Shown here one piece after another: positions 1 to 64,000 of a stretch of 64,000 nucleotides of DNA. The notes beneath the pieces are model-generated. The model worked only from the letters and a program-made list of their open reading frames with translations. It did not search any database and was not told the origin of the DNA. The position numbers and the translations under genes were made by a program. This DNA comes from Gammaproteobacteria bacterium (GTDB taxonomy: Bacteria > Pseudomonadota > Gammaproteobacteria > GCA-001735895). The stretch covers positions 28,363 to 92,362 of the forward strand of contig JASJCI010000007.1 in assembly GCA_030066085.1 (NCBI GenBank), read 5' to 3'. How positions within the stretch are numbered: the first letter of the stretch is position 1; every line of letters starts with the position of its first letter.

Positions 1-81
1 TGGACTATAGTCTTGCAGTGTCGAAACGTCGTTCGCGGCGTTTGCAGCAGTATCAAACGACAGTATACAAAGAGTTTACCG

Positions 82-315
82 ATGAGTGACGACATAAAAT
101 TTGGTGCCAGGGAAGAATCTGACATTACCGATGCCACCGGCGGCAAGACGATTACCGACTTTACCCAGGTAGCGAGCTGTGCGGTTGGCGATCGCGGTCA
201 CGAGCGCATCCGCATCAGCCTGCGCGAAAAACTCGAGCAGGAAAAAAACGAGCGCCGGCAGGAACTCGAAAAAACCTTTACCCAGTCCTTCCGTAACCTG
301 CTGAAAGGCTTCTAG
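82..315 (+). CDS. hypothetical protein (77 aa, charged C-terminal helix)
   Basis: ATG at 82 in ORF 13..315; no family motif recognised. Confidence 0.45.
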   Translation: MSDDIKFGAREESDITDATGGKTITDFTQVASCAVGDRGHERIRISLREKLEQEKNERRQELEKTFTQSFRNLLKGF

Positions 316-462
316 GCCCGCTCCCGCCGAACCAGGACCAGGCGCAATCCGGCCGGCTCTCATTGCCGGCCGCTTTGGCGCGTGCGCATGTTTAAGCGGT
401 TGATCCGGGGCTCGCGGGCAGCGTATTCTATGCGCCCTTGCCAGCCGATAAAAAACAACGTC

Positions 463-1830
463 ATGCCGGGAAACATAACACTCGAAGCGTTACGCGAAAT
501 GATCGCCGCGGGCCGGATCGATACGGTGATCACGGCCATCCCCGACATGCAGGGTCGCCTGATGGGCAAACGCTTCCAGGCCGAGTTTTTCGTCGACAGC
601 GCCTGGCAAGAAACCCACTGCTGTAACTACCTCGTTGCAACCGATCTCGAGATGTACACCGTCGACGGCTACCGCGCCACCAGCTGGTCGGCCGGCTACG
701 GCGACTACATAATGCGGCCCGATCTCGATACCCTGCGCCTGCTGCCGTGGCTCGAGGGCACCGCCCTGGTGCTGTGCGACCTGGTCGATCACCACAGCCA
801 CGAACTGGTGCCGCACGCACCGCGCGCGGTGCTCAAGCACCAGCTGAACCGGTTGCGGAACCTCGGCCTGACCTCGGCGGTCGCCACCGAGCTAGAGTTT
901 TTCGTTTTCCGCGAGAGTTTCGAGGAACTGCGCGACAAGGGTTATCGCGACATGACGACGATCAGCCCGTACAACGAGGATTACCACATCTTCCAGACCA
1001 GCAAGGAAGAGCACCTGATGCGTGCAATCCGCAACGGTCTGCAGGGTGCCGGCGTACAGGTCGAAAATACCAAGGGCGAGGCCGACCCCGGCCAGGCCGA
1101 GATCAACGTCCGCTACGGCGACGCGCTGGAAATGGCCGACAACCACGTGCTCACCAAGAACGCGATCAAGGAGATCGCATTCCAGCAAGACCGCGCGGTG
1201 ACCTTTCTCGCCAAGTGGCATCACGATGCCGCGGGTTCTTCCTGTCACATCCACCAGTCGCTGCGCGACGCCGCCGGGGAACCGGTATTCCGGGACGAAA
1301 CGGCCGAGTACGGCATGTCCGCCACCATGCGCCACTACCTGGCCGGTTTGCTGAAACACGCCAGTGAAAACACGTTTTTCCTGGCCCCCTACGTCAACTC
1401 ATACAAGCGTTTCATGGCCGGTACTTTCGCGCCGACGCGGGCAATCTGGTCGCTGGATAACCGCACCGCCGGCTACCGAGTAGTGGCAGACGGCACCCCC
1501 AACGTTCGCATCGAGTGTCGTGTCGGCGGCAGCGATCTCAATCCCTACCTCGCGATCGCGGCGCAGCTTGCCGCCGGCATCGCCGGGATCGAAAACGGCT
1601 ACGAGCTGGAAAAGGAGTTCAAGGGTGACGCCTACCAGGCGCGGCGCGCACGCGAAATCCCGCGCACGCTCGGTGAAGCCGTGACCGCACTGAAAAAATC
1701 GACCATGCTGCGCGATGCAATGGGTTCCGACGTCGTCGACCACTACGTGCGCTGCGGCGAATGGGAACTCGAGGACTTTTTCAGCAAGGTCACCGACTAC
1801 GAAGTCAGCCGCGGTTTCGAGCGCGCCTGA
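463..1830 (+). CDS. glutamine synthetase-family gamma-glutamyl-amine ligase (not true GlnA)
   Basis: GS motifs DMQGRLMGKR, ELEF, NSYKRF, NRT, RIECRVGGSDLNPY; flap reads GTFAP instead of GYEAP; start placed at ATG 463. Confidence 0.88.
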   Translation: MPGNITLEALREMIAAGRIDTVITAIPDMQGRLMGKRFQAEFFVDSAWQETHCCNYLVATDLEMYTVDGYRATSWSAGYGDYIMRPDLDTLRLLPWLEGTALVLCDLVDHHSHELVPHAPRAVLKHQLNRLRNLGLTSAVATELEFFVFRESFEELRDKGYRDMTTISPYNEDYHIFQTSKEEHLMRAIRNGLQGAGVQVENTKGEADPGQAEINVRYGDALEMADNHVLTKNAIKEIAFQQDRAVTFLAKWHHDAAGSSCHIHQSLRDAAGEPVFRDETAEYGMSATMRHYLAGLLKHASENTFFLAPYVNSYKRFMAGTFAPTRAIWSLDNRTAGYRVVADGTPNVRIECRVGGSDLNPYLAIAAQLAAGIAGIENGYELEKEFKGDAYQARRAREIPRTLGEAVTALKKSTMLRDAMGSDVVDHYVRCGEWELEDFFSKVTDYEVSRGFERA

Positions 1831-1856
1831 GCATTCAAACAACGCGAGAGTCAAAA

Positions 1857-3002
1857 ATGTCACCGACAGGCAACTGGTCTTACCCTACTTCGATCCGCTT
1901 CGGCGCCGGCCGTATCGCCGAGATTGCCGACGCCTGCAAGGCGGCCGGCATGCGCAAACCGCTTTTGGTCACGGACCGCGGCCTCGCCGAACTGCCAATT
2001 ACGCGCGCAACGCTGGATTTGCTCGCCGCGGCCGGTCTCGGTGACGGCCTGTTCAGCGATGTGGATCCCAATCCGAACGAACACAATCTCGCCGCCGGCA
2101 TCGAGGCTTACAACAGCGGCGGCCACGACGGCGTCATCGCCTTCGGCGGTGGCTCCGGGCTCGACCTCGGCAAGATCGTCGCCTTCATGTGTGGCCAGGA
2201 TCGACCGGTGTGGGATTTCGAGGATATCGGCGACTGGTGGACACGCGCCGACGCGGATGCGATCGCGCCGATCATCGCGGTACCCACCACTGCCGGTACC
2301 GGCTCCGAGGTCGGCCGCGCCGGCGTCGTCTCCAACTCGGAGACGCACGAAAAGAAGATCATCTTCCATCCGAAGATCCTGCCGGCGATCGTGATTTGCG
2401 ATCCGGAGCTCACCGTGGGTATGCCCGCGGCGATTACCGCCGGTACCGGCATGGATGCATTCGCGCACTGCCTCGAAGCTTACTGCTCGCCGCATTACCA
2501 CCCGATGAGCCAGGGTATCGCGGTCGAGGGCATGCGCCTGGTGAAGGAAAACCTGCCGCGCGCATTCAGCAACGGCGACGACATCGAGGCCCGCGCGCAC
2601 ATGATGTCAGCCGCGGCCATGGGCGCCACCGCGTTTCAGAAAGGACTGGGAGCAATCCACGCACTGTCGCATCCGGTCGGCGCGTTTTATAACACCCATC
2701 ACGGCACCACCAACGCGGTGGTCATGGCGCCGGTGCTGGAGTTCAACCGCGCGGCCATCGAATCACGCATCGACGCGCTCGCTGCCTACCTGGGGATCGA
2801 CGGCGGCTTCGACGGATTCCTGCGCTACGTGGTCGAGCTGAACCGCTCGCTCGGCATTCCCGCAAACCTGACCGAACTCGGCGTCAGCGCTCCCGACATG
2901 GACTGGCTGGTCACATCCGCGCTCAAGGATCCGAGTGTCGGCGGCAACCCGGTGGAGATGACCGCCGCCAACACGCGAGCGCTCTACGAGGCCTGCCTCT
3001 GA
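1857..3002 (+). CDS. iron-containing alcohol dehydrogenase
   Basis: FGGGSGLD, PTTAGTGSE, GMDAFAHCLE, HALSH and HHG metal motifs. Confidence 0.9.
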   Translation: MSPTGNWSYPTSIRFGAGRIAEIADACKAAGMRKPLLVTDRGLAELPITRATLDLLAAAGLGDGLFSDVDPNPNEHNLAAGIEAYNSGGHDGVIAFGGGSGLDLGKIVAFMCGQDRPVWDFEDIGDWWTRADADAIAPIIAVPTTAGTGSEVGRAGVVSNSETHEKKIIFHPKILPAIVICDPELTVGMPAAITAGTGMDAFAHCLEAYCSPHYHPMSQGIAVEGMRLVKENLPRAFSNGDDIEARAHMMSAAAMGATAFQKGLGAIHALSHPVGAFYNTHHGTTNAVVMAPVLEFNRAAIESRIDALAAYLGIDGGFDGFLRYVVELNRSLGIPANLTELGVSAPDMDWLVTSALKDPSVGGNPVEMTAANTRALYEACL

Positions 3003-3153
3003 TCCGCGCGTACGGGTCGCGGTAACAAATTCACGGGTGAATTGACGCCGACGACAAGGCGCCCTGCCTGCCCGGCGAAACGACCGGGTGGCCGTTTTTA
3101 TTCTGTATTCGGAACCGCTGTCGAGCCGCTGTGCCGACGACGGCGGTTTTATA

Positions 3154-3258
3154 TCAGGCCATCAACGCGATGATGAAGGCGACGATCGAGCCACCCAGCA
3201 GCCACACGGTCAGGGTTATGGGGCGATCTTCCAGGCTGTCAGGCATGGTGTTGCGCAT
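3154..3258 (-). CDS. putative 34-aa single-pass membrane small protein (MRNTMPDSLEDRPITLTVWLLGGSIVAFIIALMA)
   Basis: Below the ORF-track cutoff; GAGGAGGA Shine-Dalgarno (3273-3266) 7 nt before the ATG; hydrophobic C-terminal 20 aa. Confidence 0.55.
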   Translation of the reverse strand: MRNTMPDSLEDRPITLTVWLLGGSIVAFIIALMA

Positions 3259-3308
3259 ATTATTGTCCTCCTCGGGGGACTGTATATGCGAGATGCCCGC
3301 GCGAACTC

Positions 3309-3322
3309 TTGACCTGCGTCAA
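3309..3322. promoter_or_regulatory. CRP/FNR-family-like palindrome TTGAC-N4-GTCAA
   Basis: Perfect 5-4-5 inverted repeat about 57 nt upstream of the small-ORF start; resembles the FNR box TTGAT-N4-ATCAA. Confidence 0.35.
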
Positions 3323-3331
3323 GTAACCTGG

Positions 3332-3355
3332 ACACCACCCCGCACGGGGTGGTGT
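3332..3355 (-). terminator. stem-loop downstream of the 2-hydroxyacid dehydrogenase gene
   Basis: ACACCACCCC/GGGGTGGTGT perfect stem; no strong U-tract. Confidence 0.45.
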
Positions 3356-3383
3356 TCCCTGGGAACCGAGGTCGACCGCGACC

Positions 3384-4355
3384 CTATACGAGCTTGTCGC
3401 GCGGCGTTTCGCCGCTGAAGAATGCTTCGATATTCTCGACCACGCGCATGCCCATGGCCTTGCGCGTCTCCTGCGTCGCTGAACCCAGGTGCGGCAGCAG
3501 GACCACGTTTTCCATCTCCAGCAGCGCGGGGCTGACCGACGGCTCTTGCTCGAACACGTCGAGGCCGGCACCCGCGATGTCGCCGTTCTGCAGCGCCGTC
3601 ACCAGCGCCGCCTCGTCGACCACGTCACCGCGCGCGGTGTTGATCAGGAAGGCGCCCGGTTTCATCGCGGCGAACGCATCGGCGCCGATCAGGTGATAGG
3701 TGTCGGCACCGCCCGGGCAGTGCAGCGAGACAAAATCGGAGCGCGCGAAAACTTCCTCGGGCGAGCCGCACTGGGTCGCGTCGAGCCCTTCGATGTCCTC
3801 GGCGCGCGGCGGGAACGGGTCGTGAAACACGATCTTCATGCCGAAGCCGTGCGCGGCGCGCGCCGCGACCGCGCGTGCGATACGGCCCATGCCGACCAGC
3901 CCGAGCGTCTTGCCGGTCACGCTGGTGCCCATCATGTGGGTCGGCCGCCAGCCGGTCCATTCGCCGTTACGCAGGTGGCGCTCGCCCTCGCCCGCGCGGC
4001 GCGCGACCATCAGCAGCAGCGTCAGCGCCAGGTCCGCGGTACAGTCGGTCAGCACCTCGGGCGTGTTGGTCACGGTCAGCCCCGCTGCCCTGGCGGCATC
4101 CAGGTCAATGTGGTTGAAGCCAACCCCGTTGCTGCCGAGGATTTTCGCGCGAATGTTATCCGCGCCGAGTACCTCGGCATTCACCTTGTCGCACACCGTC
4201 GGCAGCACCGCGTCGGCGCTTTGCAGCGCATCCTGCAGCTCGGCCACCGACATGGAATGATCGTCCTCGTTGAGCGTGGTGTCGAAGCGTTCGGTCAAAA
4301 CCGCCTCGACCTCGGGGTGCCAGCGGCGCGTTACTATAATCTTGGGTCTGGACAT
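3384..4355 (-). CDS. D-2-hydroxyacid dehydrogenase (glyoxylate/D-glycerate reductase family)
   Basis: GMGRIA Rossmann motif, NTARGDVVDE, LDVFEQEP, PHLGSAT. Confidence 0.9.
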   Translation of the reverse strand: MSRPKIIVTRRWHPEVEAVLTERFDTTLNEDDHSMSVAELQDALQSADAVLPTVCDKVNAEVLGADNIRAKILGSNGVGFNHIDLDAARAAGLTVTNTPEVLTDCTADLALTLLLMVARRAGEGERHLRNGEWTGWRPTHMMGTSVTGKTLGLVGMGRIARAVAARAAHGFGMKIVFHDPFPPRAEDIEGLDATQCGSPEEVFARSDFVSLHCPGGADTYHLIGADAFAAMKPGAFLINTARGDVVDEAALVTALQNGDIAGAGLDVFEQEPSVSPALLEMENVVLLPHLGSATQETRKAMGMRVVENIEAFFSGETPRDKLV

Positions 4356-4480
4356 AATTCTCTCCTGTCGAATCGTTCAATCGTCGGGCGCGAAATCGCC
4401 GCATTCTAATCGCAGCGACGCGCGGAAACTAGCCTCGATGCGATCGCGTGACCTGTCTCCCGCGCCGCAACGTTGGCGGG

Positions 4481-5500
4481 TCAGGCCGATTGCTGCGTGA
4501 CCAGTTCGGGGTAGCCGAACAGCGACGGCGTACCGCCGGTGTGCAGGAACACGACCGCCTGTCCGGGCACGAAACGGCCCGTACGCAGCATCTGCAGCAG
4601 CACCGCGAAACTCTTGCCGGAATAGGTCGGATCCAGCAGGATACCCTCCGCGCGCGCGAGGTAGCGAATTGCCTCCACCGTCGCCTCCCCGGGGAGCCCG
4701 TAACCCGGCGCCAGCATCGAGTCGTCGCAGACAATATCGTCATCGGTAATCTCGAGATCGACTCCCAGGGTCGCGATCACCGAGTCGATCTTGGCGCGCA
4801 TGCGCCGCTGCTGGCTCTCGCTGTCGCGACGCACGCAGACACCGTGCACCGGCGTCGCCAGCCCCGAGGCTCGCACGCCGACCAGGAAACCGGCGTGGGT
4901 GGAGGCGGAACCGGTGGGGACGATAAAGCAGGCCGGATCGATTTGCAGTGCGCGCAGCTGGGCGACGGTCTCCTCGGCACCGTCGACGTAGCCCAGCGCA
5001 CCGTAGGGAGTATGCGCATTGGACAGCGGGATCACGTAAGCCTTGCGCCCTTCCCCCGCCAGCTCGGCGGCCCGGGTTTCGAGCGCTGCATCGGCACCGT
5101 CCTCGTCTTCGCCAACCGGGTAATAGTGAATCCGCGCCCCCATCAGGCGCACCAGGTAAGGATTTCCGGACTGGTGGTACTCCGGCTGTTCGCGCTCGAC
5201 ACGATGCTCCAGCTGGACTTCTACTTCCAGTCCCGCCTTGCGCGCGGCGGCCACGGTCATGCGCACGTGGTTGGACTGCACCGCGCCGGTGGTAAGCAGC
5301 GTGTCGGCGCCCTGCGCCAGCGCCTGGCCCAGGTAAAACTCGAGCTGGCGGCTCTTGTTGCCGCCGAAAGCGAGCCCGGTACAGTCGTCGCGCTTGATCC
5401 AGACATCGACGCCGAAGGCAGCGCTGACGTTATTCAGTTTTTCCAGCGGCGTCGGCCGATGGGTCAGATCGAAACGCGGAAAATTGTCTGTAAGTGACAT
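4481..5500 (-). CDS. PLP enzyme, D-cysteine desulfhydrase / cysteate sulfo-lyase family
   Basis: KRDDCTGLAFGGNK, QSNH, LDPTYSGK, LHTGG. Confidence 0.85.
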   Translation of the reverse strand: MSLTDNFPRFDLTHRPTPLEKLNNVSAAFGVDVWIKRDDCTGLAFGGNKSRQLEFYLGQALAQGADTLLTTGAVQSNHVRMTVAAARKAGLEVEVQLEHRVEREQPEYHQSGNPYLVRLMGARIHYYPVGEDEDGADAALETRAAELAGEGRKAYVIPLSNAHTPYGALGYVDGAEETVAQLRALQIDPACFIVPTGSASTHAGFLVGVRASGLATPVHGVCVRRDSESQQRRMRAKIDSVIATLGVDLEITDDDIVCDDSMLAPGYGLPGEATVEAIRYLARAEGILLDPTYSGKSFAVLLQMLRTGRFVPGQAVVFLHTGGTPSLFGYPELVTQQSA

Positions 5501-5503
5501 GTT

Positions 5504-6358
5504 TCAGGCCCCGTCGCCCAGTAATTTCATCAACATCACGCCGAGGCACACAAGGACCGCGGCGACGATGCGCTGTTTGCCGAAGGGTTCCCGGAACAAC
5601 AGGGTACCGATCAGGGCAGCGAATATTACACTGGTTTCGCGCAGTGACGAAACCAGCGCCATCGGCGCTACGCTCATGGCGTAGATCACCAGCGCGTAGG
5701 CGGTGGCGGCGGCGGTGGCGCCCAGCGAGATCTTGCCAGGCTTGGCACGGATATACCGCGCCCAGCCGGCACGATCGCGATACAGCAACCACAGGCCGAC
5801 CGGTATCGGCTCGAACACGAACAGCCACAGGATGTAACTGAACGGGTTGCCGGCGACCCGCACGCCCATGCCGTCGGCGACCGTGTAGGCGGCGATCAGC
5901 ACCGAGGTCGCGAGCCCCCAGCCGAGCGCCGGCGCCGATATTCGCCCGAGCGCACCGCCGCTGAAAGTGATGCTGATCAATCCCGCACTGACCAGGCCGA
6001 TGCCGAGGATCGCACCGCTCGACAGTTGTTCGCCGGCTACCAGCAGCGCGCCGAGAAATACCAGCATCGGCGCCAGGCCGCGAAACAACGGGTAAACCTG
6101 CGACAGGTCGCCGGCCTGGTAGGACCGCGCCAGGGTGTAGTAATAGGCCGTGTGAATCACTGTCGATGCCAATAGCATCGGCCAGCTCTCGGCCAGCGGC
6201 AGGGGTACCAGGAACAGCAGCGGCAGGCAGACCAGGCCGCAGAACAGCCGGTACGACGCCACGCTGTAGAGCGGCGAGCCGCCCGACTTGGCCATCGCGT
6301 TCCAGCTCGCATGCAGCAGCGCCGCAAGCAGCACGATCGCGGCGATGGCCGGCGTCAT
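5504..6358 (-). CDS. EamA/DMT family transporter
   Basis: About 10 TM segments; ALLHASWNA, LSQVYPLFRG and LRETSVIFA motifs. Confidence 0.85.
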   Translation of the reverse strand: MTPAIAAIVLLAALLHASWNAMAKSGGSPLYSVASYRLFCGLVCLPLLFLVPLPLAESWPMLLASTVIHTAYYYTLARSYQAGDLSQVYPLFRGLAPMLVFLGALLVAGEQLSSGAILGIGLVSAGLISITFSGGALGRISAPALGWGLATSVLIAAYTVADGMGVRVAGNPFSYILWLFVFEPIPVGLWLLYRDRAGWARYIRAKPGKISLGATAAATAYALVIYAMSVAPMALVSSLRETSVIFAALIGTLLFREPFGKQRIVAAVLVCLGVMLMKLLGDGA

Positions 6359-6424
6359 CGATCACCCCCGGGCGACGGCCGTGCGCGGCAAACATACCGC
6401 CCCACGACCGCGTTCAGCCGCGCA

Positions 6425-9058
6425 TCAGGCAGCAGCCGGTGCTCCTGACTCCCGCTCCTCGCGCGCGCGCCGCTTCTGCAGCAGGATAACCAGCGCCAGC
6501 AAAATTACCGCCGGAATGTAAAACACTTCCTTGGGCATGCGCTCCACCGGCTGGCGCAGTTCCGCGATCTGCACCGGCTCATCGCCGTAAAAATCGAACG
6601 ACTTGCCGATACCCTCGAAGAAGGGTGTGCCGGGAAAGGGTTCCTCGATCACCGCCCGCTCGCCGTCCAGCATGACGCCCAGGCCGGCCTTGTTCAGGCG
6701 GTCGGCCGCGTCGCCGGCTTCGCCCAGCTCGACCAGGATCGTGGTCGACTCGATCTCGCCGGAATCGAAGTCGGGCCCGCTGACGACCAGGCTCAACACG
6801 CTGCCCGGCTGCATACCGTCGACGACCTCGTACACCTCCGCCGATGGCAACACGTCGAACGGCGGCTGCACGCGGTCGAGCCAGTAGCCCGGCCGGAACA
6901 GGGTAAACGCGATCAGCAACAGCAGCGCCGACTCCCAGATCTTGTTACGCGTGAACATGAAACCCTGGGTGGCCGACGCAAACAGCATCATCGCTATTAC
7001 CGCCACGAAAAACACGAAAAACGCCTTCGGTACCGATACGTCGATCAGCAGCAGCTCGGTGTTGAAAATGAACAGGAACGGCAGCAGCGCGGTGCGGATG
7101 TCGTAGGCAAAACCCTGCACGCCGGTCATGATCGGGTCACCCTTGGAAATGGCCGCGGCGGCAAAGGCCGCGAGACCCACCGGCGGCGTATCGTCGGCGA
7201 GGATACCGAAGTAGAACACGAACAGGTGCACCGCGATCAGCGGCACGATCAGGCCGCTCTTGGCGCCGAGGGTGATGATGACCGGCGCCATCAGCGACGA
7301 TACGACGATGTAGTTGGCCGTGGTCGGCAGGCCCATGCCGAGGATCAGGCTCATGATCGCGACCAGGATCAGCATCACGATCAGGCTGCCGCCGGACAGG
7401 AATTCGACGAACTCGCCCACCACCTGGTGCGCGCCGGTCAGCGAAATGGTGCCGACGATGATGCCGGCGGCACCGGTTGCAACGGCGATACTGATCATGT
7501 TGCGCGAACCGGCGATCATGCCCTCGACCCAGTGCCCGAACCCGATCTTGAAAGCCTCGGCGTAGTTGCCCGTGCCGCGGAAAAAGGCCTTGAGGGCATC
7601 CTGGGTCAGGATCACGATGATCATCGCGATGGTCGCCCAGAAGGCCGACAGTGCCGGCGACAGGCGCTCGACGATGATGCACCAGATCAGGATCACGATC
7701 GGCAGGATGTAATACAGCCCGGTGATCGCGGTCGCACCGGCTCGCGGCAGCTCGGTAATCGGCGCGTCCGGATCATCGACCACCAGGTCCGGCTGTTTCG
7801 ACGCGAGCCATATGAGATAGAGATAAGCTGCCGCGCAGCCGACCGAAACGATGGCAAAGGCAAATTCCGGGATCACGTCCTTGATCCAGCCGAGACCGAA
7901 GTAGACCACGACCCCGAGCAGGCCGATGCCGATGAAACCGCTGAGGAAGCCGATCAGCTTGTTGGCGAAAGTCAGGGTCGAAGGCGGCTTCGGCAGGCCT
8001 TTCAGGTTCAGCTTCATCGCTTCGAGGTGCACGATGTAAACCAGCGCGATGTAGGAAACCAGCGCCGGTACCAGCGCGTGTTTCAGGATCTGGGTATAGC
8101 TGATGCCGGTGAACTCGGCGATCAGGAAGGCCGCGGCACCCATGACCGGCGGCGTCAGCTGACCGTTGGTCGACGACGCGACCTCGACCGCGCCGGCCTT
8201 TTCCGGGGTAAAACCCGTACGTTTCATCAGCGGGATAGTAAAGGTACCGGTGGTCACCGTGTTGGCGATCGACGACCCCGAGTAGAGCCCGCTCATCGCC
8301 GACGCGACTACCGCGGCCTTGGCCGGCCCACCGCGCAGGTGGCCGAGCAGCGCAAACGCGATCTTGATGAAATAGTTGCCCGCGCCGGCCTTTTCCAGGA
8401 TCGAGCCGAACAGCACGAACAGGAATATCAGCGACGCCGAAACGCCCAGCGCAACGCCGAATACACCCTCGTTTTGCATCCAGTAGTGCCACATGGCCTT
8501 GCCGTAGGAGGCGCCCTTCCACTGGATGGCTTCCGGCATGAAATCGAGGTGGCCGAAAAATACATAGAACACGAACACGCTGGCGACGATCAGCAGCGGC
8601 AGGCCGAGCGCGCGGTATACCGTGACGCCGAGAACCAGCATGCCGACGGTCGACGCGACCAGGTCACCCTGGGTCGGCAGGCCGGCGCGCACGGCAATTT
8701 CGTTACGCAGGACCACGATATAAAGACAGCAGGAAACACCGACGATGGCGAGCATCCAGTCGTACCAGGGGATGCGATCGCGCGGACTGTGTTTGAACAG
8801 CGGAAACGCCATCGCCGCGAGCAGCAGGCCGAAAGCGAGGTGGATCAGGCGCGCGTTGGAGTTGGTGACAACCATGCTGATGCCGGTGACGTCGGTCAAC
8901 CAGAACGGCAGGTTGGATGCGATGTAAAGCTGGAACAGCGCCCAGACGAACGCGGTGCCGGCAATGAACTTGCTCTGCCAGCCGAGCGGATTACGCGCGC
9001 CGGTATCGACCTGGGCAACCAGGTCGTCCTGTACGCTTGACTCGGACTTATCCGACAT
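6425..9058 (-). CDS. TRAP transporter fused 4TM/12TM permease with C-terminal extension
   Basis: GGPAKAAVVAS, SGSSIANTVTTG, PPVMGAAAF, GMGLPTTANY, ADDTPPVGLA. Confidence 0.92.
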   Translation of the reverse strand: MSDKSESSVQDDLVAQVDTGARNPLGWQSKFIAGTAFVWALFQLYIASNLPFWLTDVTGISMVVTNSNARLIHLAFGLLLAAMAFPLFKHSPRDRIPWYDWMLAIVGVSCCLYIVVLRNEIAVRAGLPTQGDLVASTVGMLVLGVTVYRALGLPLLIVASVFVFYVFFGHLDFMPEAIQWKGASYGKAMWHYWMQNEGVFGVALGVSASLIFLFVLFGSILEKAGAGNYFIKIAFALLGHLRGGPAKAAVVASAMSGLYSGSSIANTVTTGTFTIPLMKRTGFTPEKAGAVEVASSTNGQLTPPVMGAAAFLIAEFTGISYTQILKHALVPALVSYIALVYIVHLEAMKLNLKGLPKPPSTLTFANKLIGFLSGFIGIGLLGVVVYFGLGWIKDVIPEFAFAIVSVGCAAAYLYLIWLASKQPDLVVDDPDAPITELPRAGATAITGLYYILPIVILIWCIIVERLSPALSAFWATIAMIIVILTQDALKAFFRGTGNYAEAFKIGFGHWVEGMIAGSRNMISIAVATGAAGIIVGTISLTGAHQVVGEFVEFLSGGSLIVMLILVAIMSLILGMGLPTTANYIVVSSLMAPVIITLGAKSGLIVPLIAVHLFVFYFGILADDTPPVGLAAFAAAAISKGDPIMTGVQGFAYDIRTALLPFLFIFNTELLLIDVSVPKAFFVFFVAVIAMMLFASATQGFMFTRNKIWESALLLLIAFTLFRPGYWLDRVQPPFDVLPSAEVYEVVDGMQPGSVLSLVVSGPDFDSGEIESTTILVELGEAGDAADRLNKAGLGVMLDGERAVIEEPFPGTPFFEGIGKSFDFYGDEPVQIAELRQPVERMPKEVFYIPAVILLALVILLQKRRAREERESGAPAAA

Positions 9059-9192
9059 GCCCCTTCCCCCTGTTTTTATAGTTTTACCGGAAGCGACAGC
9101 GGGGACAGATCGATCGATCCGTCCCCGTTGGTCCGGTATACAGCAACAAACGGGCCGCCGTGGAGACCCGCTTGCCGGACTCCGTCAGCCGG

Positions 9193-10161
9193 TTACATCC
9201 AGCCGCGTTCCTTGTAGTACTTGGCCGCGCCGGGATGCAGCGGTGCGGACAGGGAATCGGAAATCATTTCCTCTTCCTTCAGGTTGGCGAAGGCCGGGTG
9301 CAGCTTCTTGAACGAATCGAAGTTCTCGAACACGGCCTTGACCACGGTGTAGACGACGTTATCCGGCACATCCGTGCTGGAAACGAAGGTGGCGCCGACA
9401 CCGAAGGTCTGGATGTCTTCCTTGTTGTTGTACATGTTGGCCGGAATGGTCGCGGTACGATAGTAGGAGTTATCCGAGACCAGCTTGTCGATCGCCTTGC
9501 CCTTGACGTGAACCAGCTTGGCATCGCAGGTCGCGAGCGATTCCTGGGTCAGCGCCGACGGGTGGCCAACCAGCCAGAAATAGGCGTCGATCTTGCCATC
9601 GCAGACGGCCTGGCCGGTTTCGGCCGATTTCATTTCGGCAGCCAGTTTCAGATCGCTGCGACTCCAGCCGAGTGCTTCCTCGATTACTTCCCAGGTGCCG
9701 CGGGTACCGGAGCCGGGGTTGCCGATGTTGAGGCGCTTGCCCTTGACGTCGGCCAGTTCGTCGATGCCGGCATCGGCGCGCGCGATGACGGTAACCGGCT
9801 CGGGATGTACCGAGAATACCGCGCGCAGCTTCTTGAAGGCACCGCTGTCCGCGAACTTCGAGGTACCGTTGTAGGCGTGGTACTGCCAGTCTGACTGGGC
9901 AACACCGAACTCGAGTTCGCCGGCCTTGATCGTGTTGATGTTGTAGATCGAACCGCCGGTAGACTCAGCCGAGCAACGAATGCCGTGCTCCTTGCGGTCC
10001 TTGTTGACCAGGCGACAGATCGCGCCACCGGTCGGGTAGTAAACGCCGGTGACGCCACCGGTGCCGATCGAGATGAATTGCTGGTCCGCCGCGATCGCGC
10101 TGCCGCTGCCCATGGAAGCGGCAACCAGCGACACGAACGCAATCTTGCCAATGAGTTTCAT
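9193..10161 (-). CDS. TAXI-family TRAP solute-binding protein
   Basis: Signal peptide; [26 protein letters not shown]. Confidence 0.92.
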
Positions 10162-10397
10162 AGTTATCTCCTTCGATTGATGTGCCGATTCTTGTTGTTT
10201 GGGGCCGTCCGGGACCTCGGCAAATCCCGCGCGGCCGGTTCCTTGCTGTCAGGGACGGACATTATTATAAGGCCCCGCGGCATTGTCAAAAAAATCCCCC
10301 GCGATCACGCGGTCTGATTTTGTTTGAAACCCGGAGGTCCCCCTACCGGCGACAGCCGCTTTCGACTAGAGTACGACCTGCGCAAAATTCCCCTGAT

Positions 10398-11759
10398 ATG
10401 AGCCATTACGAATCCAGTCTGCGCGATGACCTGAAGCAGTTCTTCGTCATCGCCATCCCGCTGTCGGCCGCCTACCTGGCCGAGTTCGCGATGTTTCTGA
10501 CCACCAAGGCGGTGGTGGGCAAGCTGGGTTATCACTCGCTGGCCGCGGTCGGTATTGCCGCCGACCTGTCGTTCGAAATCCTGGTAGTCATGATGGCTTT
10601 ACTGTCGGTGGTCGGGGTACTGGCCGCGCAGGCCTACGGCGCCGGCAAGCAGGAGGAGCTCGGCCACTCGGTCAAGCAGGGATTCTTCGTCGCCACCGGT
10701 CTCGGCATAGCGGGTACCACGCTGGTGTGGAACCTGCAACCGGTGCTGCGCGCTTTCGACCAGGACCCGATCGTGGTCGAACTCGCCGGGGATTATCTCA
10801 AGGGCCTGTCGGCCGCGGTATTGCCGGTGCTCTGGTTCTCGATTTTGCGTAATTTTGTCGCGGTCCTGGCGAAGACCCTCTCGGTACTGGTCATCACGGT
10901 GATCGCGGTAGTGCTGAATTACCTGCTGACCCTGTGGTTCGTACACGGCGGCCTCGGTCTTTCGCCGCAGGGGCTGTTCGGCGCGGGGGTTGCTACCGGG
11001 CTGGTGCACTGGTTCATGTTCCTGGCGATGTTCTGGCACGTCTATCGCAAGCCGCTGTTCCGCGGTTTCGGTATTTTTACCCGGCGCTGGCGCCTGCACT
11101 GGGTAACCTGCCGCGAAATCCTGACGCTGGGTACGCCGGTGGCCGGGCTCGCCTTCCTCGAGGCCGGTCTGTTCGTCGCGGTCGCGGTGCTGTCGGGCAT
11201 CATCGGCGCCAAGACGCTGGCGGCCTACCAGATCACCATCGCCTGGGTCGGCATTCCGTTCGTGATCGCGTTCGGCATGGCCGAGGCAACGATGATCCGG
11301 GTCGCGCACGCGATCGGCCGCGATTCGATGGCGCAGGCGCGCACCGCCGGCTTCATGGGCATGATCCTGGTCGTCGCGGTGGTATCGACGCTGGTCCTCG
11401 TGCCGCTGCTGTTTCACGAGCAGATCATTCGCATTTTCATCGCCACCGATGACCCGGGCTTCGACGAGGTGTCGCGGCTGGCGACACAATTCCTGTTCAT
11501 CGGCGCGCTGTTCATGGTGTTCGACGCGCTACAGGCCGCCGCCGCGCGCGCGCTGCGCGGCATGAAAGACAACATCGTACCGCTGTGGATCGCCGGCTTC
11601 GGCTACTGGATTCTCGGTATCGGCGGTGGTTCCCTGCTCGCATTCCGTTACGAAATGCAGGGCGCGGGCCTGTGGTGGGGGCTGGCCGCGGGCCTCGCGG
11701 TGGCGTCGATCCTGCTGACCTGGCGCTTCTACCTGTTCACGAGTCCGCGCCCGGCCTGA
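10398..11759 (+). CDS. MATE family efflux transporter
   Basis: 12-TM pattern, LGYHSLAAVG, FDALQ..AARALRG; start placed at ATG 10398. Confidence 0.88.
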   Translation: MSHYESSLRDDLKQFFVIAIPLSAAYLAEFAMFLTTKAVVGKLGYHSLAAVGIAADLSFEILVVMMALLSVVGVLAAQAYGAGKQEELGHSVKQGFFVATGLGIAGTTLVWNLQPVLRAFDQDPIVVELAGDYLKGLSAAVLPVLWFSILRNFVAVLAKTLSVLVITVIAVVLNYLLTLWFVHGGLGLSPQGLFGAGVATGLVHWFMFLAMFWHVYRKPLFRGFGIFTRRWRLHWVTCREILTLGTPVAGLAFLEAGLFVAVAVLSGIIGAKTLAAYQITIAWVGIPFVIAFGMAEATMIRVAHAIGRDSMAQARTAGFMGMILVVAVVSTLVLVPLLFHEQIIRIFIATDDPGFDEVSRLATQFLFIGALFMVFDALQAAAARALRGMKDNIVPLWIAGFGYWILGIGGGSLLAFRYEMQGAGLWWGLAAGLAVASILLTWRFYLFTSPRPA

Positions 11760-11888
11760 AACCGGGACCCCTGCCTTTGGGGATATATCGCCTACCCTTC
11801 ATAAGTATATTAGTTTTTACTTATATACCGGATACTCCCCTTCAGTTTTTCAGACCTTTATCAAAAATCAGAAGCGGAGGACTTCCTC

Positions 11889-12467
11889 ATGTCGAAAAAA
11901 CTGATCGCAGTACTCACTGGCCTCATGCTAACGCTGAGCATTACTGCGCAGGCCAACCAGCCCGCGACCCAGGCGGCCGAGCCCGCGCCAATCGGTACCT
12001 TCAACCCGTTCGATCCGAACGCGTGGATGAGTGGTTTTGTCCCCGGCACCGGCGCGACCACGGCGGCACTGAAGTTCAACGCCGCGCATCCGGCGGACTG
12101 GATGAAGTGGGTCGATCCAAAAACCCATACCCAGATGCACATGATGTTCGCCAACCCGGCAACCTACGCGCAGTTCGTGCAGCCGCAGTTCTACTTCGAA
12201 TTCATGAAGCCCGAGAACATGATGGCCTGGATGGACTTCAACCAGTATGCCGTCATGTGGGATCCGCAAACCATGACCCACTGGATGAACCCGGCCAGCT
12301 ACATGCACGCGATGGATCCGGCCATGTACACCGAGACCATGAACCCGGCCAACTACATGGTCTACATGAACCCGAACACTTACCTGGCTGGCTGGACCGG
12401 TGGTCAAACTTGCGATCCGAAGAAAAACCCGAACGCAAAGAAGAGCTGGTTCGGTTACCACTGCTGA
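11889..12467 (+). CDS. secreted Met/aromatic-rich protein with tandem 9-aa repeats
   Basis: GGAGG RBS, signal peptide (..TAQA), 20 Met in 192 aa, C-terminal Cys pair, own terminator. Confidence 0.85.
   Translation: MSKKLIAVLTGLMLTLSITAQANQPATQAAEPAPIGTFNPFDPNAWMSGFVPGTGATTAALKFNAAHPADWMKWVDPKTHTQMHMMFANPATYAQFVQPQFYFEFMKPENMMAWMDFNQYAVMWDPQTMTHWMNPASYMHAMDPAMYTETMNPANYMVYMNPNTYLAGWTGGQTCDPKKNPNAKKSWFGYHC
12153..12395 (+). repeat. nine consecutive degenerate 27-bp (9-aa) coding repeats, consensus [ND]PxxYxx[WF]M
   Basis: NPATYAQFV/QPQFYFEFM/KPENMMAWM/DFNQYAVMW/DPQTMTHWM/NPASYMHAM/DPAMYTETM/NPANYMVYM/NPNTYLAGW. Confidence 0.85.
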
Positions 12468-12505
12468 ATTCTGGCATTACCTCCACGGGGATATCATCCC
12501 ATTTG

Positions 12506-12534
12506 GCCGCGGCCCCTCGCCGCGGCTTTTTTTT
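12506..12534 (+). terminator. Rho-independent terminator
   Basis: GCCGCGGC-ccctc-GCCGCGGC followed by T8. Confidence 0.8.
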
Positions 12535-12563
12535 GCCTGCTGCAAATTGCCGCCCTAATATTT

Positions 12564-12719
12564 CGGGGACAGTTTACTTTTCTTTTTCGGGGACGGTTTA
12601 GAGTTAGCCCGAAAGCAAGCGGTTTTCGTTTTCGGGGGTGCTAGGACGCTCACGCGATATGCAGATAAACCGCGGTCTTAGAAACAGTGTCCCCAAAACT
12701 AATTGGTAAACTGTCCCCG
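12564..12719. mobile_element. 156-bp MITE-like element with 14-bp perfect terminal inverted repeats (copy A)
   Basis: CGGGGACAGTTTAC (12564-12577) / GTAAACTGTCCCCG (12706-12719); inner GGGGAC copy 24 bp inside each end; same ends at 57691-57843. Confidence 0.65.
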
Positions 12720-12793
12720 GAACTGGATGGCCGCGGCTTCTTTTTGCACGCTGCAAACGCCGGTTTCATGGCTATAAAATCCGACTCGCCGGA

Positions 12794-13414
12794 TCAGGTG
12801 GGAGCGCCCCGATAGTAGTGCCACAGGAACAGGCTGCCGGCGCTGCGCCAGGGTGCCCAGGGTTCGAGCAGCGCGCGGGCCGCACGCTCATCCAGGGGCT
12901 GGTCGCGACCCTTGAGTTTCTGCAGCGCAACGCGTAACGCGAGATCACCGGCCGGAAAAACATCACCACGCTGCAGGCTGAACATCAGGTATATCTCGGC
13001 GCTCCAGCGGCCGAAGCCGCGCAACCCGGTAATGGCGGCAATTGCCTGCTCGTCGTCGAGTCGTTCGAGTCCGGCGGGATCGAACTGCCCGTCGACGATT
13101 GCCCGCGCCAGCGCCTCGGCATACTCCACCTTGCGCCGCGACAGCCCGGCCGCACGCAGGCTGTCCGCCGGCAGCTTCAGCAGGGCCGGCGCCGACATCG
13201 ACGGCAGCAGTATCTGCAGTCGGGTCATGATCGCGGCCGCGGCCGCGGTCGATATCTGCTGCGAGACGATGGTCGCCAGCAGCGTAGCGAATCCCGGATC
13301 GCGCACGCGCGGCGGCGGATAACCATGGCTGCGCAGCGCGACGCGCAGATCGGGATCGCGCCGGGCAAGCCGGTCGAGATCACGGCGAATGCGCGCGGCG
13401 TCGAGGTTACTCAC
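12794..13414 (-). CDS. DNA-3-methyladenine glycosylase II (AlkA/HhH-GPD family)
   Basis: IVSQQIS, helix-hairpin-helix LRGFGRWSAE, FPAGDL, WAPWRS. Confidence 0.88.
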   Translation of the reverse strand: MSNLDAARIRRDLDRLARRDPDLRVALRSHGYPPPRVRDPGFATLLATIVSQQISTAAAAAIMTRLQILLPSMSAPALLKLPADSLRAAGLSRRKVEYAEALARAIVDGQFDPAGLERLDDEQAIAAITGLRGFGRWSAEIYLMFSLQRGDVFPAGDLALRVALQKLKGRDQPLDERAARALLEPWAPWRSAGSLFLWHYYRGAPT

Positions 13415-13551
13415 CGCGCGCCCGCCCCGTTACGGCGAATTGATCTGTTGGCAAAAAAGGCATGGGGGTTCCGCCAGCGTCAGTAGTTTTCTTCATACCG
13501 TATCCGGATTAACATAACAGTCAAATCACCGGCCCGACCCTGGAGCAAATC

Positions 13552-13836
13552 ATGGCAGCCTACTGGATCGCACGCGTAACCGTTACCGACCCCGATGCCT
13601 ATGCCGAGTACGCCAAACGTGCGACCGCCGCGATCGAAGCCCATGGCGGCGAGTTCCTTGCGCGTGCATCGCGCACCGTCTGCCTCGAGGGCGAGATGCG
13701 CGCGCGTAACGTGCTGGTCCGTTTTCCCAGCGTCGAAGACGCCGAACGCTGTTACAACTCGGCGCAATACCGCGAAGCCTACGAATTTGCCAGGGATGCC
13801 TCGGAGCGCGACATCATCGTGGTCGAAGGCAACTGA
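13552..13836 (+). CDS. DUF1330-family protein
   Basis: 95 aa; HGGEFLAR, LVRFPS, YNSAQY pattern. Confidence 0.8.
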   Translation: MAAYWIARVTVTDPDAYAEYAKRATAAIEAHGGEFLARASRTVCLEGEMRARNVLVRFPSVEDAERCYNSAQYREAYEFARDASERDIIVVEGN

Positions 13837-13847
13837 GGACCGTGGTG

Positions 13848-15061
<1,214 letters not shown>

Positions 15062-15126
15062 CTAAACAGGGCGCTTGTCAGGCAAATTCTGTTTTTGCCC
15101 CATCGGCGACCAGGGTCCACCCGGAC

Positions 15127-15143
15127 TGCACTTTTCCGGTGCC
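15127..15143. promoter_or_regulatory. possible NtrC box upstream of the P-II gene
   Basis: TGCACTTTTCCGGTGCC versus consensus TGCAC-N7-GTGCA. Confidence 0.35.
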
Positions 15144-15144
15144 G

Positions 15145-16440
15145 TCAGGAAAAGCGGTCGCGCCACTGGTAATAGCTCACCGCGGGCGCAAGAAACCAGG
15201 GCTTGCCGCGATACAGCGGTCGGGTCTGGAATCGGCCCCGGGTAAAGGCACTGTCGATCTCGCTGCCCGCGACAATTGCGCGGCCGACCCGATGGCCGAA
15301 ATGGCTCGCCAGCGAAACCCCGGAACCGCAATAACCCATGGCGTAATCGATGCCGTCCTCGCGGCCCAGGTGCGGCAGGTGATCGAAGGTGTAGGCAACA
15401 AATCCCATCCAGGCATGGCTTATCGGCGTGTTTTCCAGCTCGGGAAACAGGCGCAACAACTCTTCGCGCAGCGCCGGCAGGGCCATGACCGGGTCGGCTT
15501 CGAATACCGAAACACGGCCGCCGAACAGGATACGCTGCCCGTCGGGCGAGCGGCGAAAGTAAACCACCACCCTGCGCGTATCGCTGTAGACCCGCTGACC
15601 GGGCAACAGTCGTTCGGCCAGGCCCTCAGCCAGTGGCTCGGTAGCCAGCATGTAGCTGCCGATCGGGATCACGCGGCGCCGTTGCCAGGGCGCGACTCCA
15701 TCGGTGTAACCATTGGTCGCAATCAGCAGGCGTCGACAGGTAACCGCGCCGCGCTCGGTCAGCACACGGAATCCGTCTTGCTGGCGCTCGATGGCGCCGG
15801 CACGGCAACTCCCGATCACCGCCGCTCCGCGCGCACGCGCAAGATCGAGCAGGCCACGATGATATCGGGCCGGGTCAACGCTGCAATGATCTTCGATCAG
15901 CAGGCCGCCATGATAATAATCGCTGGCGATCTCGTTGCGCTGTTCGCCGGGTCCAACCGGCTGCAACGATCGCTCCAGCCCGCGCGGCTGGTTGCGCGCC
16001 TGTGCGCATAACTGGCGAAACTGGCGCGGGCTGTGCGCCGCGAGAAAGCGGCCGCAGCGACGGTATTCGCATTCGATTCCGTTGTCGGCAACGAAGTCGC
16101 CCAGCCACTCCAGCGCGGCGCGGGCTTCGAGCACCATCGCGCGTGCCTCTTCCGCGCCAAAACGTCGGCCGAGCTCGGCCAGGCCCGGCTTGATTTCACC
16201 ACTGATCTGGCCGCCGTTACGCGTGCTGCAGCCCCCGCCGATTACACCGGCATCGACTACCTGCGTCGACAGCCCCGCCGATGCGGTTTGCAGCGCACAG
16301 TGCAGGCCGGTGTAGCCGGAGCCGACGATCAGCACGTCTACGTCCGCCAAAAACGGATCATCGGCCTCTTCGTCCGGTGGAGTCTGGCCCCACCAGTATG
16401 GCCGGGCGATAAATCGGGGGCTGCAAAATTCGTACTGCAT
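15145..16440 (-). CDS. FAD-dependent oxidoreductase (DAO/PuuB-like family)
   Basis: IVGSGYTG, STRNGG, ATNGY, GYCGSGV. Confidence 0.85.
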   Translation of the reverse strand: MQYEFCSPRFIARPYWWGQTPPDEEADDPFLADVDVLIVGSGYTGLHCALQTASAGLSTQVVDAGVIGGGCSTRNGGQISGEIKPGLAELGRRFGAEEARAMVLEARAALEWLGDFVADNGIECEYRRCGRFLAAHSPRQFRQLCAQARNQPRGLERSLQPVGPGEQRNEIASDYYHGGLLIEDHCSVDPARYHRGLLDLARARGAAVIGSCRAGAIERQQDGFRVLTERGAVTCRRLLIATNGYTDGVAPWQRRRVIPIGSYMLATEPLAEGLAERLLPGQRVYSDTRRVVVYFRRSPDGQRILFGGRVSVFEADPVMALPALREELLRLFPELENTPISHAWMGFVAYTFDHLPHLGREDGIDYAMGYCGSGVSLASHFGHRVGRAIVAGSEIDSAFTRGRFQTRPLYRGKPWFLAPAVSYYQWRDRFS

Positions 16441-16648
16441 GACGGCTGGGTGATCGATTTCGTGCGCTAGTGCGTATTATTACGTTAATTGTTGGCTATA
16501 CTTGCGGTAACTCGACCGCCGGGGCCCTGAACCTGACCGGCCCGCATTCCTGGCAGTCGAAAGATACCTGAAATTACAGCCGGATTTAATCCCGGAATGT
16601 GGCGGATAGCACGACCCGAGCTGGTCGGCAATCCTGGAGCGGACTGGT

Positions 16649-17557
16649 TTGCACAACAATGACATCACTATCCTGATCGTCGACGACGAACCGATCAACC
16701 TCGAGATCATTTGCGCCCATCTCGAGGACGACGATTACGACCTCGTCACCGCTGCCAACGGCGAGGAAGCCTGGACCCTGCTCGAGGCCGATCCCCACCG
16801 CTACGCAACCATTATTCTCGATCGCATGATGCCCGGCATGGACGGTATCAAGGTGCTGGCGCGCATGAAGCAGAACGAGGCTACCGAGCAAATCCCGGTC
16901 ATCATGCAGACCGCCAAGGCCGAAACCCAGGAAGTGCTCGAGGGGTTGAAGGCCGGCGCCTACTATTACCTGACCAAGCCTTACGATGGCGACGTGCTCA
17001 AGACCATCGTGCGCAGCGCGGTCAACGACCGGCTGCACGAAAAATCTCTGCGCGAATCGCTGCGCGAAGGGCGGCGTATTTTCGACCTGATGACCTTCGG
17101 CTGCTTCCGCGTGCACAACCTGCGCGAATGCAACCTGGTGGCATCGCAGGTTGCGCACCTGTGCCCGCAGCCGCACCGGGTCGTCACCGGCATCTCGGAG
17201 CTGTTGATCAACGCGCTCGAACACGGCAATCTCAAGATCGGCTACGAGGAAAAAACCGAGTTGATGCGCCGCGGCATGTGGCAGGTGGAAATCGAACGCC
17301 GCCTGCAGGCGAGCGAAAACCTCGGCACCTTCGTCGAGCTCGAGTTTCGCGTCAACGCCAACAACGTGCAGATTCGCATCCGCGACCAGGGCAAGGGATT
17401 CGACTGGACACCCTACATGGATTTCGATCCGAACCGGGCCTTCGATCCGCACGGCCGGGGGATCGCGGTGGCCCGGCTGTCGAGCTTCGACGATCTCGAA
17501 TACCTCGGACCGGGCAACGAAGTACTCGCCACCGTGGTGCGTAATCTCGACGGCTGA
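16649..17557 (+). CDS. response regulator: receiver domain plus C-terminal HATPase-like domain
   Basis: LIVDD, LDRMMPGMDG, YLTKP; ELLINALEHGN, IRDQGKGF, HGRGI; TTG start uncertain. Confidence 0.85.
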   Translation: MHNNDITILIVDDEPINLEIICAHLEDDDYDLVTAANGEEAWTLLEADPHRYATIILDRMMPGMDGIKVLARMKQNEATEQIPVIMQTAKAETQEVLEGLKAGAYYYLTKPYDGDVLKTIVRSAVNDRLHEKSLRESLREGRRIFDLMTFGCFRVHNLRECNLVASQVAHLCPQPHRVVTGISELLINALEHGNLKIGYEEKTELMRRGMWQVEIERRLQASENLGTFVELEFRVNANNVQIRIRDQGKGFDWTPYMDFDPNRAFDPHGRGIAVARLSSFDDLEYLGPGNEVLATVVRNLDG

Positions 17558-17622
17558 TCCGCTTCACTTCGGCCGTAACCGCGACTATATAGACTGCTGT
17601 CGCAACAGTTTCGAGACCAGCC

Positions 17623-18063
17623 TTGCAAGAAGATACCACCGCGATTCGGCGCCACGTCCGCCTGGTAACCGGCATTCCGATCGAAATCACGCTCGATTAC
17701 CGTCATACCCATTACGCGGCGGAGGATGCCGTCACCAACATCAGTGCCGGCGGCCTGTGTTTTGTCGCCAGCGACCGGCTCGATCCGGGCGAAACCGCGC
17801 AGGTGCGGATCCCGATTCTCGCGCGCGACAACCAGATCGACGGCCGCGTGGTCTGGTGCAACAAGACCGCGCGTGGTTACGAGGTCGGGCTCGAATTCGA
17901 CGATCCCGAACGGGTCGAGCACATGCAGTTGATCGAGTATATCTCGCAGATCGAATCCTATCGGCGCGAAGCCGAACAGAACGATGGCCTGCAGCTGAGC
18001 ACCGAACAGGCCGCGCGCGAATGGATCAGGCGCTATGCCGGCGAATTCTCCGCCCTGAACTGA
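17623..18063 (+). CDS. PilZ-domain protein
   Basis: RRHVR (RxxxR) and NISAGG (D/NxSxxG). Confidence 0.8.
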   Translation: MQEDTTAIRRHVRLVTGIPIEITLDYRHTHYAAEDAVTNISAGGLCFVASDRLDPGETAQVRIPILARDNQIDGRVVWCNKTARGYEVGLEFDDPERVEHMQLIEYISQIESYRREAEQNDGLQLSTEQAAREWIRRYAGEFSALN

Positions 18064-18075
18064 TCGTATATCGCA

Positions 18076-18290
18076 TCCGGCCGAACAGGCCGGGCAAACG
18101 AGCGTTTATTGCGCCCCTCTAATCGGACCGGGAGGTTTCCCGCCGGGATCGCTGAGAACGCAGTGGATCGCGGTGATTTACAGTCGAACCAACACGCGGC
18201 TGTGTCGACGCCGATCGGGCGACGCCGTGAGCCGCCCGGACCGCCCCCGCGCTCCCCGCGAGCTCCGCGGGAAACAAATACCCTGCGACG
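18076..18290. repeat. structured non-coding unit, copy 1 of a tandem pair
   Basis: Near-identical to 18339-18559; several hairpins. Confidence 0.85.
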
Positions 18291-18338
18291 ACCTGCGCGC
18301 TCCCCGCGAATGCTCAGCCTCACTGAACTGGCATGATC

Positions 18339-18559
18339 TCCGGCCGAACGAGCCGGGCAAACGAGCGTTTATTGCGCCCCGCTAATCGGACCGGGAGGTT
18401 TCCCGCCGGGACCGCTGAGACCGCTGAGACCGCTGTGGATCGCGGTGATTTACAGTCGAACCAACACGCGGCTGTGTTGGCGCCGATCGGGTACCGTTAG
18501 CCGCCCGGACCGCCCCCGCGCTCCCCGCGAGCTCCGCGGGAAGCAACCACCCTGCGACG
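18339..18559. repeat. structured non-coding unit, copy 2 of a tandem pair
   Basis: Near-identical to 18076-18290; carries a CCGCTGAGA slippage triplication at 18412-18435. Confidence 0.85.
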
Positions 18560-18594
18560 GCCCGTGGTCGGGTTCAGGCGAGCTTGACTGCGCG

Positions 18595-19662
18595 TCACAT
18601 GCGGACGTCGTCGTCATCGTCGAAGCGACTGTAGGCGAGGTTACCTTCGAAATAGGTCGACTTGCCGGCCTGTTCGGCAATACCCCGTCCCTCGTAGATG
18701 CGCAGCGTATCGGCCACCGGCCGAGGATCGTGCGCCACCAGCCACAGGCGCAGCAAGTGGCGTTTCAGTTCCGGCTCCGGTGCATCTTCGAACGCGGTGC
18801 GATTGTGCAGCACCGTCAGGTTATTGAAGATCACGATTTCACCGGGCTCGGTAACAAACTGCAGCGCGAGCTTCGGATCGGTTGCAATCTCGTCGACCAG
18901 GTCGAGCGCCTCAACCTGTTGCGCGGTCAGCTGCTGGCCCAGTTCTTCCGCACCCATCTCGATGTAGGAGCGCAGGTAGTTCACGCTCAGGATATCGTCG
19001 CGGAAGCTGAATACCGGAATCGGGTCCTCGGTGACGGGCGCTTCGCCCGGGGCTTGTTCACCAAAGCGATGGTAGCGAAATCCCGCCATCAGTGCCGGCA
19101 TCAGGTCCGGCCGGCGAGACAGGATTTCATTGTAGATGCTGATCGCGCTGACGTAGCCGCTGAGACCGCCCGAGCGCGCCTTCTGCAAACACATCATTGC
19201 GACCAGATCGCAGGCGTCGGTATGCATGTCGAGTTCGGTACTGTTGCGGTAGGCCCGCTCGCGCGGGTCCTTGCCGCCGACGTCAACCACGTGGCCGAGT
19301 CGATCACCCATCACGCTTTGCGACATCGCGGTGCCAAGGTACGTGCCGAGGCCAAAATGAATCATGCCGAGCTCGTCCTTGTCCAGCCGCTCCACCGGCA
19401 GCCGGCTCAGAATTACCAGGCCGCTGCCGTGCATGACCTCGTCGCGCCACCCGGCAATGTCGTCGGCAATCGCTTCCAGCGCGAACAGATCGCGCGTAAT
19501 CGATTCGGCAGCGTCGACCTGCGTCCGGGCAGCCGCGACCGCGGCCTCGAAAGCTTCGATATGGCGGCTTTGCAGTGACACGGTAAAACTGTCACGCGAG
19601 TGAAGATCGGCGCGCCAGGCGCTGCGGTGGTCGACCGGATGCAGGGTTTCAGGCGTGCTCAT
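18595..19662 (-). CDS. TauD/TfdA-family 2OG/Fe dioxygenase
   Basis: LDMHTD (HxD), FNNLTVLHNRT, RHLLRLWL. Confidence 0.85.
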   Translation of the reverse strand: MSTPETLHPVDHRSAWRADLHSRDSFTVSLQSRHIEAFEAAVAAARTQVDAAESITRDLFALEAIADDIAGWRDEVMHGSGLVILSRLPVERLDKDELGMIHFGLGTYLGTAMSQSVMGDRLGHVVDVGGKDPRERAYRNSTELDMHTDACDLVAMMCLQKARSGGLSGYVSAISIYNEILSRRPDLMPALMAGFRYHRFGEQAPGEAPVTEDPIPVFSFRDDILSVNYLRSYIEMGAEELGQQLTAQQVEALDLVDEIATDPKLALQFVTEPGEIVIFNNLTVLHNRTAFEDAPEPELKRHLLRLWLVAHDPRPVADTLRIYEGRGIAEQAGKSTYFEGNLAYSRFDDDDDVRM

Positions 19663-19674
19663 ATGCGATCCCCC

Positions 19675-21204
19675 TCAGGAAGCCAGCCGGCGCGGCGATG
19701 CGCGGCGGGTGACCGCACCGCCCTCGCCCAGCATGGTCTCGCTCAGGCCGCGGTCGGTGTGGTTCATCTTCAGCGACAGGAGTTTCTGCGCGTACTCCAG
19801 TACGCGCCCGTGATAACGCGGATCGTCGGCCCGATTGACATATTCACCCGGATCCTCGCGCAAATCGAAGAACAGCGGCGGCAGGGCGGCAAAATGCACG
19901 TACTTGTAGTCGTGATCGCGCAACACCGAGATCCCGCACTGGTGCAGCGTTAATCCCAGGTGACGCTCGATGGCGTCATCGCGTACGTTGCGAAAATCGT
20001 ATTCCCAGAACGCGGCATCGCGCCAGCCCGACGGCATTTCACCGTTACGTAATGCCGGCAGCAGGGAAAAGCCGTCACACTGGCTGGGCTGGTCGAGGCC
20101 GAGCCAGTCAAGCATGGTCGGCATGACATCGACGCTCTCGGTAAACGCCTGTACCCGTGTCCCGCGCGTGGCATTGGCCGCGGCGGACGGATCGCGCACG
20201 ATCAACGGGATGTGGTAGGACTGATCGAAGTAACCGAGCTTGGACATCAGCCAGTGGTCACCCATCTGCTCGCCGTGATCGGTGGTCACAATAATCAGTG
20301 TTTCATCCCACTGGTCGCAGGCTTTCAACATCGCAAACAGGCGGCCCAGGTTTTCATCGACTTCGTGGATCAGGCCGAAGTAGTTAACCATGTCCTGCTG
20401 CGTCTCCCGTATATCGTCCGGCGCGCGATACCGGCTGTGATTGAGGAAATAATCCAGCAGCGGATGCTGCAGGGCTTCCTCGGCAGGAGTTTTACAGCGC
20501 TGCGGCAACGGCATATCGCCCGGCTCGTACATCGCGTGGTAGGGATCGGGCGCATGAAACGGTGGGTGCGGCCGCAGCAGCGACAGGTGGGTAATCCAGG
20601 GTCCATCCTGCGCTTCGATCCACTCGATACAGCGTTCCGTCATGAAATGCGTTTCGTGATCTTCACGATCCATCGCCAGCGGCAGCACCTGCGCACCACC
20701 CTGCCCCCAGTCAGCTGCATCCTCGCGCATCGAGTACAGGCCCCAGGGACGCTCGGGAATCGGGTAACCCCGCTCGCGCATGTAATCAACCCAGTCCGCC
20801 GACACCTCGTCGACCATCGGTGTATAGGTGCCGATGCCCGGCAGCGGCTCGCTGTAGTGGCGCAGGCGCGGATCGTTGTCGTCGAGACCGCGCGGATCGA
20901 TGGCGGAATCGGTATAACCGAACAGCGACGGATCGTAACCGGCGGCGCGCACGCACAATGCCCAGTTGTCGAAACGACTGTCCAGCGGTGCGCCGTTGGT
21001 CACGCAGCGGTGATTCTGCATGTACATGCCGGTATGCAGCGAGCTGCGGCTGGGCGCGCAGGGCGCTGCCTGCGCGTAATGGTTTTCGAACAAGACACCG
21101 TCCCGCGCGAGTGCATCGAGGTTCGGGGTTTGCACGAAGGGATGACCGAGTAGCGACAGGCATTCCGCGCGCCACTGGTCCGCGGTAATGAATAGAATGT
21201 TCAT
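19675..21204 (-). CDS. sulfatase / phosphonate-monoester-hydrolase family enzyme
   Basis: NILFITADQWR, CAPSR (CxPxR), TTDHGE. Confidence 0.88.
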   Translation of the reverse strand: MNILFITADQWRAECLSLLGHPFVQTPNLDALARDGVLFENHYAQAAPCAPSRSSLHTGMYMQNHRCVTNGAPLDSRFDNWALCVRAAGYDPSLFGYTDSAIDPRGLDDNDPRLRHYSEPLPGIGTYTPMVDEVSADWVDYMRERGYPIPERPWGLYSMREDAADWGQGGAQVLPLAMDREDHETHFMTERCIEWIEAQDGPWITHLSLLRPHPPFHAPDPYHAMYEPGDMPLPQRCKTPAEEALQHPLLDYFLNHSRYRAPDDIRETQQDMVNYFGLIHEVDENLGRLFAMLKACDQWDETLIIVTTDHGEQMGDHWLMSKLGYFDQSYHIPLIVRDPSAAANATRGTRVQAFTESVDVMPTMLDWLGLDQPSQCDGFSLLPALRNGEMPSGWRDAAFWEYDFRNVRDDAIERHLGLTLHQCGISVLRDHDYKYVHFAALPPLFFDLREDPGEYVNRADDPRYHGRVLEYAQKLLSLKMNHTDRGLSETMLGEGGAVTRRASPRRLAS

Positions 21205-21314
21205 GACTTCGACAACCGTTCCGTTACCCGCCGGCGGCGGCCTGCGCCTATCCTAGCGAAAACGTCCTGGAGCGAAAATGACAATTTTTCGATGGCGGCC
21301 ATAGCCACAATCGA

Positions 21315-22646
21315 TCAGCTCATCAACAGCGGATCGAACGGACAGTTCACCATGTTTTCGCAGCCGTCCTCGGTAACCAGCAACTGGTCCTCGAGCTTGA
21401 TCCCGTCCGGTCCGCCGACCTCGCCCACATAGGCTTCGACACACAGCATCATGCCGGGCTCGAGCACACCCGAATAACCGCGCTCTTGCCAGTCGATCGG
21501 GTACTTGATCGCGGGCCATTCGTCGCACAGGCCGACGCCATGGAACTTGGAACCGTAGCGCTGCGGGATAAATTCCTCCGGCAGGTGGTGACCGCCCTCG
21601 GTCAGTTCCTGGAAACTGATGCCGGGCCGTACCAGTTCGGCATTGGTCATGATGTGCTCGTAGGCAATCGAATGCAGGTCTTTCTGCCGCTGCGTCGGCC
21701 GGCCGTCGCCGATAAACCAGGTGCGCGAGATATCGGTACACATGCCGTAACAGCCGATCAGGTCGGTGTCGAAGGCGAGAATCTCGTTGTTGCCGAGGAT
21801 GCGCGGACCGCATTCCTGGAACCAGGGATTGGTGCGCTGGCCGGTGGACAGGATGCGCGTTTCGATCCATTCGCCGCCGCGGCGAATGTTGGACTTGTGC
21901 AGCTCGGCCCAGACGTCGTTTTCGGTCATGCCGGGCCGGGTCAGTTCGCGCATCTCGGCAATCGACGCCTCGCAGGCGTGGATCGCGCAACGCATCGCCA
22001 GGATCTCGTCCGGGCCCTTGATCGAACGCACGCGCTCCATCAGCTCTTCGCCGTCCATGACCTCGATGCCCGCTGCGTCGAGCGCGCGCAGACCGGCAAT
22101 CTGGATCTTGTCGACCGCCACCCGGCGACCCTTGCCGACGCGCGCCTGCAGGACTTCGTCGACCTGGCCGACAAATTTTTCCGCCTTCTCCTCGGTGCGC
22201 TGTCCGGTGGCGAAATAGAAGAACGACGCGCCCGCGCGCACTTCGCGCACCAGCGGGTTGTAGTCCGACAGGTAGGCATAACCGCCATACTCCCACAGCA
22301 CCATGTGGCCGTCGGCGGTGACCAGCACCGCGCGAAACGGGTTGTGCGCGTTCCACAGCTGCATGTGGGTGGTATCGGTGGCGTAGCGAATCGACAGCGG
22401 GTCGAACAGCAGCACGCCGTCGAGATCGCGCTGGTGCAGGCCGGCGACGATCCGCTCGAGCCGGTACTGGCGCATGCGCGGCAGGTCCGGGCATTCGAGC
22501 CCGGCGGCTTGCCATTCGGCATAAGCCAGCGGCGTCGGGCCGATCTCGATACGATCGTTGTCGTCGGGCGTGTTGTCCGGCCGCATTGCCGGGCGGCGCG
22601 CCGGGTTGACCTTGGGATCGGGGATCGAATGCGGGTTGGTCGCCAT
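21315..22646 (-). CDS. dddP: DddP-like DMSP lyase (M24 peptidase fold)
   Basis: DNDRIEIGPTPLA, MQLWNAHNPFRA, NIRRGGEWIETR, TNPWFQECG, HGVGLCDEWP match my recollection of roseobacter DddP. Confidence 0.8.
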   Translation of the reverse strand: MATNPHSIPDPKVNPARRPAMRPDNTPDDNDRIEIGPTPLAYAEWQAAGLECPDLPRMRQYRLERIVAGLHQRDLDGVLLFDPLSIRYATDTTHMQLWNAHNPFRAVLVTADGHMVLWEYGGYAYLSDYNPLVREVRAGASFFYFATGQRTEEKAEKFVGQVDEVLQARVGKGRRVAVDKIQIAGLRALDAAGIEVMDGEELMERVRSIKGPDEILAMRCAIHACEASIAEMRELTRPGMTENDVWAELHKSNIRRGGEWIETRILSTGQRTNPWFQECGPRILGNNEILAFDTDLIGCYGMCTDISRTWFIGDGRPTQRQKDLHSIAYEHIMTNAELVRPGISFQELTEGGHHLPEEFIPQRYGSKFHGVGLCDEWPAIKYPIDWQERGYSGVLEPGMMLCVEAYVGEVGGPDGIKLEDQLLVTEDGCENMVNCPFDPLLMS

Positions 22647-22647
22647 G

Positions 22648-25068
22648 TCAGCTCCTGAGCCTGCTGCCGCTCGCGTCGAACGGCGGTTGTTCGAGAATGA
22701 CGCCGGCGTGCGGCTGGCCGAGAATCGCGACCTCGAGCGCGGTGCCGGGCGCGGCGTGTTCGCTGGTGACGAAACATAACGCCAGTGACGCGCCCACCGA
22801 ATGTCCGTAGGCGCCGGAACTGACCCGGCCGACCGGTGTACCGTCGGTCAGGAACACCGGTTCGCCGCCGTTGGCGTCGGCCTTGTCGGCTTCGACCTGC
22901 ACGATGACGAGCTTTTCGCGCGGCGGCTTGTCCTTGATCGCGAGGTAGGCATCACGGCCGAGAAATTCCGGCTTGTCGAGCTTGATCAGCCGGTCGAGGC
23001 CAACTTCCTGCGGCCAGTACTCCGGCGAATACTCGCGGCTCCAGCTGCCGTAACCTTTCTCCACCCGCAGTGACAGCAGCGCGCGGCCGCCGACCGGGCG
23101 CACGCCGAGCGGCGCACCGGCTTCGAACAGCGCGTCGTAGAGCGCGGCCTGCTGTTCGATCGGCACGTAGATTTCCCAGCCGAGATCGCCGCTGAAGGAG
23201 ACGCGAATCGCGACCGCGTCGATTCCGGCAACGGTGATTTTTCGATTGCGCATGAAACCGAAGGCTTCGTTCGACAGGTCGGCATCCGTCAGCTGCGACA
23301 GCAGTTCGCGCGCCTTCGGTCCGGCAACGTTGAACCCGGCCCAGGCCTCGGTCAGGCTTACGAAGGAGACCGTGTCGGCTTTTTCCACCATGTCGAAATA
23401 TCGCTGGTGATAGCGCTCGGCGATGCCCGAGCCGATCATCAGGAAATCCTCGTCATCGAGCCTGGTGATGGTAAAGTCGCCGGCGATGCCGCCGCGCAGA
23501 CCGATCATCGGCGTCAGGCAGGAGCGCCCGGTCTCGACCGGCACGCGGTTGGCGACCAGGCGGTCGAGATAATCGGCCGCGCCGGCGCCGCGGACGCGGT
23601 ACTTGGCGAAGTTGGAGATATCGATGATACCGACCGCTTCGCGCAGCGCTCGGCACTCGGCCGCTGCCGGTTCGAACCAGTTCTGCCGCGCAAAACCGTA
23701 GGTCTCGACCGGCTGCATGCCGACTGGCGCGTACCACAGCGGGTGTTCGTAGCCGTAACTGAGGCCGAACACGGCACCCATGGATTTCTGTTTTTCGTAC
23801 ACCGGGCGGGTCTTGATCGGCCGCCCGGCCGCGCGCTCTTCGTAGGGAAAATGGATCTTGAAACGATGCGAATACTGGTCCAGCGCCCGCGCTTTGGTGA
23901 ACTCGGTATTGGCCCAGTCACCGAAGCGCGCGAGATCCCAGCCGAACAGGTCCATGACCGGTTCACCCTCGACGATCCACTGCGCCATGGTGGTACCGAG
24001 ACCGCCCGATTGCGAAAAGCCCGGGATGATGCCGCAGCAGCAGAAGTAGTTTTTCAGTTCGGGCACCGGGCCGATCAGTGCCGAGCTGTCGGGCGACCAG
24101 ATCATCGGCCCGTTGATCACGCGCTTGATGCCGGCCTCGCCGAGCAGCGGAATACGATCGACCGCGCGCATGACATTTTCCTCGATACGCTCCAGGTCTT
24201 CGTCGAGCAGCTCGTGGCCGAAATCCATCGGCGTACCCTGCTCCGCCCAGTAGCGCCCGTCCTTTTCGTAGGCGCCGACCAGCAGCCCCTGCCCTTCCTG
24301 GCGCAGGTAGTACTCGCCGTCGCGATCGGCGATCAGCGGCAGGCGTTCCTCGCGCGCCTCGATTTCCGGGATCGCCTCGGTGACGAAGTACTGGTGCTCC
24401 ATCGGGATCAGCGGCAGCTGGATACCGGCCATCGCCGCCACCTCGCGCGCCCACAGGCCGGCAGCATTGACAACGACATCCGCGTGAATCGTGCCCTTGT
24501 CGGTTTCGACATCCCAGCCGCCATCCGCGCGCGGATGGGTACCGAGCACCGGCGTGAAGCGATGCACCTCGGCGCCACGCTGGCGCGCGCCCTTGATGTA
24601 GGCGTAGGTTACGCCTGAAGGGTCGACGTGACCGCCATCGGGTTCGTACATGATGCAGCGGATACCGTCGAGGTTGACCAGCGGATGCATGGCCTCGGCC
24701 TCGGCGCGGCTCAACTCGTGGAAATCGACCTGGAAGTAACGCGCCTTGGCGGCCTGCATGCGCAGCTGGTATTCACGATCCTCGCTCTGCGCAAGATACA
24801 GCGTACCCGGCTGGGTGATGCCGCAGCCCTGCCCGGTTTCGCGCTCGAGCTCTTCGTAGAGCTGCATCGTGTAGTACTGCAGCCTGGAGATATTGTTGTT
24901 GTCATGCAGGCCGTGGATGCCGGCTGCCGCGTGCCAGGTCGAGCCCGAGGTCAGTTCGTCGCGTTCGAGCAGCATGACGTCGGTCCAGCCGAGCTTGGTC
25001 AGGTGATACAGGATAGACGCGCCGACCAGGCCGCCGCCGATGACTACTGCTTGTGCATGCGTTTTCAT
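22648..25068 (-). CDS. GcvT-family flavoprotein (dimethylglycine/sarcosine dehydrogenase-like)
   Basis: 806 aa; IGGGLVG, LTSGSTWHAA, C-terminal THF domain LRVEKGY. Confidence 0.9.
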   Translation of the reverse strand: MKTHAQAVVIGGGLVGASILYHLTKLGWTDVMLLERDELTSGSTWHAAAGIHGLHDNNNISRLQYYTMQLYEELERETGQGCGITQPGTLYLAQSEDREYQLRMQAAKARYFQVDFHELSRAEAEAMHPLVNLDGIRCIMYEPDGGHVDPSGVTYAYIKGARQRGAEVHRFTPVLGTHPRADGGWDVETDKGTIHADVVVNAAGLWAREVAAMAGIQLPLIPMEHQYFVTEAIPEIEAREERLPLIADRDGEYYLRQEGQGLLVGAYEKDGRYWAEQGTPMDFGHELLDEDLERIEENVMRAVDRIPLLGEAGIKRVINGPMIWSPDSSALIGPVPELKNYFCCCGIIPGFSQSGGLGTTMAQWIVEGEPVMDLFGWDLARFGDWANTEFTKARALDQYSHRFKIHFPYEERAAGRPIKTRPVYEKQKSMGAVFGLSYGYEHPLWYAPVGMQPVETYGFARQNWFEPAAAECRALREAVGIIDISNFAKYRVRGAGAADYLDRLVANRVPVETGRSCLTPMIGLRGGIAGDFTITRLDDEDFLMIGSGIAERYHQRYFDMVEKADTVSFVSLTEAWAGFNVAGPKARELLSQLTDADLSNEAFGFMRNRKITVAGIDAVAIRVSFSGDLGWEIYVPIEQQAALYDALFEAGAPLGVRPVGGRALLSLRVEKGYGSWSREYSPEYWPQEVGLDRLIKLDKPEFLGRDAYLAIKDKPPREKLVIVQVEADKADANGGEPVFLTDGTPVGRVSSGAYGHSVGASLALCFVTSEHAAPGTALEVAILGQPHAGVILEQPPFDASGSRLRS

Positions 25069-25156
25069 TTGATTGACTCACCACTAATGGCACTGGATTC
25101 ACGAGTTCCCGGGTAATCGCGCCGCGATTCCAGGGACGACGCCCGCGGTGTCGCTT

Positions 25157-26395
25157 TCAATGCACCGGCTCCGCTGCCGGCATAGCCGCCAGCATCTGTT
25201 CGATTATAGGTGGCGCCACCGCCAGCGGATAGGACTGCAAGCCGTGCAGGCCGCCGGCGAAACTGGGTTCACCCGCGGATCTGCGCGCGGGAAGAATATT
25301 GAAGCCGAGCCCCATGCCGAAACAGCCCGGCACGATCTCGCCGCTATCGAGATCGCGCAGGCGACCGGCCGCGGTCGGCGCGCCCAGCCGCAGCGCATGA
25401 CCATCGCGCTCGACCGGCGGCAGGCGGGGTGCAAATCCAGTGCCCTGCAGGATCAGGCCCGCCCCGGCAAGCAAATCCTGCTGTTCGGACAGCTCGCCCA
25501 TAGGCTGCAGGCGCGCTCGCGTCTCGCGACCATCGCGGATATCGAGATAGAGAAACTTGGCATCCTTGCGCAGGCCGGCGTTGAAAAACACCGTGTTGGT
25601 CCTGGGACAGACATCGCTTGCGGGGTCGAACTCGATTCGATGCTCGCGCGCGAACGCGGGCGTACAGCGCAGCTTGAACTGTTCGCGCCGATGCAGGATC
25701 ACGATCTCGCGCGCGGCGGCAAACTCGGCGAACAGCGGATCGTGCAGCAGTCGCCAGGCGCATGAAAAGGCGCTGTGGGAGCCGCCGACGATCACGATCG
25801 GTCGACGGTTTTGCGGCAGACCATCGAGATTCGCGCGCATCAGGAATCGCGCCGAGCCTTCCCAGCAACCAGCGAAGGGCTCGAGTTCGGGCAGGATCGC
25901 GTCGTCGCCGCCGCAGCAGAACAGCAGCTGGCGGCTGCGGCCCAGCGGCCGATCCCGCGCGTCGAACGTGTGATACCCGTCCGGGCGCAGGGCGACCCGC
26001 ACGATACGCGTACCGGTGACGAGCCTGTCACCGAGCAACCCGGTCAGCGCATCGGCCAGCGGCTCGACCAGCAGCGCACCGATGCGCGGCAGCGCGATCA
26101 GGCGTTGCTGCGTCTCCGGCAGCGCAACGTAAGCGTCGCGCACGCGCGTGAAAGGCGTACCGTCGGCAATCCCCTCGATCACGTCATGCGCGCTGGTGTT
26201 GGCGTTGATGCGGTAATCACTCATCTGGCCGCCCGGGCGATCCGCCGCCTCGAAGAAAATACTGTCGTCGAGCAGCCGTTGCTCGGGGCATGCGGCGCCG
26301 TCGGCGGCGGCTATTCGATTGCACAGGGCGAGCACCAGCCCGATTCCCGCCGGCCCGGTGCCGATCACCTGGAGCTCGCAATCCCTCACCTGCAA
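25157..26395 (-). CDS. uncharacterised FAD/NAD(P)-binding oxidoreductase
   Basis: VIGTGPAG and IVGGSHSA dinucleotide motifs; TTG start uncertain. Confidence 0.65.
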   Translation of the reverse strand: MQVRDCELQVIGTGPAGIGLVLALCNRIAAADGAACPEQRLLDDSIFFEAADRPGGQMSDYRINANTSAHDVIEGIADGTPFTRVRDAYVALPETQQRLIALPRIGALLVEPLADALTGLLGDRLVTGTRIVRVALRPDGYHTFDARDRPLGRSRQLLFCCGGDDAILPELEPFAGCWEGSARFLMRANLDGLPQNRRPIVIVGGSHSAFSCAWRLLHDPLFAEFAAAREIVILHRREQFKLRCTPAFAREHRIEFDPASDVCPRTNTVFFNAGLRKDAKFLYLDIRDGRETRARLQPMGELSEQQDLLAGAGLILQGTGFAPRLPPVERDGHALRLGAPTAAGRLRDLDSGEIVPGCFGMGLGFNILPARRSAGEPSFAGGLHGLQSYPLAVAPPIIEQMLAAMPAAEPVH

Positions 26396-26505
26396 ACAAC
26401 CTTCACCAGGTCATCTCCGCAACACTCGCGCGGGACCAGCGCAGAATTGCTGGCGAGGCCAATCGAGGTACACGCGTAACCCTTGCGGCGACATCGACAG
26501 CAGCG

Positions 26506-27777
26506 TCAGGCCGCGTTCGCCTCCGCGTGCATGCGCACGATGTCCTCGAGTTCACGCAGGAAAGTGAGTACCTCGGCGGGGGTGTTGTAATGGCACATCG
26601 ACACCCGGATGCAGGTTGGCCGACCGAGCGGCTCGAGAATGTTGCCGGAGAAGTAATCCGCCTTGCGCACGTGCGTGCGGATGCCGCGCGCGTTGAGCTC
26701 GGCGACCACCTCGGCGCAGGGTTTACCCTCGACGATGATCGAGCACAGGCCCTCGCGGGCCGGGTTGTCATGTCCACCGATCAGGTACACCTCGGGCATG
26801 TCGCGCAAACCCTTTTGCGTGCCGTCGCCATCGATCATCAGGCGCACGAGGTCGTGCTCGTGATCGTGAATGGCTTCACCCGCGGCGAGAATACGTTCGC
26901 GTCGGTCGCTCGAATCGGTGAACTGCGAGCCGAGCCAGTCGAAGTACTCGATTACCTTGCTCGTGCAGGCGAATGCCGAAGTATCGCGCGTTCCCATTTC
27001 CCAGAAGTCGTCGGGGGTGCCGTCGAGATGATCGTGCGGCAGCGTCGCGAGCCGCGGTGACAGCCACGCGAAACCGTAGTTGTGGCGTGAAAAAACCTTG
27101 TAGGCTGATACCGCGTAGCCGTCGATATCGTAATCATCGAGCGCCAGTCCGCCGTGCGCGGCGTGCTGGATGCCGTCGAGGATGATGATGCAGTCCGGCG
27201 ACACCGCGCGGATGGTCCTGACGATTGCCTCGACATCAGCGGTCATGCCGGTCACCGGGCTGGTATGGATCAGCGTCGCCACCCGCGTGTCGGCGTCGAC
27301 CACCCTGGCGTAATCCTCGGGGGTTATCGCGGCGCGATCGTTGTCATGCACCGCGGCGCGGTACTCCTTGCCGGCGATCTCGGCCCAGCGCCGGCTCGCG
27401 CTCGCGGTGGCGGGATGCTCCAGCGTACTGCCGACCATGTTGCCAGCGGGCGCGGATCCGAGCGCGGCGGCACGCACCATGCGGAAAATCAGCTCGGTAC
27501 CGCTCTCGCCGGTGAACACGGGTCCGCCGGACACGCCGAGGAAGATGCGCATGTTGTCGCGCGCTTCGCTGATGATGCGCACCAGCTCGTGCGAGGCCGG
27601 GTTGTCGCGGCCCTGGTTGTCCGGGATGCCGGCAAGCTCGGTATTGACCTCGACCACCGACTTGAGCGTCAGCGCACCGCCGGCGTTCTCGAAAAAGATA
27701 CGCGAACCCTGATAGGGACAGGTGTCCACGTACATGAAACGGTCACGGACCTGTTGCTGCAAGGATTCGTCGAACAT
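26506..27777 (-). CDS. aminotransferase class V (cysteine-desulfurase-like)
   Basis: FFENAGG, LDGIQH, SAYK (PLP Lys), IRVSMCHYNT. Confidence 0.85.
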   Translation of the reverse strand: MFDESLQQQVRDRFMYVDTCPYQGSRIFFENAGGALTLKSVVEVNTELAGIPDNQGRDNPASHELVRIISEARDNMRIFLGVSGGPVFTGESGTELIFRMVRAAALGSAPAGNMVGSTLEHPATASASRRWAEIAGKEYRAAVHDNDRAAITPEDYARVVDADTRVATLIHTSPVTGMTADVEAIVRTIRAVSPDCIIILDGIQHAAHGGLALDDYDIDGYAVSAYKVFSRHNYGFAWLSPRLATLPHDHLDGTPDDFWEMGTRDTSAFACTSKVIEYFDWLGSQFTDSSDRRERILAAGEAIHDHEHDLVRLMIDGDGTQKGLRDMPEVYLIGGHDNPAREGLCSIIVEGKPCAEVVAELNARGIRTHVRKADYFSGNILEPLGRPTCIRVSMCHYNTPAEVLTFLRELEDIVRMHAEANAA

Positions 27778-27868
27778 GGTGCTTCCCGGTGTCTGTTTGC
27801 TTGTGGATCGTGTCGGCGGCGGATGCCGCCGTCGCCTGGCAGACTAAAGCCTAGCACCCGTAATAATA

Positions 27869-27890
27869 AAAAGATAACGCATTATCTTTT
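27869..27890. promoter_or_regulatory. candidate operator between the divergent LysR and aminotransferase genes
   Basis: AAAAGATAA-cgca-TTATCTTTT perfect 9-bp inverted repeat in an AT-rich spacer. Confidence 0.45.
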
Positions 27891-27935
27891 ACATGTTATA
27901 AATTAATTCTTTATGAATGACCGGCCGGTTTCGAC

Positions 27936-28805
27936 ATGGACATACGCTACCTGGAAAGCCTGATCCAGACCGTGGAAATGGGTTCGATCGCACGCGCGGC
28001 GCGGGCGCAGAACCTGACCCCCGCCGCCGTCGGCCAGCGCATCGCGACCCTCGAAAAATACTTCAACGTGCAGCTGCTGAATCGCAACGCGCACAAGGCG
28101 TCGCCGACCGAAAACTGTCTCAACCTGCTGCCCAGCGCACGCCAGATCGTCAGCGAATTCCGGGCGATGAGCGCGCATATCGAACCGTCAGGACTCGCCG
28201 GCCGGTTCGTGCTTGGCGCGATCTCGACGGCGCTGACCGGGATGCTGCCCGGCACCATCCGCTACCTCGCCGGGGTTGCGCCGAAACTCGCGCTGCAGAT
28301 CAAGCCCGGGACATCCAATTCGCTGTTTGCCGATCTGAGCGAGCGCCGCATCGACGCGGCGATAATCGCGCTGCCGCCCTGGGCTCTGCCGCGCGGCGTC
28401 CAGGCCGAATTGCTGCGCGAGGAGCCACTGGTGCTGTTATCGAGTAATGCGACAGGCGACAACCTGCGCGCGAAGCTCGAACAAAACCCCTATATCTGCT
28501 ACGACGCCGAATCCTGGGGTGGTCTGCGTGCCAGCCAGTTCCTGCGTGACCGGCACATCCGCATAGAACCTTTCTACGAACTGGATGCGCTCGAGGCCAT
28601 CGAAAAGCTCGTGTTGCAGGGCATGGGGGTGTCGCTGGTGCCGCTGTGGTCAGGGCTGGACCTGGCGCAAGCCGGACTCGAGGCGGATATCATCGACGAG
28701 GATCGCTACGCCCGCAGGATCGTGCTCGTCAGCCCGATCGACAGCGCGCGCCCGCAAATCGTCGAAGTGCTCGCCGACGCGCTGAGATCGAGCCAGCCCA
28801 TTTAA
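27936..28805 (+). CDS. LysR-family regulator
   Basis: N-terminal HTH GSIARAARAQNLTPAAVGQRIATLE. Confidence 0.9.
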   Translation: MDIRYLESLIQTVEMGSIARAARAQNLTPAAVGQRIATLEKYFNVQLLNRNAHKASPTENCLNLLPSARQIVSEFRAMSAHIEPSGLAGRFVLGAISTALTGMLPGTIRYLAGVAPKLALQIKPGTSNSLFADLSERRIDAAIIALPPWALPRGVQAELLREEPLVLLSSNATGDNLRAKLEQNPYICYDAESWGGLRASQFLRDRHIRIEPFYELDALEAIEKLVLQGMGVSLVPLWSGLDLAQAGLEADIIDEDRYARRIVLVSPIDSARPQIVEVLADALRSSQPI

Positions 28806-28905
28806 GCTCGCATAATTAAAACTTATTCAAAATCCCTGAAATTCATTGTTTTACAGGTATTTGAATAAGCATTTACGATGCGTTAATCGTTACCGGGAGA
28901 TTTCG

Positions 28906-29268
28906 ATGACCCGCAAAAGACAACACGCATGGCAACTCTGGGGCTGGATCCTGTTTATCGTCTCGGCGCTGTTCTTCATCGCCACCAGCCTGCGTGCAGG
29001 CGATCCGCTCGGCTTGCTCGGCGGGCTGTTTTTCCTGCTAGCCTGCTTCGTGTTCCTGGTACCGCTGGCGGCCGAGGCCGGCTGGCTCAGTAACTTAGCG
29101 CGGCTGCATAGATATTTTCGATATCCACGAGGTTGGTGTCGCGCGGCGCGTTTTTTATTGCCCGCGCCTGCCGCGCCGACGACTGCGCCAGTGCCGGAAT
29201 ATCTTCGCGACCAAATCCGACGCCAGCAAGTCCGTTCGGCGCTCCGGTACTACGCATCAACCCGATAA
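28906..29268 (+). CDS. small two-TM membrane protein with a probably spurious C-terminal read-through
   Basis: GGGAG RBS; two hydrophobic helices in the first 55 aa; the last 182 nt overlap the convergent gene. Confidence 0.55.
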   Translation: MTRKRQHAWQLWGWILFIVSALFFIATSLRAGDPLGLLGGLFFLLACFVFLVPLAAEAGWLSNLARLHRYFRYPRGWCRAARFLLPAPAAPTTAPVPEYLRDQIRRQQVRSALRYYASTR

Positions 29269-30391
29269 TTCGCTCGGCCAGCAGTTCGCCGGAATCCGGC
29301 GCACCCGCATCGCGTAAATCGCAGTCGAGCAAGGCGGCCGCCTCGAAGTGCCGCTCGGGTGCTGCCTCGGCGGTGTAACGGAAAATCGACGGCGCCGACA
29401 CGATGACACTGATACCGTGCGGCACGAATGGCGATTCCACGGCATAACCATCGGTGGTGATATCCCGCATCAGGTGCGTTACGCCATAGGACAACGCGTG
29501 CCCCAGGTGAGTACCGGTATTGCCGAAGGCCATGCCGGCGAGGGAAGCACCCCACATCAATTGATCGCGTGCCTCGTGATCATCGGCACTGGCAACGCCG
29601 CGCTCGAGGTAGGCACCGGCAATCTCGAGCGCCTTTTGTGCGGCCAGGTCACTCCACGGATTGGCTCCCTGGATCAGCGGTCGCTTGCGCGGGTCCGGCT
29701 GCTTTTCCCAACGCGTGTAGGCTTTCGCGGTATAACACTCGAGCGCGTGGCACAGCAGGTCGAAACCGGTAGAGGCAACCACCATCGCCGGCAGGCTTGC
29801 GGCACAGACCGGGTCGACCAGCGCTTCCTGCGGCAGCAGCACCGGGTTGGCGAGGACGAACTTGGTCTCGAGATCGGTAATTCTGAGCACCGAGATCGAC
29901 GTGCATTCCGAACCCGTTCCGGACGTGGTGGCGCAGGCGATGTGCGGCAACAGCTGGCGTGGCATCGACTTGCCGGCCCCGAGGGGCGGCGCGAAGTAGT
30001 CGAGAAAATCGCCCGCTGGCTGCAGACCGTACAGCATCGACGCCTTGGCCGTGTCCATCACCGAACCACCACCAACCGAGACGACACCGTCGAAATTGCC
30101 GTCCGCGATGAAGGCCGCGCCGCGTTCGACGCTCTGGTCGTCGGCCTCGATCGTGATTTCGTCGAACACCGCGACGTCGATCCCGGCGGATTGCAGCGAA
30201 TCCAGCACCGTCGCGACGTAGGGACCGTTGCGCAGACCCGGGTCGGTAAACAGCGCTACACGTGACATGCCGAGCCCCGCGGCGCGAGACCCGGCTTCGG
30301 CCAGGCAGCCGCGTCCGAAGGTGTATTTCGGAATCGCGACGGTAAACGTATCGGCCCCGCCCTGGCAGGGATCAAAGTACTGGCAACCCAT
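29087..30391 (-). CDS. hydroxyacid-oxoacid transhydrogenase-like Fe-ADH
   Basis: VGGGSVMD, TTSGTGSE, CHALE, GTHLGHALSY, PHG. Confidence 0.85.
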   Translation of the reverse strand: MGCQYFDPCQGGADTFTVAIPKYTFGRGCLAEAGSRAAGLGMSRVALFTDPGLRNGPYVATVLDSLQSAGIDVAVFDEITIEADDQSVERGAAFIADGNFDGVVSVGGGSVMDTAKASMLYGLQPAGDFLDYFAPPLGAGKSMPRQLLPHIACATTSGTGSECTSISVLRITDLETKFVLANPVLLPQEALVDPVCAASLPAMVVASTGFDLLCHALECYTAKAYTRWEKQPDPRKRPLIQGANPWSDLAAQKALEIAGAYLERGVASADDHEARDQLMWGASLAGMAFGNTGTHLGHALSYGVTHLMRDITTDGYAVESPFVPHGISVIVSAPSIFRYTAEAAPERHFEAAALLDCDLRDAGAPDSGELLAERIIGLMRSTGAPNGLAGVGFGREDIPALAQSSARQARAIKNAPRDTNLVDIENIYAAALSY

Positions 30392-30452
30392 GGCCGTTCC
30401 CGGACTGTTAACGTGGCCTGCAGTTTAGCACCGCGCGGCGACGCTCGACAGT

Positions 30453-31310
30453 TCAGGCCGCGTTGGCGGCCTGGCTGCCGATAAACTCTCGAATCAGCGT
30501 CAGCAGCTTTTCCGGCTGATCCTCGGACACGAGATGGCCGCAGTTTTCCAGCAACTGCAGCCGCGAGCCGGGAATATCGGCATGCAGCCGATGTGCCCAG
30601 TCCACGACCTGCCAGGCATCGTCGACACCCCACACGATCTGCACCGGCAGGCTGCCGAGTTCTTGCAATCGGTCCGCGACGGACAGCGTATGCCGCGGGT
30701 CGTAATGCATGATCTGGTGCTGAAACAGGCTGCCCTGCCCGACCGGTCCCGCCACCATGTCGACGAATTCGTCCAGTGGCCCTGCGGCCAGCGCTTGCTG
30801 GTCGAACGCCGCCGACAGCATCCAGTCGCGGAAATGTGCACGGTGCTCGGCGTCGCCGGCCGTAATCAGGTTATCGAGACCGGTTTGCAGCTGTTGGCGC
30901 GTGCGCGGTGACGGCCAGCTGTCGTAGCTGACACAGTCGACCAGGGTCAGGCTGTCGACCCGCGCGGCATGCAGCACGCCGAGTTGCTGCGCAATCGCAC
31001 CGCCGATGTCGTGTCCGACCACGTGGGCACTATCGAGCCCCCAGTGTTCGAACAGGCCGAGCAACACCGGTAGCTGGCCGCTGACCGAGGTATCGACATC
31101 CGGGTCGCGCGGACGCTCGGAGTGACCGAAACCGAGCAGGTCGTAAAGGTAAACGCGGTATCCGGCGTCCACCAGCCCGGGGACGATTCGCCGCCAGACG
31201 CGGGAGTAGAAAGGTGTGCCGTGGATCAGTACCACCGGCGCGCCTTCGCCGTGTACTCCCCAGGCGATGCGGTGGCCATCGATCAGCGTGTTTTCGGGTA
31301 CCAGTTTCAT
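30453..31310 (-). CDS. alpha/beta hydrolase
   Basis: LIHGTP, YDLLGFGHS, GHDIGG (Asp nucleophile), CGH. Confidence 0.88.
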   Translation of the reverse strand: MKLVPENTLIDGHRIAWGVHGEGAPVVLIHGTPFYSRVWRRIVPGLVDAGYRVYLYDLLGFGHSERPRDPDVDTSVSGQLPVLLGLFEHWGLDSAHVVGHDIGGAIAQQLGVLHAARVDSLTLVDCVSYDSWPSPRTRQQLQTGLDNLITAGDAEHRAHFRDWMLSAAFDQQALAAGPLDEFVDMVAGPVGQGSLFQHQIMHYDPRHTLSVADRLQELGSLPVQIVWGVDDAWQVVDWAHRLHADIPGSRLQLLENCGHLVSEDQPEKLLTLIREFIGSQAANAA

Positions 31311-31420
31311 CGTCAAGTCTCCTCGATTTGTTGCACGAGTGCACTATGACGCAAATCTATTCATGACACTAGCGACATTAAATCATATAATATATGTCAA
31401 ATTGTCATGTTGGGCTTATC

Positions 31421-32269
31421 GTGGCTGAAAAACTCGAAATCGACGTGCTGCGCACGCTCAAGGCAATCGACGACTGCGGCGGTATCACCCGGGCGGCGGA
31501 CCGGCTTGCGCTGTCGCAATCCGCGGTCAGCCACAAAATCCGGCGCTTCGAGCGTAACACCGGCTGCCGCCTGCTGCGACGCAGGCCCGGCGGCGCCATT
31601 TTTACCGACGAAGGCCGACGGCTGGTTGACTATGCCAATCGAATCCTCGCGATCCACGACGAAGCCTGGCGCGGCATTCATCGTCCCGCGCTCGAAGGGC
31701 GCGTGCAGCTCGGCATCACCGAGGAGCTCGTCAGCAGCGGGTTGTCGCGGGTACTCGGCCGCTTTGCCCGGCTGTACCCGGCGATCCGGGTACAGACCCG
31801 CGTCGAGCAAAGCCTGGTACTCGACCGCTGGCTCGAGGCAGGCCGGATAGACATGGCGGTAATGCAGGTGTTCGCGACAGAACGACGGTCGACCGACCTG
31901 GTGCTGCAGAGCGACCGGCTGGTCTGGGTAGGATCGCTAGACCTCGACCCCGTCGATAGCGTGGAACTGCCGTTTATCGCGTTCGACGACAACTGCTTTT
32001 ATCGACGCTGGGCGAGGTCTCGCTGCGAGCGTGACGGGCGCGAACTTCGGGTCGTGCTGGAATGCGCCAGCAACGAGGGTGTGCTGAGCGCGGTATCGGC
32101 CGGCATGGGGGTAGCGCTGATTGCACGCCGACATCTGCGCGCCGACATGATCGAACTCGATCTGCCCAGGCCGCCCGCGATCGACTTCGTGATCCGGCTC
32201 GACGAAACGGATGCCGGACCTCACCTGCTCGCGCTACGGGACGAAATCGCAGTGGCGCTGGGGGACTGA
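31421..32269 (+). CDS. LysR-family regulator
   Basis: GITRAADRLALSQSAVSHKIRRFE; start GTG 31421 assumed. Confidence 0.88.
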   Translation: MAEKLEIDVLRTLKAIDDCGGITRAADRLALSQSAVSHKIRRFERNTGCRLLRRRPGGAIFTDEGRRLVDYANRILAIHDEAWRGIHRPALEGRVQLGITEELVSSGLSRVLGRFARLYPAIRVQTRVEQSLVLDRWLEAGRIDMAVMQVFATERRSTDLVLQSDRLVWVGSLDLDPVDSVELPFIAFDDNCFYRRWARSRCERDGRELRVVLECASNEGVLSAVSAGMGVALIARRHLRADMIELDLPRPPAIDFVIRLDETDAGPHLLALRDEIAVALGD

Positions 32270-32323
32270 AGCGACCACGGGGGCGGCGTCCCGCTACCTT
32301 CCGCCAGAGCAGGCGCGACTGGC

Positions 32324-32920
32324 TTACTTTTTGACCGTGGCGTCGTCGCCCCAGATGTCGACGAGGCGCCGATCGCGACCACAGCCGAAACGATAGTACT
32401 TGTAGCGCACCGGCGATTTCTTGTAGAAGTCCTGGTGGTAGGACTCGTCACCCTTGATCGGAAAGAAGGTCGTGAGCGGCAGAATCGGCATCACGACCTG
32501 CTGATCAGGGAAACGCTGTTCCACGCGGGTTTTGGAGGCCTCGGCAAGCGCGCGTTCGTCGTCGCCGGCAACGAAGATCGCGGCGAGGTATTCGTGGCCG
32601 CGGTCGCAGAACTGGCCGCCATCATCGAACGGGTCGATGTTGACCCAGAAGTGATCGAGGATACCCTGGTAATCGATTACCTCGGGATCGTAGGTGATCA
32701 GCACCGCTTCGTAATGACCGTCATGACGCCCCTTGTAGGTTGGATCGGGATAGGTCCCGCCGGTGAAACCGGAGACCACGTCGGTCACACCCTCGAGTTT
32801 TTCGAAGTCTGATTCCATGCACCAGAAACAGCCACCCGCCAGCACGGCGGTGGCGGCCTGCGCCGGCAGACCGGCCAGCAGGGTAAAGCCCAGGGTGAAG
32901 CTCAGCAACAGGGGTTTCAT
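32324..32920 (-). CDS. msrA: peptide methionine sulfoxide reductase A with signal peptide
   Basis: GGCFWC, HYEAV, YHQDFY; N-terminal signal peptide. Confidence 0.9.
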   Translation of the reverse strand: MKPLLLSFTLGFTLLAGLPAQAATAVLAGGCFWCMESDFEKLEGVTDVVSGFTGGTYPDPTYKGRHDGHYEAVLITYDPEVIDYQGILDHFWVNIDPFDDGGQFCDRGHEYLAAIFVAGDDERALAEASKTRVEQRFPDQQVVMPILPLTTFFPIKGDESYHQDFYKKSPVRYKYYRFGCGRDRRLVDIWGDDATVKK

Positions 32921-32998
32921 GAACAATCCTCGTTTCGGTGATCTGACCGTTGGCTCGCGCCGTAGTTCAACCTGTATACGGCACAAGAGGGGTTTGAG

Positions 32999-33733
32999 AT
33001 GAAGACACTGGTAACGCTGGTCCTGCTACTGATGGCGGGCTCGAGCTGGGCGGCGGGCAAAAACCTGACCTACCAGGTGAATGGCATCGACTACGAAGGT
33101 TACTTCATCAGCCCCGGCGGCGACGCGCCACTGGTGCTGCTGATTCACGACTGGGACGGACTGACGGATTACGAGGTCCGGCGTGCGAACATGCTGTCGG
33201 AGATGGGTTACGCGGTTTTCGCCGCCGACCTGTTCGGCGCCGGTGTACGCCCGACCGAGGTCGCCGACAAGCGCCAGCACACCGGTGAACTGTACAAGGA
33301 CCGGGCAAAGATGCGCGCGCTGATGAATGGCGCGCTCGACACCGCCGCCAGTCTTGGGGCCAACCGCTCCAACGCGGTCGCGATGGGCTACTGCTTCGGC
33401 GGCGCGGCGGTGCTCGAGCTGGCTCGCTCGGGCAGTGACCTGAAAGGATTCGCCAGCTTTCACGGCGGCCTCAAAACCCCGGCCGGCCAGGACTGGGGCA
33501 AAGCCAGCGCGCCGGTGCTGATCATGCACGGCACCGCCGACAGCGTGATCCCGATGTCGGACTTCGCCGCGCTGGCGGACGAACTCGAAGCGGCCGGCGT
33601 AGCCCACGAAATGGTGACCTACAGCGGCTCGCCGCATGCGTTCACGGTTTTCGGCTCGCCGAGATACCGGGAAACCGCGGATCGCAAGTCGTGGAAGCTG
33701 TTTAGCGAGTTTCTCGAAGACGTCAGCCGCTGA
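32999..33733 (+). CDS. dienelactone hydrolase family protein
   Basis: GYCFGG, HGTAD, HAF; signal peptide. Confidence 0.88.
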   Translation: MKTLVTLVLLLMAGSSWAAGKNLTYQVNGIDYEGYFISPGGDAPLVLLIHDWDGLTDYEVRRANMLSEMGYAVFAADLFGAGVRPTEVADKRQHTGELYKDRAKMRALMNGALDTAASLGANRSNAVAMGYCFGGAAVLELARSGSDLKGFASFHGGLKTPAGQDWGKASAPVLIMHGTADSVIPMSDFAALADELEAAGVAHEMVTYSGSPHAFTVFGSPRYRETADRKSWKLFSEFLEDVSR

Positions 33734-33742
33734 CTACCGGCA

Positions 33743-34708
33743 TCAATAACGGTTGGAGCGAAAGGTACTGCCGTCATTGGCGATCGCGCCGGCCTGCTGT
33801 GACCCGCCGAGCAGGTAGACGTAACCGCCAAAACTGACTACCGGCAGTCCGTGCAGCGGCAGCGGGAGGTCACGCGCGAATTGCCAGGCATCACCGACCA
33901 GGGTTTCGACACTGGCCAGGGTAGCGTCACCGCTCATCGTGACTTCACCGCCGAGAGCGTAGACCTTGCCCTGGTGATTGATCGCGCCGAGACCAGCACG
34001 CGCGGCGTTGAGCGCGGGTCCGCGAGACCAGCGGCCCGTTTCTGGATCGAACCACTCGCTGTCGGCAATCTCCCCGGCCCCGCTCCAGCGGCCGCCGATC
34101 GCAAGAATCCGCTCGCCGACCGCAACCGCGGCCAGGTGCTCGCGCCGCGCGCGGTTCGGCGCCAGCGTGATCCAGCGGTCGATCGCCGGTTCGTAACGCA
34201 GCAGGTTGCCGCCCGGACCGTCGCCGCCGACGACATAAATATAGGGCCCCAGCGCAACCGCCGTGGCGGCGTAACGCACCGCCGGCATATCGGTGGCGCG
34301 CGACCAGCGTTCGCGCTCGATATCGTAGACGAAGGTCGAGCGGCGCGCGCGCCAGTTCGAATCGGCACCGCCGAACACGAAAATTCTGCCGCCCTTCGTC
34401 GCTACCGCGGCGTGATGCCGTCCCTCGGGCAATGGCGGCAGGCTTTGCCAGCGCTCTTCGAAGGCGTCGAAAGCTTCGAATGCGCGCGTGCCGCCGAGCC
34501 CGCCCGGGACGTAGATCCTGCCCTGCCAGACCACGGCGCCTGTTGCCGAGCGCGCGGTCGGCATCGCCGCCAGCCGCTCCCATTGCGCGGCCGCGGGCCG
34601 GCACAGGGCAAGGCCGAGCAACAGGCACGCAGACAGCCGAAGCAGATGTTTCCAGGCGCGGTGATCGCCCGCAGCATCGAGTCCGTATACACGACACCCG
34701 GGGGGCAT
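33743..34708 (-). CDS. Kelch-repeat beta-propeller protein, probably secreted
   Basis: About six GG...Y/F..W repeats (IYVPGG, IFVFGG, IYVVGG, ILAIGG, VYALGG, VYLLGG); start uncertain. Confidence 0.8.
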   Translation of the reverse strand: MPPGCRVYGLDAAGDHRAWKHLLRLSACLLLGLALCRPAAAQWERLAAMPTARSATGAVVWQGRIYVPGGLGGTRAFEAFDAFEERWQSLPPLPEGRHHAAVATKGGRIFVFGGADSNWRARRSTFVYDIERERWSRATDMPAVRYAATAVALGPYIYVVGGDGPGGNLLRYEPAIDRWITLAPNRARREHLAAVAVGERILAIGGRWSGAGEIADSEWFDPETGRWSRGPALNAARAGLGAINHQGKVYALGGEVTMSGDATLASVETLVGDAWQFARDLPLPLHGLPVVSFGGYVYLLGGSQQAGAIANDGSTFRSNRY

Positions 34709-34777
34709 CGGGGCTGTTTTGATGTTTGTCCCGGGCTTTCTTATCATGCGTTTACTTATAGTCGGAGTCGAATCAGA

Positions 34778-35245
34778 ATGCTCGAAGTCAACACCGCTGC
34801 ACCGGAATTTTCCGCGGTCAACCAGGACGGCGAAACCCTGAGTCTCACCCAGTACAAGGGCAAACAAAACGTCGTGCTGTATTTTTACCCGAAAGACGAC
34901 ACGCCGGGCTGCACCACCGAGGCACTCGAGTTCACTGCGCTGATCGACCAATTCGCGGCCGCCGATACCGTGGTACTCGGCGTCAGCAAGGATACCTGCG
35001 CCAAACACCAGAAGTTTATCGCCAAGCACGCACTCCAGGTCGAATTGCTGGCGGATACCGAAGGCGAACTGTGTGAGCTGTACGGCACCTGGGCGCTGAA
35101 GAAATTCATGGGGCGCGAATCCATGGGTATCCTGCGCTCGACCTTCGTGATCGACAAATCCGGGCAGCTGGTGCACGTCGACTACAAGGTCAAGGCCAAG
35201 GGCCACGCCGAGCAAATCCTCGAAATCGCTCAGGGCCTGAACTGA
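34778..35245 (+). CDS. bcp: peroxiredoxin Bcp
   Basis: YFYPKDDTPGCTTEA. Confidence 0.9.
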   Translation: MLEVNTAAPEFSAVNQDGETLSLTQYKGKQNVVLYFYPKDDTPGCTTEALEFTALIDQFAAADTVVLGVSKDTCAKHQKFIAKHALQVELLADTEGELCELYGTWALKKFMGRESMGILRSTFVIDKSGQLVHVDYKVKAKGHAEQILEIAQGLN

Positions 35246-35339
35246 TCCGGCTCCAATCCGCTCGCTAACTTGCGCCGTGCACTTGCGCCGGCGCGTTCAG
35301 GCACTATAATCCCGCGCCTCGAACACTCTCCGGCAATCC

Positions 35340-37169
35340 ATGACCCTGTCCAGAGACAAGCTGCGCAACATCGCGATCATCGCGCATGTCGACCACGGTA
35401 AAACCACGCTGGTCGACGCGCTGCTGCGCCAGTCCGGTCGCCTCGATACCCGCGCCGGCGAAACCGAACGGGTGATGGACTCCAACGACCTCGAAAAGGA
35501 GCGCGGGATCACGATCCTGTCGAAAAATACCGCGCTCGAGTGGCAGGATTACCGCATCAACATCGTCGACACGCCGGGCCACGCGGATTTCGGCGGCGAG
35601 GTCGAGCGTATCCTGTCGATGGTCGACTCGGTACTGCTGCTGGTCGACGCGGTCGAGGGACCGATGCCGCAGACCCGCTTCGTCACGCAAAAGGCTTTCG
35701 CGATGGGTTTTACACCGATCGTCGTGGTCAACAAGATCGACCGCGACGGTGCGCGCCCCGACTGGGTCATCGACCAGGTTTTCGACCTGTTCGACCGCCT
35801 CGGCGCGAGCGACCAACAGCTCGACTTTCCGATTGTCTACGCGTCGGCGCTCGGCGGCTACGCGAGTCTCGATGACTCGGTGCGGGATGGCGACATGCAG
35901 CCGCTGTTCGAGACCATCGTCGAGCAGGTGGCAGCGCCCGACGTCCTGCTCGATGGGCCGCTGCAGCTGCAGGTGTCGAGCCTCGACTACGATACCTACA
36001 AGGGCCTGCTCGGCATCGGTCGAATCAGTCGTGGCCGGGTCGAGCGCAACACCGCGGTACGTATCGTCGCTAGCGACGGTCGCGAACGCGACGGCCGCGT
36101 GATGCAGCTGTTCGGCTTCGATGGCCTGCAGCGGGTCGAAACCGAGACCGCCGAGGCTGGTGATATCGTCGTGTTTTCCGGTATCGAGGACCTGCAGATT
36201 TCCGACACGCTGTGCGATCGCAACCACGTCGAGGCGCTGCCGCCGCTCACGGTCGACGAGCCGACCGTGAGCATGACCTTCGGCGTCAACTCGTCCCCGT
36301 TCTCCGGCCAGGACGGCAAGTTCCTGACCTCGCGCCAGATCGAGGAGCGCCTGCGGCGCGAATGCCGCCACAATGTCGCGCTGCGCGTCGAGGCGCTGGA
36401 CGAGGCCGACCGCTTCCGCGTCAGCGGGCGCGGTGAACTGCATCTCGGCATCCTGATCGAAAACATGCGCCGCGAAGGCTTCGAGCTGTCCGTGTCGCGG
36501 CCAGAGGTGATCCTGCGCGAAATCGACGGCGTCGTCTGTGAACCCTACGAGCAGCTCACGATCGATGTCGAAGAGGCGCACCAGGGCGCGGTCATGGAAG
36601 CACTGGGCCGGCGCAAGGCCGATCTGCGCGACATCCTGCCGGATAGCCGCGGCCGCGTGCGCGTCGACTATATCGTGCCGTCGCGCGGCCTGATCGGCTT
36701 CCAGGCCGAGTTCATGACCCTGAGTTCCGGCAGCGGCTTGATATACCACGTATTCGATCACTACGGGCCGAAGATCGACGGTGCCATCGGCCAGCGACAG
36801 AACGGCGTACTGATCTCGACCGCTGCCGGCAAGGCGCTGGCCTACGCGCTGTTCAACCTGCAGGAGCGCGGCAAGCTCATGATCGGTCACGGCGAACCCG
36901 TTTACGAGGGCATGGTGGTCGGCATCCATAGCCGCGCCAACGACCTCGTGGTCAACCCTTTGAAAGCCAAGCAGTTGACCAATATCCGCGCCGCCGGCAA
37001 CGACGAAAACCTGATCCTGACGCGGCCAATCCGCCTGACGCTGGAACAGGCGCTGGAATTCATCGACGACGACGAACTGGTCGAGGTCACGCCGAGCAGT
37101 ATCCGCATTCGCAAGAAATTCCTGCTGGAGCACGAGCGCAAGCGCGCGTCGCGCGGCCGCGTCGCCTGA
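35340..37169 (+). CDS. typA: translational GTPase TypA/BipA
   Basis: [45 protein letters not shown]. Confidence 0.95.
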
Positions 37170-37242
37170 TACCCGGCAAGCGGCTTTTGTTCGCCCCGGC
37201 GCCGGCTTATAATCCCGGCTTGTTCCTGGGAATGAATACAAG

Positions 37243-37788
37243 ATGACGTTTTTCCTGCGCCTGCGTCACTGGGAACTGTTCCTGATGCTGGCCCTGCCGA
37301 CCCTGATGTGCCTGCTTTTCGGGTTACCGTTCGAGGGTCTCATCCTCGCCAGCATCGCGCTGTTCCTGTTTATTGTACTGTGCGCGTGGATATTCAGTAT
37401 CGGCGCCTGGAGCAACGCGCAGCTGCCGCCCGAGCGCCGCCGCGGCCTGCTGCTGTTCAGCGCCGGCCTCGTGCTGCCGATCGTGTACGTGCTGCTGTAC
37501 ATTATCCTGATACTGCCCGTGATCGAATCGGGCACGCCACCGGACCAGCCGCCGCTGTGGATTTTTCCGATGCACATGCTGTCGATGGCCGGATATTTCT
37601 ACGGCCTCTGGTTCGCGGCCAAGCAGTTCAAGTCGCTGCTGGTTAGCGAGGACGCCGACTTCCTGATCTTCAGCAGCATGTTTTTCCTGCTGTTCATCTT
37701 CCCGCTCGGGGTGTGGATTATTCAACCGAACGTCAACCAGCTCTACGCGAAGCTGGACCCGGGCAGCCAGTTCCGCGACGAGGGTTGA
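37243..37788 (+). CDS. hypothetical membrane protein
   Basis: 181 aa, about 5 TM helices. Confidence 0.7.
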   Translation: MTFFLRLRHWELFLMLALPTLMCLLFGLPFEGLILASIALFLFIVLCAWIFSIGAWSNAQLPPERRRGLLLFSAGLVLPIVYVLLYIILILPVIESGTPPDQPPLWIFPMHMLSMAGYFYGLWFAAKQFKSLLVSEDADFLIFSSMFFLLFIFPLGVWIIQPNVNQLYAKLDPGSQFRDEG

Positions 37789-37791
37789 GGA

Positions 37792-38298
37792 TTGCGGCTG
37801 AACTACTTCGCCTTCGGTTCCAACCTGTCGAGCGCGCGGTTGCTGCAGCGCCTGCCGGCGGCGCGGGTACACTGTGTTGCAACCCTGGCGCAGCACCGCC
37901 TGCGCTGGCACAAGAAAGGCCGCGACCTGTCCGGCAAGTGCGCGATCGACCCCAGCGATCATCACGCGGACCGGGTTTACGGCGTGATCTACCACATGAC
38001 GCTCGACGAGCGCCACGCGCTCGACCGCATCGAGGGCCACGGCAGCGGCTACCAGCGCCGCCAGGTCGAGGTCCTGACGCTCGCCGGCGACAGCGTCGAG
38101 GCCTTCACCTATTACGCCACCGACATCGATCACGCGCGCCAACCCTACCACTGGTACAAGGAACACGTGCTGCGCGGCGCGCTCGAACACGGTTTCCCCG
38201 AGCACTACGTCGCGACGATCCGGGCAACGGTATCGATCGACGATCACGACGCGGAGCGCCACGTCAGCGAACTCTCGATTTACGGCGACGCGCGGTGA
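37792..38298 (+). CDS. gamma-glutamylcyclotransferase family protein
   Basis: YFAFGSNL, VYGVIY, LDRIEG. Confidence 0.85.
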   Translation: MRLNYFAFGSNLSSARLLQRLPAARVHCVATLAQHRLRWHKKGRDLSGKCAIDPSDHHADRVYGVIYHMTLDERHALDRIEGHGSGYQRRQVEVLTLAGDSVEAFTYYATDIDHARQPYHWYKEHVLRGALEHGFPEHYVATIRATVSIDDHDAERHVSELSIYGDAR

Positions 38299-39011
38299 AG
38301 CAAATCCTCGTGCTCGAACATATGCCGAGCCAGAACCCGGGCATCTTCCGCGAGCTGGCGGCGGCACGCGGGGTGGCTTTCACCGAGGTCGACCTGCACG
38401 CGGGAGAAACATCGCCGGACCCCGCCGGTTTCGACGGCCTGTGGGTCATGGGCGGCTCGATGAACGTCTGGGACGAGGCCGAGTATCCGTGGCTGCGGGC
38501 GGAAAAAGAGTTGATTCGCGAGGCCGTGGTCGAACGCGGCCTGCCGTTTTTCGGCATCTGCCTCGGCCACCAGCTGCTGGCCGATGCGCTGGGCGGGGCG
38601 GTGCGAGCGACGGAGGATTTCGAAATCGGCGTGCACGACGTCACCCCGACCGCGGCAGGAGTGGAGCACGCGCTGCTGGCCCGGCTGCCCCGCCCGACCC
38701 GCTGGGTCAACGTGCACCGCGCCGAGGTTTCGCGCGCACCGGCCGAGGCGACGATACTCGCGCAATCCGAGCTCTGCGCCAACCACGCCATGCAGGTCGG
38801 CGACGCGGCTTACTCGGTACAGTTTCACCCCGAAGTCTGCGAACATACCGTTGCCGCCTGGCTGCAAATCCCCGGCATACCCGAGGCGCTGGTCTCGCTG
38901 CTCGGCCCCGGCGGGGTCGAGGACTTCAGCCGCGAGGTAGAAGCGCAGCGCATGCAACACAACCGGGCAGCCGCGCGGCTGTTCGACAACTGGCTCGACC
39001 TGGTCTACTGA
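38295..39011 (+). CDS. class I glutamine amidotransferase / gamma-glutamyl hydrolase family (copy 1)
   Basis: MGGSMN, GICLGHQ, QFHPE; GTG start overlaps the upstream TGA. Confidence 0.85.
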   Translation: MKQILVLEHMPSQNPGIFRELAAARGVAFTEVDLHAGETSPDPAGFDGLWVMGGSMNVWDEAEYPWLRAEKELIREAVVERGLPFFGICLGHQLLADALGGAVRATEDFEIGVHDVTPTAAGVEHALLARLPRPTRWVNVHRAEVSRAPAEATILAQSELCANHAMQVGDAAYSVQFHPEVCEHTVAAWLQIPGIPEALVSLLGPGGVEDFSREVEAQRMQHNRAAARLFDNWLDLVY

Positions 39012-39027
39012 AAGGGAGCATCACGAC

Positions 39028-39747
39028 ATGAACATACTGGTACTGCAACACATCGCGATCGAGGATCCCGGCTACATCAAGGACCTCATGGATGCCGACG
39101 GCTGCCGCCTGACGCAGATCGAGCTCGACGAGGGCGAGCCCATCCCCGAGGACCTGTCCGGTTTCGACGCGATGCTGTGCATGGGCGGCCCGATGGACAC
39201 CTGGATGGAGGACGATTACCCGTGGCTGGTCGAGGAAAAGCGCCGTATCCGCGACTGGGTAGTGCACGAGGAAAAGCCGTTTCTCGGTTTTTGCCTCGGC
39301 TGCCAGCTGCTCGGCGAGGTGGTTGGTGGCCAGGTCGTGCGCTCGGAGCCGTCCGAGATCGGCGTGCTCGACATCCAGATGGCGGCCGCGGCCAGGCAGG
39401 ATCCGCTGTTTGCCGACTACCCGGACAGCCTCAAGGCCGTGCAGTGGCATTCCTACGAGGTAGACGGGCTCGACCTGAACACCGACGTCACGCTGCTGGC
39501 CTCGTCACCGGCCACGCGCTACCAGATTTTCCGCTACCGGCAAAACGCCTGGGGTGTGCAATTCCACGTCGAGGTACGCGAGGATACGGTCAGGCTGTGG
39601 GGCGAGGTGCCGGAGTACAGGTCCGCACTGGAAGCGAGCCTCGGCGGCGACGCGCTCGAGTCTTTCGACCAGCAAGCACGCCGGCACATGACGGACATGA
39701 ATGCCCTGTCGCGCCAGCTCTACGAGAACTTCAGGAAAATATTATAA
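39028..39747 (+). CDS. class I glutamine amidotransferase / gamma-glutamyl hydrolase family (copy 2)
   Basis: MGGPMD, GFCLGCQ, QFHVE. Confidence 0.85.
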   Translation: MNILVLQHIAIEDPGYIKDLMDADGCRLTQIELDEGEPIPEDLSGFDAMLCMGGPMDTWMEDDYPWLVEEKRRIRDWVVHEEKPFLGFCLGCQLLGEVVGGQVVRSEPSEIGVLDIQMAAAARQDPLFADYPDSLKAVQWHSYEVDGLDLNTDVTLLASSPATRYQIFRYRQNAWGVQFHVEVREDTVRLWGEVPEYRSALEASLGGDALESFDQQARRHMTDMNALSRQLYENFRKIL

Positions 39748-40269
39748 GCGCGGCGTAAACGCGAGTACGCGTACCTGGCCCGGCAGCGTCGGGTTGAACA
39801 GGTGGTTGTGCCAGTAGGTCGCTGCGAACAGCGGATCGTCCCGGTCGAGCGACTCGACGTCGAAGTCGAACGCGTGGCCGATGCTCTTTTCGCTGAACTT
39901 GAGATGGCAGGCGCCGGCCTTGAGCAGCGCGTAGGCCACCGAGGAATCGAGGCTGAACAACGCGGTCAGGCGCCGATCGAAGGGCTCGGCATCCTGGTAG
40001 TGACGTTCGGCGAGAATACGTAACCCGTTCTTGATCCACTGCGTCGGATCCTGGGTCTTGCGCACGATGTGGCTGAACTCCGCGGTACGCTCGGCCGGGT
40101 CGCGGTGCAGGATCAGGAAACTGAGCCGGGCCTGCTCGTCGCCGCCGTTGACCGAGTGGATACCCGCGCTCATGCCGGTTGTCGGGCGCCCGCCGAGTTC
40201 GCGCATGCTGTGCTTGCGCAGGCGACACTGCCAGGCGATGAAATCATCGTAGTCTTGTGTGCTAGTCAT
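39742..40269 (-). CDS. hypothetical protein
   Basis: 175-aa ORF with globular-protein composition, downstream of fhs on the same strand. Confidence 0.7.
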   Translation of the reverse strand: MTSTQDYDDFIAWQCRLRKHSMRELGGRPTTGMSAGIHSVNGGDEQARLSFLILHRDPAERTAEFSHIVRKTQDPTQWIKNGLRILAERHYQDAEPFDRRLTALFSLDSSVAYALLKAGACHLKFSEKSIGHAFDFDVESLDRDDPLFAATYWHNHLFNPTLPGQVRVLAFTPRL

Positions 40270-40317
40270 GAGATTGATTACGCAACGAGGCCAGCATTAG
40301 TTTAACTTTAAAAACAC

Positions 40318-40400
40318 CGTCATCCCGCATCGGCGGACCGCCGCGTTCGCGGGGACCTCCCGAGAATCCGCACAAGATCCCCGCTTGCGCGGGGATGACG
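40318..40400. repeat. REP-like palindromic element
   Basis: CGTCATCCC...GGGATGACG ends with internal GATCCCCGCTTGCGCGGGGATGAC; a second REP-type end CTCGCAATGAC at about 40455-40465. Confidence 0.6.
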
Positions 40401-40474
40401 ATCAGGCCTGGCTCGGGAATTGCCACGTGAACCCTGCCCCGGCACATGCCGGTGCTCGCAATGACGGGCAGGCG

Positions 40475-42148
40475 TCAGAACAGTCCCTCGACCTGGCCCT
40501 GTTCGTTGAGGCGGATATTGTCGGCCGAAGGCACCCGCGGCAGGCCCGGCATGGTCATGATATCGCCGCAGACCGCGACGATGAACTCGGCGCCGGCCGA
40601 AAGGCGTACCTCGCGGATCGGCACCTCGTGACCCGACGGTGCACCGATCAACGCGGGATCGGTCGAGAAACTGTACTGGGTCTTGGCCATGCATACCGGG
40701 AAGTGCCCGTAGCCGTCCGCCTCGAACCTGGCGAACTGGTCACGCACCTTCTTGTCGGCAATGATGTCGTCGGCACCGTACAGCGAGCGCGCGATGTGGC
40801 GCGCCTTGTTCCACAGCGGCATGTCGTCGTCGTACAGCGTGTGGAACTGCGCCTGCCCGGAATCGGCCACCGCGGCAACGTGCTCGGCGAGCTCGGCGGT
40901 GCCGGCGCTGCCGTCGGCCCAGTGGGTGGCATCGAACGCCTTGACGCCGAATTCGGCGCAAAACTCGCGAATCGCGGCGAGCTCGCCATCGGTATCGGCC
41001 GAAAAACGGTTGATCGCGACCGTGATCGGCACGCCGAACTGCTTGAGGTTGCGGATGTGACGACCGAGGTTTTCGCAACCCTTGCGGATCGCGTCGATAT
41101 CCTCGCTGCCCAGCTGGTCCTTGGCCACGCCGCCGTGCATCTTCAGCGCGCGCGCGGTTGCCACCAGTACCACCGCGTCGGGGCTTAAGCCCGCCTTGCG
41201 GCACTTGATATCGAAGAACTTCTCCGCGCCGAGATCGGCGCCGAAGCCGGCCTCGGTAACGACATAGTCCGCCAGTTTGAGCGCGGTCCTGGTTGCAATC
41301 ACCGAGTTACAGCCGTGCGCGATGTTGGCGAACGGACCGCCGTGGATGAAGGCGGGATTGTTTTCCAGCGTTTGCACCAGGTTCGGCATGAACGCGTCCT
41401 TGAGCAGCACGGTCATCGCGCCCGGTGCGTGCACGTCGCGCGCGTGAACCGGTTTGAGGTCGCGGGTGTAACCGACCACGATGTTGCCGATGCGACGCTC
41501 GAGATCCTCGAGATCGGTCGCAAGGCAGAAGATCGCCATGATTTCGGAAGCGACGGTGATGTCGAAGCCGCTTTGCCGCGGCGTACCGTTACCCGGACCA
41601 CCGAGACCGATGGTGATGTCGCGCAGCATGCGATCGTTCATGTCCATGACGCGCTTCCAGGTTACGCGACGCGGATCGAGGCCAGCCTGGTTTTCCCACT
41701 GGATATGGTTGTCGACCAGCGCCGACAGCAGGTTATGCGCGGTACCGATCGCGTGAAAGTCGCCGGTGAAGTGCAGGTTGATATCTTCCATCGGCACCAC
41801 CTGGGCGTAGCCGCCGCCAGCGGCACCACCCTTCATGCCGAAACAGGGACCGAGACTGGGTTCGCGCAGGCACATGACCGCCTTCTTGCCGATGCGATTG
41901 AGGCCATCGCCCAGGCCCACGGTCGTGGTGGTCTTGCCCTCGCCCGCCGGCGTCGGTGAAATCGCGGTAACCAGGATCAGCTTGCCGTCGGGACGGTCCT
42001 GGATCGAATCGATGAATTCCTGGGTCAGTTTGCCCTTGTCGTGACCGAAGGGCTTGAGACCGTCGGCCGGTATTTCGAGTTTCTGCGCGATGTCGCCGAT
42101 CGGCTTCAGGGTCGCTTCACGCGCAATTTCGATATCGCTTTTCGCCAT
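40475..42148 (-). CDS. fhs: formate--tetrahydrofolate ligase
   Basis: [37 protein letters not shown]. Confidence 0.95.
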
Positions 42149-42500
42149 TTTCAACTCCACATGATTGGATTCGGGCGCGTCACGGCGTTGGCGCGCGCCT
42201 CGTATTATGACTGCCGCTTCCCGTGACTCGGCAAACCTTGGAACGGCGTATCATATGGGCTGATACCCCCATAAAGTATCGCGAAAGCGACACTTAATGT
42301 AATGCAACGCTGACTGCGCCGGAAGCGCGGCACTGCGGGCCGGCTGCGAGGGGACGTTAGCGCGTCATCGCGAGCGCCCGCATGGCCCGCGGCATTCCTC
42401 GGCAAACCACGCGACATCGATCGGCTTGCCGAATCGCAGGAATTACGGCCCAGGGTAGCTGGCGGCACTTCGGGCCGCGCAATGACTGGCCCGGCAGGCT

Positions 42501-43817
42501 TCAGCAGTCGAGCGTGTTCTGGCGTTCCCAGCTGGACAGGTGCGTGGTGTAGCTGTCCCAGGCCTGCATCTTGAGCTTGACGTAGGCATCGACCAGCTCG
42601 TCGCCGAAGCCTTCGCGGATCACCTTGTTCTTGTCGAACTGGCGGATCGCATCGAGCAGGTACAGCGGCAGCTTGCGCGCGCTCTTGGCGCGGTGACCTT
42701 CTTCGTACATGTTCAGGTGCGTCGGTTCGCCCGGATCGCGCTTGTTGGTGATACCGTCGAGCATCGCCATCAGTACGCCCGCCTGCAGCAGGTAGGGATT
42801 GGCGGCGCCGTCCATCAGGCGCAGCTCGAAACGGCCGTCTTCCGGTACGCGGATCATGTGCGTGCGGTTGTTGCCGGCATAGGTCACCGCGTTCGGCGAC
42901 CAGGTTGCGCCCGACATGGTGCGCGGCGCGTTGATACGCTTGTAGCTGTTGACGGTCGGGTTGAAGATCGCCGCGAGGTCACTGGCGGTATGCATGATGC
43001 CGCCCAGCGCCTGGTAGGCCAGTGGCGACAGGCCAAGACCACGCGGATCCTTCTTCGCGGTCGCGAACAGGTTTTTCTTGCCGGCGCGATCCCACAGCGA
43101 AACGTGCGCGTGACAGCCGTTGCCGGTCAGGTGGGTAAACGGCTTGGGCATGAAGGTCGCGCGCAGGCCGTGGTTCTCGGCGATCGACTTGACCATGAAC
43201 TTGAAGAACACGTGCTTGTCGGCGGTGCGCAGCGCGTCGTCGTAATCCCAGTTCATTTCGAACTGGCCGTTGGCGTCCTCGTGATCGTTCTGGTACGGAT
43301 TCCAGCCGAGCTTGATCATCACGTCGCAAATTTCGCTGACCACCGGGTACTGACGCATCAGCGCCTGCTGGTCGTAACAGGGCTTGGCCTGGGTATCGTG
43401 CGTATCAGCGATCGCGGTACCGTCTTGATTGGTCAGGAAATACTCGCATTCGACACCGGTCTTCATGCGGTAGCCCTTCTTCTGTGCCTTGGCCAGCTGA
43501 CGCTTCAATGCGACCCGCGGCGAAGCCTCGACTTCCTTGCCGTCCATCCACAGGTCACCGGCAACCCAGCCGATCTCCGGGTTCCACGGCAGCTGGATCA
43601 GGCTGTCGGGATCGGGAATCGCAAACATATCGGGATGTGCCGGCGTCATGTCGAGCCAGGCGGCGAAGCCGGCGAAACCCGCGCCGTCTTTCTGCATGCC
43701 CTTGATCGCGCGCGTCGGCACCAGCTTGGCGCGCAGCACGCCGAACAGGTCGACCCAGCTGACGAGGAAATACTTGATCTTCTTGGTCTTGGCGATCGCT
43801 TCGAGATCTTTAGCCAC
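42501..43817 (-). CDS. gmaS: gamma-glutamylmethylamide synthetase-like (GlnT-type GS)
   Basis: DLFGVLRAKLVP, GAGFAGFAAWLDMTPAHPD resemble alphaproteobacterial GmaS; GGGAGG RBS before GTG 43817. Confidence 0.8.
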   Translation of the reverse strand: MAKDLEAIAKTKKIKYFLVSWVDLFGVLRAKLVPTRAIKGMQKDGAGFAGFAAWLDMTPAHPDMFAIPDPDSLIQLPWNPEIGWVAGDLWMDGKEVEASPRVALKRQLAKAQKKGYRMKTGVECEYFLTNQDGTAIADTHDTQAKPCYDQQALMRQYPVVSEICDVMIKLGWNPYQNDHEDANGQFEMNWDYDDALRTADKHVFFKFMVKSIAENHGLRATFMPKPFTHLTGNGCHAHVSLWDRAGKKNLFATAKKDPRGLGLSPLAYQALGGIMHTASDLAAIFNPTVNSYKRINAPRTMSGATWSPNAVTYAGNNRTHMIRVPEDGRFELRLMDGAANPYLLQAGVLMAMLDGITNKRDPGEPTHLNMYEEGHRAKSARKLPLYLLDAIRQFDKNKVIREGFGDELVDAYVKLKMQAWDSYTTHLSSWERQNTLDC

Positions 43818-43874
43818 GTGATACCCTCCCAAAGGTTGTTATGGTTGTGCCGCAGGCGGCCATTCTAAGCCAGT

Positions 43875-46394
43875 TCAGTGGCGATTCAAACTGCCCGACA
43901 TCGGCACGCCCGCCGCCTTCGATACCGCGAGCGTAATCGCGCGCAGGTCTTCCGGTTCGAGGTTGTGCACGTTGGTCTTGCCGGTGCAGCGCGCCATCAT
44001 CGCGGCTTCCGCGTTGAAGGCCTGCAGCAGGTTGAAACAGCGCTCCTCGCGTTCGGCCTGGTCGAGGTCGGCATGATATTCGGGGGTACCGCTGGAGACG
44101 TCCGCGCCGAGCGCCAATGCCGCCGCGGCACCGATGACGACCGCGTTGGCGCCGAGCGCGAGCATCTTGGCGCTGTCGGTGCCGGTGCGCAGGCCGCCGA
44201 AGTAAACCAGGTCGATGTCTTCCTCGCGGTTGAGCGCGCGCAGCTGACCGACCGCGTGATTCAGGATCGACAGGTCCGGCGCACCGCCGAGTTCCGCACC
44301 GATTTCAGGCAGGCCGTCGCCGGCATCGAGCACGAGGAAGTCGAGTTCCTGCTCGAGCGCAAACGGGATCGCCTGCGCCAGGTTGCGGTGATTGACGACC
44401 AGGCCAACGGGTTGATCTTCACGCGCGCGCGTCACCTTGCCGGCGAGCATCGCCACGCTGGCGCCGAATGCGACCGCGTCGGCCGCGGCATCCGCCGCAT
44501 CGTCGGCCAGCTGGATCCAGCGCGCGCCGTCACCTGGCGCTCGGCGGCCGAAACAGGCGGCGCCATGGTCGCCAATTGCCTTCGCGTAGGCCGCGCGAAT
44601 CTCGGCGGGCGCATCGTCGAGCCCGGTCACCAGGAACGGGATATCGAGCTTGAGGCTCTCGATCGCGCCGAGATCGGTGCGCGTGACGCAGTCCTCGCGG
44701 TAGGGGTCGATGACCAGCCGCGACAGGTTGGCGGGCAGGAACACGAGGTCGTCGAGCGTGGCCTCGTGATCCTCGCCGAACGGATTGTCTCGGTTGTTCA
44801 ACCGCTCCTGCAGGATACTGGCCTCGATCTCGACCTGGTTGGGCGTGATGCGCGACATCGCGAAAATCGACTCGCGGCTGCCGACCGTGTAGTCGGCCGA
44901 ACCGGTTTCGGCATCGCAGCGGAAACAGCGCGCGGCCTCGAACTTCGCCTCGGCTTCGGTATACGTGGATTCGATCTCGGGGAACTCGACCGGTACCTCG
45001 CCGAGCCCGTGAAACGGCTGTTCCACGCGCGGGTTCAGTTCCCAGGCCGGATCATTGCAGATGGCGACGCGCCGCGTGCGGTAAGGTGTACGGTAGGACA
45101 GCGGGGTTTCGTTGCCTTCGAGGAAGGCTTTCATGTAGTAAGCCGCGCGGTGGCCCTGGTACATCGCCTCGACTATGGTCGAACCGCCGAAGGCGCCGTC
45201 GCCGGCGGCGAACACCCGCGGATCATCGGTGCGCATACCCTCGAGACGGGTGCGTACCCGGTCCCAGTCCATCAGGCCGAGTTCATCGAGTTCGCCGCAT
45301 TCGGCCTTCTGCCCGACCGCGGCGATCACCAGCCCGCATTCGATATCGTGCTCCGAACCCTCGACGTTAATCGGCCGACGGCGGCCGTCTTCGTCGGGCT
45401 CGCCGAGCTCGGTGCGCACGCAGCGCAGCGCGCCGTCGACCACGGCCACCGGCTGCGTGTTGTAAACGATCTCGATGCCCTCCTCGATTGCACCGTGCAG
45501 TTCCTCGCGACGTGCCGGCATGGCTTCGTAGTCACGGCGGTAAACCACCTTGACGTTTTTTACGCCCGGCAGGCGTTTGGCCACGCGACAGGCGTCCATC
45601 GCGACGTCGCCGCCGCCGATGACGAGCACGGTTTCGGGCAGCGTCGGCCGCGCGCCGGCATTGACCTCGTAGAGAAAGCCAACACCGTCGCGCACGAAGG
45701 GTTCGGACTCGTCGGGCACGCCCATGGGTTTACCGACGAAGGCACCGATCGACAGCAGCACCGCGGCGTGTCGCTGTTTCAGTTCATCGAGCGACACGTC
45801 ACGGCCGAGCGCACTGTTCAAATGCACCTTGATCCCGGGGCAGTGCGCCATCATGCGATCGATGTCCTGCTGCACCGCGGATTCCGGCAGGCGGAAGCGC
45901 GGGATACCCCAGTACATCATGCCGCCGAGCTTGTCGGTCGCTTCGTGCAGGTGGACCTCGTAGCCGGCTTCGGCCAGGTCGTGCGCGGCGGTCATTCCCG
46001 CGGGACCTGCACCCACGATAGCAACGGTTTTTTGCTGGCTGACTTCGACTGGCGGCAGCGCGTAACCCGGTCCCAGCGCCTCCAGCACGTAACGCTTCAG
46101 GTTACGAATTGCAATCGCGCCGTCGCTGTCGGCGCGGCGGCAGGCGGGTTCGCAGGGCGCGTCGCAGACGCGACCGCAGATCGCGCTGAACGGGTTGGTC
46201 GCGGTGATCGCTTCGAGCGCTTCCTCGTTCTTGCCTTCCCAGATGTAGGCGATGTAGGACGGCGCATCGGTACCGATCGGACAAGCCACCTGGCACGGCG
46301 CCGGCACGTAATGAATGTCGGCGGTATCGTCCTCGAGGTCCGGCGTGGCCGTGATCGAGAACTGGTAATCGGCGTCGGAAATCTTCATCGTCAA
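43875..46394 (-). CDS. fusion of a GltD-like Fe-S/FAD/NAD(P)H module and a degenerate glutamate-synthase FMN-barrel domain
   Basis: CQVACP..CGRVCDAPCEPAC, GAGPAG, GGGDVAMD, EAARCFRC; C-terminal LDDLVFLPANLSRL...GKTNVHNLEPEDL. Confidence 0.85.
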   Translation of the reverse strand: MTMKISDADYQFSITATPDLEDDTADIHYVPAPCQVACPIGTDAPSYIAYIWEGKNEEALEAITATNPFSAICGRVCDAPCEPACRRADSDGAIAIRNLKRYVLEALGPGYALPPVEVSQQKTVAIVGAGPAGMTAAHDLAEAGYEVHLHEATDKLGGMMYWGIPRFRLPESAVQQDIDRMMAHCPGIKVHLNSALGRDVSLDELKQRHAAVLLSIGAFVGKPMGVPDESEPFVRDGVGFLYEVNAGARPTLPETVLVIGGGDVAMDACRVAKRLPGVKNVKVVYRRDYEAMPARREELHGAIEEGIEIVYNTQPVAVVDGALRCVRTELGEPDEDGRRRPINVEGSEHDIECGLVIAAVGQKAECGELDELGLMDWDRVRTRLEGMRTDDPRVFAAGDGAFGGSTIVEAMYQGHRAAYYMKAFLEGNETPLSYRTPYRTRRVAICNDPAWELNPRVEQPFHGLGEVPVEFPEIESTYTEAEAKFEAARCFRCDAETGSADYTVGSRESIFAMSRITPNQVEIEASILQERLNNRDNPFGEDHEATLDDLVFLPANLSRLVIDPYREDCVTRTDLGAIESLKLDIPFLVTGLDDAPAEIRAAYAKAIGDHGAACFGRRAPGDGARWIQLADDAADAAADAVAFGASVAMLAGKVTRAREDQPVGLVVNHRNLAQAIPFALEQELDFLVLDAGDGLPEIGAELGGAPDLSILNHAVGQLRALNREEDIDLVYFGGLRTGTDSAKMLALGANAVVIGAAAALALGADVSSGTPEYHADLDQAEREERCFNLLQAFNAEAAMMARCTGKTNVHNLEPEDLRAITLAVSKAAGVPMSGSLNRH

Positions 46395-48373
46395 CCCGCC
46401 TTGCGATCGAGCAGTTCGAGACCGGTCAGCGGTCGGTGATCGGTCTTGTGTTCCGGCCGATAGGGCAGGCCGGTGATATCCGCCGCTTCCGGGGTCAGCG
46501 CCACCAGGTCGCCGCGTCCCACCTTGTGCACGTCGTCATGGCCGAGCGCCCTGGTGATCGCGGCGATCTGCCAGCGCAGCGACTCGAAGTAGCGATGCAT
46601 GTTCATCGCCTGCTTGTCGAGATCGTAGCGCGCCTCGTGTTCGGGATCCTGGGTTGCGATGCCGACCGGGCAGGTACCGACGTGGCACTGCATGCAGGCA
46701 ATACAGCCGCCGGCAATAATGGCCGCGGTACCGACCGAGGTGCAGCTGGCGCCGAGCGCAAGCATCTTGACGATATCGACACCGTCCTTGAGTCCGCCCA
46801 TCATCACCAGGTCCATGTCGTCGCCGGCGTCGATCTCGCGCAGGCCGTCGATCGCTTCCTGTACCGCCGCGAGGGTCGGGATACCGACGTTCTCGAGCAC
46901 CTCGGTGCTGGCCGCGCCGGTGGAGCCCTGCAGGCCGTCGAGCTCGACGAAGTCGAAACCGTCCTTGTAGGCGATCTTGATGTCGTCATTGACCCGGCCG
47001 GCGCCCATCTTGATGCCGATCGGCACCTTGTGGAAGGTCGCTTCACGGAATTCCTGCAGCTTGATGACGAGATCGTCCGCGCCGAGCACGTCGGGGTGAC
47101 GCGACGGCGAGCGCAGGTCGATGCCGACCGGGATACCGCGGATCGCGGCCAGTTCCGGTGTAACCTTCTTCGCCATCAGCTGCCCGCCGAGACCCGGCTT
47201 GGCGCCTTGCGAGATGTAGATCTCGATCGCGTCGGCGCGCTGCATGTCCTTGACGTTCCAGCCGAGCCGCCCCGACAGGCACTGGAAGATCAGCTGGTCG
47301 GCTTCGGCGCGCTGCTCGTCGAGCATGCCGCCCTCGCCGGTATTCTCGGAGATGCCGGACAGGCGCGACGCGCGCGCGAGCGCGATCTTGACCTTGCGCG
47401 ACAGCGCGCCGAAGCTCATCGGCGCGATCATGACCGGCATCGACAGGCTGATCGGTTTGGCGCCGAAACGCCCGCCGACCGTGGTCTTCAGGTTGATGTC
47501 CTTCAGCTCCTCGGGATCCGGCGAGATGGTCGAGATGTCCCGCGCGAAGGCAATGTCGTTCAGGTGCGGCACCGGCTTGGACGCGCCGTAGCCACGGATT
47601 CGGTAACGCCCGACTTCACCCTTGATCCAGATATCTTCCTGCACCTTCGGGTTCCAGTAGTTGGACGATTTCGACGACACGAAAAACGGCTGCGGACGAT
47701 GCCGCGGCTCGGCCTTGGCGTAACGCAGTTTTTTGCCGGCATTGACGACCTTGGTGAAGTCGCCATCGAATTTCAGTTCGAAACGGTCGAGAAATTCCCT
47801 GATCTCGTCGCGCTCCTGCGCGTCCATGTCGACGATCATGGTGTCGTTGCCGAGGCTCTCGATCTTGCCGCCGACAAAAATCTCGCCGGCGCTCATGTCC
47901 TGCCCGACCTTGGCCGCGGCGTCACCGAGGATGATGATGCGCCCGCCGTACATCATGTAGCCCGCCATGAACGCGGCATTGCCGCCGCAGCACAGCGTGC
48001 CGGCCTTCATGACCTGGCCGGCGCGGCTGCCCATATTGCCGCGCACGACGATTTCGGCGCCGCGGATGGCAACGCCCGGAATCGCGCCGGCGTTGCCGCC
48101 GACCACCACGGTACCGTTGTAGATGTTGTCTCCAACCGCCCAGCCCGCGTTGTGCTCGATTTCGAAGCGCGCGCCGTCGGACAGACCACCGCAGAAATAA
48201 CCGGCGGACCCGCGCACGCGCACGGTAACGGGGTTGTCGACGACCAGCCCGACACCGATATTGTGGCGCGCATCGGGATTGACGATTTCGATGTCCTGCC
48301 CGTCGGCGGCAAGACTGTGGATTTTTTGATTGGCCGCGGTAATCGCGACCTGGCTTAAATCGATCTGGCCCAT
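46391..48373 (-). CDS. fused GXGXG + FMN-binding glutamate-synthase domains (MgsB-MgsC-like fusion)
   Basis: N-terminal GXGXG repeats; MSFGALS, QGAKPG, C-x5-C-x4-C (CIACMQCHVGTC). Confidence 0.88.
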   Translation of the reverse strand: MGQIDLSQVAITAANQKIHSLAADGQDIEIVNPDARHNIGVGLVVDNPVTVRVRGSAGYFCGGLSDGARFEIEHNAGWAVGDNIYNGTVVVGGNAGAIPGVAIRGAEIVVRGNMGSRAGQVMKAGTLCCGGNAAFMAGYMMYGGRIIILGDAAAKVGQDMSAGEIFVGGKIESLGNDTMIVDMDAQERDEIREFLDRFELKFDGDFTKVVNAGKKLRYAKAEPRHRPQPFFVSSKSSNYWNPKVQEDIWIKGEVGRYRIRGYGASKPVPHLNDIAFARDISTISPDPEELKDINLKTTVGGRFGAKPISLSMPVMIAPMSFGALSRKVKIALARASRLSGISENTGEGGMLDEQRAEADQLIFQCLSGRLGWNVKDMQRADAIEIYISQGAKPGLGGQLMAKKVTPELAAIRGIPVGIDLRSPSRHPDVLGADDLVIKLQEFREATFHKVPIGIKMGAGRVNDDIKIAYKDGFDFVELDGLQGSTGAASTEVLENVGIPTLAAVQEAIDGLREIDAGDDMDLVMMGGLKDGVDIVKMLALGASCTSVGTAAIIAGGCIACMQCHVGTCPVGIATQDPEHEARYDLDKQAMNMHRYFESLRWQIAAITRALGHDDVHKVGRGDLVALTPEAADITGLPYRPEHKTDHRPLTGLELLDRKAG

Positions 48374-49263
48374 GTCTGGTGCGTCCCGGGCGCCGGTTCG
48401 GTGGAATTGATGGATTGCCCCGGGAACAGCCGGTTGAGGCTGACTTCCTCGGAGGCGATGGCGATCATGTCATCGGTTTCGTACAGCACCATCGGCTTGG
48501 CCGCGAGGTTGTCCTTGGCATAACCGATCTCGTCTTTGGTCGAGACCAGGAAAGAAAAGGTGCCGTCGAGATCCTCGATCGCGGTTTCGAGCACGCTGTC
48601 GAGCGTTTCGCCCTGCGACAGCTTGTCGGCGAGGTAGACCGCGACCAGTTCGCTGTCGTTATCGGTATGGAAGCTGTAGCCGCGACGTTCGAGCCGGCGG
48701 CGCATTTTCCAGTAATTGGTGATCTGGCCGTTGTGCACGATCGCGATGTCTTCGAAGCCGGTTGCCCAGAAAGGGTGCGCCGCCTCGGGCCGCACCGCGG
48801 ATTCGGTCGCGAGACGGACATGACCGATGCCGTGGGTGCCGGTGAATTCACCGACGTTGTAGAGGTCATCAAGCTCGTGCGCGGTGCCGTCGTCCTTGAT
48901 GATGTCGAGCGTATGCCCGACCGAAACCAGCTTGGCGTGCTCCTCGATGTCCTTGGTAAACTCGAGCAGGTCACCGTCGAAGCGCACCGCGATCTGGTAG
49001 GAACAACCGACGGACTGTTCGCTCTCGATAGCGGCATCGTGGCGCGCCAGCAGGCTCGCGATGTTGTCGACCGCGTCCTTGCGCGCAGCCTCGTCGGTCG
49101 GCACGATAAAACGCAGCTGCAGCAAATCCCTGGTTTCGCCGTACATCGCGAAGCCGGTGCTGTCGGGGCCGCGATGCTGGCAACCGTCGAGCATTTCGAT
49201 CAGCGTCTTGCCGATTTCATGCGCGCCCTGGGTCTTGAACAGTACGCCTGCAATTCCACACAT
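48355..49263 (-). CDS. class II glutamine amidotransferase (MgsA-like)
   Basis: N-terminal MCGI, HRGPDS, GHVRLATES, HNGQI, DSE. Confidence 0.88.
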   Translation of the reverse strand: MCGIAGVLFKTQGAHEIGKTLIEMLDGCQHRGPDSTGFAMYGETRDLLQLRFIVPTDEAARKDAVDNIASLLARHDAAIESEQSVGCSYQIAVRFDGDLLEFTKDIEEHAKLVSVGHTLDIIKDDGTAHELDDLYNVGEFTGTHGIGHVRLATESAVRPEAAHPFWATGFEDIAIVHNGQITNYWKMRRRLERRGYSFHTDNDSELVAVYLADKLSQGETLDSVLETAIEDLDGTFSFLVSTKDEIGYAKDNLAAKPMVLYETDDMIAIASEEVSLNRLFPGQSINSTEPAPGTHQTWARSI

Positions 49264-49299
49264 GGGGGGATCCTCCCGGATCGGACTGGTAAGCGCGCG

Positions 49300-49328
49300 A
49301 GCTTACTGCATGCAGGCGATAGGGTCAA
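49300..49328 (-). promoter_or_regulatory. sigma70-type promoter of the mgs-like operon
   Basis: TTGACC (49328-49323) - 17 nt - TAAGCT (49305-49300). Confidence 0.5.
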
Positions 49329-49338
49329 CTGATGTGAA

Positions 49339-49365
49339 ATTTTGTTTCCTATCAGGAAACAAAAT
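49339..49365. promoter_or_regulatory. candidate operator
   Basis: ATTTTGTTTCCT-atc-AGGAAACAAAAT perfect 12-bp inverted repeat 10 nt upstream of the -35. Confidence 0.5.
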
Positions 49366-49997
49366 CAGCTCGATGTCGCCTCCGAAACGATTATCGACAG
49401 GTAGCGACAGGGCAGTTCCTGGATCTGATCGGGCCCGTGAGAAGCCTCGGCATCGAAAAACAGGGTATCACCGGGACCCAGCGTGTAGGTTTTGTTGGCA
49501 TGCCGATAGGCAACCTGCCCCTCGAGCATGTAAATCAGCTCCATGCCGGTGTGTTGAAACACAGGAAACACCTCGGACTTGTCGGTAATCGTGATCAGGT
49601 AGGGTTCGATCGTGTAGGGTTTGCCGATCGTGTGCCCGAGCAACTGGTACTGATGGCCGGCGCCCGAGCCCCGGCGCTCGATTTGCAGACCCTCGCCAGC
49701 AGGCGTGTAGGTCACGTCGCGCTGCTCTTCGTAACCTCGAAAAAACGAGGTCACCGGGACCTGCAGCGCGGCCGCGAGCGAGGTCAGCGTAGCCAGCGAC
49801 GGCGAGGTCTGGCCGTTTTCGATCTTGGACAACATGCCGGTCGACAGGCGCGCCTGCTTGGCCAGCATCGCCACGGTAAGGTTGAGGCGCTTGCGCTGGC
49901 TGCGTACCTGCTTGCCGATCGCGACCTCCAGCGCCTTGACGCTGTGCTGTCCGGCAACGGGTTCGATACTGGCGTTGTCTGTACCGGCGTCGGCCAT
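49365..49997 (-). CDS. XRE-family HTH regulator with cupin domain
   Basis: LSTGMLSKIENGQTSPSL HTH; HTGMELIY..GDTLFFDA..H cupin; start placed at ATG 49997. Confidence 0.88.
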   Translation of the reverse strand: MADAGTDNASIEPVAGQHSVKALEVAIGKQVRSQRKRLNLTVAMLAKQARLSTGMLSKIENGQTSPSLATLTSLAAALQVPVTSFFRGYEEQRDVTYTPAGEGLQIERRGSGAGHQYQLLGHTIGKPYTIEPYLITITDKSEVFPVFQHTGMELIYMLEGQVAYRHANKTYTLGPGDTLFFDAEASHGPDQIQELPCRYLSIIVSEATSS

Positions 49998-50215
49998 GTC
50001 CAGAATAGGGTCGTCGCAAAGCTTTATCAGAACCCAGCAGGCGCGCGATTGCAAATCGCTCAGCGCCACCGGTCGACGGATCGTACCAGGACTGTACCAA
50101 TAAAACGCGGCAGCCATGTTGACCGTCGCGGAGTAATTCCCTACTCTTGACAGGCTGGATTACAACCCACGACCGATAATAAAACCCTATTAGAATCAAA
50201 TATTTGGAGGACAGC

Positions 50216-51559
50216 ATGTCAAAGCGTGTAGCAGTCATCGGGGCCGGTCCAAGCGGCCTTGCACAGTTGAGGGCGTTTCAGTCAGCGAAGGAGAAGGGCG
50301 CCGAGATTCCCGAGGTCGTCTGCTTCGAAAAGCAGGAAGACTGGGGCGGCCTGTGGCGCTACACCTGGCGCACCGGCCTCGACGAGTTCGGCGAACCGGT
50401 CCACGGCAGCATGTATCGCTACCTCTGGTCCAACGGCCCGAAAGAAGGCCTCGAATTCGCCGATTACTATTTCGAGGACCACTTCGGCAAGCCGATCGCA
50501 TCCTACCCGCCGCGCGCCGTCCTGTTCGACTACATCGAGGGCCGGGTCAAGAAAGCCGGCGTGCGCCCGTGGATCCGCTTCCGCTCACCGGTACGCCACG
50601 TCACCCACGACGACGCCAGCGGCATGTTCACCGTGACGGTGCACGACCTCGAGAAAGATCATGAGTACAGCGAGGATTTCGATCACGTGGTGGTCGCCAG
50701 CGGGCATTTCTCGACCCCGAACGTACCCCACTTCGACGGTTTCGAAAGCTTCAACGGCCGCGTGCTGCACGCGCACGATTTCCGCGACGCGATGGAGTTC
50801 AAGGACAAGGATATCCTGATCATCGGCACCTCTTACTCGGCCGAGGACATCGGCTCGCAGTGCTGGAAATACGGCTGCAAGTCGGTCACGGTATCGCACC
50901 GCACGGCACCGATGGGCTACAAGTGGCCGGACAACTGGAAAGAAGTGCCGCTGCTGCAAAAGGTCGAGAAGAACACCGCTTATTTCAAGGACGGTACCAC
51001 CGCCGAGGTCGACGCGATCATCCTCTGCACCGGCTACCTGCACCACTTCCCGTTCATGGAGGAAAGCCTGAAACTGCGTACCGCCAATCGCCTGGCCGCG
51101 GCCAACCTGTACAAGGGCGTGGTGTTCTGCGACAACCCGAAGCTGTTCTACCTCGGCATGCAGGACCAGTGGTACACCTTCAACATGTTCGATGCCCAGG
51201 CCTGGTACGTGCGCGACATCATCCTGGGCCGCATCGACATACCCGCGGACAAGGCCGCGCTGCTGGCCGACGTCAAGGCGCGCGAGGATGCCGAAGACGC
51301 GCTCGAGGACGACTACGGCTGCATCCGCTACCAGGGCGCCTACACCCAGGAGCTGATCGACGAGACCGACTACCCGAGCTTCGACATCGAGGCCGCGAAC
51401 CAGGCTTTCTTCGAGTGGAAGAAGCACAAGAAGGAAAACATAATGACCTTCCGTAACCACGGTTACACGTCGCCGATGACGGGTAACAAGGCGCCACCGC
51501 ACCACACGCCGTGGAAGGATGCGCTCGACGATTCGCTGGAGAGTTACCTGCAGACCTGA
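50216..51559 (+). CDS. tmm: bacterial flavin-containing monooxygenase, trimethylamine monooxygenase-like
   Basis: [30 protein letters not shown], FxGxxxHxHDF, GTSYSAED. Confidence 0.88.
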
Positions 51560-51593
51560 GACCCAGCGCGGCGATCGTCGCGCACAACAACAG

Positions 51594-51624
51594 GGCGCGT
51601 GGAGAGATCCGCGCGCCTTTTTTT
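51594..51624 (+). terminator. Rho-independent terminator of tmm
   Basis: GGCGCGTGGA-gaga-TCCGCGCGCC followed by T7. Confidence 0.75.
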
Positions 51625-51648
51625 GTTAGCAAGAGAGCGGTTGGCCCG

Positions 51649-52020
51649 TTAGCGGTAAAACCGCAGCGGCGGTGCGTCCTGCCGCTCGATCAGCAACAGC
51701 GCACCCTGCACTCGTGCGCGAAACGTAAAGGCATCGTCGGGAAAACCGATCTGGCCCAGCATGTGCTCACCGTAGCGCCGCCCGACGACAGGTAGACGCA
51801 CACCCTCGGCCAGCAGTTCGCCGTCGTAGTTGCCGGGACTGTCGCTGAAGATCAGCAGGCGATGCGCCGTACCGTCGATGTCGCCGCTAAACTCACCGAC
51901 AAACGGATCGGTTTGCGCGGCTGCGCCGGTCGCGAGCAGGCCGCCGACCACGAGCAGCACGGCGGCGACCAGCCAACCCCGCTGCGTGGGAATAACGACA
52001 GCCGGCAGGTCGGCGGGCAT
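51649..52020 (-). CDS. hypothetical exported protein
   Basis: 123 aa; hydrophobic leader followed by a beta-rich domain. Confidence 0.6.
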   Translation of the reverse strand: MPADLPAVVIPTQRGWLVAAVLLVVGGLLATGAAAQTDPFVGEFSGDIDGTAHRLLIFSDSPGNYDGELLAEGVRLPVVGRRYGEHMLGQIGFPDDAFTFRARVQGALLLIERQDAPPLRFYR

Positions 52021-52028
52021 GCCGAATC

Positions 52029-52907
52029 CTATTCCGGTACCTCGACGTCGTTGATGCGGCAGGCCTGCTGCAGCGTGTTGTACAGCAGGCAGGCAATCGT
52101 CATCGGGCCGACACCGCCGGGTACCGGCGTTATCGCGCCGGCGACTGCGGCCGCGCTGTCGAATTCGACATCGCCGACCAGGCGCGTACCGCCCTCGCCG
52201 TTATCGATGCGATTGATACCGACATCGATCACGGTGGCGCCGGGCTTGACCCAGTCGCCCTTGATCATCTCCGGCCGTCCGACCGCCGCCACCAGGATAT
52301 CCGCCTCGCGGCACTCGCCCGGCAGATCCTGCGTACGCGAGTGCGCAATGGTGACCGTGCAGCTCTCCTTCAGCAGCAGGGCCGCCATCGGTTTGCCGAC
52401 GATGTTGGAGCGGCCGACGATGATCGCCTTTTTACCGGACAGGTCACCGAGATGGTCCTTGAGCATCATCAGCGAACCCAGCGGCGTGCAGGGTACGATA
52501 CCGTCCGCGCCGATCGACAGCTTGCCGACGTTGGACAGGTGGAAGCCGTCCACGTCCTTGTCGACCGAAATCGAGTTGATCACGGCCTCTTCGTCGATAT
52601 GGCCGGGCAGCGGCAGCTGCACCAGGATACCGTGCACCTCGGGATCGGCGTTGAGCCGATCGATCAGCCCCAGCAGTTCGGCCTGGCTGGTTCCCGCGTC
52701 GAGCCGGTGCTCGTAGGAGTTCATGCCCGCCTCGACGGTCTGCTTGCCCTTGCTGCGCACGTAGACCTGGCTCGCGGGATCTTCCCCGACCAGGACCACC
52801 GCAAGCCCCGGGACCAGGTCATGCTGTTGTTTCAGGATCGCTACCTTGCGCGCGATTTCGCTGCGCAGGTTGGCCGCGAAGGCCTTGCCGTCGATGATCG
52901 TCGCCAC
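52029..52907 (-). CDS. folD: methylene-THF dehydrogenase/cyclohydrolase
   Basis: [37 protein letters not shown]. Confidence 0.95.
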
Positions 52908-53050
52908 GTTCTGGTCTCCACAAGATAGTTGTTGTCGCGGATAGCCCGCGGACGCAGTTTAGCCCGACTGCACGGCCGGTTTATATGCCGATAAGTCACC
53001 TATCTGCGTATAAACGACCGATTCGGTGTAAATCCGTTCGAATCACGGGC

Positions 53051-53086
53051 AAAAAAAACCCCGCCCGTCGCCGGGCAGGGTTTTTT
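53051..53086. terminator. bidirectional-type terminator
   Basis: A8-CCCCGCCCG-tcgc-CGGGCAGGG-T6. Confidence 0.75.
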
Positions 53087-53113
53087 CCGAGCGGTATCGC
53101 CCTGTACGGGACG

Positions 53114-53329
53114 CTACTTCTTTTCTACCCCGTGGGTGCTGTCGCTGTCACCCTCGTGAAAAGTATGCTGTTTTTCATGATGCTGCTCGGTCTTGAGCGT
53201 CACGAACAGCGGTACTATGCACAGCAGAACCGCGAGCCAGAACAGCAAGTGGGTCATGCCCGTGTTGGCACCGAAGGACATGAAGACGCTGGCGCCTTCC
53301 CAGGTTTCGATAGGACTTGAGTTAAACAT
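53114..53329 (-). CDS. small single-TM protein following Amt-1
   Basis: GGAGG RBS; one hydrophobic helix; His-rich tail. Confidence 0.7.
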   Translation of the reverse strand: MFNSSPIETWEGASVFMSFGANTGMTHLLFWLAVLLCIVPLFVTLKTEQHHEKQHTFHEGDSDSTHGVEKK

Positions 53330-53348
53330 ATCGTTATTCCTCCACTAA

Positions 53349-54653
53349 CTAGCTCTTGATGTCTTCGGGGTAAGCCATGGCCTCGATCTCGACGTCCATG
53401 CCGACTTCCTGGACGCCATCGCTGGCGCGCAGAATGCCCAGGGCCTTGAACAGCCAGCCGAAGACAAATCCGGGAATGAACCCGAGCAACAGCATGACAA
53501 TCATGCCCTTGAACTGGCCCATGAAGGTAATCGGCGGAATCTCGTTGGCCGCGAATTGCGGGTAACCGCCGAGGAAGATACCGGCGAACAACAGACCGAG
53601 GATACCGCAGGTACCGTGTACCGAGACCGCGCCGACCGCGTCGTCGATCCCCATCTTCTCGACGAACTGGGCCGAGATCGGGCCGATGACACCGCCGATG
53701 AAAGCGAGGATGAACGCGAGACCCGGGTAGTACATGTCCATACCGGCAGCAGCCGAAATAACGCCGCACAGCGCGCCGGACATCATCCAGAACGGATCAC
53801 GGGTCTTGGTGTAGGCGCCGATCATACCGCCCGCAACCGCCATCAGCGTGTTGAACGCAATGGTCGACAGCGTGGTCGGCATGCCGTAGATATTGGCCCA
53901 CTCAGTGGCGTACCAGCTGAGCCCGGTGCCCGGGAAGATCACGCAGCCGCCGAGGAAGCCGAAGAAGCCGACCACGATCAGCATCAGGCCGACCATCGTC
54001 ATCGGCATGCTGTGGCCGCGGATCACGTTGGCCGAGCCGTCGGCGTTGAACTTGCCGATGCGCGGTCCGAGGTGGATCAGTACGCCGAGCGCGAAGAAGC
54101 CCGAGATCATGTGCACGACGCCGGATGCGCCGAAGTCGTGGTAACCCCATTCGACGACCATCCAGCCGGCGTAATGCCAGCCCCAGGACGCGGACAGGAT
54201 CCAGACCACCGAACCGAGGATCACGGCGAGAATAATGAACGCCGTCATGCGGATGCGCTCGATGACCGCGCCCGACATGATCGATGCCGTGGTACAGGCA
54301 AACAGCGTGAACGCGCCCCAGAAAACACCGGTGGCATTATCTTCGAGGTTCGGACCCATGTTTTCGCCCCAGGGCACACCGCCCGCGCCGGCTTCGAAGT
54401 CCGGCGTGAAACCCTGGTACATCGCCAGGTAGATCCACCAGCCGAACATCCAGAAGGTCGGAATCATGTAGGCGAAGGCGAGGACGTTCTTGGTACCGGC
54501 GGCCAGCGTATGCTTGACCCGCGATGCTCCCATCTCGTACATCATGAAGCCCGCGTGGATCAGGATCATGATTGCCGTACACCAGTAATAATAAACCTCG
54601 AGGTTTATCTCGTTGGCCGCAGCGATCGCGGCCTGTAGTTCTTCAGGTGTCAT
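53349..54653 (-). CDS. Amt/Mep/Rh-family channel 1
   Basis: SGAVIER, HDFGASGVVH, DDAVGAVSVHG; start ATG 54653. Confidence 0.92.
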   Translation of the reverse strand: MTPEELQAAIAAANEINLEVYYYWCTAIMILIHAGFMMYEMGASRVKHTLAAGTKNVLAFAYMIPTFWMFGWWIYLAMYQGFTPDFEAGAGGVPWGENMGPNLEDNATGVFWGAFTLFACTTASIMSGAVIERIRMTAFIILAVILGSVVWILSASWGWHYAGWMVVEWGYHDFGASGVVHMISGFFALGVLIHLGPRIGKFNADGSANVIRGHSMPMTMVGLMLIVVGFFGFLGGCVIFPGTGLSWYATEWANIYGMPTTLSTIAFNTLMAVAGGMIGAYTKTRDPFWMMSGALCGVISAAAGMDMYYPGLAFILAFIGGVIGPISAQFVEKMGIDDAVGAVSVHGTCGILGLLFAGIFLGGYPQFAANEIPPITFMGQFKGMIVMLLLGFIPGFVFGWLFKALGILRASDGVQEVGMDVEIEAMAYPEDIKS

Positions 54654-54931
54654 TATTGCTCCCCCAAATACGTAGGTTAAAACTCCATTCGACTTATCGC
54701 GCCGTCCTGGGCTGTGCCGTCCTGTCCTTCGGACGCGCACCTCCCGGTTGTTTTCCGGAGGTTATTTTTATCCGACTGCACCTTATTGCTACAGTCGCAC
54801 CCGCTGGATGTTAAACCAGTCGACCCGCATTAGCTATCATATTGTTTTTATTAAGATTATTGGTTCAAAAATGGTCCACTCGCCAAACCGGAAAACTGCC
54901 TAAACGCCTGTATTTACTGGCTTTTATCGGC

Positions 54932-54969
54932 GGCATCAAAATGGTGCGGACTCGCACCAAGACAGGGCA
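54932..54969. promoter_or_regulatory. tandem NtrC-like boxes upstream of amt-1
   Basis: GGCATCAAAATGGTGCG (54932-54948) and CGCACCAAGACAGGGCA (54953-54969). Confidence 0.4.
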
Positions 54970-55074
54970 AACACTTCCTGCCCGATCTGTCGGCAAATTT
55001 TTTGCTTTTTCTGGGCGATTTATCGGGCTTGCCTGGACCTGCGCGGCGCTGTGTTGACTTCGCCCGAGATCGGG

Positions 55075-55581
55075 TCATCCGCCCCCGGGAATTGCCGACA
55101 GCGAGATCGCATCGCCGGCGCTCGCGCGACCGACCCGAAACCGCGCCGAATCCGGGGTCAGCTGGGTTTCGATTTCATCGAAGGCGATCAGGTCGCGACG
55201 AAGTTCGTAGTAGCCCACGACCCTGCCCCGGTGACCGAAAACCAGCGCGGACAGCTGACCCGCTTCGATCAACGACTCGCGTTCCCCGGCGGGCCAGTTC
55301 CAGTCGAGCAGGCATTCGTCGCTGATCGTCCCCGCTTCTACCCTGGCGACGATACGTACCTGGTTCCAGTCGAACTCGAAAAAATCCGCCAGGCGGAAGC
55401 TGTCACCGGTCTCGAGCGAGCGCAGCCGGTCGTGCAGTAGCTGGCGGGTATTGCGGATATCGACACACTTGTCGCGCAGGTCCCAGTAATAGAGTCCCAG
55501 CACGACAACGACGATGACCGGTGCCGCCAGCACCGCCGGCTTCGCCGGTAAAACCGAAAGCGCATCCCTGATCAATGCCAC
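55075..55581 (-). CDS. hypothetical membrane-anchored protein
   Basis: 168 aa; N-terminal TM helix. Confidence 0.6.
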   Translation of the reverse strand: MALIRDALSVLPAKPAVLAAPVIVVVVLGLYYWDLRDKCVDIRNTRQLLHDRLRSLETGDSFRLADFFEFDWNQVRIVARVEAGTISDECLLDWNWPAGERESLIEAGQLSALVFGHRGRVVGYYELRRDLIAFDEIETQLTPDSARFRVGRASAGDAISLSAIPGGG

Positions 55582-55597
55582 TGTTACTACAGCCTGG

Positions 55598-55637
55598 AAA
55601 AAAAGCGGGAACCCCTTCGCCGCCTTGGCGAAGGGGT
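55598..55637 (-). terminator. Rho-independent terminator after the amt-2/small-protein pair
   Basis: ACCCCTTCGCC/GGCGAAGGGGT stem; A-run at 55598-55604. Confidence 0.65.
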
Positions 55638-55679
55638 CTCGATTTTAAGGCGTGGAGCGAGCAAGCACCAGCGGGGCGT

Positions 55680-55928
55680 TTACTGCCCCACCTGGTCCTC
55701 GATTTCGCGCCTGGCCTCGTCGTCCAGCACCTTGCCGGGGCCGCCCTGCTGGCGGATGTTGTCGATGTCCTTCTGGAACTCGGCGTTCTCTTTCCTGATC
55801 TGGATGAAGTGCCAGATCAGCCAGAAGGCGTACCCCAGGATTGCCAGCAGCACTTCCGTGCCGGCGAAGGGGTAAATGGCGCCGAAGGCATCAACGTTGA
55901 GCCAGTTATCGACATTACCTGTAGCCAT
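55680..55928 (-). CDS. small single-TM protein following Amt-2
   Basis: AGGAG RBS; one hydrophobic helix. Confidence 0.72.
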   Translation of the reverse strand: MATGNVDNWLNVDAFGAIYPFAGTEVLLAILGYAFWLIWHFIQIRKENAEFQKDIDNIRQQGGPGKVLDDEARREIEDQVGQ

Positions 55929-55964
55929 GATTCGTCTCCTTGTAAATGTGAGTTAATGGTTAAA

Positions 55965-57383
55965 TCAGGCCGCAGATCCGCGCTCTGCTTCCTCGCGGAT
56001 GGCTTGCGCCACTTCGTCGGCATCCGCCGCACGCGCCGACTCGTAATTGATGTCCAGGCCGACCATTTCGATTTCACGCGGTATACGCAACATGCCCATA
56101 CCGTTCAGGATCTTGGATACGATCCAGGCCGGCACGAAACCGAGCACGAAGAACATGATGATCGCACCGGCGAACTGGCCCCATGGCGATATCGAGGCAT
56201 AACCCTCGAACGGTGACGACGGATAGCCCCATAACATGAAACCGGCGATGACCATGCCGTAAAAACCGGCGTAACCGTGTACGGCGACCGCGCCGACCGC
56301 ATCGTCGATCTTGAAGCGGTTTTCGACCCAGTAGTGCATCTTGTAGGCGATGAACGCACCGCCGCCGCCGATCAGCATGGCCTGGATGGGGTGGTACAGG
56401 TCGTTACCCGAGGATGCGCCGATCACGCCCGCGAGCCCGCCCGAGTAGGTCCAGAACGCATCGCCGTCGGACACCAGGTAAGCCACCATCAGGCCGCCGG
56501 ACAGCGACATCAGGAAGTTGAACGTGATCGCGGACAGCGTGGTGGGCTGCAGGTAGATATTGGTGGCGCTGAAGAAACTCTTGCCCTCGACATCGAGCAT
56601 CGCCGAACCGTAGACGTCGATGACCGGGATGTTACAGGCCACGTAGAATCCCCAGAAGCCGGTGTAGATCAGGAACAGGCCAATGGTGACCAGCCACGGG
56701 TTATGGGGATTGATGTTGCGCGGGGTACCGTCGGCGCGAAACTTGCCGATACGCGGACCCAGCACCAGCAGCACGCCGAGCGCGAAACCGCCCGCAATCG
56801 CGTGGATGACACCGGACGCGTAGGCATCGTGGTAACCGAGCTTCTGCACCATCCAGCCATTCCACGACCAGCCCCAGGACGCGTCGATGATCCAGGTGAA
56901 GGAACCGATTACAACCGCCAGGATCCAGAAAGCGCTCGGCCGGATCCGCTCGATTACCGCGCCCGAGACGATCGACGCCGCGGTCCATGAAAACAGCAGG
57001 AAGGCCGCCCAGAACACGCCGTTGATGCGCGCCCAGTAAGCGGTATCGTCGACCGTCAGCGTATCCTGGTGCACGCCGTTGCCCATGTGCGCACCCATCA
57101 ACTCGCTCCAGGGCGTGGCCCAGGGCGCGTCGACCAGCGGCCCGATGATCCAGGGGCCGTTGACGAAAGCGAAGTAGATCCACCAGCCGAAGAAAAAGAA
57201 GGTAATCGTTACCAGCGGGATCAGCATGGTGTTCTTCATCAGCGTGTGGGTGTGGTTTTTGTAGCGCGAGGCGCCCACCTCGTACATGCAGAAGCCGACG
57301 TGAATCAGGAACATGAACACGACGGTGACCCAGTAATAGAACTCGGTAAAGATGATTCCGAGCGACGTTAACTCATTATCCAT
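55965..57383 (-). CDS. Amt/Mep/Rh-family channel 2
   Basis: SGAVIER, HDAYASGVIH, DDAVGAVAVHG; start ATG 57383. Confidence 0.92.
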   Translation of the reverse strand: MDNELTSLGIIFTEFYYWVTVVFMFLIHVGFCMYEVGASRYKNHTHTLMKNTMLIPLVTITFFFFGWWIYFAFVNGPWIIGPLVDAPWATPWSELMGAHMGNGVHQDTLTVDDTAYWARINGVFWAAFLLFSWTAASIVSGAVIERIRPSAFWILAVVIGSFTWIIDASWGWSWNGWMVQKLGYHDAYASGVIHAIAGGFALGVLLVLGPRIGKFRADGTPRNINPHNPWLVTIGLFLIYTGFWGFYVACNIPVIDVYGSAMLDVEGKSFFSATNIYLQPTTLSAITFNFLMSLSGGLMVAYLVSDGDAFWTYSGGLAGVIGASSGNDLYHPIQAMLIGGGGAFIAYKMHYWVENRFKIDDAVGAVAVHGYAGFYGMVIAGFMLWGYPSSPFEGYASISPWGQFAGAIIMFFVLGFVPAWIVSKILNGMGMLRIPREIEMVGLDINYESARAADADEVAQAIREEAERGSAA

Positions 57384-57551
57384 TCTGACCTCCTCGAATG
57401 GTTTTAACTTGTCGTTGACCGGCGTTGCACCGACCAAGCCCCCATTTGATGCATTTTTTGTTGCTGATCTTCACTCACAAGAAACATATCAATTATGAGT
57501 GAAAATCATGCACCACTTATAACCCAATACCCACAATAATTTCAACGTAAT

Positions 57552-57568
57552 TGCGCTATTTTGGTGCC
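57552..57568. promoter_or_regulatory. NtrC-like box upstream of amt-2 (overlaps a possible sigma54 GG-N10-GC motif on the minus strand)
   Basis: TGCGCTATTTTGGTGCC; minus strand TGGCACCAAAATAGC. Confidence 0.4.
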
Positions 57569-57577
57569 AATTTGGGC

Positions 57578-57611
57578 AAAAAAACAGGCTTGCCGGTATC
57601 CCGGTAAGCCT
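57578..57611 (-). terminator. duplicate terminator
   Basis: AGGCTTGCCGG-tatc-CCGGTAAGCCT with A-run; near copy of 57874-57906. Confidence 0.7.
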
Positions 57612-57639
57612 GTTTCACCGGCTTCCGCCACCACCGGTT

Positions 57640-57687
57640 TCAGGTGAACTTTTCGTATATCGCGAGCCAATCGACTCGAGCATCAAA
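57640..57687 (-). pseudogene. remnant 3' end of the 129-aa gene
   Basis: Translates ..RVDWLAIYEKFT* versus ..MVDLRKAYEKFA* of 57935-58324. Confidence 0.55.
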
Positions 57688-57690
57688 TTA

Positions 57691-57843
57691 CGGGGACAGT
57701 TTACTAATTAGAATCGGGGACACTGTAGATAAACCCGCTAAAAACGCGGCGCACTGATGCTGGCGAACATCGCTGATGTGAAAAGCCGTTGGTATACGGT
57801 CGAAATTCAGGCTGTCCCTGAAATAGAAAAGTAAACTGTCCCC
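57691..57843. mobile_element. 153-bp MITE-like element (copy B, inverted relative to copy A)
   Basis: CGGGGACAGTTTAC (57691-57704) / GTAAACTGTCCCCG (57830-57843); inner repeats 24 bp inside each end. Confidence 0.65.
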
Positions 57844-57873
57844 GAAATGGGCCCCGAAATGGGGGAGGACAGG

Positions 57874-57906
57874 CAAAAAAAAGGCTTGCCGGTAACCCGG
57901 CAAGCC
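57874..57906 (-). terminator. terminator of the second GS/mgs-like operon
   Basis: AGGCTTGCCGG-taac-CCGGCAAGCCT with A8. Confidence 0.75.
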
Positions 57907-57934
57907 TCGCTGGTTTTGCCTTGCGGCCGTCGGT

Positions 57935-58324
57935 TCAGGCGAACTTTTCGTAGGCCTTGCGCAGGTCGACCATCGGGTGCGATGACGACATCTGGAACTT
58001 GACCAGCAGTTCGCGCGCAATCATGTCGCGGTCCTGCTGGTTGTCCGGCAGCTCGATATCCGGCGGAATCGTCACCCAGCCGTTGATGTTGCGGTCGAAC
58101 ACGGCCGGGCGGCCTTCCTCGTAGCCCATGTGCACGTCTTCGAGCCAGTTCAGGTCCTGCCAGCCCATGACCTCCATGTACTGGCGCAGAAACGGCGTGC
58201 AGCGCTCCATGTCGGGAACCAGGTTTACATCATAGCGATAACCGATGTGCTGACCGATGATTTTTTCGCGCTCGGTATCGACCCCGTCGCCTTCGAGGAA
58301 GTGATTGATGTCTTGTTCAGCCAT
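57935..58324 (-). CDS. hypothetical 129-aa acidic protein, last gene of the operon
   Basis: AAGGAGG RBS; 13 nt from the upstream stop. Confidence 0.8.
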   Translation of the reverse strand: MAEQDINHFLEGDGVDTEREKIIGQHIGYRYDVNLVPDMERCTPFLRQYMEVMGWQDLNWLEDVHMGYEEGRPAVFDRNINGWVTIPPDIELPDNQQDRDMIARELLVKFQMSSSHPMVDLRKAYEKFA

Positions 58325-58337
58325 TGGTCGATCCTCC

Positions 58338-59675
58338 TTAGAAACGGTTCATGTCGGGGCGACCGACGGTGTACTGCGTGCCCGCCATCGGCACCTGCGC
58401 ACAGGCCGAAGCCTCGAGCGTCAGCGCCGCCAGGTCTTCCGGCTCCAGCGAGTGAATGTTGGTCTTGCCGCAGGCGCGAGCGAAGAGCTGTGCCTCGATG
58501 GTCAGCGTGTGCAGGAAGTTGTAGACGCGTTCCGCCGCCTCGTCGGGGTCGAGGCGCTTGCGCAGCTCCGGATCCTGGGTGGCGACACCGACCGGGCAAC
58601 GGCCGGTATGGCAGTGGTAACAGTAGCCGGCTTCGACACCCATTTCCTTCGGAAAATCGGCTTCCGGAATATCCTTGTTGCAGTTCAGCGCCATCATCAC
58701 CGAGTGACCGATGGCCACCGCGTCGGCACCGAGCGCAATCGCCTTGGCCACGTCGGCGCCGTTGCGAATGCCGCCGGCATAAACCAGCGAGATGCGGCCC
58801 GACATGCCGACGTCGTCCAGCGCCTGGCGCGCCTGGCGAATCGCAGCAATACCGGGAACACCGGTATCCTCGGTCGCGAGGTGCGGGCCGGCACCGGTGC
58901 CGCCTTCCATGCCGTCCATGTAAATCGAGTCTGGCCCCGTTTTTGCAGCCATGCGCACGTCATCGTAGACGCGCGCCGCGCCGAGCTTGAGCTGGATTGG
59001 AATCTGGCCGTCGGTGGCTTCGCGGATCTCCTGGATCTTGAGCGCGAGGTCATCCGGCCCCATCCAGTCCGGATGGCGTGCGGGAGAGCGCTGGTCGATA
59101 CCGGCCGGCAGCGAGCGCATCTCGGCGACCTGGTCGGTCACCTTCTGTCCCATCAGGTGTCCGCCGAGACCGACCTTGCAGCCCTGGCCGATGAAAAATT
59201 CGCAGGCATCGGCGAGGCGCAGGTGATTCGGGTTGAAACCGTAGCGCGACTGGATGCACTGGTAGAGCCATTTCGACGAATAGCGGCGCTCGTCAGGGAT
59301 CATGCCGCCCTCGCCCGAGCAGGTCGCGGTACCGGCCATGGTGGCACCGCGCGCGAGCGCGGTCTTGGCTTCGTAGGACAAAGCGCCAAACGACATGCCG
59401 GTGACGTAGACCGGGATATCGAGCTCCAGCGGCCGCTTGGCCTCGGGACCGATGACGGTCTTGGTCAGGCACTTCTCGCGGTAGCCCTCGATGACGAAAC
59501 GCGTCAGCGTGCCAGGCATAAAAGTCAGGTCGTCCCAGGTCGGGATTTTCTTGAACAGCGAAAAACCGCGCATGCGGTAGCGGCCGAGTTCCGACTTGAC
59601 GTGGATATCGTTAATCACCTCCGGCGGGAAGATAAAGCTTTTGCCGAGGTTGTAGCGATCGGATTCGTTAGACAT
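58338..59675 (-). CDS. FMN-binding glutamate-synthase-family protein (MgsC-like)
   Basis: MSFGALS, GQGCKVG, DQRSPARHPDW, CYHCHTGRCP. Confidence 0.9.
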   Translation of the reverse strand: MSNESDRYNLGKSFIFPPEVINDIHVKSELGRYRMRGFSLFKKIPTWDDLTFMPGTLTRFVIEGYREKCLTKTVIGPEAKRPLELDIPVYVTGMSFGALSYEAKTALARGATMAGTATCSGEGGMIPDERRYSSKWLYQCIQSRYGFNPNHLRLADACEFFIGQGCKVGLGGHLMGQKVTDQVAEMRSLPAGIDQRSPARHPDWMGPDDLALKIQEIREATDGQIPIQLKLGAARVYDDVRMAAKTGPDSIYMDGMEGGTGAGPHLATEDTGVPGIAAIRQARQALDDVGMSGRISLVYAGGIRNGADVAKAIALGADAVAIGHSVMMALNCNKDIPEADFPKEMGVEAGYCYHCHTGRCPVGVATQDPELRKRLDPDEAAERVYNFLHTLTIEAQLFARACGKTNIHSLEPEDLAALTLEASACAQVPMAGTQYTVGRPDMNRF

Positions 59676-59703
59676 CTTGTTTCTCCAGTTTTCTCGGCGG
59701 CGC

Positions 59704-60531
59704 TTACAGCACGAGTTTCTTCTCGGTGGGCTCGAGGTTGTCGTAGTTCCACAACTGCTTGCCCGAGGTCAGTTTGACGATCTTGTCGATACCGTTGGGC
59801 GCTTCCATGCCGTACTGATCAAGCTTGGCCTTCAGATAACGCTGGTCGAGATCGGTCAGCTCGGTTTCGACGCAATCGACGCCGAGGCTCGAAATCTTGC
59901 CGGCCACGTAGATGGTACCGTCGTACATCGAGTCGCCGAGGTTATCGCCGGCATCGCCGAGGATGATCATGCGACCGCGCTGCATCATGAAGCCGGTAAA
60001 GGCGCCGACGCTTTCGCCGACGATAATGGTGCCGCCCTTCTGGTCGATGCCGACACGTGCGCCCGCCTGGCCCTTGCACACCAGGTCACCGCCGCGAATC
60101 GCGGCGCCGAACAGCGAGCCCGCGTTCTTTTCGATCACGACCGTGCCGGCCATCATGTTCTCGGCGCAGGACCAGCCGACGCGGCCGGTGATGCGTACGT
60201 TGGGGCCGTCGATCAGACCGCAGCCAAAATAGCCGAGGCTGCCCTCGAAGGTCAGGTTGAGGCGATTGAGAATACCAACGCCCAGCGAATGCTTGGCGCG
60301 CGGGTTTTTCACCGTAATCGAACCGTGACCGGATTGCATCAGCTCGCGAATCTTGACGTTGATTTGCTCGATACTCAGGTCGGCCGCATCAAAGTCGGCG
60401 GCCTTGTCGTAATCAACCTCGTAGGACCACGGGTAAACGAAGTTTTCGTCCTCGGCAGCCGAAAAGAAAACCTGCTGCGTACGGCCCCGGAGCTGCTCTT
60501 CGTGCAGCCCCATGTCATGGGATGTGCTCAC
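59704..60531 (-). CDS. GXGXG-domain protein (MgsB-like)
   Basis: GXGXG beta-helix repeats; GTG start overlaps the upstream TGA. Confidence 0.88.
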   Translation of the reverse strand: MSTSHDMGLHEEQLRGRTQQVFFSAAEDENFVYPWSYEVDYDKAADFDAADLSIEQINVKIRELMQSGHGSITVKNPRAKHSLGVGILNRLNLTFEGSLGYFGCGLIDGPNVRITGRVGWSCAENMMAGTVVIEKNAGSLFGAAIRGGDLVCKGQAGARVGIDQKGGTIIVGESVGAFTGFMMQRGRMIILGDAGDNLGDSMYDGTIYVAGKISSLGVDCVETELTDLDQRYLKAKLDQYGMEAPNGIDKIVKLTSGKQLWNYDNLEPTEKKLVL

Positions 60532-61469
60532 GCTGCCGCCCATACTTTTACCTCCCCTTGGTAAGGATCCCAGGTGTCTATTTCACGCGGGAAAATACTG
60601 CGAATGGCCACTTCTTCCGAAGCCAGGCCGACGAATTCGTCACTCTCGTATAAAACCATCGGTTTCGCCGCCATGACGTCCTTTGCCATGCCGAGCTGGT
60701 CGCTGGTTGCGACCAGGTAAGTAAACACACCGTCCAGCTCGTCGATCGAACGCGTCATCGCGGCCTCGAGGTTGTCGCCGCGATCGATGCGGTCGGCCAC
60801 GTAAACCGCGATCAACTCCGAATCGCAGTTCGACATAAAGCGGTGGCCGCGGCGCTCGAGATCGCGGCGGTTGGTCCAGTAGTTGGTCAGCTGGCCGTTG
60901 TGTACCACCGACACGTCGTTGAACGGGTAAGCCCAGTAGGGATGGGCGCTGCGGATGTCGACATCCGACTCGGTCGCCATGCGGGTGTGGCCGATGGCGT
61001 GGGTGCCGACGAAACCTTCCAGCCCGTACTGCCCGGAGACCACGCTGGCATCGCCCAGGTCCTTGATCAGTTCGAGCCCCTTGCCGACCGACAGGATTTC
61101 GACGCCGTCGATGTCCTCGATGTAGTCGATCAGTCGCTTCAGATCACCGCCGAACTTGAAGTGATAGCGGTAGGCATATTCGGTCGCGTCTTCGCGCGCG
61201 GTGACGTCCGCACCCATTTCCTCCAGGCGCGTATCGACCGCGGCCTTGCGCTCGATAACCTGGCGGTGAATGTCGAAACCGCTCGCCATGTCTTCCTGTT
61301 CGGCGACCTTGAAACGGAGCACGTAGACACCCTCCTCGCCTTTGCCGTACAGGGCGAAACCGGTCGAGTCCGGACCGCGGTGCTTCAGCGCCTGAAGCAT
61401 CTGCGTCATCTCGCTACCGATATCGCTGGTGACGCCGCCTTTCCAGATCAATCCAGCTATACCACACAT
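60528..61469 (-). CDS. class II glutamine amidotransferase (MgsA-like)
   Basis: MCGI, HRGPDS, GHTRMATES, HNGQL, DSE. Confidence 0.88.
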   Translation of the reverse strand: MCGIAGLIWKGGVTSDIGSEMTQMLQALKHRGPDSTGFALYGKGEEGVYVLRFKVAEQEDMASGFDIHRQVIERKAAVDTRLEEMGADVTAREDATEYAYRYHFKFGGDLKRLIDYIEDIDGVEILSVGKGLELIKDLGDASVVSGQYGLEGFVGTHAIGHTRMATESDVDIRSAHPYWAYPFNDVSVVHNGQLTNYWTNRRDLERRGHRFMSNCDSELIAVYVADRIDRGDNLEAAMTRSIDELDGVFTYLVATSDQLGMAKDVMAAKPMVLYESDEFVGLASEEVAIRSIFPREIDTWDPYQGEVKVWAAA

Positions 61470-61574
61470 AAGTATTCCTCGCTGAGGTGTTGCGCGACGC
61501 TCCGGCGGCGCGCGTAATATGAAAAAAGTCCCCGGGCCATCATCACCGACCCGGGAAACAACCCTTGGAGATTC

Positions 61575-63041
61575 CTACGGCAGGCAATCGAGATACATCT
61601 CCAGATCCCACTCGGTAGTGGTGTGCATGAACTTTTCCCACTCGTCGTTCTTGTACCAGTGGAAAATCTTGTACATCTCGTCCGGCATGGCCGACTTGAT
61701 GATCTCGTCGTTGGCCAGGCGATCGAGCGCTTCTCCGAGCGACATCGGCAGCTTCTTGACCTGCTTGCCTTCTTCCATCGCCTGGTAAATGTTGCGATTC
61801 TCCGGCTGGCCCGGGTCGATATCGTTGTCGATACCGTCTTCGAAGGCCTTGAGCAGCGCCGATCCCATCAGGTACGGGTTTACCATCGAGTCGACCGCGC
61901 GGTATTCGAAGCGGCCCGGTGCCGAGATCCGCAGGCCGGTGGTGCGGTTCTGGTAACCCCAGTCGGCAAATACCGGCGCCCAGAAACCCGTATCCCACAG
62001 GCGGCGATAGGAGTTCACCGTGGAACAGCCGATCGCGGTCAGCGCGCCGAGGTGATTGACGATGCCACCGACACACTGCAGGCCGATCTTGCCCGGCATC
62101 TGCGGATCGTCGGTATCGGGCATGAATGTGTTCTCGCCGCCGCTGCGGTAGGTGAACACGTCGTCCATGCCCGGCAGGACTTCGTTGTGCAGCGCGTTGA
62201 CGCTTTCGTCGCCGCCTTTCCACAGCGAGATGTTGGTATGACAGCCCGATGCCGATACACCCATGAACGGCTTGGTCATGAAGCAGGCAATCAGGTTGTT
62301 CTCGCGCGCGACCTGGGCGCAGATCTGGCGGTAGGTCGACAGGCGGTCCGAGTTGCGCACGACATCGTCGAAGGTCCAGTTCAGCTCGAGCTGACCCGGC
62401 GCATCCTCGTGGTCGCCCTGGATCATGTCGAGTCCCATCGCGTGGCAGTACTCGATAACCTGCATGAATACCGGCCGCAGGGATTCGAACTGGTCGATGT
62501 GGTAACAGTAGGGATTCGAGAAGCCGCCGTCCGGCTTGCCGTCCTCGCCGCGCTTGAGCCACATCATCTCGGGCTCGGTGCCGACGCGGAAATCCATGTT
62601 GTACTTGTCCTGGAATTCCTTGTGGAAACGCTTCAGGTTGCCGCGGCAGTCGGAGGTCAGTGCCGCGCCCGGGTTTTCGCGCTCTTCGCGGTTGCGATAG
62701 CAGGTACAGAAAACGCGTGCGACGCGCTTGTCCCAGGGCAGCTGGCAAAAAGTCTCCGGATCGGGGATGCCGACCAGCTCCATGGCTTCCGGACCGTAAC
62801 CGATGTAGTCACCATGACGGTCGATAAACAGGTTTGCGGTCGAGCCGTAAACCAGCTGGAAACCCTTTTCAGCGGTGCGCTCCCAGTGGTCGGCCGGGAT
62901 ACCCTTGCCGACGATGCGGCCCGTCACCGAGATAAACTGGTAATAGATGTACGAAATGCCGAGTTCGTTTATTTTTTCGCGGACCTGCTTGACGAGTTCC
63001 GCGCGCCCTGGTGCTTCTACACATGCTTCTAAGTCGGTCAT
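61575..63041 (-). CDS. glutamine synthetase-family gamma-glutamyl-amine ligase
   Basis: EPE, HEDAPGQLE, NSYRRL, GFWAP, NRT, EYRAVD...NPY. Confidence 0.88.
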   Translation of the reverse strand: MTDLEACVEAPGRAELVKQVREKINELGISYIYYQFISVTGRIVGKGIPADHWERTAEKGFQLVYGSTANLFIDRHGDYIGYGPEAMELVGIPDPETFCQLPWDKRVARVFCTCYRNREERENPGAALTSDCRGNLKRFHKEFQDKYNMDFRVGTEPEMMWLKRGEDGKPDGGFSNPYCYHIDQFESLRPVFMQVIEYCHAMGLDMIQGDHEDAPGQLELNWTFDDVVRNSDRLSTYRQICAQVARENNLIACFMTKPFMGVSASGCHTNISLWKGGDESVNALHNEVLPGMDDVFTYRSGGENTFMPDTDDPQMPGKIGLQCVGGIVNHLGALTAIGCSTVNSYRRLWDTGFWAPVFADWGYQNRTTGLRISAPGRFEYRAVDSMVNPYLMGSALLKAFEDGIDNDIDPGQPENRNIYQAMEEGKQVKKLPMSLGEALDRLANDEIIKSAMPDEMYKIFHWYKNDEWEKFMHTTTEWDLEMYLDCLP

Positions 63042-63561
63042 TGTTTGTCCTCCAGCGGGTTGAGACGCATAGACGGGTCACGCTCCGGATCGTGCCCTGC
63101 TTTTGTTTGTAATGCCTCGACGCCTGATGCCCCTGCGGTCGAGTCGGACAGGCATCAGTCGCCTGTGCGCAGGTCATGGTATACCTATCAACGCCAGTAA
63201 AACAAGACCTCGGCCTGTTTTTTTTAGACAATTCGACTGCTGATAATCATTATTAAGTACCAATTTTCTAAATATTGGTATATTTTTGGCTCAATAATGA
63301 ATACAAGGCTGTTCTCGAAATCATAAATTGAATCGATATGTTTTTATTTATTTATATATTTCAGTACTTTAAGAAATAGCACTATTTTGGTGCGGGTATT
63401 CTCCAGAAGAATTGGGGGCTGGAATATTTTATACCAATAATTCCGAACCCCACCCTTCGAGAGCTGCAAAAGGGAGCATACAGGCTTGATTTCCTCCCTC
63501 GAAAAGCGCATTATTGGACCAATTACAAGTACCATAAAACCACTCCCGGGAGGCGTTCGAT

Positions 63562-64000
63562 TTGGCTAAACCCAGCCCCGGCAATCTTTACGCAATCCCC
63601 GGCCTGGATACGCCGGCGCGGCGCCGCTTGAGCGGAAACCGGGTCGGCGTCACCACCGGCAGCGTCGCCGCGCAGCTGCGCAGGCGCATTCTCGAGGGCG
63701 AGTTCGCCTACGAAGAACGACTGCCCGCCGAGCGCAGCCTGGCCGAAGAATACAGCGTCTCGCGCGGGACCATCCGCTCGGTGCTGCAGATCCTCGAGCA
63801 GCAGCATCTCGTAACCCGGCAAGTGGGCAGCGGAACCTATGTCACCCACCGCACGATTGCCAACCAGCAGGAAATTTCGAGCGTCACCAGCCCGCTCGAG
63901 ATGGTCGAGGTGCGCATCGCGATCGAGCCGCAAATGGTTCGCCTCGCAATTGCCAACGCCAGCGCGCGCGAACTCGACGAACTGCGCGACGCGCTGCAGA
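63562..64000 (+). CDS. GntR/FCD-family regulator (truncated by the window edge)
   Basis: Frame absent from the ORF track: RLPAERSLAEEYSVSRGTIRSVL..QVGSGTYV..EVRIAIEP; GGGAGG before TTG 63562. Confidence 0.85.
   Translation, partial: MAKPSPGNLYAIPGLDTPARRRLSGNRVGVTTGSVAAQLRRRILEGEFAYEERLPAERSLAEEYSVSRGTIRSVLQILEQQHLVTRQVGSGTYVTHRTIANQQEISSVTSPLEMVEVRIAIEPQMVRLAIANASARELDELRDALQ

What the first reader, a model, noticed from the sequence alone, without database searches (positions are those of the whole stretch)
11889..12467. Secreted Met-rich protein built from a strict 9-residue repeat
Seen: a signal peptide, then nine contiguous nonapeptides [ND]PxxYxx[WF]M (aa 89-169, 13 Met), three more upstream (DPNAWMSGF, HPADWMKWV, DPKTHTQMH), and a C-terminal Cys pair. 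It is a stand-alone gene with an AT-rich promoter (ATAAGTA/TACTTAT inverted repeat, 11801-11824) and its own terminator. I do not recognise the repeat family. Inference: a short-helix solenoid or polymer acting as (a) a Cu(I)/Ag(I) sponge, (b) a recyclable oxidant/HOCl sink paired with the signal-peptide MsrA at 32324-32920, or (c) a sulfur-globule or inclusion coat protein.
Basis: partly seen in the sequence, partly recalled or inferred. Interest (0 to 1): 0.7.

Follow-up and report, generated by a model that had tools for sequence, protein, structure and literature searches.

The report
Sulfide-regulon secreted Met-rich helical repeat protein
This is a real, well-transcribed gene for an exported protein of a new, uncharacterised family with a predicted new fold. 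Its conserved promoter switch and the neighbours of its relatives tie it to the bacterial response to sulfide, not to copper handling or bleach defence.

Summary
The ORF at 11889-12467 is real. It encodes a Sec signal peptide and a 170-aa mature protein with nine gap-free nonapeptides (period 9, z=5.7). No Pfam, NCBIfam, PDB-sequence or Foldseek match exists. The family is small: 159 clusters among 1.84 billion proteins, all marine Gammaproteobacteria. AlphaFold2 gives a confident core (pLDDT 85-97) in which each nonapeptide forms one 7-8-residue helix.

It lies upstream of 61 of 92 family genes (0.6 expected). In unrelated metagenome contigs the exact palindrome sits beside BigR/YgaV/SqrR-type ArsR repressors carrying the sensing Cys pair, rhodaneses and metallo-beta-lactamase-fold genes.

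Paralogues in the same MAGs as orthologues of this gene lie inside soxYZ-fccAB or soxB-YeeE clusters, with DUF302, cytochromes c and TlpA-like redoxins. No Msr gene lies within 8 kb of any family gene in 83 loci, and no recognisable copper-resistance gene set does either. Relatives are transcribed in sediment and in gutless-worm symbionts.

Best reading (about 0.4): a sulfide/persulfide-induced periplasmic protein that binds or shelters zero-valent sulfur. An oxidant sink or a Cu sponge is less likely.

The parts
11779..11788 (+). Second conserved upstream motif, GGGGATATAT (GGGGATAG/CTATCCC in relatives). Its role is unknown.
   Evidence: Recurs upstream of family genes from several clades in the upstream sequences printed. 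Seen by eye only; not quantified.
11806..11827 (.). 22-bp palindromic operator TATATTAG-TTTTTA-CTTATATA. Consensus TATATTAG-N6-CTAATATA; one mismatch here.
   Evidence: Single match in the window against 0.00 expected. Upstream of 61 of 92 family genes against 0.6 expected, at a median 58 nt from the start codon. The exact palindrome lies beside ArsR/BigR-type regulators, rhodaneses and MBL-fold genes in metagenome contigs.
11876..11881 (+). Ribosome-binding site GGAGGA, 7 nt before the ATG.
   Evidence: Read directly from the sequence.
11889..11954 (+). Sec signal peptide, aa 1-22, with cleavage after AQA.
   Evidence: Sequence reading. An N-terminal hydrophobic helix followed by A-x-A is conserved across homologues.
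12009..12026 (+). Conserved N-terminal FDPNAW motif (aa 41-46). It is repeated at the C-terminus, and in several copies, in distant paralogues (NWFDPxxW).
   Evidence: D42 and W46 are nearly invariant. The C-terminal copies are visible.
12075..12152 (+). Conserved pre-repeat region, aa 63-88 (FNAAHP..W..DPKTH...H), carrying the conserved His80 and His84.
   Evidence: N64, A66, P68 and P77 are invariant, and H80 and H84 are over 90% conserved. pLDDT is 87-97.
12153..12395 (+). Nine contiguous nonapeptides (aa 89-169), consensus N-P-A-[ST]-Y-[MAQ]-x-[WF]-M. Each is predicted to form one helix of about 7-9 residues capped by N/D-P.
   Evidence: Period-9 z-scores, unit scores, column conservation and AF2 helices with pLDDT 85-97.
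12411..12464 (+). C-terminal Cys175...Cys192 loop (CDPKKNPNAKKSWFGYHC).
   Evidence: The Cys pair is present in 99 of 210 family members and absent in 106. It is therefore not essential to the family.
12505..12537 (+). Intrinsic-terminator-like hairpin (9 pairs, 8 of them GC) followed by a T-run.

Best explanation
The gene encodes an abundant, Sec-exported periplasmic protein of a new family.

Shown by computation:
- About ten short helices (mostly 7-9 residues), each starting at an Asn/Asp-Pro cap, form a confidently predicted core.
- By helical-wheel arithmetic, each helix puts Tyr5, Met/Ala6, Trp/Phe8 and Met9 on one face. The protein therefore carries a long array of thioether and aromatic side chains and has almost no Leu/Ile/Val or charge.
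- A 22-bp palindrome lies at the position expected for its -10 region and is conserved across the family.
- The same palindrome sits beside BigR/YgaV/SqrR-type ArsR repressors and their usual partner genes.

Inferred, regulation: such a repressor keeps the gene off until sulfide-derived sulfane sulfur bridges its two cysteines and releases it from the DNA. The protein is therefore made when sulfide or polysulfide appears.

Inferred, function: in the periplasm the Met/aromatic surface binds or shelters hydrophobic zero-valent sulfur (S8 or polysulfane chains) made by FccAB, SQR or SoxYZ. It would act as a soluble carrier, buffer or coat. Paralogues working beside SoxYZ, DUF302, cytochromes and a YeeE-type importer would do the same job inside dedicated sulfur-oxidation clusters.
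For: New family and predicted new fold:
- No Pfam, NCBIfam or PDB-sequence hit.
- AF2 with 120 sequences gives pLDDT 76.6 overall and 85-97 in the core.
- Foldseek finds no hit in PDB at E<=10 and nothing meaningful in BFVD.

Operator:
- Found upstream of 61 of 92 family genes against 0.6 expected, with a sharply conserved position matrix.
- It also precedes MFP-RND, a DUF255-type thioredoxin-like gene and ExbB-like genes in paralogue loci.
- Of 120 exact copies in metagenome contigs, 85 are intergenic, and 14 of 79 adjacent ORFs are ArsR family.
- The proteobacterial regulators (L104, L135, L184, L195) and the one 5 kb from a family gene (L003) have the ILC...IYC cysteine pair of YgaV (Cys31/Cys98, PMC9774250). 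Among specific NCBIfam models they score best against BigR, though below its curated cut-off.
- Other genes next to the exact palindrome are four rhodaneses, including a YgaP-like one, two MBL-fold genes, DUF4395 and an AhpD-like gene.
- Its geometry, ATTA-N8-TAAT, parallels the SqrR site ATTC-N8-GAAT (PMC9774250). The E. coli ygaV promoter carries tandem TAATTTAG-N6-CTTAAATA.

Sulfur context:
- L074, L075 and L081 hold a family gene with cytochrome c5, a Met-rich haem protein, a dihaem cytochrome c, a TlpA-like redoxin and DUF302. SoxZ is present in all three; SoxY and FccAB were detected in L074 and L081.
- L082 holds a family gene with DUF302, the haem protein, YeeE and SoxB. L077 holds DsrE. 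FccB is also present in L045, L069 and L071.
- The same MAGs also carry orthologues of this window's gene: JARFPR01 has L009, L056 and L074; JAOTXY01 has L006, L063 and L081; JAASSH01 has L017 and L075.
- Hosts include the sulfur-oxidising Olavius Gamma 3 symbiont and Chromatiales.

Expression:
- In a sediment metatranscriptome, contigs cover only this gene, at depth up to about 850, and not its flanks.
- The Gamma 3 paralogue is transcribed in four worm metatranscriptomes, while the genes immediately upstream (about 6.0-7.8 kb of the locus) read zero.
Against: - No regulator gene of this type lies in the 64-kb window, and the whole genome could not be searched.
- The palindrome is also used by other ArsR subtypes, including CVC-type metal or arsenic sensors, in low-GC contigs. 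The effector is therefore inferred from the proteobacterial examples only.
- Within 8 kb the window's own clade has only MatE, a TRAP transporter and HhH-GPD neighbours, with no sulfur genes.
- Only about 8 of 83 loci contain sox, fcc, YeeE or DsrE genes.
- The protein is hydrophilic overall (GRAVY -0.53) and predicted to be well folded. Known sulfur-globule proteins are described as extremely hydrophobic (PMC10386293).
- Sulfur binding by Met/aromatic surfaces has no experimental precedent that I can cite.
- Earlier notes on this genome describe amine and betaine catabolism, not sulfur oxidation.
Confidence: 0.4

Rival explanations
1. Rechargeable methionine oxidant sink. Surface Met residues would scavenge HOCl, chloramines or peroxide in the periplasm, and exported MsrA with thioredoxin-like proteins would reduce them again, as MrpX works with MsrP.
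For: - The protein is periplasmic and 10.6% Met, and some paralogues are far richer in Met.
- Genes sharing the operator or the neighbourhood include TlpA-like, DsbH-like and DUF255 thioredoxin-fold proteins, a 1-Cys peroxiredoxin and an AhpD-like protein.
- The window encodes an MsrA with a signal peptide.
- BigR-type sensors are thiol switches that could also respond to oxidants.
Against: - No MsrA, MsrB, MsrP or MsrQ lies within 8 kb of any family gene in 83 loci, about 1 Mb in total.
- The window's MsrA is 20 kb away and has no operator.
- MrpX is 20% Met and 44% charged residues and sits in the yedYZ operon (PMC4436054). This protein is 10.6% Met and 11% charged.
- Its Met residues sit on the hydrophobic helix face together with Tyr and Trp (helical-wheel inference), and they are exchanged for L/V/I/F/A in relatives.
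Confidence: 0.2
2. Periplasmic Cu(I)/Ag(I) sponge or chaperone that uses Met, His and Trp as ligands, in the manner of CusF.
For: - Met, Trp and His are abundant, and His80, His84 and His140 are over 80% conserved.
- A Metal_resist/LTXXQ protein with a Met-rich N-terminus neighbours paralogues in 4 loci.
- RND, MFP and TolC genes lie near one paralogue clade.
Against: - No CusF lies near any family gene. The RND pumps are only about 21% identical to CusA and score best as multidrug-type.
- There are only two weak CueO-like hits.
- The operator is ArsR-type, not the CueR or CusR/CopR type that senses copper in Proteobacteria (background knowledge).
- Met columns accept aliphatic residues.
- Sequence searches found no known Cu-binding family.
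Confidence: 0.08
3. A structural, self-assembling or chaperone-like periplasmic protein not specific for sulfur. For example, the terminal FDPxxW peptides could dock onto the helical body of the next molecule to form polymers, or the protein could act as a Spy-like holdase expressed under envelope stress.
For: - The FDPNAW-type motifs are conserved, flanked by low-confidence linkers, and multiplied at both ends in paralogues.
- Transcript levels are high.
- Each genome carries several paralogues.
- A CpxP/Spy-family protein is a neighbour in 4 loci.
Against: - There is no evidence of assembly, and no oligomer model could be run.
- This reading does not explain the link to the sulfur-type operator or the sox/fcc neighbourhoods.
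Confidence: 0.15

Closest known systems
Sulfur globule proteins SgpA, SgpB, SgpC and SgpD of Allochromatium vinosum
   Same: - Small Sec-exported periplasmic proteins with internal repeats and several paralogues per genome.
- Strongly transcribed when sulfide is present; for this gene that is predicted only, from its operator.
- sgpD lies next to a hydrophobe/amphiphile exporter (PMC10386293), as one paralogue clade here lies next to an RND pump.
   Different: - No sequence similarity was detected in any library.
- Sgps are described as extremely hydrophobic. This protein has GRAVY -0.53 and a confidently predicted helical core.
- It is not known whether the window's organism stores sulfur.
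MrpX with YedY/MsrP-MsrQ (Azospira suillum; PMC4436054)
   Same: An exported, Met-rich protein under a dedicated stress regulator.
   Different: - MrpX is 20% Met and 44% charged, is co-transcribed with msrPQ and is controlled by SigF/NrsF.
- This protein is 10.6% Met and 11% charged, is rich in aromatic residues and is predicted to be folded.
- It has no Msr neighbour in 83 loci and carries an ArsR-type operator.
BigR / SqrR / YgaV persulfide-sensing ArsR-family regulons
   Same: - An AT-rich palindrome lies where a -10 region is expected. Its geometry, ATTA-N8-TAAT, parallels ATTC-N8-GAAT.
- The identical palindrome lies beside regulators with the conserved Cys pair, rhodaneses (YgaP-like) and MBL-fold genes (PMC9774250).
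   Different: - Known regulons encode SQR, persulfide dioxygenase, rhodaneses and transporters.
- To my knowledge no exported Met/aromatic repeat protein has been reported as a target.
- The cognate regulator of this gene has not been identified.
CusF, CopK and PcoE/SilE periplasmic Cu(I)/Ag(I)-binding proteins
   Same: Small periplasmic proteins that use Met, His and Trp.
   Different: - No homology, and no cus, cop or pco neighbours.
- A different predicted fold (all short helices).
- A different type of regulator.

Membership tests
MrpX-type methionine-rich oxidant scavengers | Exported to the periplasm through a signal peptide | tested here: met
   An N-terminal signal peptide with an AQA cleavage site. 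This is a sequence reading only.
MrpX-type methionine-rich oxidant scavengers | Composed almost entirely of Met (about 20%) and charged residues (about 44%) (PMC4436054) | tested here: not met
   The mature protein is 10.6% Met, 11% D/E/K and 16.5% aromatic.
MrpX-type methionine-rich oxidant scavengers | Operon or close linkage with a periplasmic methionine sulfoxide reductase (yedYZ/msrPQ or msrAB) | tested here: not met
   tblastn with MsrA, MsrB, MsrP and MsrQ gave no hit in 83 family loci. The window's MsrA is 20 kb away and has no shared operator.
Sulfur globule proteins (Sgp) | Sec signal peptide and a small periplasmic structural protein with repeats | tested here: met
   The mature size is 19.5 kDa, against 11-13 kDa for SgpA-C (PMC10386293).
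Sulfur globule proteins (Sgp) | Extremely hydrophobic (PMC10386293) | tested here: not met
   GRAVY is -0.53.
Sulfur globule proteins (Sgp) | Transcription induced by sulfide or thiosulfate | tested here: inconclusive
   This is predicted only, from the BigR/YgaV-type operator. Transcription in situ is shown, but not its dependence on sulfide.
Sulfur globule proteins (Sgp) | Localises to the sulfur-globule envelope | not testable with these tools
   This needs proteomics of purified globules or a fluorescent fusion.
CusF/CopK/PcoE-type periplasmic copper-binding proteins | Sequence or fold homology to a known Cu-binding family | tested here: not met
   No Pfam, NCBIfam, PDB-sequence or Foldseek match.
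CusF/CopK/PcoE-type periplasmic copper-binding proteins | Genomic association with copper export or oxidation genes | tested here: not met
   No CusF and no CusA-type RND were found; there are only two weak CueO-like hits in 83 loci.
BigR/SqrR/YgaV (persulfide-sensing ArsR) regulon | Palindromic operator of the regulator's type at the target promoter | tested here: met
   The site at 11806-11827 is conserved at 61 of 92 family genes. The identical palindrome lies next to Cys-pair ArsR regulators, rhodaneses and MBL-fold genes. A related tandem site is present at E. coli ygaV.
BigR/SqrR/YgaV (persulfide-sensing ArsR) regulon | A cognate regulator with the two sensing cysteines encoded in the same genome | tested here: inconclusive
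   None is present in the 64-kb window. One lies 5 kb from a family gene in L003, with three tandem sites upstream.
BigR/SqrR/YgaV (persulfide-sensing ArsR) regulon | Derepression by sulfide or sulfane sulfur | not testable with these tools
   This needs EMSA or reporter assays.

The most novel reading that the evidence does not exclude
The family would be a new structural class: a short-helix repeat protein lined with thioether and aromatic side chains. It would be the so far missing soluble periplasmic carrier or buffer for zero-valent sulfur. Switched on by a persulfide-sensing repressor, it would keep S8 or polysulfide soluble. It would pass the sulfur between FccAB/SQR, SoxYZ, sulfur deposits and YeeE-type importers in marine sulfur-oxidising Gammaproteobacteria, including animal symbionts.
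Probability: 0.25. Interest if true: 0.85.

Novelty: categorically new. Interest (0 to 1): 0.68.

Why it matters
How sulfur oxidisers keep hydrophobic elemental sulfur or polysulfide manageable in the periplasm is a long-standing gap. So is how they move it to carrier proteins, globules and importers. This work links three things:
- a conserved and well-transcribed protein family;
- a predicted new fold with an unusual Met/aromatic chemistry;
- a persulfide-type operator, together with sox/fcc/YeeE neighbourhoods for its paralogues.

That gives a concrete, cheap-to-test candidate: a 19-kDa soluble protein and a 22-bp operator. The family is abundant in coastal sediment bacteria and in gutless-worm and sponge symbionts, so its role would bear on benthic sulfur cycling. 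Even if the sulfur reading fails, the conserved operator defines a regulon. The fold would also be a new repeat architecture.

Tried and rejected
- Pfam, NCBIfam and PDB sequence searches gave only noise.
- Foldseek on the first, shallow AF2 model (pLDDT 57.5) and on the better model found nothing in PDB. BFVD gave only E>6 hits.
- The long proteins hit by the exhaustive profile search (1.2-3.7 kaa; TALPID3, RING and MSP domains) are eukaryotic low-complexity repeats, not fusions of this domain.
- No paralogue lies in the 64-kb window.
- The synteny of the window's clade (TRAP transporter, MatE, HalD-like oxygenase, HhH-GPD glycosylase) is shared ancestry and gave no functional clue.
- The RND pump near one paralogue clade was tested as a Cus-type pump and rejected.
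- Literature searches for the BigR and SoxR operator sequences returned no printed sequence. The operator-regulator link therefore rests on my own metagenome scan and on the E. coli ygaV promoter.
- The neighbouring C12 proteins and the Met-rich haem C42 proteins match the family profile only marginally (E 1e-4 to 0.1 in a database of about 50 sequences). I do not claim homology.
- The 154-aa ArsR-like genes in sponge-symbiont loci lack the YgaV C-terminal cysteine motif. They follow a peroxiredoxin behind an imperfect N5 site. They are suggestive but were not used as evidence.
Full report
**1. Observation**

- The ORF at 11889-12467(+) is real and encodes 192 aa.
- It starts with a typical Sec signal peptide, MSKKLIAVLTGLMLTLSITAQA|NQ. 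This is my reading of the sequence; no predictor was available.
- The mature protein has 170 aa, 19.5 kDa, pI 6.0 and GRAVY -0.53. It is 10.6% Met and 16.5% Phe/Trp/Tyr, with only 8 Leu/Ile/Val and 11% D/E/K.
- Residues 89-169 are nine gap-free nonapeptides holding 13 Met.
- Self-identity peaks at lags 9, 18 and 27, with z = 5.7, 5.6 and 4.2 against shuffles.
- No single unit matches all five positions of [ND]PxxYxx[WF]M; units score 2-4 of 5. The period is strict, the motif is degenerate.
- The three upstream units, the Cys175/Cys192 pair, the inverted repeat at 11801-11824 and a terminator hairpin at 12505-12527 are all present.
- The consensus scan found no sigma-70 promoter at its threshold.

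**2. Family and fold**

- Pfam, NCBIfam and PDB sequence searches give nothing.
- A word-indexed search finds 135 homologues, all 'hypothetical' and mostly 170-230 aa.
- An exhaustive profile search of 1.84 billion cluster representatives finds only 159 clusters. The few long hits are eukaryotic low-complexity proteins.
- In GTDB species genomes the family occurs, apart from one MAG labelled Rhodothermales, in marine Gammaproteobacteria MAGs. These come from sandy and muddy sediments, and include the Olavius algarvensis Gamma 3 symbiont, Arenicellales, Chromatiales and sponge-associated Ca. Poriferihabitaceae.
- Most of these MAGs carry two or three paralogues from different clades.
- The consensus repeat is N1-P2-A3-[ST]4-Y5-[MAQ]6-x7-[WF]8-M9.
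- Met9 is the majority residue but is replaced by V, L, I, F or A in a minority of sequences. His80, His84 and His140 are over 80% conserved.
- The Cys pair is present in 99 of 210 members.
- AF2 with 33 sequences was poor (pLDDT 57.5). With 120 sequences it reached pLDDT 76.6, with 85-97 for residues 61-160. It predicts one helix of about 7-9 residues per nonapeptide (one unit has only a 4-residue helix), each starting at the Pro.
- Foldseek finds nothing in PDB at E<=10 and only noise in BFVD. The predicted fold therefore has no detectable solved relative.
- By helical-wheel arithmetic, P2, Y5, x6 and M9, with W8 adjacent, share one face, while positions 3 and 7 are polar or variable. This is my inference; I had no access to the model coordinates.

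**3. The inverted repeat is a conserved operator**

- Printing the upstream regions of all family genes showed an AT-rich palindrome shared by clades only 35-60% identical and in unrelated genomic contexts.
- The motif is TATATTAG-N6-CTAATATA. With up to 3 mismatches it lies within 250 nt upstream of 61 of 92 family genes. The background rate in the same 1 Mb predicts 0.6.
- Its position matrix is sharp, and it lies a median 58 nt from the start codon.
- The window has exactly one copy, at 11806-11827 with one mismatch, against 0.00 expected.
- In one paralogue clade, perfect copies also sit between a divergent MFP-RND operon and a 598-aa DUF255-type thioredoxin-like gene, and in front of ExbB-like genes.

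**4. Whose operator is it?**

- In L003, three tandem copies lie directly upstream of a 105-aa ArsR-family gene, 5 kb from the family gene.
- That protein has the motifs 'MILCLL' and 'NLYCK', 66 residues apart. This corresponds to E. coli YgaV Cys31 (ILCML) and Cys98 (KNVYCP), which form the tetrasulfide switch (PMC9774250).
- NCBIfam places it in the generic ArsR/SmtB subfamily. Among specific models BigR scores best, but below its equivalog cut-off.
- I scanned JGI metagenome contigs for the exact palindrome and obtained 120 stretches, of which 85 are intergenic.
- Fourteen of 79 adjacent ORFs are ArsR family.
- The four from apparently proteobacterial contigs (L104, L135, L184, L195) carry the same ILC...IYC cysteine pair.
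- Other genes next to the exact palindrome:
  - four rhodaneses. One is a YgaP-like rhodanese with a hydrophobic C-terminal tail read from the sequence, arranged ygaV-site-ygaP in L104;
  - two metallo-beta-lactamase-fold genes, the fold of persulfide dioxygenases (L096);
  - DUF4395 and an AhpD-like gene;
  - MFP and TolC genes;
  - a cluster of secreted Gly/Tyr/Asp-rich proteins.
- The E. coli ygaV promoter, which YgaV footprints (PMC9774250), contains tandem TAATTTAG-N6-CTTAAATA, matching 12 of 16 positions with the same spacing.
- The published SqrR site ATTC-N8-GAAT has the same geometry as ATTA-N8-TAAT here.
- Caveat: in low-GC contigs the same palindrome accompanies other ArsR subtypes, some with CVC metal or arsenic motifs. 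The operator alone therefore does not fix the effector.

**5. Neighbourhoods**

- The window's own clade is a stand-alone gene between MatE and an HhH-GPD glycosylase, with a TRAP transporter upstream. This synteny is conserved only among close relatives and gives no functional clue.
- Divergent paralogues are more informative.
  - L074, L075 and L081: family gene, cytochrome c5, a Met-rich mono-haem protein, a dihaem cytochrome c, a TlpA-like redoxin, DUF302 and SoxZ. SoxY, FccB and FccA follow in L074 and L081.
  - L082: family gene, DUF302, the haem protein, a YeeE/Sulf_transp gene and SoxB.
  - L077 carries a DsrE-like gene. L045, L069 and L071 carry FccB.
  - A TlpA/ResA-like redoxin occurs in 15 loci and DUF302 in 10.
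- These MAGs also hold orthologues of the window's gene. JARFPR01 has L009, L056 and L074; JAOTXY01 has L006, L063 and L081; JAASSH01 has L017 and L075. Relatives of the window's organism therefore encode SoxYZ and FccAB.
- Earlier notes from this scan had flagged Met-rich 'MNP-repeat', DUF302 and haem proteins beside soxYZ and YeeE in other genomes. I treated these as leads. I verified the gene identities in my own loci with Pfam.

**6. Tests of the other two readings**

- Oxidant sink.
  - tblastn with the window's MsrA and E. coli MsrB, MsrP and MsrQ finds no homologue in any of the 83 family loci.
  - The window's MsrA is exported, but it lies 20 kb away and has no operator.
  - MrpX differs sharply in composition and operon structure (PMC4436054).
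- Copper.
  - There is no CusF in the family loci.
  - The RND pumps are about 21% identical to CusA and score best as multidrug-type.
  - There are two weak CueO-like hits.
- Residual support.
  - A Metal_resist/LTXXQ neighbour in 4 loci is the only metal-flavoured hint.
  - Thioredoxin-fold, peroxiredoxin and AhpD-like genes in the regulon keep a general thiol or oxidant-stress role possible.

**7. Expression**

- In a sediment metatranscriptome, 79 contigs at least 90% alike cover only 12000-12440, at summed depth up to about 850. The flanking MatE and glycosylase genes read zero.
- These contigs come from relatives as well as this strain, and contig depth is a crude measure. They still show that the family is strongly transcribed in situ.
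- In four Olavius metatranscriptomes the Gamma 3 paralogue is covered by 99-100% identical contigs that begin 0-18 nt before the start codon, just downstream of the palindrome. The genes immediately upstream (about 6.0-7.8 kb of the locus) read zero.

**8. Verdict**

- Shown:
  - a real, exported and transcribed protein of a new family with a confidently predicted core;
  - no detectable structural relative;
  - a family-wide conserved palindromic operator;
  - the same palindrome at BigR/YgaV-type regulators and their typical partner genes;
  - paralogues inside sulfur-oxidation clusters.
- Inferred: control by a persulfide-sensing repressor (I put this at about 0.65), and a role in binding, buffering or coating zero-valent sulfur in the periplasm (about 0.35-0.4).
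- It is not a member of the MrpX, Sgp or CusF-type families by the features I could test.
- The oxidant-sink reading stands at 0.2. A non-specific structural or chaperone role stands at 0.15. The Cu sponge stands at 0.08.

Noticed in passing
window 12561-12722: A MITE-like element lies just after the terminator. DNA contigs of the source sample skip 12583-12706, 12594-12699 and 12602-12688. Depth rises to about 70 at 12512-12595 against about 20 around it.
   Followed up: partly
window 32324-32920 (-): This gene encodes MsrA with its own signal peptide (MKPLLLSFTLGFTLLAGLPAQA|A), so it is a periplasmic methionine sulfoxide reductase. It has no copy of the 22-bp operator.
   Followed up: yes
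L114, L129, L134, L196 (metagenome contigs): Secreted proteins of 140-165 aa, rich in Gly/Tyr/Asn/Asp and low in complexity (for example ...GYGNWYGDGRGNSYGNFYNNSGYGY...), lie directly behind the exact palindrome TATATTAG-N6-CTAATATA. They have no Pfam or NCBIfam hit. From my own recollection their composition resembles sulfur-globule proteins.
   Followed up: partly
L074:1733-2269, L081, L075, L082:9617-10552: A family of exported proteins has one CxxCH haem motif and Met-rich tracts. The extreme case is in L082 (MMNPAMGMMNPMMGMMNP...). They always lie next to family genes and DUF302.
   Followed up: partly
L050:11621-12379 (-) and homologues in L051, L060, L065: A sponge-symbiont paralogue has an N-terminal half made almost only of Met, Asn, Pro, Ala and Gly (MNPMAMMNPGAMANPMSNPMAMMNPMTMMNP...). 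This shows how far the family can drift towards pure Met repeats.
   Followed up: no
L050:14205-15431: An imperfect site (TATACTTG-N5-CTAATATA) is followed by a 1-Cys peroxiredoxin and then a 154-aa ArsR-like gene ending GECGxFxxVHH. This may be a different redox-sensing ArsR subtype. It lies about 2.6 kb from a family gene in Ca. Poriferihabitaceae.
   Followed up: partly
window 11779-11788 and the equivalent positions in loci: A second conserved upstream motif, GGGGATA(T/G)A or CTATCCC, lies 15-40 nt from the palindrome in several clades, in either orientation. It may be a second regulator site. It was seen by eye only.
   Followed up: no
L049:10778-11410: A 630-bp stretch 2 kb downstream of the Gamma 3 paralogue has very high transcript depth (up to about 770) in all four worm metatranscriptomes. 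Contigs run on into other sequence at both ends. It may be a repeated or mobile element, or a highly expressed small gene.
   Followed up: no
L069:6362-7109: One of three tandem family genes in an Arenicellales MAG is split into two overlapping ORFs. This is either a frameshift or an assembly error.
   Followed up: no
L061:7270-13352: An Arenicellales chromosome carries an apparent operon, directly upstream of the napFGHB-like genes. Its order is: TlpA-like redoxin, family gene, CpxP/Metal_resist-like protein with a Met-rich N-terminus, family gene, dihaem cytochrome c, cytochrome b561-like, NarI-like and HdrD-like (CCG) protein.
   Followed up: partly

What the first reader, a model, noticed from the sequence alone, without database searches (positions are those of the whole stretch)
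12561..12722. Family of ~155-bp elements with identical ends but dissimilar cores (copies at 12.6 and 57.7 kb)
Seen: both 12564-12719 and 57691-57843 have perfect 14-bp TIRs (CGGGGACAGTTTAC). All four ends carry a second GGGGAC/GGGAC copy exactly 24 bp inward. End-specific spacers are conserved between copies in inverted orientation (TTTTCT[T/A]TTTC and [C/T]AATTAG), while the ~90-bp interiors show no similarity I can align. No target-site duplication is evident and no transposase lies in the window. Inference: a non-autonomous element or paired recombination sites with two protein-binding repeats per end that can enclose variable DNA, i.e. a possible minimal cassette system.
Basis: partly seen in the sequence, partly recalled or inferred. 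Interest (0 to 1): 0.7.

Follow-up and report, generated by a model that had tools for sequence, protein, structure and literature searches.

The report
Gene-less TIRYT transposase-end hairpin elements
The two ~155-bp elements are gene-less copies of the inverted-repeat ends of a known but little-studied bacterial mobile element (a "TIRtron", whose gene encodes a single-strand-DNA tyrosine transposase), so they are a new example of a described kind and not a new cassette system.

Summary
Both elements have perfect CGGGGACAGTTTAC inverted termini, a second GGGGAC/GGGAC site 24 bp inward at all four ends, end-specific spacers and unalignable cores.

The ends are the terminal inverted repeats of "TIRtrons" (Di Nocera 2013). 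These are genes for TIR-associated tyrosine transposases (TIRYT; TnpAY1 subclass 2.1; RAYT Group 1) framed by GGGGWSAS-type repeats.

- **Distribution:** the same 13-26-bp end occurs in many Alpha-, Gamma- and Deltaproteobacteria and Planctomycetota, almost always as convergent pairs around 13-157 bp of variable DNA.
- **Gene link:** in at least 10 loci the pair encloses a ~220-aa Y1/HUH gene that scores above the NCBIfam cutoff for REP-associated tyrosine transposase.
- **Protein-first test:** all 11 closest TIRYT genes carry the motif on both sides, and more distant ones carry co-varying variants.

The window has no TIRYT gene. Copy 2 is an insertion polymorphism, because empty-site alleles exist. 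Metagenome depth shows the ends are repeated and the core is unique.

One feature stays unexplained. Both window copies are bracketed by imperfect direct duplications of the host terminator region, which is not a family trait.

Verdict: new member of a known kind, modest interest.

The parts
12564..12719 (+). Copy 1 of the gene-less TIRYT-end element (L end first on the + strand), 156 bp
   Evidence: Perfect 14-bp inverted termini. Folds as ssDNA into one long hairpin, z -4.85. Ends match the family consensus.
12564..12601 (+). L end of copy 1: terminal site CGGGGACAGTTTAC, spacer TTTTCTTTTTC, subterminal site CGGGGACGGTTTAG
   Evidence: The same L end is 94-100% identical in L243-L247.
12689..12719 (-). 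R end of copy 1: subterminal GTCCCC, spacer AAAACTAATTG, terminal GTAAACTGTCCCCG
57691..57844 (-). Copy 2 of the element (L end first on the - strand), 154 bp. It is an insertion polymorphism.
   Evidence: ssDNA hairpin z -5.53. Empty-site alleles L150/L155 and a diverged occupied allele L156/L157. Depth spikes over the ends only.
57840..57863 (+). Tandem duplication of the TIR tip plus flank (CCCCGAAATGGG x2) at the L end of copy 2
   Evidence: It is absent from the L156/L157 allele. The same kind of tip/flank tandem repeat is seen in L001, L005, L007, L010, L049 and L123.
12505..12546 (+). Intrinsic terminator of the upstream gene (11889-12467) plus T-run and GCCTGCTGCAAA. This is the 'A' copy of the flank duplication at site 1.
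12730..12757 (+). 'B' copy of the site-1 flank duplication (partial terminator, 89% identical to 12519-12546)
57875..57952 (-). 3' end of the 129-aa gene (57935-58324) plus its terminator. This is the 'A' copy of the site-2 flank duplication.
57579..57690 (-). 'B' copy at site 2: a diverged pseudo-3' end (...YEKFT*) plus a second terminator, lying between the element's R end and the shared downstream sequence
   Evidence: The occupied and empty alleles differ by 295 bp, which equals the element plus one duplicate.

Best explanation
Each element is a non-autonomous, hairpin-forming pair of TIRtron ends, that is, the terminal inverted repeats of a TIRYT gene cassette without the gene. TIRYT is a TIR-associated Y1/HUH tyrosine transposase, a RAYT relative.

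The conserved 13-26-bp tip (…TC-GGGGACAGTTTAC-T…) and the subterminal GGGGAC copy are the sites read by a TIRYT encoded elsewhere in the genome. By analogy with IS200/IS605 TnpA and E. coli TnpA-REP, the enzyme acts on the single-stranded, folded-back form, in which the two arms pair. There it nicks and rejoins DNA to excise, copy or re-insert the unit.

The core between the arms is unconstrained filler that drifts at the intergenic rate. This is why copies share ends but not interiors.

Shown here:
- family identity;
- the physical link between TIRYT genes and the motif, in both directions;
- co-variation of the TIR with the enzyme;
- the hairpin fold;
- ends that are multi-copy while the core is unique;
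- presence/absence polymorphism at site 2.

Inferred: catalysis, mobilisation in trans, and present-day activity in this genome.
For: - The architecture is 83 convergent pairs and essentially no divergent ones, with an inner gap of 13-157 bp.
- **Neighbouring gene:** unbiased ORF clustering of 130 motif loci recovered a ~220-aa protein lying between convergent motif copies in L017, L038, L068, L074, L123 and L138, with L057 and gene fragments in L028, L049, L098 and L106.
- **Protein identity:** Pfam Y1_Tnp. NCBIfam NF047646 'REP-associated tyrosine transposase' at 84.6 and 87.2 bits against a cutoff of 80. PDB 4er8 TnpA-REP at E 4e-8. The motifs NHVH, WQ and Y(I/V)ELNP equal subclass 2.1 of PMC6006769, which that paper equates with the TIRYTs of PMC3733652. 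Their TIR consensus is GGGGWSAS, and ours is GGGGACAG.
- **Protein-first search:** 588 relatives were confirmed. All 11 loci with at least 59% identity carry the motif on both sides, at -84..-151 and +3..+33. More distant ones carry variants changed identically in both arms.
- **Fold:** ssDNA fold z-scores are -4.85 and -5.53.
- **Polymorphism:** empty-site alleles exist at site 2. In the orthologous occupied allele the L end differs at about 1 of 46 positions, against about 20-25% in the core.
- **Read depth:** depth over the ends is up to 8-18 times the locus baseline in three sediment metagenomes, while the core stays at baseline.
- **Close relatives:** five further two-site relatives share only the ends.
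Against: - No TIRYT gene lies in the 64-kb window.
- As far as I found, no biochemical study of any TIRYT exists, so the mechanism rests on analogy.
- Only two copies were seen here, plus a third reported by an earlier unchecked note.
- Copy 1 is identical in every contig found, so recent movement is shown, at most, for site 2.
- The long flank duplications are not predicted by peel-and-paste Y1 transposition, which makes no target duplication.
Confidence: 0.82

Rival explanations
1. Fossil or domesticated ends. The elements are immobile relics of TIRtron activity whose arms are kept by selection for a host-level role, such as a stable hairpin after terminators, mRNA 3' protection or a protein-binding site. 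Some REP sequences are thought to work this way. They would not be currently mobilised.
For: - Both window copies and L245 sit just past an intrinsic terminator.
- Copy 1 is invariant in all contigs.
- Arms stay near-perfect while cores and neighbouring intergenic DNA diverge.
- No TIRYT is in the window.
- PMC3733652 notes that TIRtrons and TIR families coexist in only a limited number of genomes.
Against: - Conservation is of sequence, identical across phyla, and not merely of pairing. That points to recognition by the co-varying enzyme.
- Site 2 is polymorphic for presence.
- The ends are multi-copy with many different flanks in the same samples.
- A terminator already precedes each copy, so the added hairpin is not needed for termination.
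Confidence: 0.12
2. Paired recombination sites forming a minimal cassette system. The ends are autonomous units that can come to flank arbitrary DNA, so the cores are captured or exchanged cargo.
For: - Cores among six closely related two-site elements differ in both sequence and length (125-230 nt) while the ends are 94-100% identical.
- Single (solo) ends and direct arrays are common: 63 solo clusters.
- The interior's orientation relative to the asymmetric outer flanks flips between copies.
- Both window copies sit at junctions of duplicated host sequence.
Against: - In the only orthologous pair the core is alignable and diverges like neutral DNA. It has not been replaced.
- No core contains an ORF or matches other known DNA.
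- No dedicated site-specific recombinase is linked. The only linked gene is the Y1 transposase.
- The core-length modes of 14-24 and 47-53 nt fit lineage-specific descent.
Confidence: 0.04
3. Operator array or small-RNA gene. The repeats are binding sites of a transcription factor, or the hairpin is a structured RNA.
For: The sites are multiple and phased (24-bp spacing), and a strong fold is predicted.
Against: - Site 1 lies between convergent gene ends, and site 2 lies directly after a terminator.
- There is no Rfam match in the window.
- The same sequence sits in unrelated genomic contexts across phyla, and its only recurrent neighbour is the TIRYT gene.
- The pairing arms show sequence conservation and not covariation.
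Confidence: 0.02

Closest known systems
TIRtrons / TIRYT and their dispersed TIR repeat families (Di Nocera, De Gregorio & Rocco 2013, BMC Genomics 14:522, PMC3733652). Equated with TnpAY1 subclass 2.1 (Quentin et al. 2018, PMC6006769), which that paper's table maps to RAYT Group 1 of Bertels et al. 2017 (PMC5581495).
   Same: - The TIR tip fits GGGGWSAS (GGGGACAG).
- The same TIR flanks a ~220-240-aa Y1/HUH gene with NHVH, WQ and YxELNP motifs in inverted orientation.
- The 3' TIR abuts or overlaps the gene end.
- TIRs also occur gene-less as singles, dimers and clusters at moderate copy number.
- The taxonomic distribution is wide and patchy.
   Different: - This specific 13-26-bp TIR, near-identical across Alpha-, Gamma- and Deltaproteobacteria and Planctomycetota, was not found in a literal full-text search.
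- The window's variant has two sites per end with distinct L and R spacers.
- The HTH-like C-terminal domain reported for part of subclass 2.1 was not detected by Pfam in this clade.
- The window copies carry long imperfect host-flank duplications.
REPIN-RAYT systems (Bertels & Rainey 2011, PMC3116915; Nunvar et al. 2010, PMC2817692) and E. coli TnpA-REP (PDB 4ER8, PMC3479197)
   Same: - Two inverted repeats around a short spacer fold into a hairpin.
- They are non-autonomous.
- The cognate Y1/HUH gene is flanked by the same repeats.
- The protein passes the NCBIfam RAYT model and matches 4ER8.
   Different: - A single arm is not itself a palindrome and has no 5' GT[AG]G foot.
- Copy number is low, not in the hundreds.
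- The same repeat sequence is shared across phyla instead of being lineage-specific.
IS200/IS605 elements and their gene-less derivatives (PATEs); IS608 TnpA mechanism
   Same: The catalytic fold is HUH/Y1, the expected substrates are single-stranded and hairpin-dependent, and no short target duplication is made.
   Different: IS200/IS605 ends are asymmetric subterminal hairpins, not long terminal inverted repeats. The transposase here belongs to class 2 (Y---NP), not class 1 (Y---Q).
Bacterial MITEs of DDE insertion sequences (e.g. Correia/NEMIS, RUP, ERIC)
   Same: They are about 70-300 bp, have terminal inverted repeats and no coding capacity, lie between genes and often follow genes.
   Different: There is no short target-site duplication. 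The adjacent DDE transposases are inconsistent: IS1380 in L010 and an IS66 fragment in L005. The enzyme that shares the TIR is a Y1 transposase.

Membership tests
TIRtron / TIRYT-end repeat family | TIR tip fits the consensus GGGGWSAS | tested here: met
   All four termini read GGGGACAG. The consensus is from PMC3733652 and PMC6006769.
TIRtron / TIRYT-end repeat family | The same TIR flanks, in inverted orientation, a gene for a Y1/HUH transposase of the RAYT-like class | tested here: met
   Motif-first: L017, L038, L068, L074, L123 and L138. Protein-first: 11 of 11 closest relatives and 27 of 79 overall have both arms at 2 or fewer mismatches. All of this is in other genomes.
TIRtron / TIRYT-end repeat family | Protein motifs of TnpAY1 subclass 2.1: HuH NHVH, W[EQ], Y-motif Y[IV]ELNP, length about 238 aa | tested here: met
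   The alignment A1 shows invariant N59 H60 x H62, W99 Q100 and Y119 x E121 x N123 P124, with lengths of 216-234 aa. NF047646 scores 84.6 and 87.2 against a cutoff of 80.
TIRtron / TIRYT-end repeat family | C-terminal HTH-like domain (Bac_DnaA_C / HTH_23 / HTH_28) reported for subclass 2.1 | tested here: inconclusive
   Pfam at E<=5 finds only Y1_Tnp in three members. A conserved C-terminal tail (…TGRP.G…F…LE…G..L…K.GPK) exists. PMC6006769 says the domain is heterogeneous in subgroup 2.1.2.
TIRtron / TIRYT-end repeat family | A cognate TIRYT gene is present in the same genome as the gene-less copies | not testable with these tools
   None is in the window.
TIRtron / TIRYT-end repeat family | Gene-less TIRs dispersed as singles, dimers or clusters | tested here: met
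There are two dimers in the window, 83 dimers, 63 solos and several arrays in other genomes, and depth spikes over the ends in metagenomes.
Classical REP/REPIN (GTAG-type) | Each repeat is a short imperfect palindrome with a 5' GT[AG]G foot | tested here: not met
   A single arm (…TC GGGGACAGTTTAC TTAATT…) has no self-complementarity and no GTAG/GTGG foot. The definition is from PMC6006769.
Classical REP/REPIN (GTAG-type) | Inverted doublet that folds into a hairpin and shares its repeats with the flanks of a RAYT gene | tested here: met
MITE of a DDE insertion sequence | Short direct target-site duplication, and a DDE IS with the same TIRs | tested here: not met
   No short TSD at either copy. 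The neighbouring DDE transposases belong to different families and do not share the TIR.
Integron attC site / gene cassette | R''/R' core sites RYYYAAC…GTTRRRY, a linked integron integrase and a cassette ORF | tested here: not met
   The ends read …AGTTTAC / GTAAACT…, which do not fit RYYYAAC / GTTRRRY. There is no ORF in the cores, and no integrase recurs near the motif.

The most novel reading that the evidence does not exclude
In this marine-sediment lineage the two-site TIRYT-end element lands, L end first, about 25-30 nt past the T-run of an intrinsic terminator, and in doing so joins two diverged copies of the host gene's 3' end and terminator.

That pattern would mean TIRYT ends do more than peel-and-paste transposition. 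One possibility is that they process extruded terminator hairpins with a long, variable stagger (28 to about 95 nt). Another is that they act as recombination junctions carrying adjacent host DNA between strains (flank transduction or allele joining). Such activity has not been described for any Y1/RAYT-type enzyme.
Probability: 0.12. Interest if true: 0.65.

Novelty: new member of a known kind. Interest (0 to 1): 0.3.

Why it matters
TIRYTs are among the commonest Y1/HUH proteins in bacteria. Yet as far as I found, their DNA substrates and activity have not been studied biochemically.

This locus gives three things that could guide such work:
- a sharply defined substrate, a 13-26-bp tip that co-varies with the enzyme, plus a phased subterminal site;
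- a natural occupied/empty polymorphism;
- an odd, reproducible association with duplicated terminators.

For genome annotation, it explains a recurrent "mystery" intergenic repeat in marine Proteobacteria.

Tried and rejected
- **Literature and Rfam:** a literal full-text search for the 13-mer found nothing. Rfam gathering thresholds over the whole window gave no match.
- **IS66 or IS1380 end:** this idea came from the GTAA tip and from neighbours in L005 and L010. I rejected it because the adjacent DDE families are inconsistent and the orientation is wrong.
- **Serine-recombinase site:** suggested by the gene next to the L001 array. That gene gave no recombinase hit in Pfam, only a sub-threshold ROS/MucR match, and did not recur in the ORF clustering.
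- **Chance matches:** L006 is a chance match in IS1595 zinc-ribbon coding sequence (RGQFTVT). L009 is a single motif copy inside GC-rich sequence of a Clostridiales contig and was not examined further.
- **Cores as TIRYT-gene deletion remnants:** only a spurious hit in L246 that starts in the TIR-encoded peptide, with 15/52 identities against a tiny database.
- **Long flank duplication as a family signature of insertion:** rejected. Only 3 of 106 small modules exceed the control (two of them the window copies), none of 26 full TIRtrons do, and none of the 4 closest relatives do.
- **45-kb composite transposon between the two inverted copies:** disfavoured, because strains with an empty site 2 keep the same gene order.
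- **Vehicles for horizontal transfer:** 0 hits in viral contigs. Only 8 of 72,556 plasmids carry a relative, all below 43% identity.
- **Empty site for copy 1:** not found; all contigs are identical.
- **Excision joints in public data:** only assembler contigs were available, and none skips the 295-bp block.

Full report
**1. The observation**

The sequence is as described.
- CGGGGACAGTTTAC occurs perfectly four times, as two convergent pairs at 12564-12577/12706-12719 and 57691-57704/57831-57844.
- Counting a 2-mismatch copy at 12588, there are 5 matches against 0.35 expected, and no shuffle reached 5.
- A second GGGGAC/GGGAC lies exactly 24 bp inward at all four ends.
- The spacers are end-specific and show that copy 2 is inverted relative to copy 1.
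- The roughly 90-nt interiors do not align in either orientation.

Each copy is bracketed by an imperfect direct duplication of host sequence.
- At site 1, a 28-nt block spans half of the upstream gene's terminator, its T-run and 12 nt beyond (89% identity, spacing 211).
- At site 2, about 95 nt hold the last codons of the 129-aa gene and its terminator (blocks of 91% and 95%, spacing 295/296).

**2. The ends belong to a widespread family**

The hits cover Woeseiaceae, Halieaceae, Pseudomonadales, Granulosicoccaceae, Hoeflea, Mesorhizobium, Aquibium, Caulobacteraceae, Desulfobacterota and Planctomycetota, often with several copies per genome.

The architecture is stereotyped.
- There are 83 simple convergent pairs and essentially no divergent ones.
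- The inner gap is 13-157 bp, with modes at 14-24 and 47-53.
- Conservation extends to about 26 bp: …(A/T)T(C/T)C-GGGGACAGTTTAC-TTAATT(C/G)….
- Outer flanks are palindromic within a module.
- In Hoeflea and Rhizobiaceae the outer flanks are conserved and asymmetric for 15-25 bp beyond the motif.

The interiors are the least conserved part everywhere.

**3. The partner gene**

I extracted all ORFs of at least 110 aa from the 130 motif-selected loci and clustered them. One cluster was positioned on the motif.
- It is a ~220-aa protein whose gene lies between convergent motif copies in L017, L038, L068, L074 and L123, with fragments in L028, L049, L098 and L106.
- L138 adds a copy whose ends carry the window's own TTTTCT spacer.
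- The geometry is constant: left arm, TTAATTC, a 70-110-bp leader, the ORF, and a stop codon that abuts or overlaps the right arm.

The protein's identity is well supported.
- It matches Pfam Y1_Tnp.
- It scores above the curated cutoff of NCBIfam NF047646, 'REP-associated tyrosine transposase' (84.6 and 87.2 bits against 80).
- It matches E. coli TnpA-REP, PDB 4ER8 (E 4e-8).

Its invariant motifs NHVH, WQ and Y-x-E-x-NP and its length are those of TnpAY1 subclass 2.1 of Quentin et al. 2018, shown in that paper's table as Bertels' Group 1. That paper equates the subclass with the TIRYTs of Di Nocera et al. 2013. Those genes are flanked by long terminal inverted repeats sharing GGGGWSAS ('TIRtrons'), with moderately abundant gene-less TIR families arranged as singles, dimers or clusters. 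GGGGACAG fits that consensus.

**4. Test from the protein side**

- All 11 loci with at least 59% identity to the query carry the motif (2 or fewer mismatches) on both sides, 84-151 bp upstream and 3-33 bp downstream of the protein match.
- At 47-56% identity the TIRs become related variants, and the change is mirrored in both arms: GGGGTCAGTTTCC/GGAAACTGACCCC, GGTGACAGTTTAC/GTAAACTGTCACC, GGGGACACCTTAC/GTAAGGTGTCCCC and GGGGACGGTATAC/GTATACCGTCCCC.

This enzyme-TIR co-variation is the strongest indication that the TIR is the enzyme's recognition sequence.

**5. The window copies**

- No TIRYT gene is in the window (best E 0.49).
- As ssDNA each element folds into one long hairpin: a terminal 15-17-bp stem, an internal loop from the unlike spacers, and a second stem from the subterminal sites (z -4.85 and -5.53).
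- The window matches contig JARPNM010000703.1 of NCBI GCA_029979885.1, from marine sediment.
- Contigs from other samples encode the identical 129-aa protein but have a 257-bp gap to the next gene instead of 552 bp.

Alignment of these contigs shows that L150 and L155 are empty-site alleles, lacking exactly the element plus one copy of the duplicated flank (295 bp). L156 and L157 carry a diverged copy of the element at the same place.

In that orthologous pair the L end differs at about 1 of 46 positions. By eye the core differs at about 20-25%, similar to or less than the adjacent intergenic DNA. So the ends are constrained and the core is not.

Laying Logan contigs of four sediment metagenomes on the locus gave, in three of them, depth of 41-818 over the two ends against 6.6-46 for the locus. 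Depth over the core stayed at baseline or zero. Contigs diverge just outside 57685-57691 and 57844-57851. The repeated unit is therefore the ends.

Five further metagenome contigs carry the same two-site L and R ends, at 94-100% identity, around unrelated cores. Total element lengths run from about 155 to 260 bp. Copy 1 is identical in all contigs found.

**6. Mechanism**

The best-supported reading is that these are gene-less TIRtron end-pairs. Functionally they are analogous to REPINs, recognised at the tip and subterminal site by a TIRYT encoded elsewhere, and processed in single-stranded fold-back form. The cores are neutral filler.
- Shown here: family identity, the gene-TIR linkage in both directions, co-variation, the fold, multi-copy ends and polymorphism at site 2.
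- Inferred: catalysis and trans-mobilisation, by analogy with IS608 TnpA and E. coli TnpA-REP.

I found no biochemical study of a TIRYT.

**7. What remains unexplained**

The flank duplications are real (scores 27 and 20.5 against a control maximum of 14) but are not a family trait.
- Only 3 of 106 small modules exceed the 99th percentile of the control, and two of those are the window copies.
- None of 26 full TIRtrons exceeds it.
- None of the four closest relatives does.

Both window copies have the same layout: gene, intact terminator, T-run followed by GCCTG, about 25-30 nt, L end, R end, then the second diverged copy of the terminator region. TTTTTTTGCCTG occurs in the window only at these two terminators.

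At site 2 the conservation between the two copies is patchy. The YEKFx-stop block is 95% identical, the hairpin 91% and the linkers about 60%. This resembles divergence between functional alleles of different strains more than decay of an in-situ duplicate.

On that basis I slightly favour recombination or import that joined two alleles at the element over a long staggered cut at insertion. I cannot decide between them.

**8. Comparison with earlier notes of this scan**

These were consulted after the identification was made.
- Note e1-1512817 reports a third GGGGACAGTTTA cluster elsewhere in this genome.
- Note e1-715629 reports two near-identical terminators 194 bp apart around a 170-bp spacer. 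This could be another duplicated-terminator case, but it could not be read.
- Several follow-ups in other genomes reached the same TIRYT/TIRtron assignment. They also noted tandem duplication of TIR tips, which I saw independently in L001, L005, L007, L010, L049, L123 and at 57840-57863 of the window.
- One note reports a TIRtron with 102-bp flanking direct repeats. My tests show such repeats are not general.

**9. Verdict**

- The 'new cassette system' part is not supported.
- This is a new member of a known, little-studied kind. The residual novelty lies in the terminator-associated flank duplications and in the cross-phylum identity of the end sequence.

Noticed in passing
L072:1263-1337 vs L118:1581-1655; also L026:6252-6325 vs L112:1305-1378: The interior's orientation relative to the asymmetric outer flanks flips between copies. 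L072 and L118 share a perfect 25-nt match only when one interior is reverse-complemented. This could be inversion of the loop between the arms, by recombination or by template switching at the palindrome.
   Followed up: partly
L026 vs L112 (Hoeflea-type loci): The two loci share 100/100 identical right flanks, but only 68/100 in the left flank and a strongly diverged interior. The module therefore sits at a recombination or rearrangement breakpoint.
   Followed up: no
L049 upstream of its TIRYT (rc 7677-7998); L123:1600-1820 and 2625-2720; L010:4250-4540; L001:7100-7240: Microsatellite-like arrays of 7-8-nt units (e.g. CGGTAATT x ~20, GGAGTTC x ~8, CGGAATT(C) repeats), mixed with partial GGGGAC tips, pile up just outside the TIRs. 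They may be footprints of repeated nicking and rejoining.
   Followed up: partly
L038:2182-2913 (-): The TIRYT reading frame runs through the right TIR, so the protein's last residues (…KKVNCPRN) are encoded by the recognition sequence itself.
   Followed up: no
window 57440-57935 vs L150, L155, L156: The intergenic region between the 129-aa gene and amt is highly diverged between strains (by eye; the terminator hairpin changes by compensatory pairs), while the adjacent coding sequence is almost identical.
   Followed up: partly
L008:387-459: A TIRYT-end module lies immediately upstream of a 5S rRNA gene.
   Followed up: no
L006:385-413: The 14-mer also occurs by chance inside the zinc-ribbon coding region of an IS1595-family transposase (peptide …CRGQFTVTAGT…). 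This is a source of false positives in motif scans.
   Followed up: yes
L045:973-1986: A longer (338-aa) Y1-type protein of a different subclass is encoded a few kb from TIRYT-end motifs. A fragment resembling a TIRYT N-terminus lies at 7369-7491 beside a motif copy.
   Followed up: no
Hoeflea/Rhizobiaceae modules, e.g. L040:3455-3480: The conserved right outer flank GAAATTCTGGCACGTCGTTTCTGC loosely resembles a sigma-54 -24/-12 element (TGGCACG-N4-TT..GC).
   Followed up: no

What the first reader, a model, noticed from the sequence alone, without database searches (positions are those of the whole stretch)
42501..49263. Non-canonical mgs operon: MgsA, MgsB-C fusion, reductase subunit, GmaS
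Seen: the GXGXG and FMN domains are one 660-aa chain that retains QGAKPG and a full C-x5-C-x4-C 3Fe-4S motif like GltB, with overlapping starts and stops across the genes. Established: described mgsABC clusters encode three separate subunits without a dedicated NAD(P)H module. Inference: a distinct, more GOGAT-like N-methylglutamate synthase.
Basis: partly seen in the sequence, partly recalled or inferred. Interest (0 to 1): 0.6.

Follow-up and report, generated by a model that had tools for sequence, protein, structure and literature searches.

The report
Reductase-coupled methylglutamate-synthase-like operon
Beside a genuine methylamine-activating enzyme gene (gmaS), this uncultured marine bacterium carries a conserved, apparently unstudied three-gene relative of glutamate synthase with its own NAD(P)H-type electron-input subunit, which probably passes methylamine nitrogen reductively onto 2-oxoglutarate.

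Summary
On the minus strand lie a Cys1 amidotransferase (302 aa), a 660-aa GXGXG+FMN-barrel fusion, an 837/839-aa GltD-like reductase fused to a stripped-down second barrel, and a true GmaS (609 bits to the solved Rhodovulum GmaS). They are flanked by an XRE-cupin regulator, tmm, folD and FTHFS.

The fused chain keeps QGAKPG and an invariant C-x2-C-x2-C-x4-C site. Of 16 canonical MgsC sequences, 15 have lost the cysteines, and all 16 carry GDGG/GGML where this family and GltB have GEGG/GGQL.

The three-gene module is contiguous in every one of 80 fetched loci whose sequence extends far enough, and at least 529 species genomes encode a relative of the reductase. Of 50 module-bearing genomes, 41 have a GmaS orthologue (background 38/400). 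Only 7 have a canonical MgsC, and 48 also have ordinary GltB.

My best reading (0.5) is an NAD(P)H-driven, GOGAT-like N-methylglutamate synthase. A dedicated glutamine-dependent GOGAT remains a serious rival. The B-C fusion alone is not diagnostic, because one canonical-type fusion without a reductase was found.

I found no paper on this arrangement. This scan had already noted the same family on other DNA, with similar readings.

The parts
49365..50117 (-). XRE-type HTH + cupin transcriptional regulator, first gene of the minus-strand run and divergent from tmm
   Evidence: Pfam HTH_3 + Cupin_2. It is 58% identical to the XRE regulator upstream of mgsA in Thioclava. A homologue lies upstream of the module in 21 of 68 loci.
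48355..49263 (-). Class-II (Ntn) amidotransferase subunit (MgsA-like), 302 aa, with catalytic Cys1 (MCGIAG)
   Evidence: Pfam GATase_6/7 and translation. It is 31% identical to canonical Thioclava MgsA. It keeps the HNG and R/D motifs in the alignment.
46391..48373 (-). 660-aa fusion of the GXGXG beta-helix domain (MgsB-like) and the FMN synthase barrel (MgsC/GltB-like); P0001
   Evidence: PF01493 at residues 38-170 and PF01645 at 306-612. The barrel is 41% identical to canonical MgsC and 32% to the genome's own GltB. The family forms a separate clade with SH-aLRT 100.
47192..47209 (-). QGAKPG substrate/FMN loop (residues 389-394), followed by LGGQL as in GltB
   Evidence: QGAKPG[L/F]GGQL occurs in 34/34 family members, against QGAKPGGGGML in 16/16 canonical MgsC.
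46670..46705 (-). Four-cysteine Fe-S site C557-x2-C560-x2-C563-x4-C568, at the position of the GltB [3Fe-4S] motif
   Evidence: Alignment with the genome's own GltB (C-x5-C-x4-C) and with canonical MgsC, which has no Cys here. All four Cys are invariant in 34 sequences.
44904..46394 (-). GltD/NfnB-type NAD(P)H-FAD reductase module with the two N-terminal [4Fe-4S] cysteine motifs (residues 1-497 of P0002; likely start ATG at 46388)
   Evidence: PF14691 Fer4_20 at 32-105 and PF07992 at 123-414; NF009410 scores 401 bits. Foldseek matches NfnB 4ylf_B (TMt 0.74) and Azospirillum GltD 6s6s_E (TMt 0.71). C34, C38, C73, C77, C81 and C85 are invariant.
43878..44777 (-). Degenerate MgsC-like (beta/alpha)8 barrel fused to the reductase (residues ~540-839 of P0002)
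   Evidence: It is 32% identical to MgsC-type barrels. It lacks the MSxGALS, GEGG and QGAKPG segment and the Cys site, but keeps YFGGLRTGTD. The AF2 model of the domain has pLDDT 88 and a TIM-barrel fold with Z about 20. It is predicted to dock on P0001.
42501..43832 (-). gamma-Glutamylmethylamide synthetase GmaS (likely start GTG ~43817, 438 aa)
   Evidence: TIGR03105 scores 651 bits against a cut-off of 470. It scores 609 bits (E 4e-182) against the PDB 7CQL Rhodovulum GmaS and is 60.5% identical to Thioclava GmaS.
40475..42160 (-). Formate-tetrahydrofolate ligase (FTHFS), downstream on the same strand
   Evidence: PF01268 scores 886 bits and NF010030 scores 911 bits. A homologue lies downstream of gmaS in 8 related loci.
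50204..51559 (+). Trimethylamine monooxygenase Tmm, divergent from the regulator
   Evidence: NF058570 scores 826 bits against a cut-off of 675.
52029..52907 (-). FolD (methylene-THF dehydrogenase/cyclohydrolase)
   Evidence: PF02882 + PF00763.

Best explanation
The three tightly coupled genes encode one enzyme complex that is the counterpart, in this lineage, of N-methylglutamate synthase, but wired like NADPH-glutamate synthase.

Proposed mechanism, all inferred:
1. GmaS ligates methylamine to glutamate, giving gamma-glutamylmethylamide (GMA).
2. The Cys1 amidotransferase subunit hydrolyses GMA.
3. The released methylamine is channelled to the FMN barrel of the 660-aa subunit, where it adds to 2-oxoglutarate.
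4. The N-methyl-imine is reduced by FMNH2.
5. FMN is re-reduced by NAD(P)H through FAD and two [4Fe-4S] clusters of the GltD-like module, and then through the four-Cys cluster of the barrel.

The net reaction would be GMA + 2-oxoglutarate + NAD(P)H -> glutamate + N-methylglutamate. With an N-methylglutamate dehydrogenase, methylamine nitrogen would end in glutamate without passing through free ammonia, while the methyl group enters the THF pool (FolD and FTHFS are adjacent).

The degenerate second barrel on the reductase chain would dock on the catalytic face of the active barrel. It would play the structural and tunnel-lining role that the truncated central barrel plays in GltB.

What is shown: domain content, motifs, conservation, genomic association and the predicted docking. 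What is inferred: substrates, product, direction and cofactor occupancy.
For: 1. Genomic slot. The order regulator - amidotransferase - GXGXG/FMN - (reductase) - gmaS mirrors the canonical Thioclava and Methylobacterium order XRE - mgsA - mgsB - mgsC - gmaS. The regulator (58% identity) and GmaS (60.5%) are orthologous, while the Mgs-like parts are only 31-41% identical.

2. GmaS is genuine: 609 bits to PDB 7CQL, and TIGR03105 above its cut-off.

3. The module is invariably contiguous in the 80 loci wherever sequence allows. GmaS lies directly downstream in 28 of 68 loci, and Amt, the regulator and FTHFS recur nearby.

4. Co-occurrence. Of 50 module-bearing genomes, 41 have a GmaS of at least 57% identity, against 38 of 400 sampled Pseudomonadota. 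Only 7 of the 50 also have a canonical MgsC. At least 7 genomes, three of them single-contig, have GmaS plus the module as their only Mgs-like system. In several genomes the module lies beside mgdA-like soxBDA genes and gmaS.

5. The module is not the housekeeping GOGAT: 48 of 50 module-bearing genomes, and this genome, also have a full GltB.

6. Electron wiring. The four Cys at the GltB cluster site are invariant. The GltD cysteine motifs and the FAD/NAD(P)H folds are invariant. Canonical MgsC, which needs no external electrons, has lost the Cys site in 15 of 16 sequences.

7. The genes are translationally coupled.

8. Docking of the pseudo-barrel on the 660-aa chain was predicted with score 0.81, best of 3 controls 0.00. 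That mark was reached by 58 of 80 solved complexes and 2 of 110 mismatched pairs. These counts hold only roughly, because my own alignments were used. The runs agree in at least 88% of contacts and the partner's pLDDT is at least 88. The interface uses the invariant LVFLPANLSRLVIDPYR segment and covers the QGAKPG loop.
Against: - No biochemical or genetic data exist for any member, as far as my searches reached.
- The synthase site looks like GltB (GEGG, GGQL) and lacks the substitutions shared by all 16 canonical MgsC (GDGG, GGML). It may therefore add ammonia and not methylamine.
- Seven of 50 genomes (for example Aestuariivirga) carry both a canonical gmaS-linked mgsABC and this module elsewhere, which argues against simple redundancy.
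- GmaS is not adjacent to the module in more than half of the loci.
- This genome has only one heterotetrameric soxBDAG-type candidate for N-methylglutamate dehydrogenase, and it is unlinked.
- About 35 of 50 module-bearing genomes also carry a second Mgs-like cluster, as this window does at 58338-63041. That cluster could be the real N-methylglutamate synthase.
- The docking prediction may partly echo the intrachain central/FMN-barrel packing of solved GltB structures.
Confidence: 0.5

Rival explanations
1. The module is a true glutamate synthase: glutamine or ammonia plus 2-oxoglutarate plus NAD(P)H gives glutamate. It is assembled from split parts and placed under methylamine control to capture methylamine-derived nitrogen. 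It could act after ammonia release by another enzyme. It could also act after a hypothetical oxidative demethylation of GMA to glutamine.
For: GEGG, QGAKPG-x-GGQL and the cysteine cluster are as in GltB, and the canonical MgsC signatures are absent. A complete GltD module is present. All functional parts of GOGAT are present, with the pseudo-barrel standing in for the central domain (PMC8097209 describes the GltB central domain as a truncated barrel that lines the tunnel). The module coexists with a canonical mgsABC in 7 of 50 genomes.
Against: 48 of 50 carriers already have GltB. The module's strongest partner is GmaS, not a glutamine synthetase. It occupies the mgsABC slot behind the orthologous regulator. 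Its barrel groups with the Mgs-like clades and not with GltB. In genomes with GmaS and no other Mgs-like genes, GMA would otherwise have no known consumer. No GMA-to-glutamine demethylase is known.
Confidence: 0.27
2. The module works on another gamma-glutamyl-alkylamide or another amine (ethylamine, dimethylamine or a polyamine-derived amide), and its link to GmaS is only loose.
For: GmaS is not adjacent in more than half of the loci. In Aestuariivirgaceae the module is followed by RidA and a DAO-type oxidase. A few carriers have only 40-47%-identity GS-like proteins.
Against: Where a GS-like gene is adjacent, it is the GmaS orthologue at 64-93% identity. The neighbours tmm, folD, FTHFS and Amt-type channels all point to methylated amines.
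Confidence: 0.13
3. The complex runs oxidatively. It would be an N-methylglutamate or glutamate dehydrogenase that passes electrons from FMN through the Fe-S chain to NAD(P)+.
For: The electron chain is in principle reversible, and GltD-type modules work in both directions in Nfn and DPD (PMC8097209).
Against: An intact Cys1 amidotransferase subunit is conserved and translationally coupled. It has no role in such a reaction. Oxidation on the glutamyl side would only regenerate methylamine.
Confidence: 0.05

Closest known systems
N-methylglutamate synthase MgsABC (= GlxBCD; EC 2.1.1.21) with GmaS, as in Methyloversatilis, Methylobacterium, Methylocella, Ruegeria and Thioclava
   Same: It has the same three catalytic modules: a Ntn amidotransferase, a GXGXG beta-helix and an FMN barrel with QGAKPG. 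It sits in the same operon slot, behind an orthologous XRE-cupin regulator and next to an orthologous gmaS. Its barrel falls inside the Mgs-like supergroup.
   Different: The B and C modules are fused. Identity to canonical parts is only 31-41%, and the family is a separate deep clade. It keeps a four-Cys Fe-S site, and GEGG/GGQL in place of GDGG/GGML. It is always joined by a GltD-type reductase fused to a degenerate barrel. Canonical MgsABC has none of these features.
Bacterial NADPH-glutamate synthase GltB/GltD (EC 1.4.1.13; Azospirillum brasilense, PDB 6S6S)
   Same: It has a Cys1 glutaminase, an FMN synthase barrel with the same loop motifs, cysteines at the [3Fe-4S] position, a beta-helix domain, and a GltD-type subunit with two [4Fe-4S] motifs, FAD and NAD(P)H folds. 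A truncated extra barrel is packed on the synthase barrel (PMC8097209).
   Different: The parts are split over three genes in a different order: A | beta-helix+barrel | GltD+pseudo-barrel. There is no PF04898 central domain. The extra barrel is a recent MgsC-like duplicate carried on the reductase chain. The cluster site has four Cys and not three. The barrel is only 32% identical to GltB. The module is linked to GmaS and to methylated-amine genes.
Dihydropyrimidine dehydrogenase (DPD) and NfnB/StnC-type proteins
   Same: DPD has a GltD-like N-terminal module followed by an FMN-type TIM barrel in one chain. These were the top whole-chain Foldseek matches.
   Different: The DPD barrel is a catalytic DHODH-type barrel followed by two further [4Fe-4S] sites. 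Here the barrel is an MgsC-type paralogue stripped of its substrate loops.
Second GS-like + MgsABC-like cluster of this same window (58338-63041)
   Same: It has the same module set. Its MgsC2 also keeps four Cys at the cluster site. It co-occurs with the module in about 35 of 50 genomes.
   Different: Its B and C modules are split, and it has no reductase gene. Its GS-like ligase is divergent and is not GmaS. Its barrel is closer to canonical MgsC (52% identity) than the fused barrel is.

Membership tests
Canonical N-methylglutamate synthase MgsABC | Three modules are present: a class-II amidotransferase with Cys1, a GXGXG domain and an FMN Glu_synthase barrel | tested here: met
   Pfam hits and the MCG start. 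The B and C modules are on one chain.
Canonical N-methylglutamate synthase MgsABC | Operon link with gmaS and the XRE-cupin regulator | tested here: met
   The layout matches Thioclava and Methylobacterium. The regulator is 58% and GmaS 60.5% identical. GmaS is adjacent in 28/68 loci.
Canonical N-methylglutamate synthase MgsABC | Orthology of the FMN barrel with the canonical MgsC clade (members 74-87% identical to Thioclava MgsC; signature GDGG and QGAKPGGGGML) | tested here: not met
   Identity is 41%. The family is a separate clade (100) from the canonical clade (99) in a quick ML tree. It has GEGG/GGQL where 16/16 canonical sequences have GDGG/GGML.
Canonical N-methylglutamate synthase MgsABC | Redox-neutral flavoenzyme: no Fe-S site and no pyridine-nucleotide subunit | tested here: not met
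   Four invariant Cys occupy the GltB cluster position, and a GltD-type gene is always adjacent. Of 16 canonical MgsC, 15 lack the Cys site.
Canonical N-methylglutamate synthase MgsABC | Forms N-methylglutamate from methylamine or GMA | not testable with these tools
   This needs an enzyme assay or genetics.
NADPH-glutamate synthase GltB/GltD | Synthase barrel with the QGAKPG/GGQL loop and Cys ligands at the [3Fe-4S] position | tested here: met
   Alignment with the genome's own GltB. The family has one additional Cys. The cluster type itself was not determined.
NADPH-glutamate synthase GltB/GltD | GltD-type subunit with two [4Fe-4S] Cys motifs, FAD and NAD(P)H Rossmann folds | tested here: met
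   Fer4_20 + Pyr_redox_2 and TIGR01318 at 256 bits, below that family's cut-off. Foldseek matches 6s6s_E with TMt 0.71. The Cys are invariant.
NADPH-glutamate synthase GltB/GltD | Single ~1500-aa alpha chain ordered amidotransferase - central domain (PF04898) - FMN - GXGXG | tested here: not met
   The parts are split over three genes with a different order, and there is no PF04898 hit. The genome has a separate true GltB.
NADPH-glutamate synthase GltB/GltD | Uses L-glutamine as amide donor and makes two glutamates | not testable with these tools
   This needs an assay. It remains the main rival reading.
gamma-Glutamylmethylamide synthetase GmaS (type III GS, TIGR03105) | Scores above the family cut-off and is closely similar to a solved, characterised GmaS | tested here: met
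   651 bits against a cut-off of 470. 609 bits and E 4e-182 against 7CQL.

The most novel reading that the evidence does not exclude
GmaS plus this module form a 'methylamine GS-GOGAT cycle'. In it, an NAD(P)H-driven, Fe-S-wired N-methylglutamate synthase transfers methylamine nitrogen from GMA onto 2-oxoglutarate without releasing ammonia. This would be the main or only N-methylglutamate synthase of hundreds of uncultured marine and freshwater Gamma- and Alphaproteobacteria that lack canonical MgsABC. The pseudo-barrel on the reductase chain would be an independent re-invention of the GltB central domain.
Probability: 0.42. Interest if true: 0.75.

Novelty: new variant of a known kind. Interest (0 to 1): 0.6.

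Why it matters
Methylated amines are a significant nitrogen and energy source in the sea and are precursors of climate-active aerosols. Gene surveys of their turnover count tmm, tdm, gmaS and canonical mgs/mgd genes.

If this module is the N-methylglutamate synthase of the many uncultured Gamma- and Alphaproteobacteria that have gmaS but no canonical mgsABC, current marker sets miss a step. The stoichiometry of methylamine nitrogen assimilation would also differ in these organisms, being NAD(P)H- and 2-oxoglutarate-dependent with no free ammonia.

For enzymology, the family is a natural intermediate between glutamate synthase and the Fe-S-free N-methylglutamate synthase. It shows which features were lost in canonical MgsC: the cluster, E to D in GEGG, and Q to M in GGQL. 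It also offers a small, split system in which to study amidotransferase-synthase coupling and the role of a truncated second barrel.

Tried and rejected
- I first suspected that the 839-aa protein was a fused dimethylamine monooxygenase component. I rejected this because purified Dmm has subunits of 42, 36 and 24 kDa and dmmABC are unrelated small genes (PMC5520151).
- The plasmid collection (tblastn) held only split GXGXG + FMN genes, at most 38.6% identical among the 40 records listed and under 60% in all 325. No member of the fused family was found there.
- Promoter and terminator scans over 40000-50400 gave no more sites than shuffled sequence and nothing informative inside the operon.
- The surroundings of the genome's only true soxBDAG cluster (C52) gave no hint whether it is sarcosine oxidase or N-methylglutamate dehydrogenase.
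- Fold searches with the pseudo-barrel alone returned generic FMN-type TIM barrels: type-2 IPP isomerase, flavocytochrome b2 and IMPDH at Z 18-21, and GltB at Z 18 aligned mostly to its FMN domain. There was no specific match to the GltB central domain.
- The careful ML tree did not finish in the time allowed, so the quick IQ-TREE result is quoted. No archaeal GltB sequences could be added.
- Literature searches for the arrangement, and for GltS active-site residue numbers, found nothing. I therefore describe motifs and not numbered GltS residues.
I could not test whether the four invariant Cys of the reductase chain (C490, C493, C569, C803) cluster in space.

Full report
WHAT IS THERE

The minus strand between 50117 and 40475 carries six genes in a row:
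- an XRE-HTH/cupin regulator (49365-50117);
- a 302-aa class-II amidotransferase that starts MCGIAG (48355-49263);
- a 660-aa protein, P0001, with a GXGXG domain (residues 38-170) and a Glu_synthase FMN barrel (306-612, E 8e-92) (46391-48373);
- an 839-aa protein, P0002 (43875-46394);
- a type-III glutamine-synthetase-like ligase (42501-43832);
- formate-THF ligase (40475-42160).

Tmm lies divergently at 50204-51559 (NF058570, 826 bits). FolD is at 52029-52907.

The first two junctions are translationally coupled. The amidotransferase and fusion genes overlap by 19 nt. The fusion's TGA is followed 2 nt later by an ATG, which gives the 837-aa length seen in homologues. gmaS follows after about 57 nt, with a GGGAGG site before a GTG.

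The ligase is a genuine GmaS. It scores 651 bits on TIGR03105 and 609 bits (E 4e-182) against the solved Rhodovulum GmaS, PDB 7CQL.

P0001 contains ISQGAKPGLGGQL and GGCIACMQCHVGTCP. I aligned it with the genome's own GltB and with canonical MgsC from Methylobacterium sp. DM1 and Thioclava. Those two were fetched as annotated mgsA-mgsB-mgsC-glnT clusters. In the alignment the cysteines fall exactly at the GltB [3Fe-4S] motif.
- GltB has C-x5-C-x4-C.
- P0001 has C-x2-C-x2-C-x4-C, and all four Cys are invariant in 34 family members.
- Canonical MgsC has no cysteines there. Of 16 canonical-clade sequences, 15 have 0-1 Cys in this segment, and one early-branching member keeps four.
- All 16 canonical MgsC read GDGG and QGAKPGGGGML. 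All 34 fused-family sequences read GEGG and QGAKPG[L/F]GGQL, as GltB does.

The family keeps several GltB-like features that the canonical N-methylglutamate synthase barrel has lost.

THE 'REDUCTASE SUBUNIT' IS ITSELF A FUSION

Residues 32-497 of P0002 are a GltD/NfnB-type module (Fer4_20 + Pyr_redox_2; NF009410, 401 bits). The cysteine motifs are invariant, namely C34, C38, C73, C77, C81 and C85. The whole-chain AF2 model (pLDDT 78.5) matches NfnB, StnC, DPD and Azospirillum GltD.

Residues ~540-839 are a paralogue of MgsC-type barrels, 32% identical.
- It has lost the MSxGALS, GEGG and QGAKPG segment (a deletion of about 55 residues) and the Cys site.
- It keeps YFGGLRTGTD, and also an invariant N-terminal strand LVFLPANLSRLVIDPYR-x2-C.
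- Folded alone, it is a confident compact (beta/alpha)8 barrel (pLDDT 88, pTM 0.89). It resembles small FMN-dependent barrels (Z about 20) and GltB (Z 18).
- With three of the usual FMN and substrate motifs gone, catalysis is unlikely. Whether it still binds FMN is open.

A complex prediction of P0001 with this domain passed the tool's mark.
- Score 0.81, best of 3 controls 0.00.
- That mark was reached by 58 of 80 solved complexes and 2 of 110 mismatched pairs. The counts hold only roughly, because my own alignments were used.
- The runs agree in at least 88% of contacts, and the partner's pLDDT is at least 88.
- The interface uses the invariant strand and the GGLRTG loop of the pseudo-barrel. 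On P0001 it uses residues 387-395 (the QGAKPG loop), 456-509 and 626-640.

In GltB, a truncated central barrel, possibly a duplicate of the FMN barrel, lines the ammonia tunnel together with the synthase barrel (PMC8097209). The pseudo-barrel is a plausible independent analogue of it. The prediction may partly echo that solved intrachain packing, so it supports docking but does not show it.

HOW WIDESPREAD AND HOW CONSTANT

Full-length (~835-850 aa) P0002 homologues are abundant in metagenomes. They are annotated only as 'FAD-dependent oxidoreductase' or 'glutamate synthase beta subunit-like'.

The carriers are mostly uncultured:
- marine Gammaproteobacteria, including the Olavius algarvensis Gamma3 symbiont;
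- Aestuariivirga, including the cultured A. litoralis KCTC 52945;
- Thalassospiraceae, Rhodospirillales and Burkholderiales;
- some Planctomycetota, Latescibacterota, Gemmatimonadaceae and Acidimicrobiia.

In the 80 loci fetched, amidotransferase - fusion - reductase are always contiguous and co-oriented wherever sequence allows. GmaS lies directly downstream in 28 of 68 loci. The regulator is upstream in 21, Amt-type channels are present in 13, and FTHFS in 8. None of 325 plasmid hits is a member of the family.

WHAT IT IS RELATED TO

The barrel of P0001 is 41% identical to canonical MgsC, 39% to the barrel of the window's second cluster (MgsC2) and 32% to GltB. MgsC2 is 52% identical to canonical MgsC.

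In a quick ML tree the fused family is one clade (SH-aLRT 100) on a long stem, and canonical MgsC is another (99). Together with the MgsC2 type, both group (96) apart from GltB and two other paralogues of this genome. The family is thus a deep sister lineage inside the Mgs-like group that retained ancestral GOGAT features. It is not a close relative of bacterial GltB.

The B-C fusion is not unique to the family. A 1.5-Mb genome (G421, locus L107) has mgd - gmaS - mgsA - mgsBC - amt, in which a canonical-type barrel (77% identical to Thioclava MgsC) is fused in frame to MgsB, with no reductase.

FUNCTIONAL CONTEXT

The regulator and GmaS are orthologous to those that flank canonical mgsABC in Thioclava (58% and 60.5% identity). 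The enzyme parts between them are only 31-41% identical. This looks like a displacement within the same operon slot.

Among 50 module-bearing genomes:
- 41 have a GmaS of at least 57% identity, and 5 more have a 43-47% GS-like protein. In a sample of 400 high-quality Pseudomonadota, 38 had a GmaS of at least 59% identity.
- None of the 49 GmaS-like-positive sampled genomes had the module. They had split mgsB/mgsC beside gmaS.
- Only 7 also have a canonical MgsC, always next to their gmaS. About 35 also have an MgsC2-type gene.
- At least 7 with a GmaS orthologue have the module as their only Mgs-like system. Three of these are single-contig genomes.
- 48 have a normal GltB (PF04898), as this genome does.
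- 49 have SoxB/MgdA-like genes, in several cases next to the module and gmaS.

This genome has one unlinked soxBDAG set (53% identical to Thioclava MgdA), and its context is uninformative.

MECHANISM AND RIVALS

The retained cluster site plus an obligatory GltD module imply that FMN on the 660-aa chain exchanges electrons with NAD(P)H, as in GOGAT. Canonical N-methylglutamate synthase is redox-neutral.

Together with the GmaS link, the most economical reading is GMA + 2-oxoglutarate + NAD(P)H -> glutamate + N-methylglutamate. With GmaS this would be a GS-GOGAT-like cycle for methylamine nitrogen. I give this a confidence of 0.5.

The main rival (0.27) is a genuine glutamine/ammonia-type glutamate synthase dedicated to methylamine-derived nitrogen. 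Three things favour it: the GltB-like GEGG/GGQL motifs, coexistence with a canonical mgsABC in some genomes, and the possibility that the second cluster is the real N-methylglutamate synthase. Three things argue against it: near-universal coexistence with GltB, the pairing with GmaS, and genomes in which GMA would otherwise have no consumer.

Other amine substrates (0.13) and an oxidative direction (0.05) are less likely. No sequence-based test available here can decide substrate or product.

NOVELTY

I found no paper that describes the arrangement. The model-organism literature describes only split mgsABC/glxBCD (PMC3160333, PMC5520151, PMC13390433).

This scan has met the same family several times on other DNA, with convergent readings. 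Those are unchecked AI notes, and my tests were made independently. I class the finding as a new variant of a known kind: an uncharacterised, widespread, reductase-coupled member of the glutamate-synthase / N-methylglutamate-synthase superfamily.

Noticed in passing
L107 (G421:C1:1088000-1103000), 7538-9556: A 1.5-Mb, low-GC (43%) genome has mgdA/C - gmaS-like - mgsA - an in-frame canonical-type MgsB-MgsC fusion (77% identical to Thioclava MgsC, no Cys cluster, no reductase). It is followed by an Amt channel 74% identical to the window's second Amt (55965-57437).
   Followed up: partly
window 58338-59675 (MgsC2) and L113-L116, L119: The FMN barrels of the second, split cluster type keep four cysteines (C-x~20-C-x2-C-x4-C) at the Fe-S position, although that cluster has no reductase gene. 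Four of the six also read QGCKVG where the others have QGAKPG.
   Followed up: partly
L121 (G238:C1:2906804-2908290): One early-branching member of the canonical MgsC clade (GDGG, GGML) still has the four-Cys site. It may mark the point at which the cluster was lost.
   Followed up: no
window 43875-46394, residues C490, C493, C569, C803 of P0002: Four further invariant cysteines flank and sit in the pseudo-barrel: CFRC in the linker, DPYRE-x-C and MARCTG. The last two positions are also Cys in canonical MgsC and MgsC2, but not in the fused barrel. This could be an extra metal or cluster site.
   Followed up: no
context of P0106 (Aestuariivirgaceae chromosome OZ244154; locus L042): In this genome the module is followed by a RidA-family imine deaminase and a 415-aa DAO-type oxidase. 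It is preceded by soxB/D/A-like genes and a GlxA/DJ-1-type regulator, and gmaS lies about 7.5 kb downstream behind an Amt and the XRE-cupin regulator.
   Followed up: partly
several G-handle genomes (e.g. G031:C48:15458-16615, G019:C107:27841-29013): A SoxB/MgdA-like class only 40-45% identical to Thioclava MgdA recurs within a few kb of the module or of gmaS. It is probably the beta/gamma-proteobacterial type of N-methylglutamate dehydrogenase subunit.
   Followed up: no
window 37713-39747 (+): Two adjacent class-I glutamine-amidotransferase-like genes (38441-39011 region and 39028-39747) lie just beyond FTHFS on the opposite strand. Their role is unknown.
   Followed up: no
window 51862-52716 (+) versus 52029-52907 (-): The long plus-strand ORF here is a shadow of FolD on the minus strand (Pfam hits only on the minus frame). 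Shadow ORFs of this GC-rich DNA give misleadingly conserved tblastn hits.
   Followed up: yes
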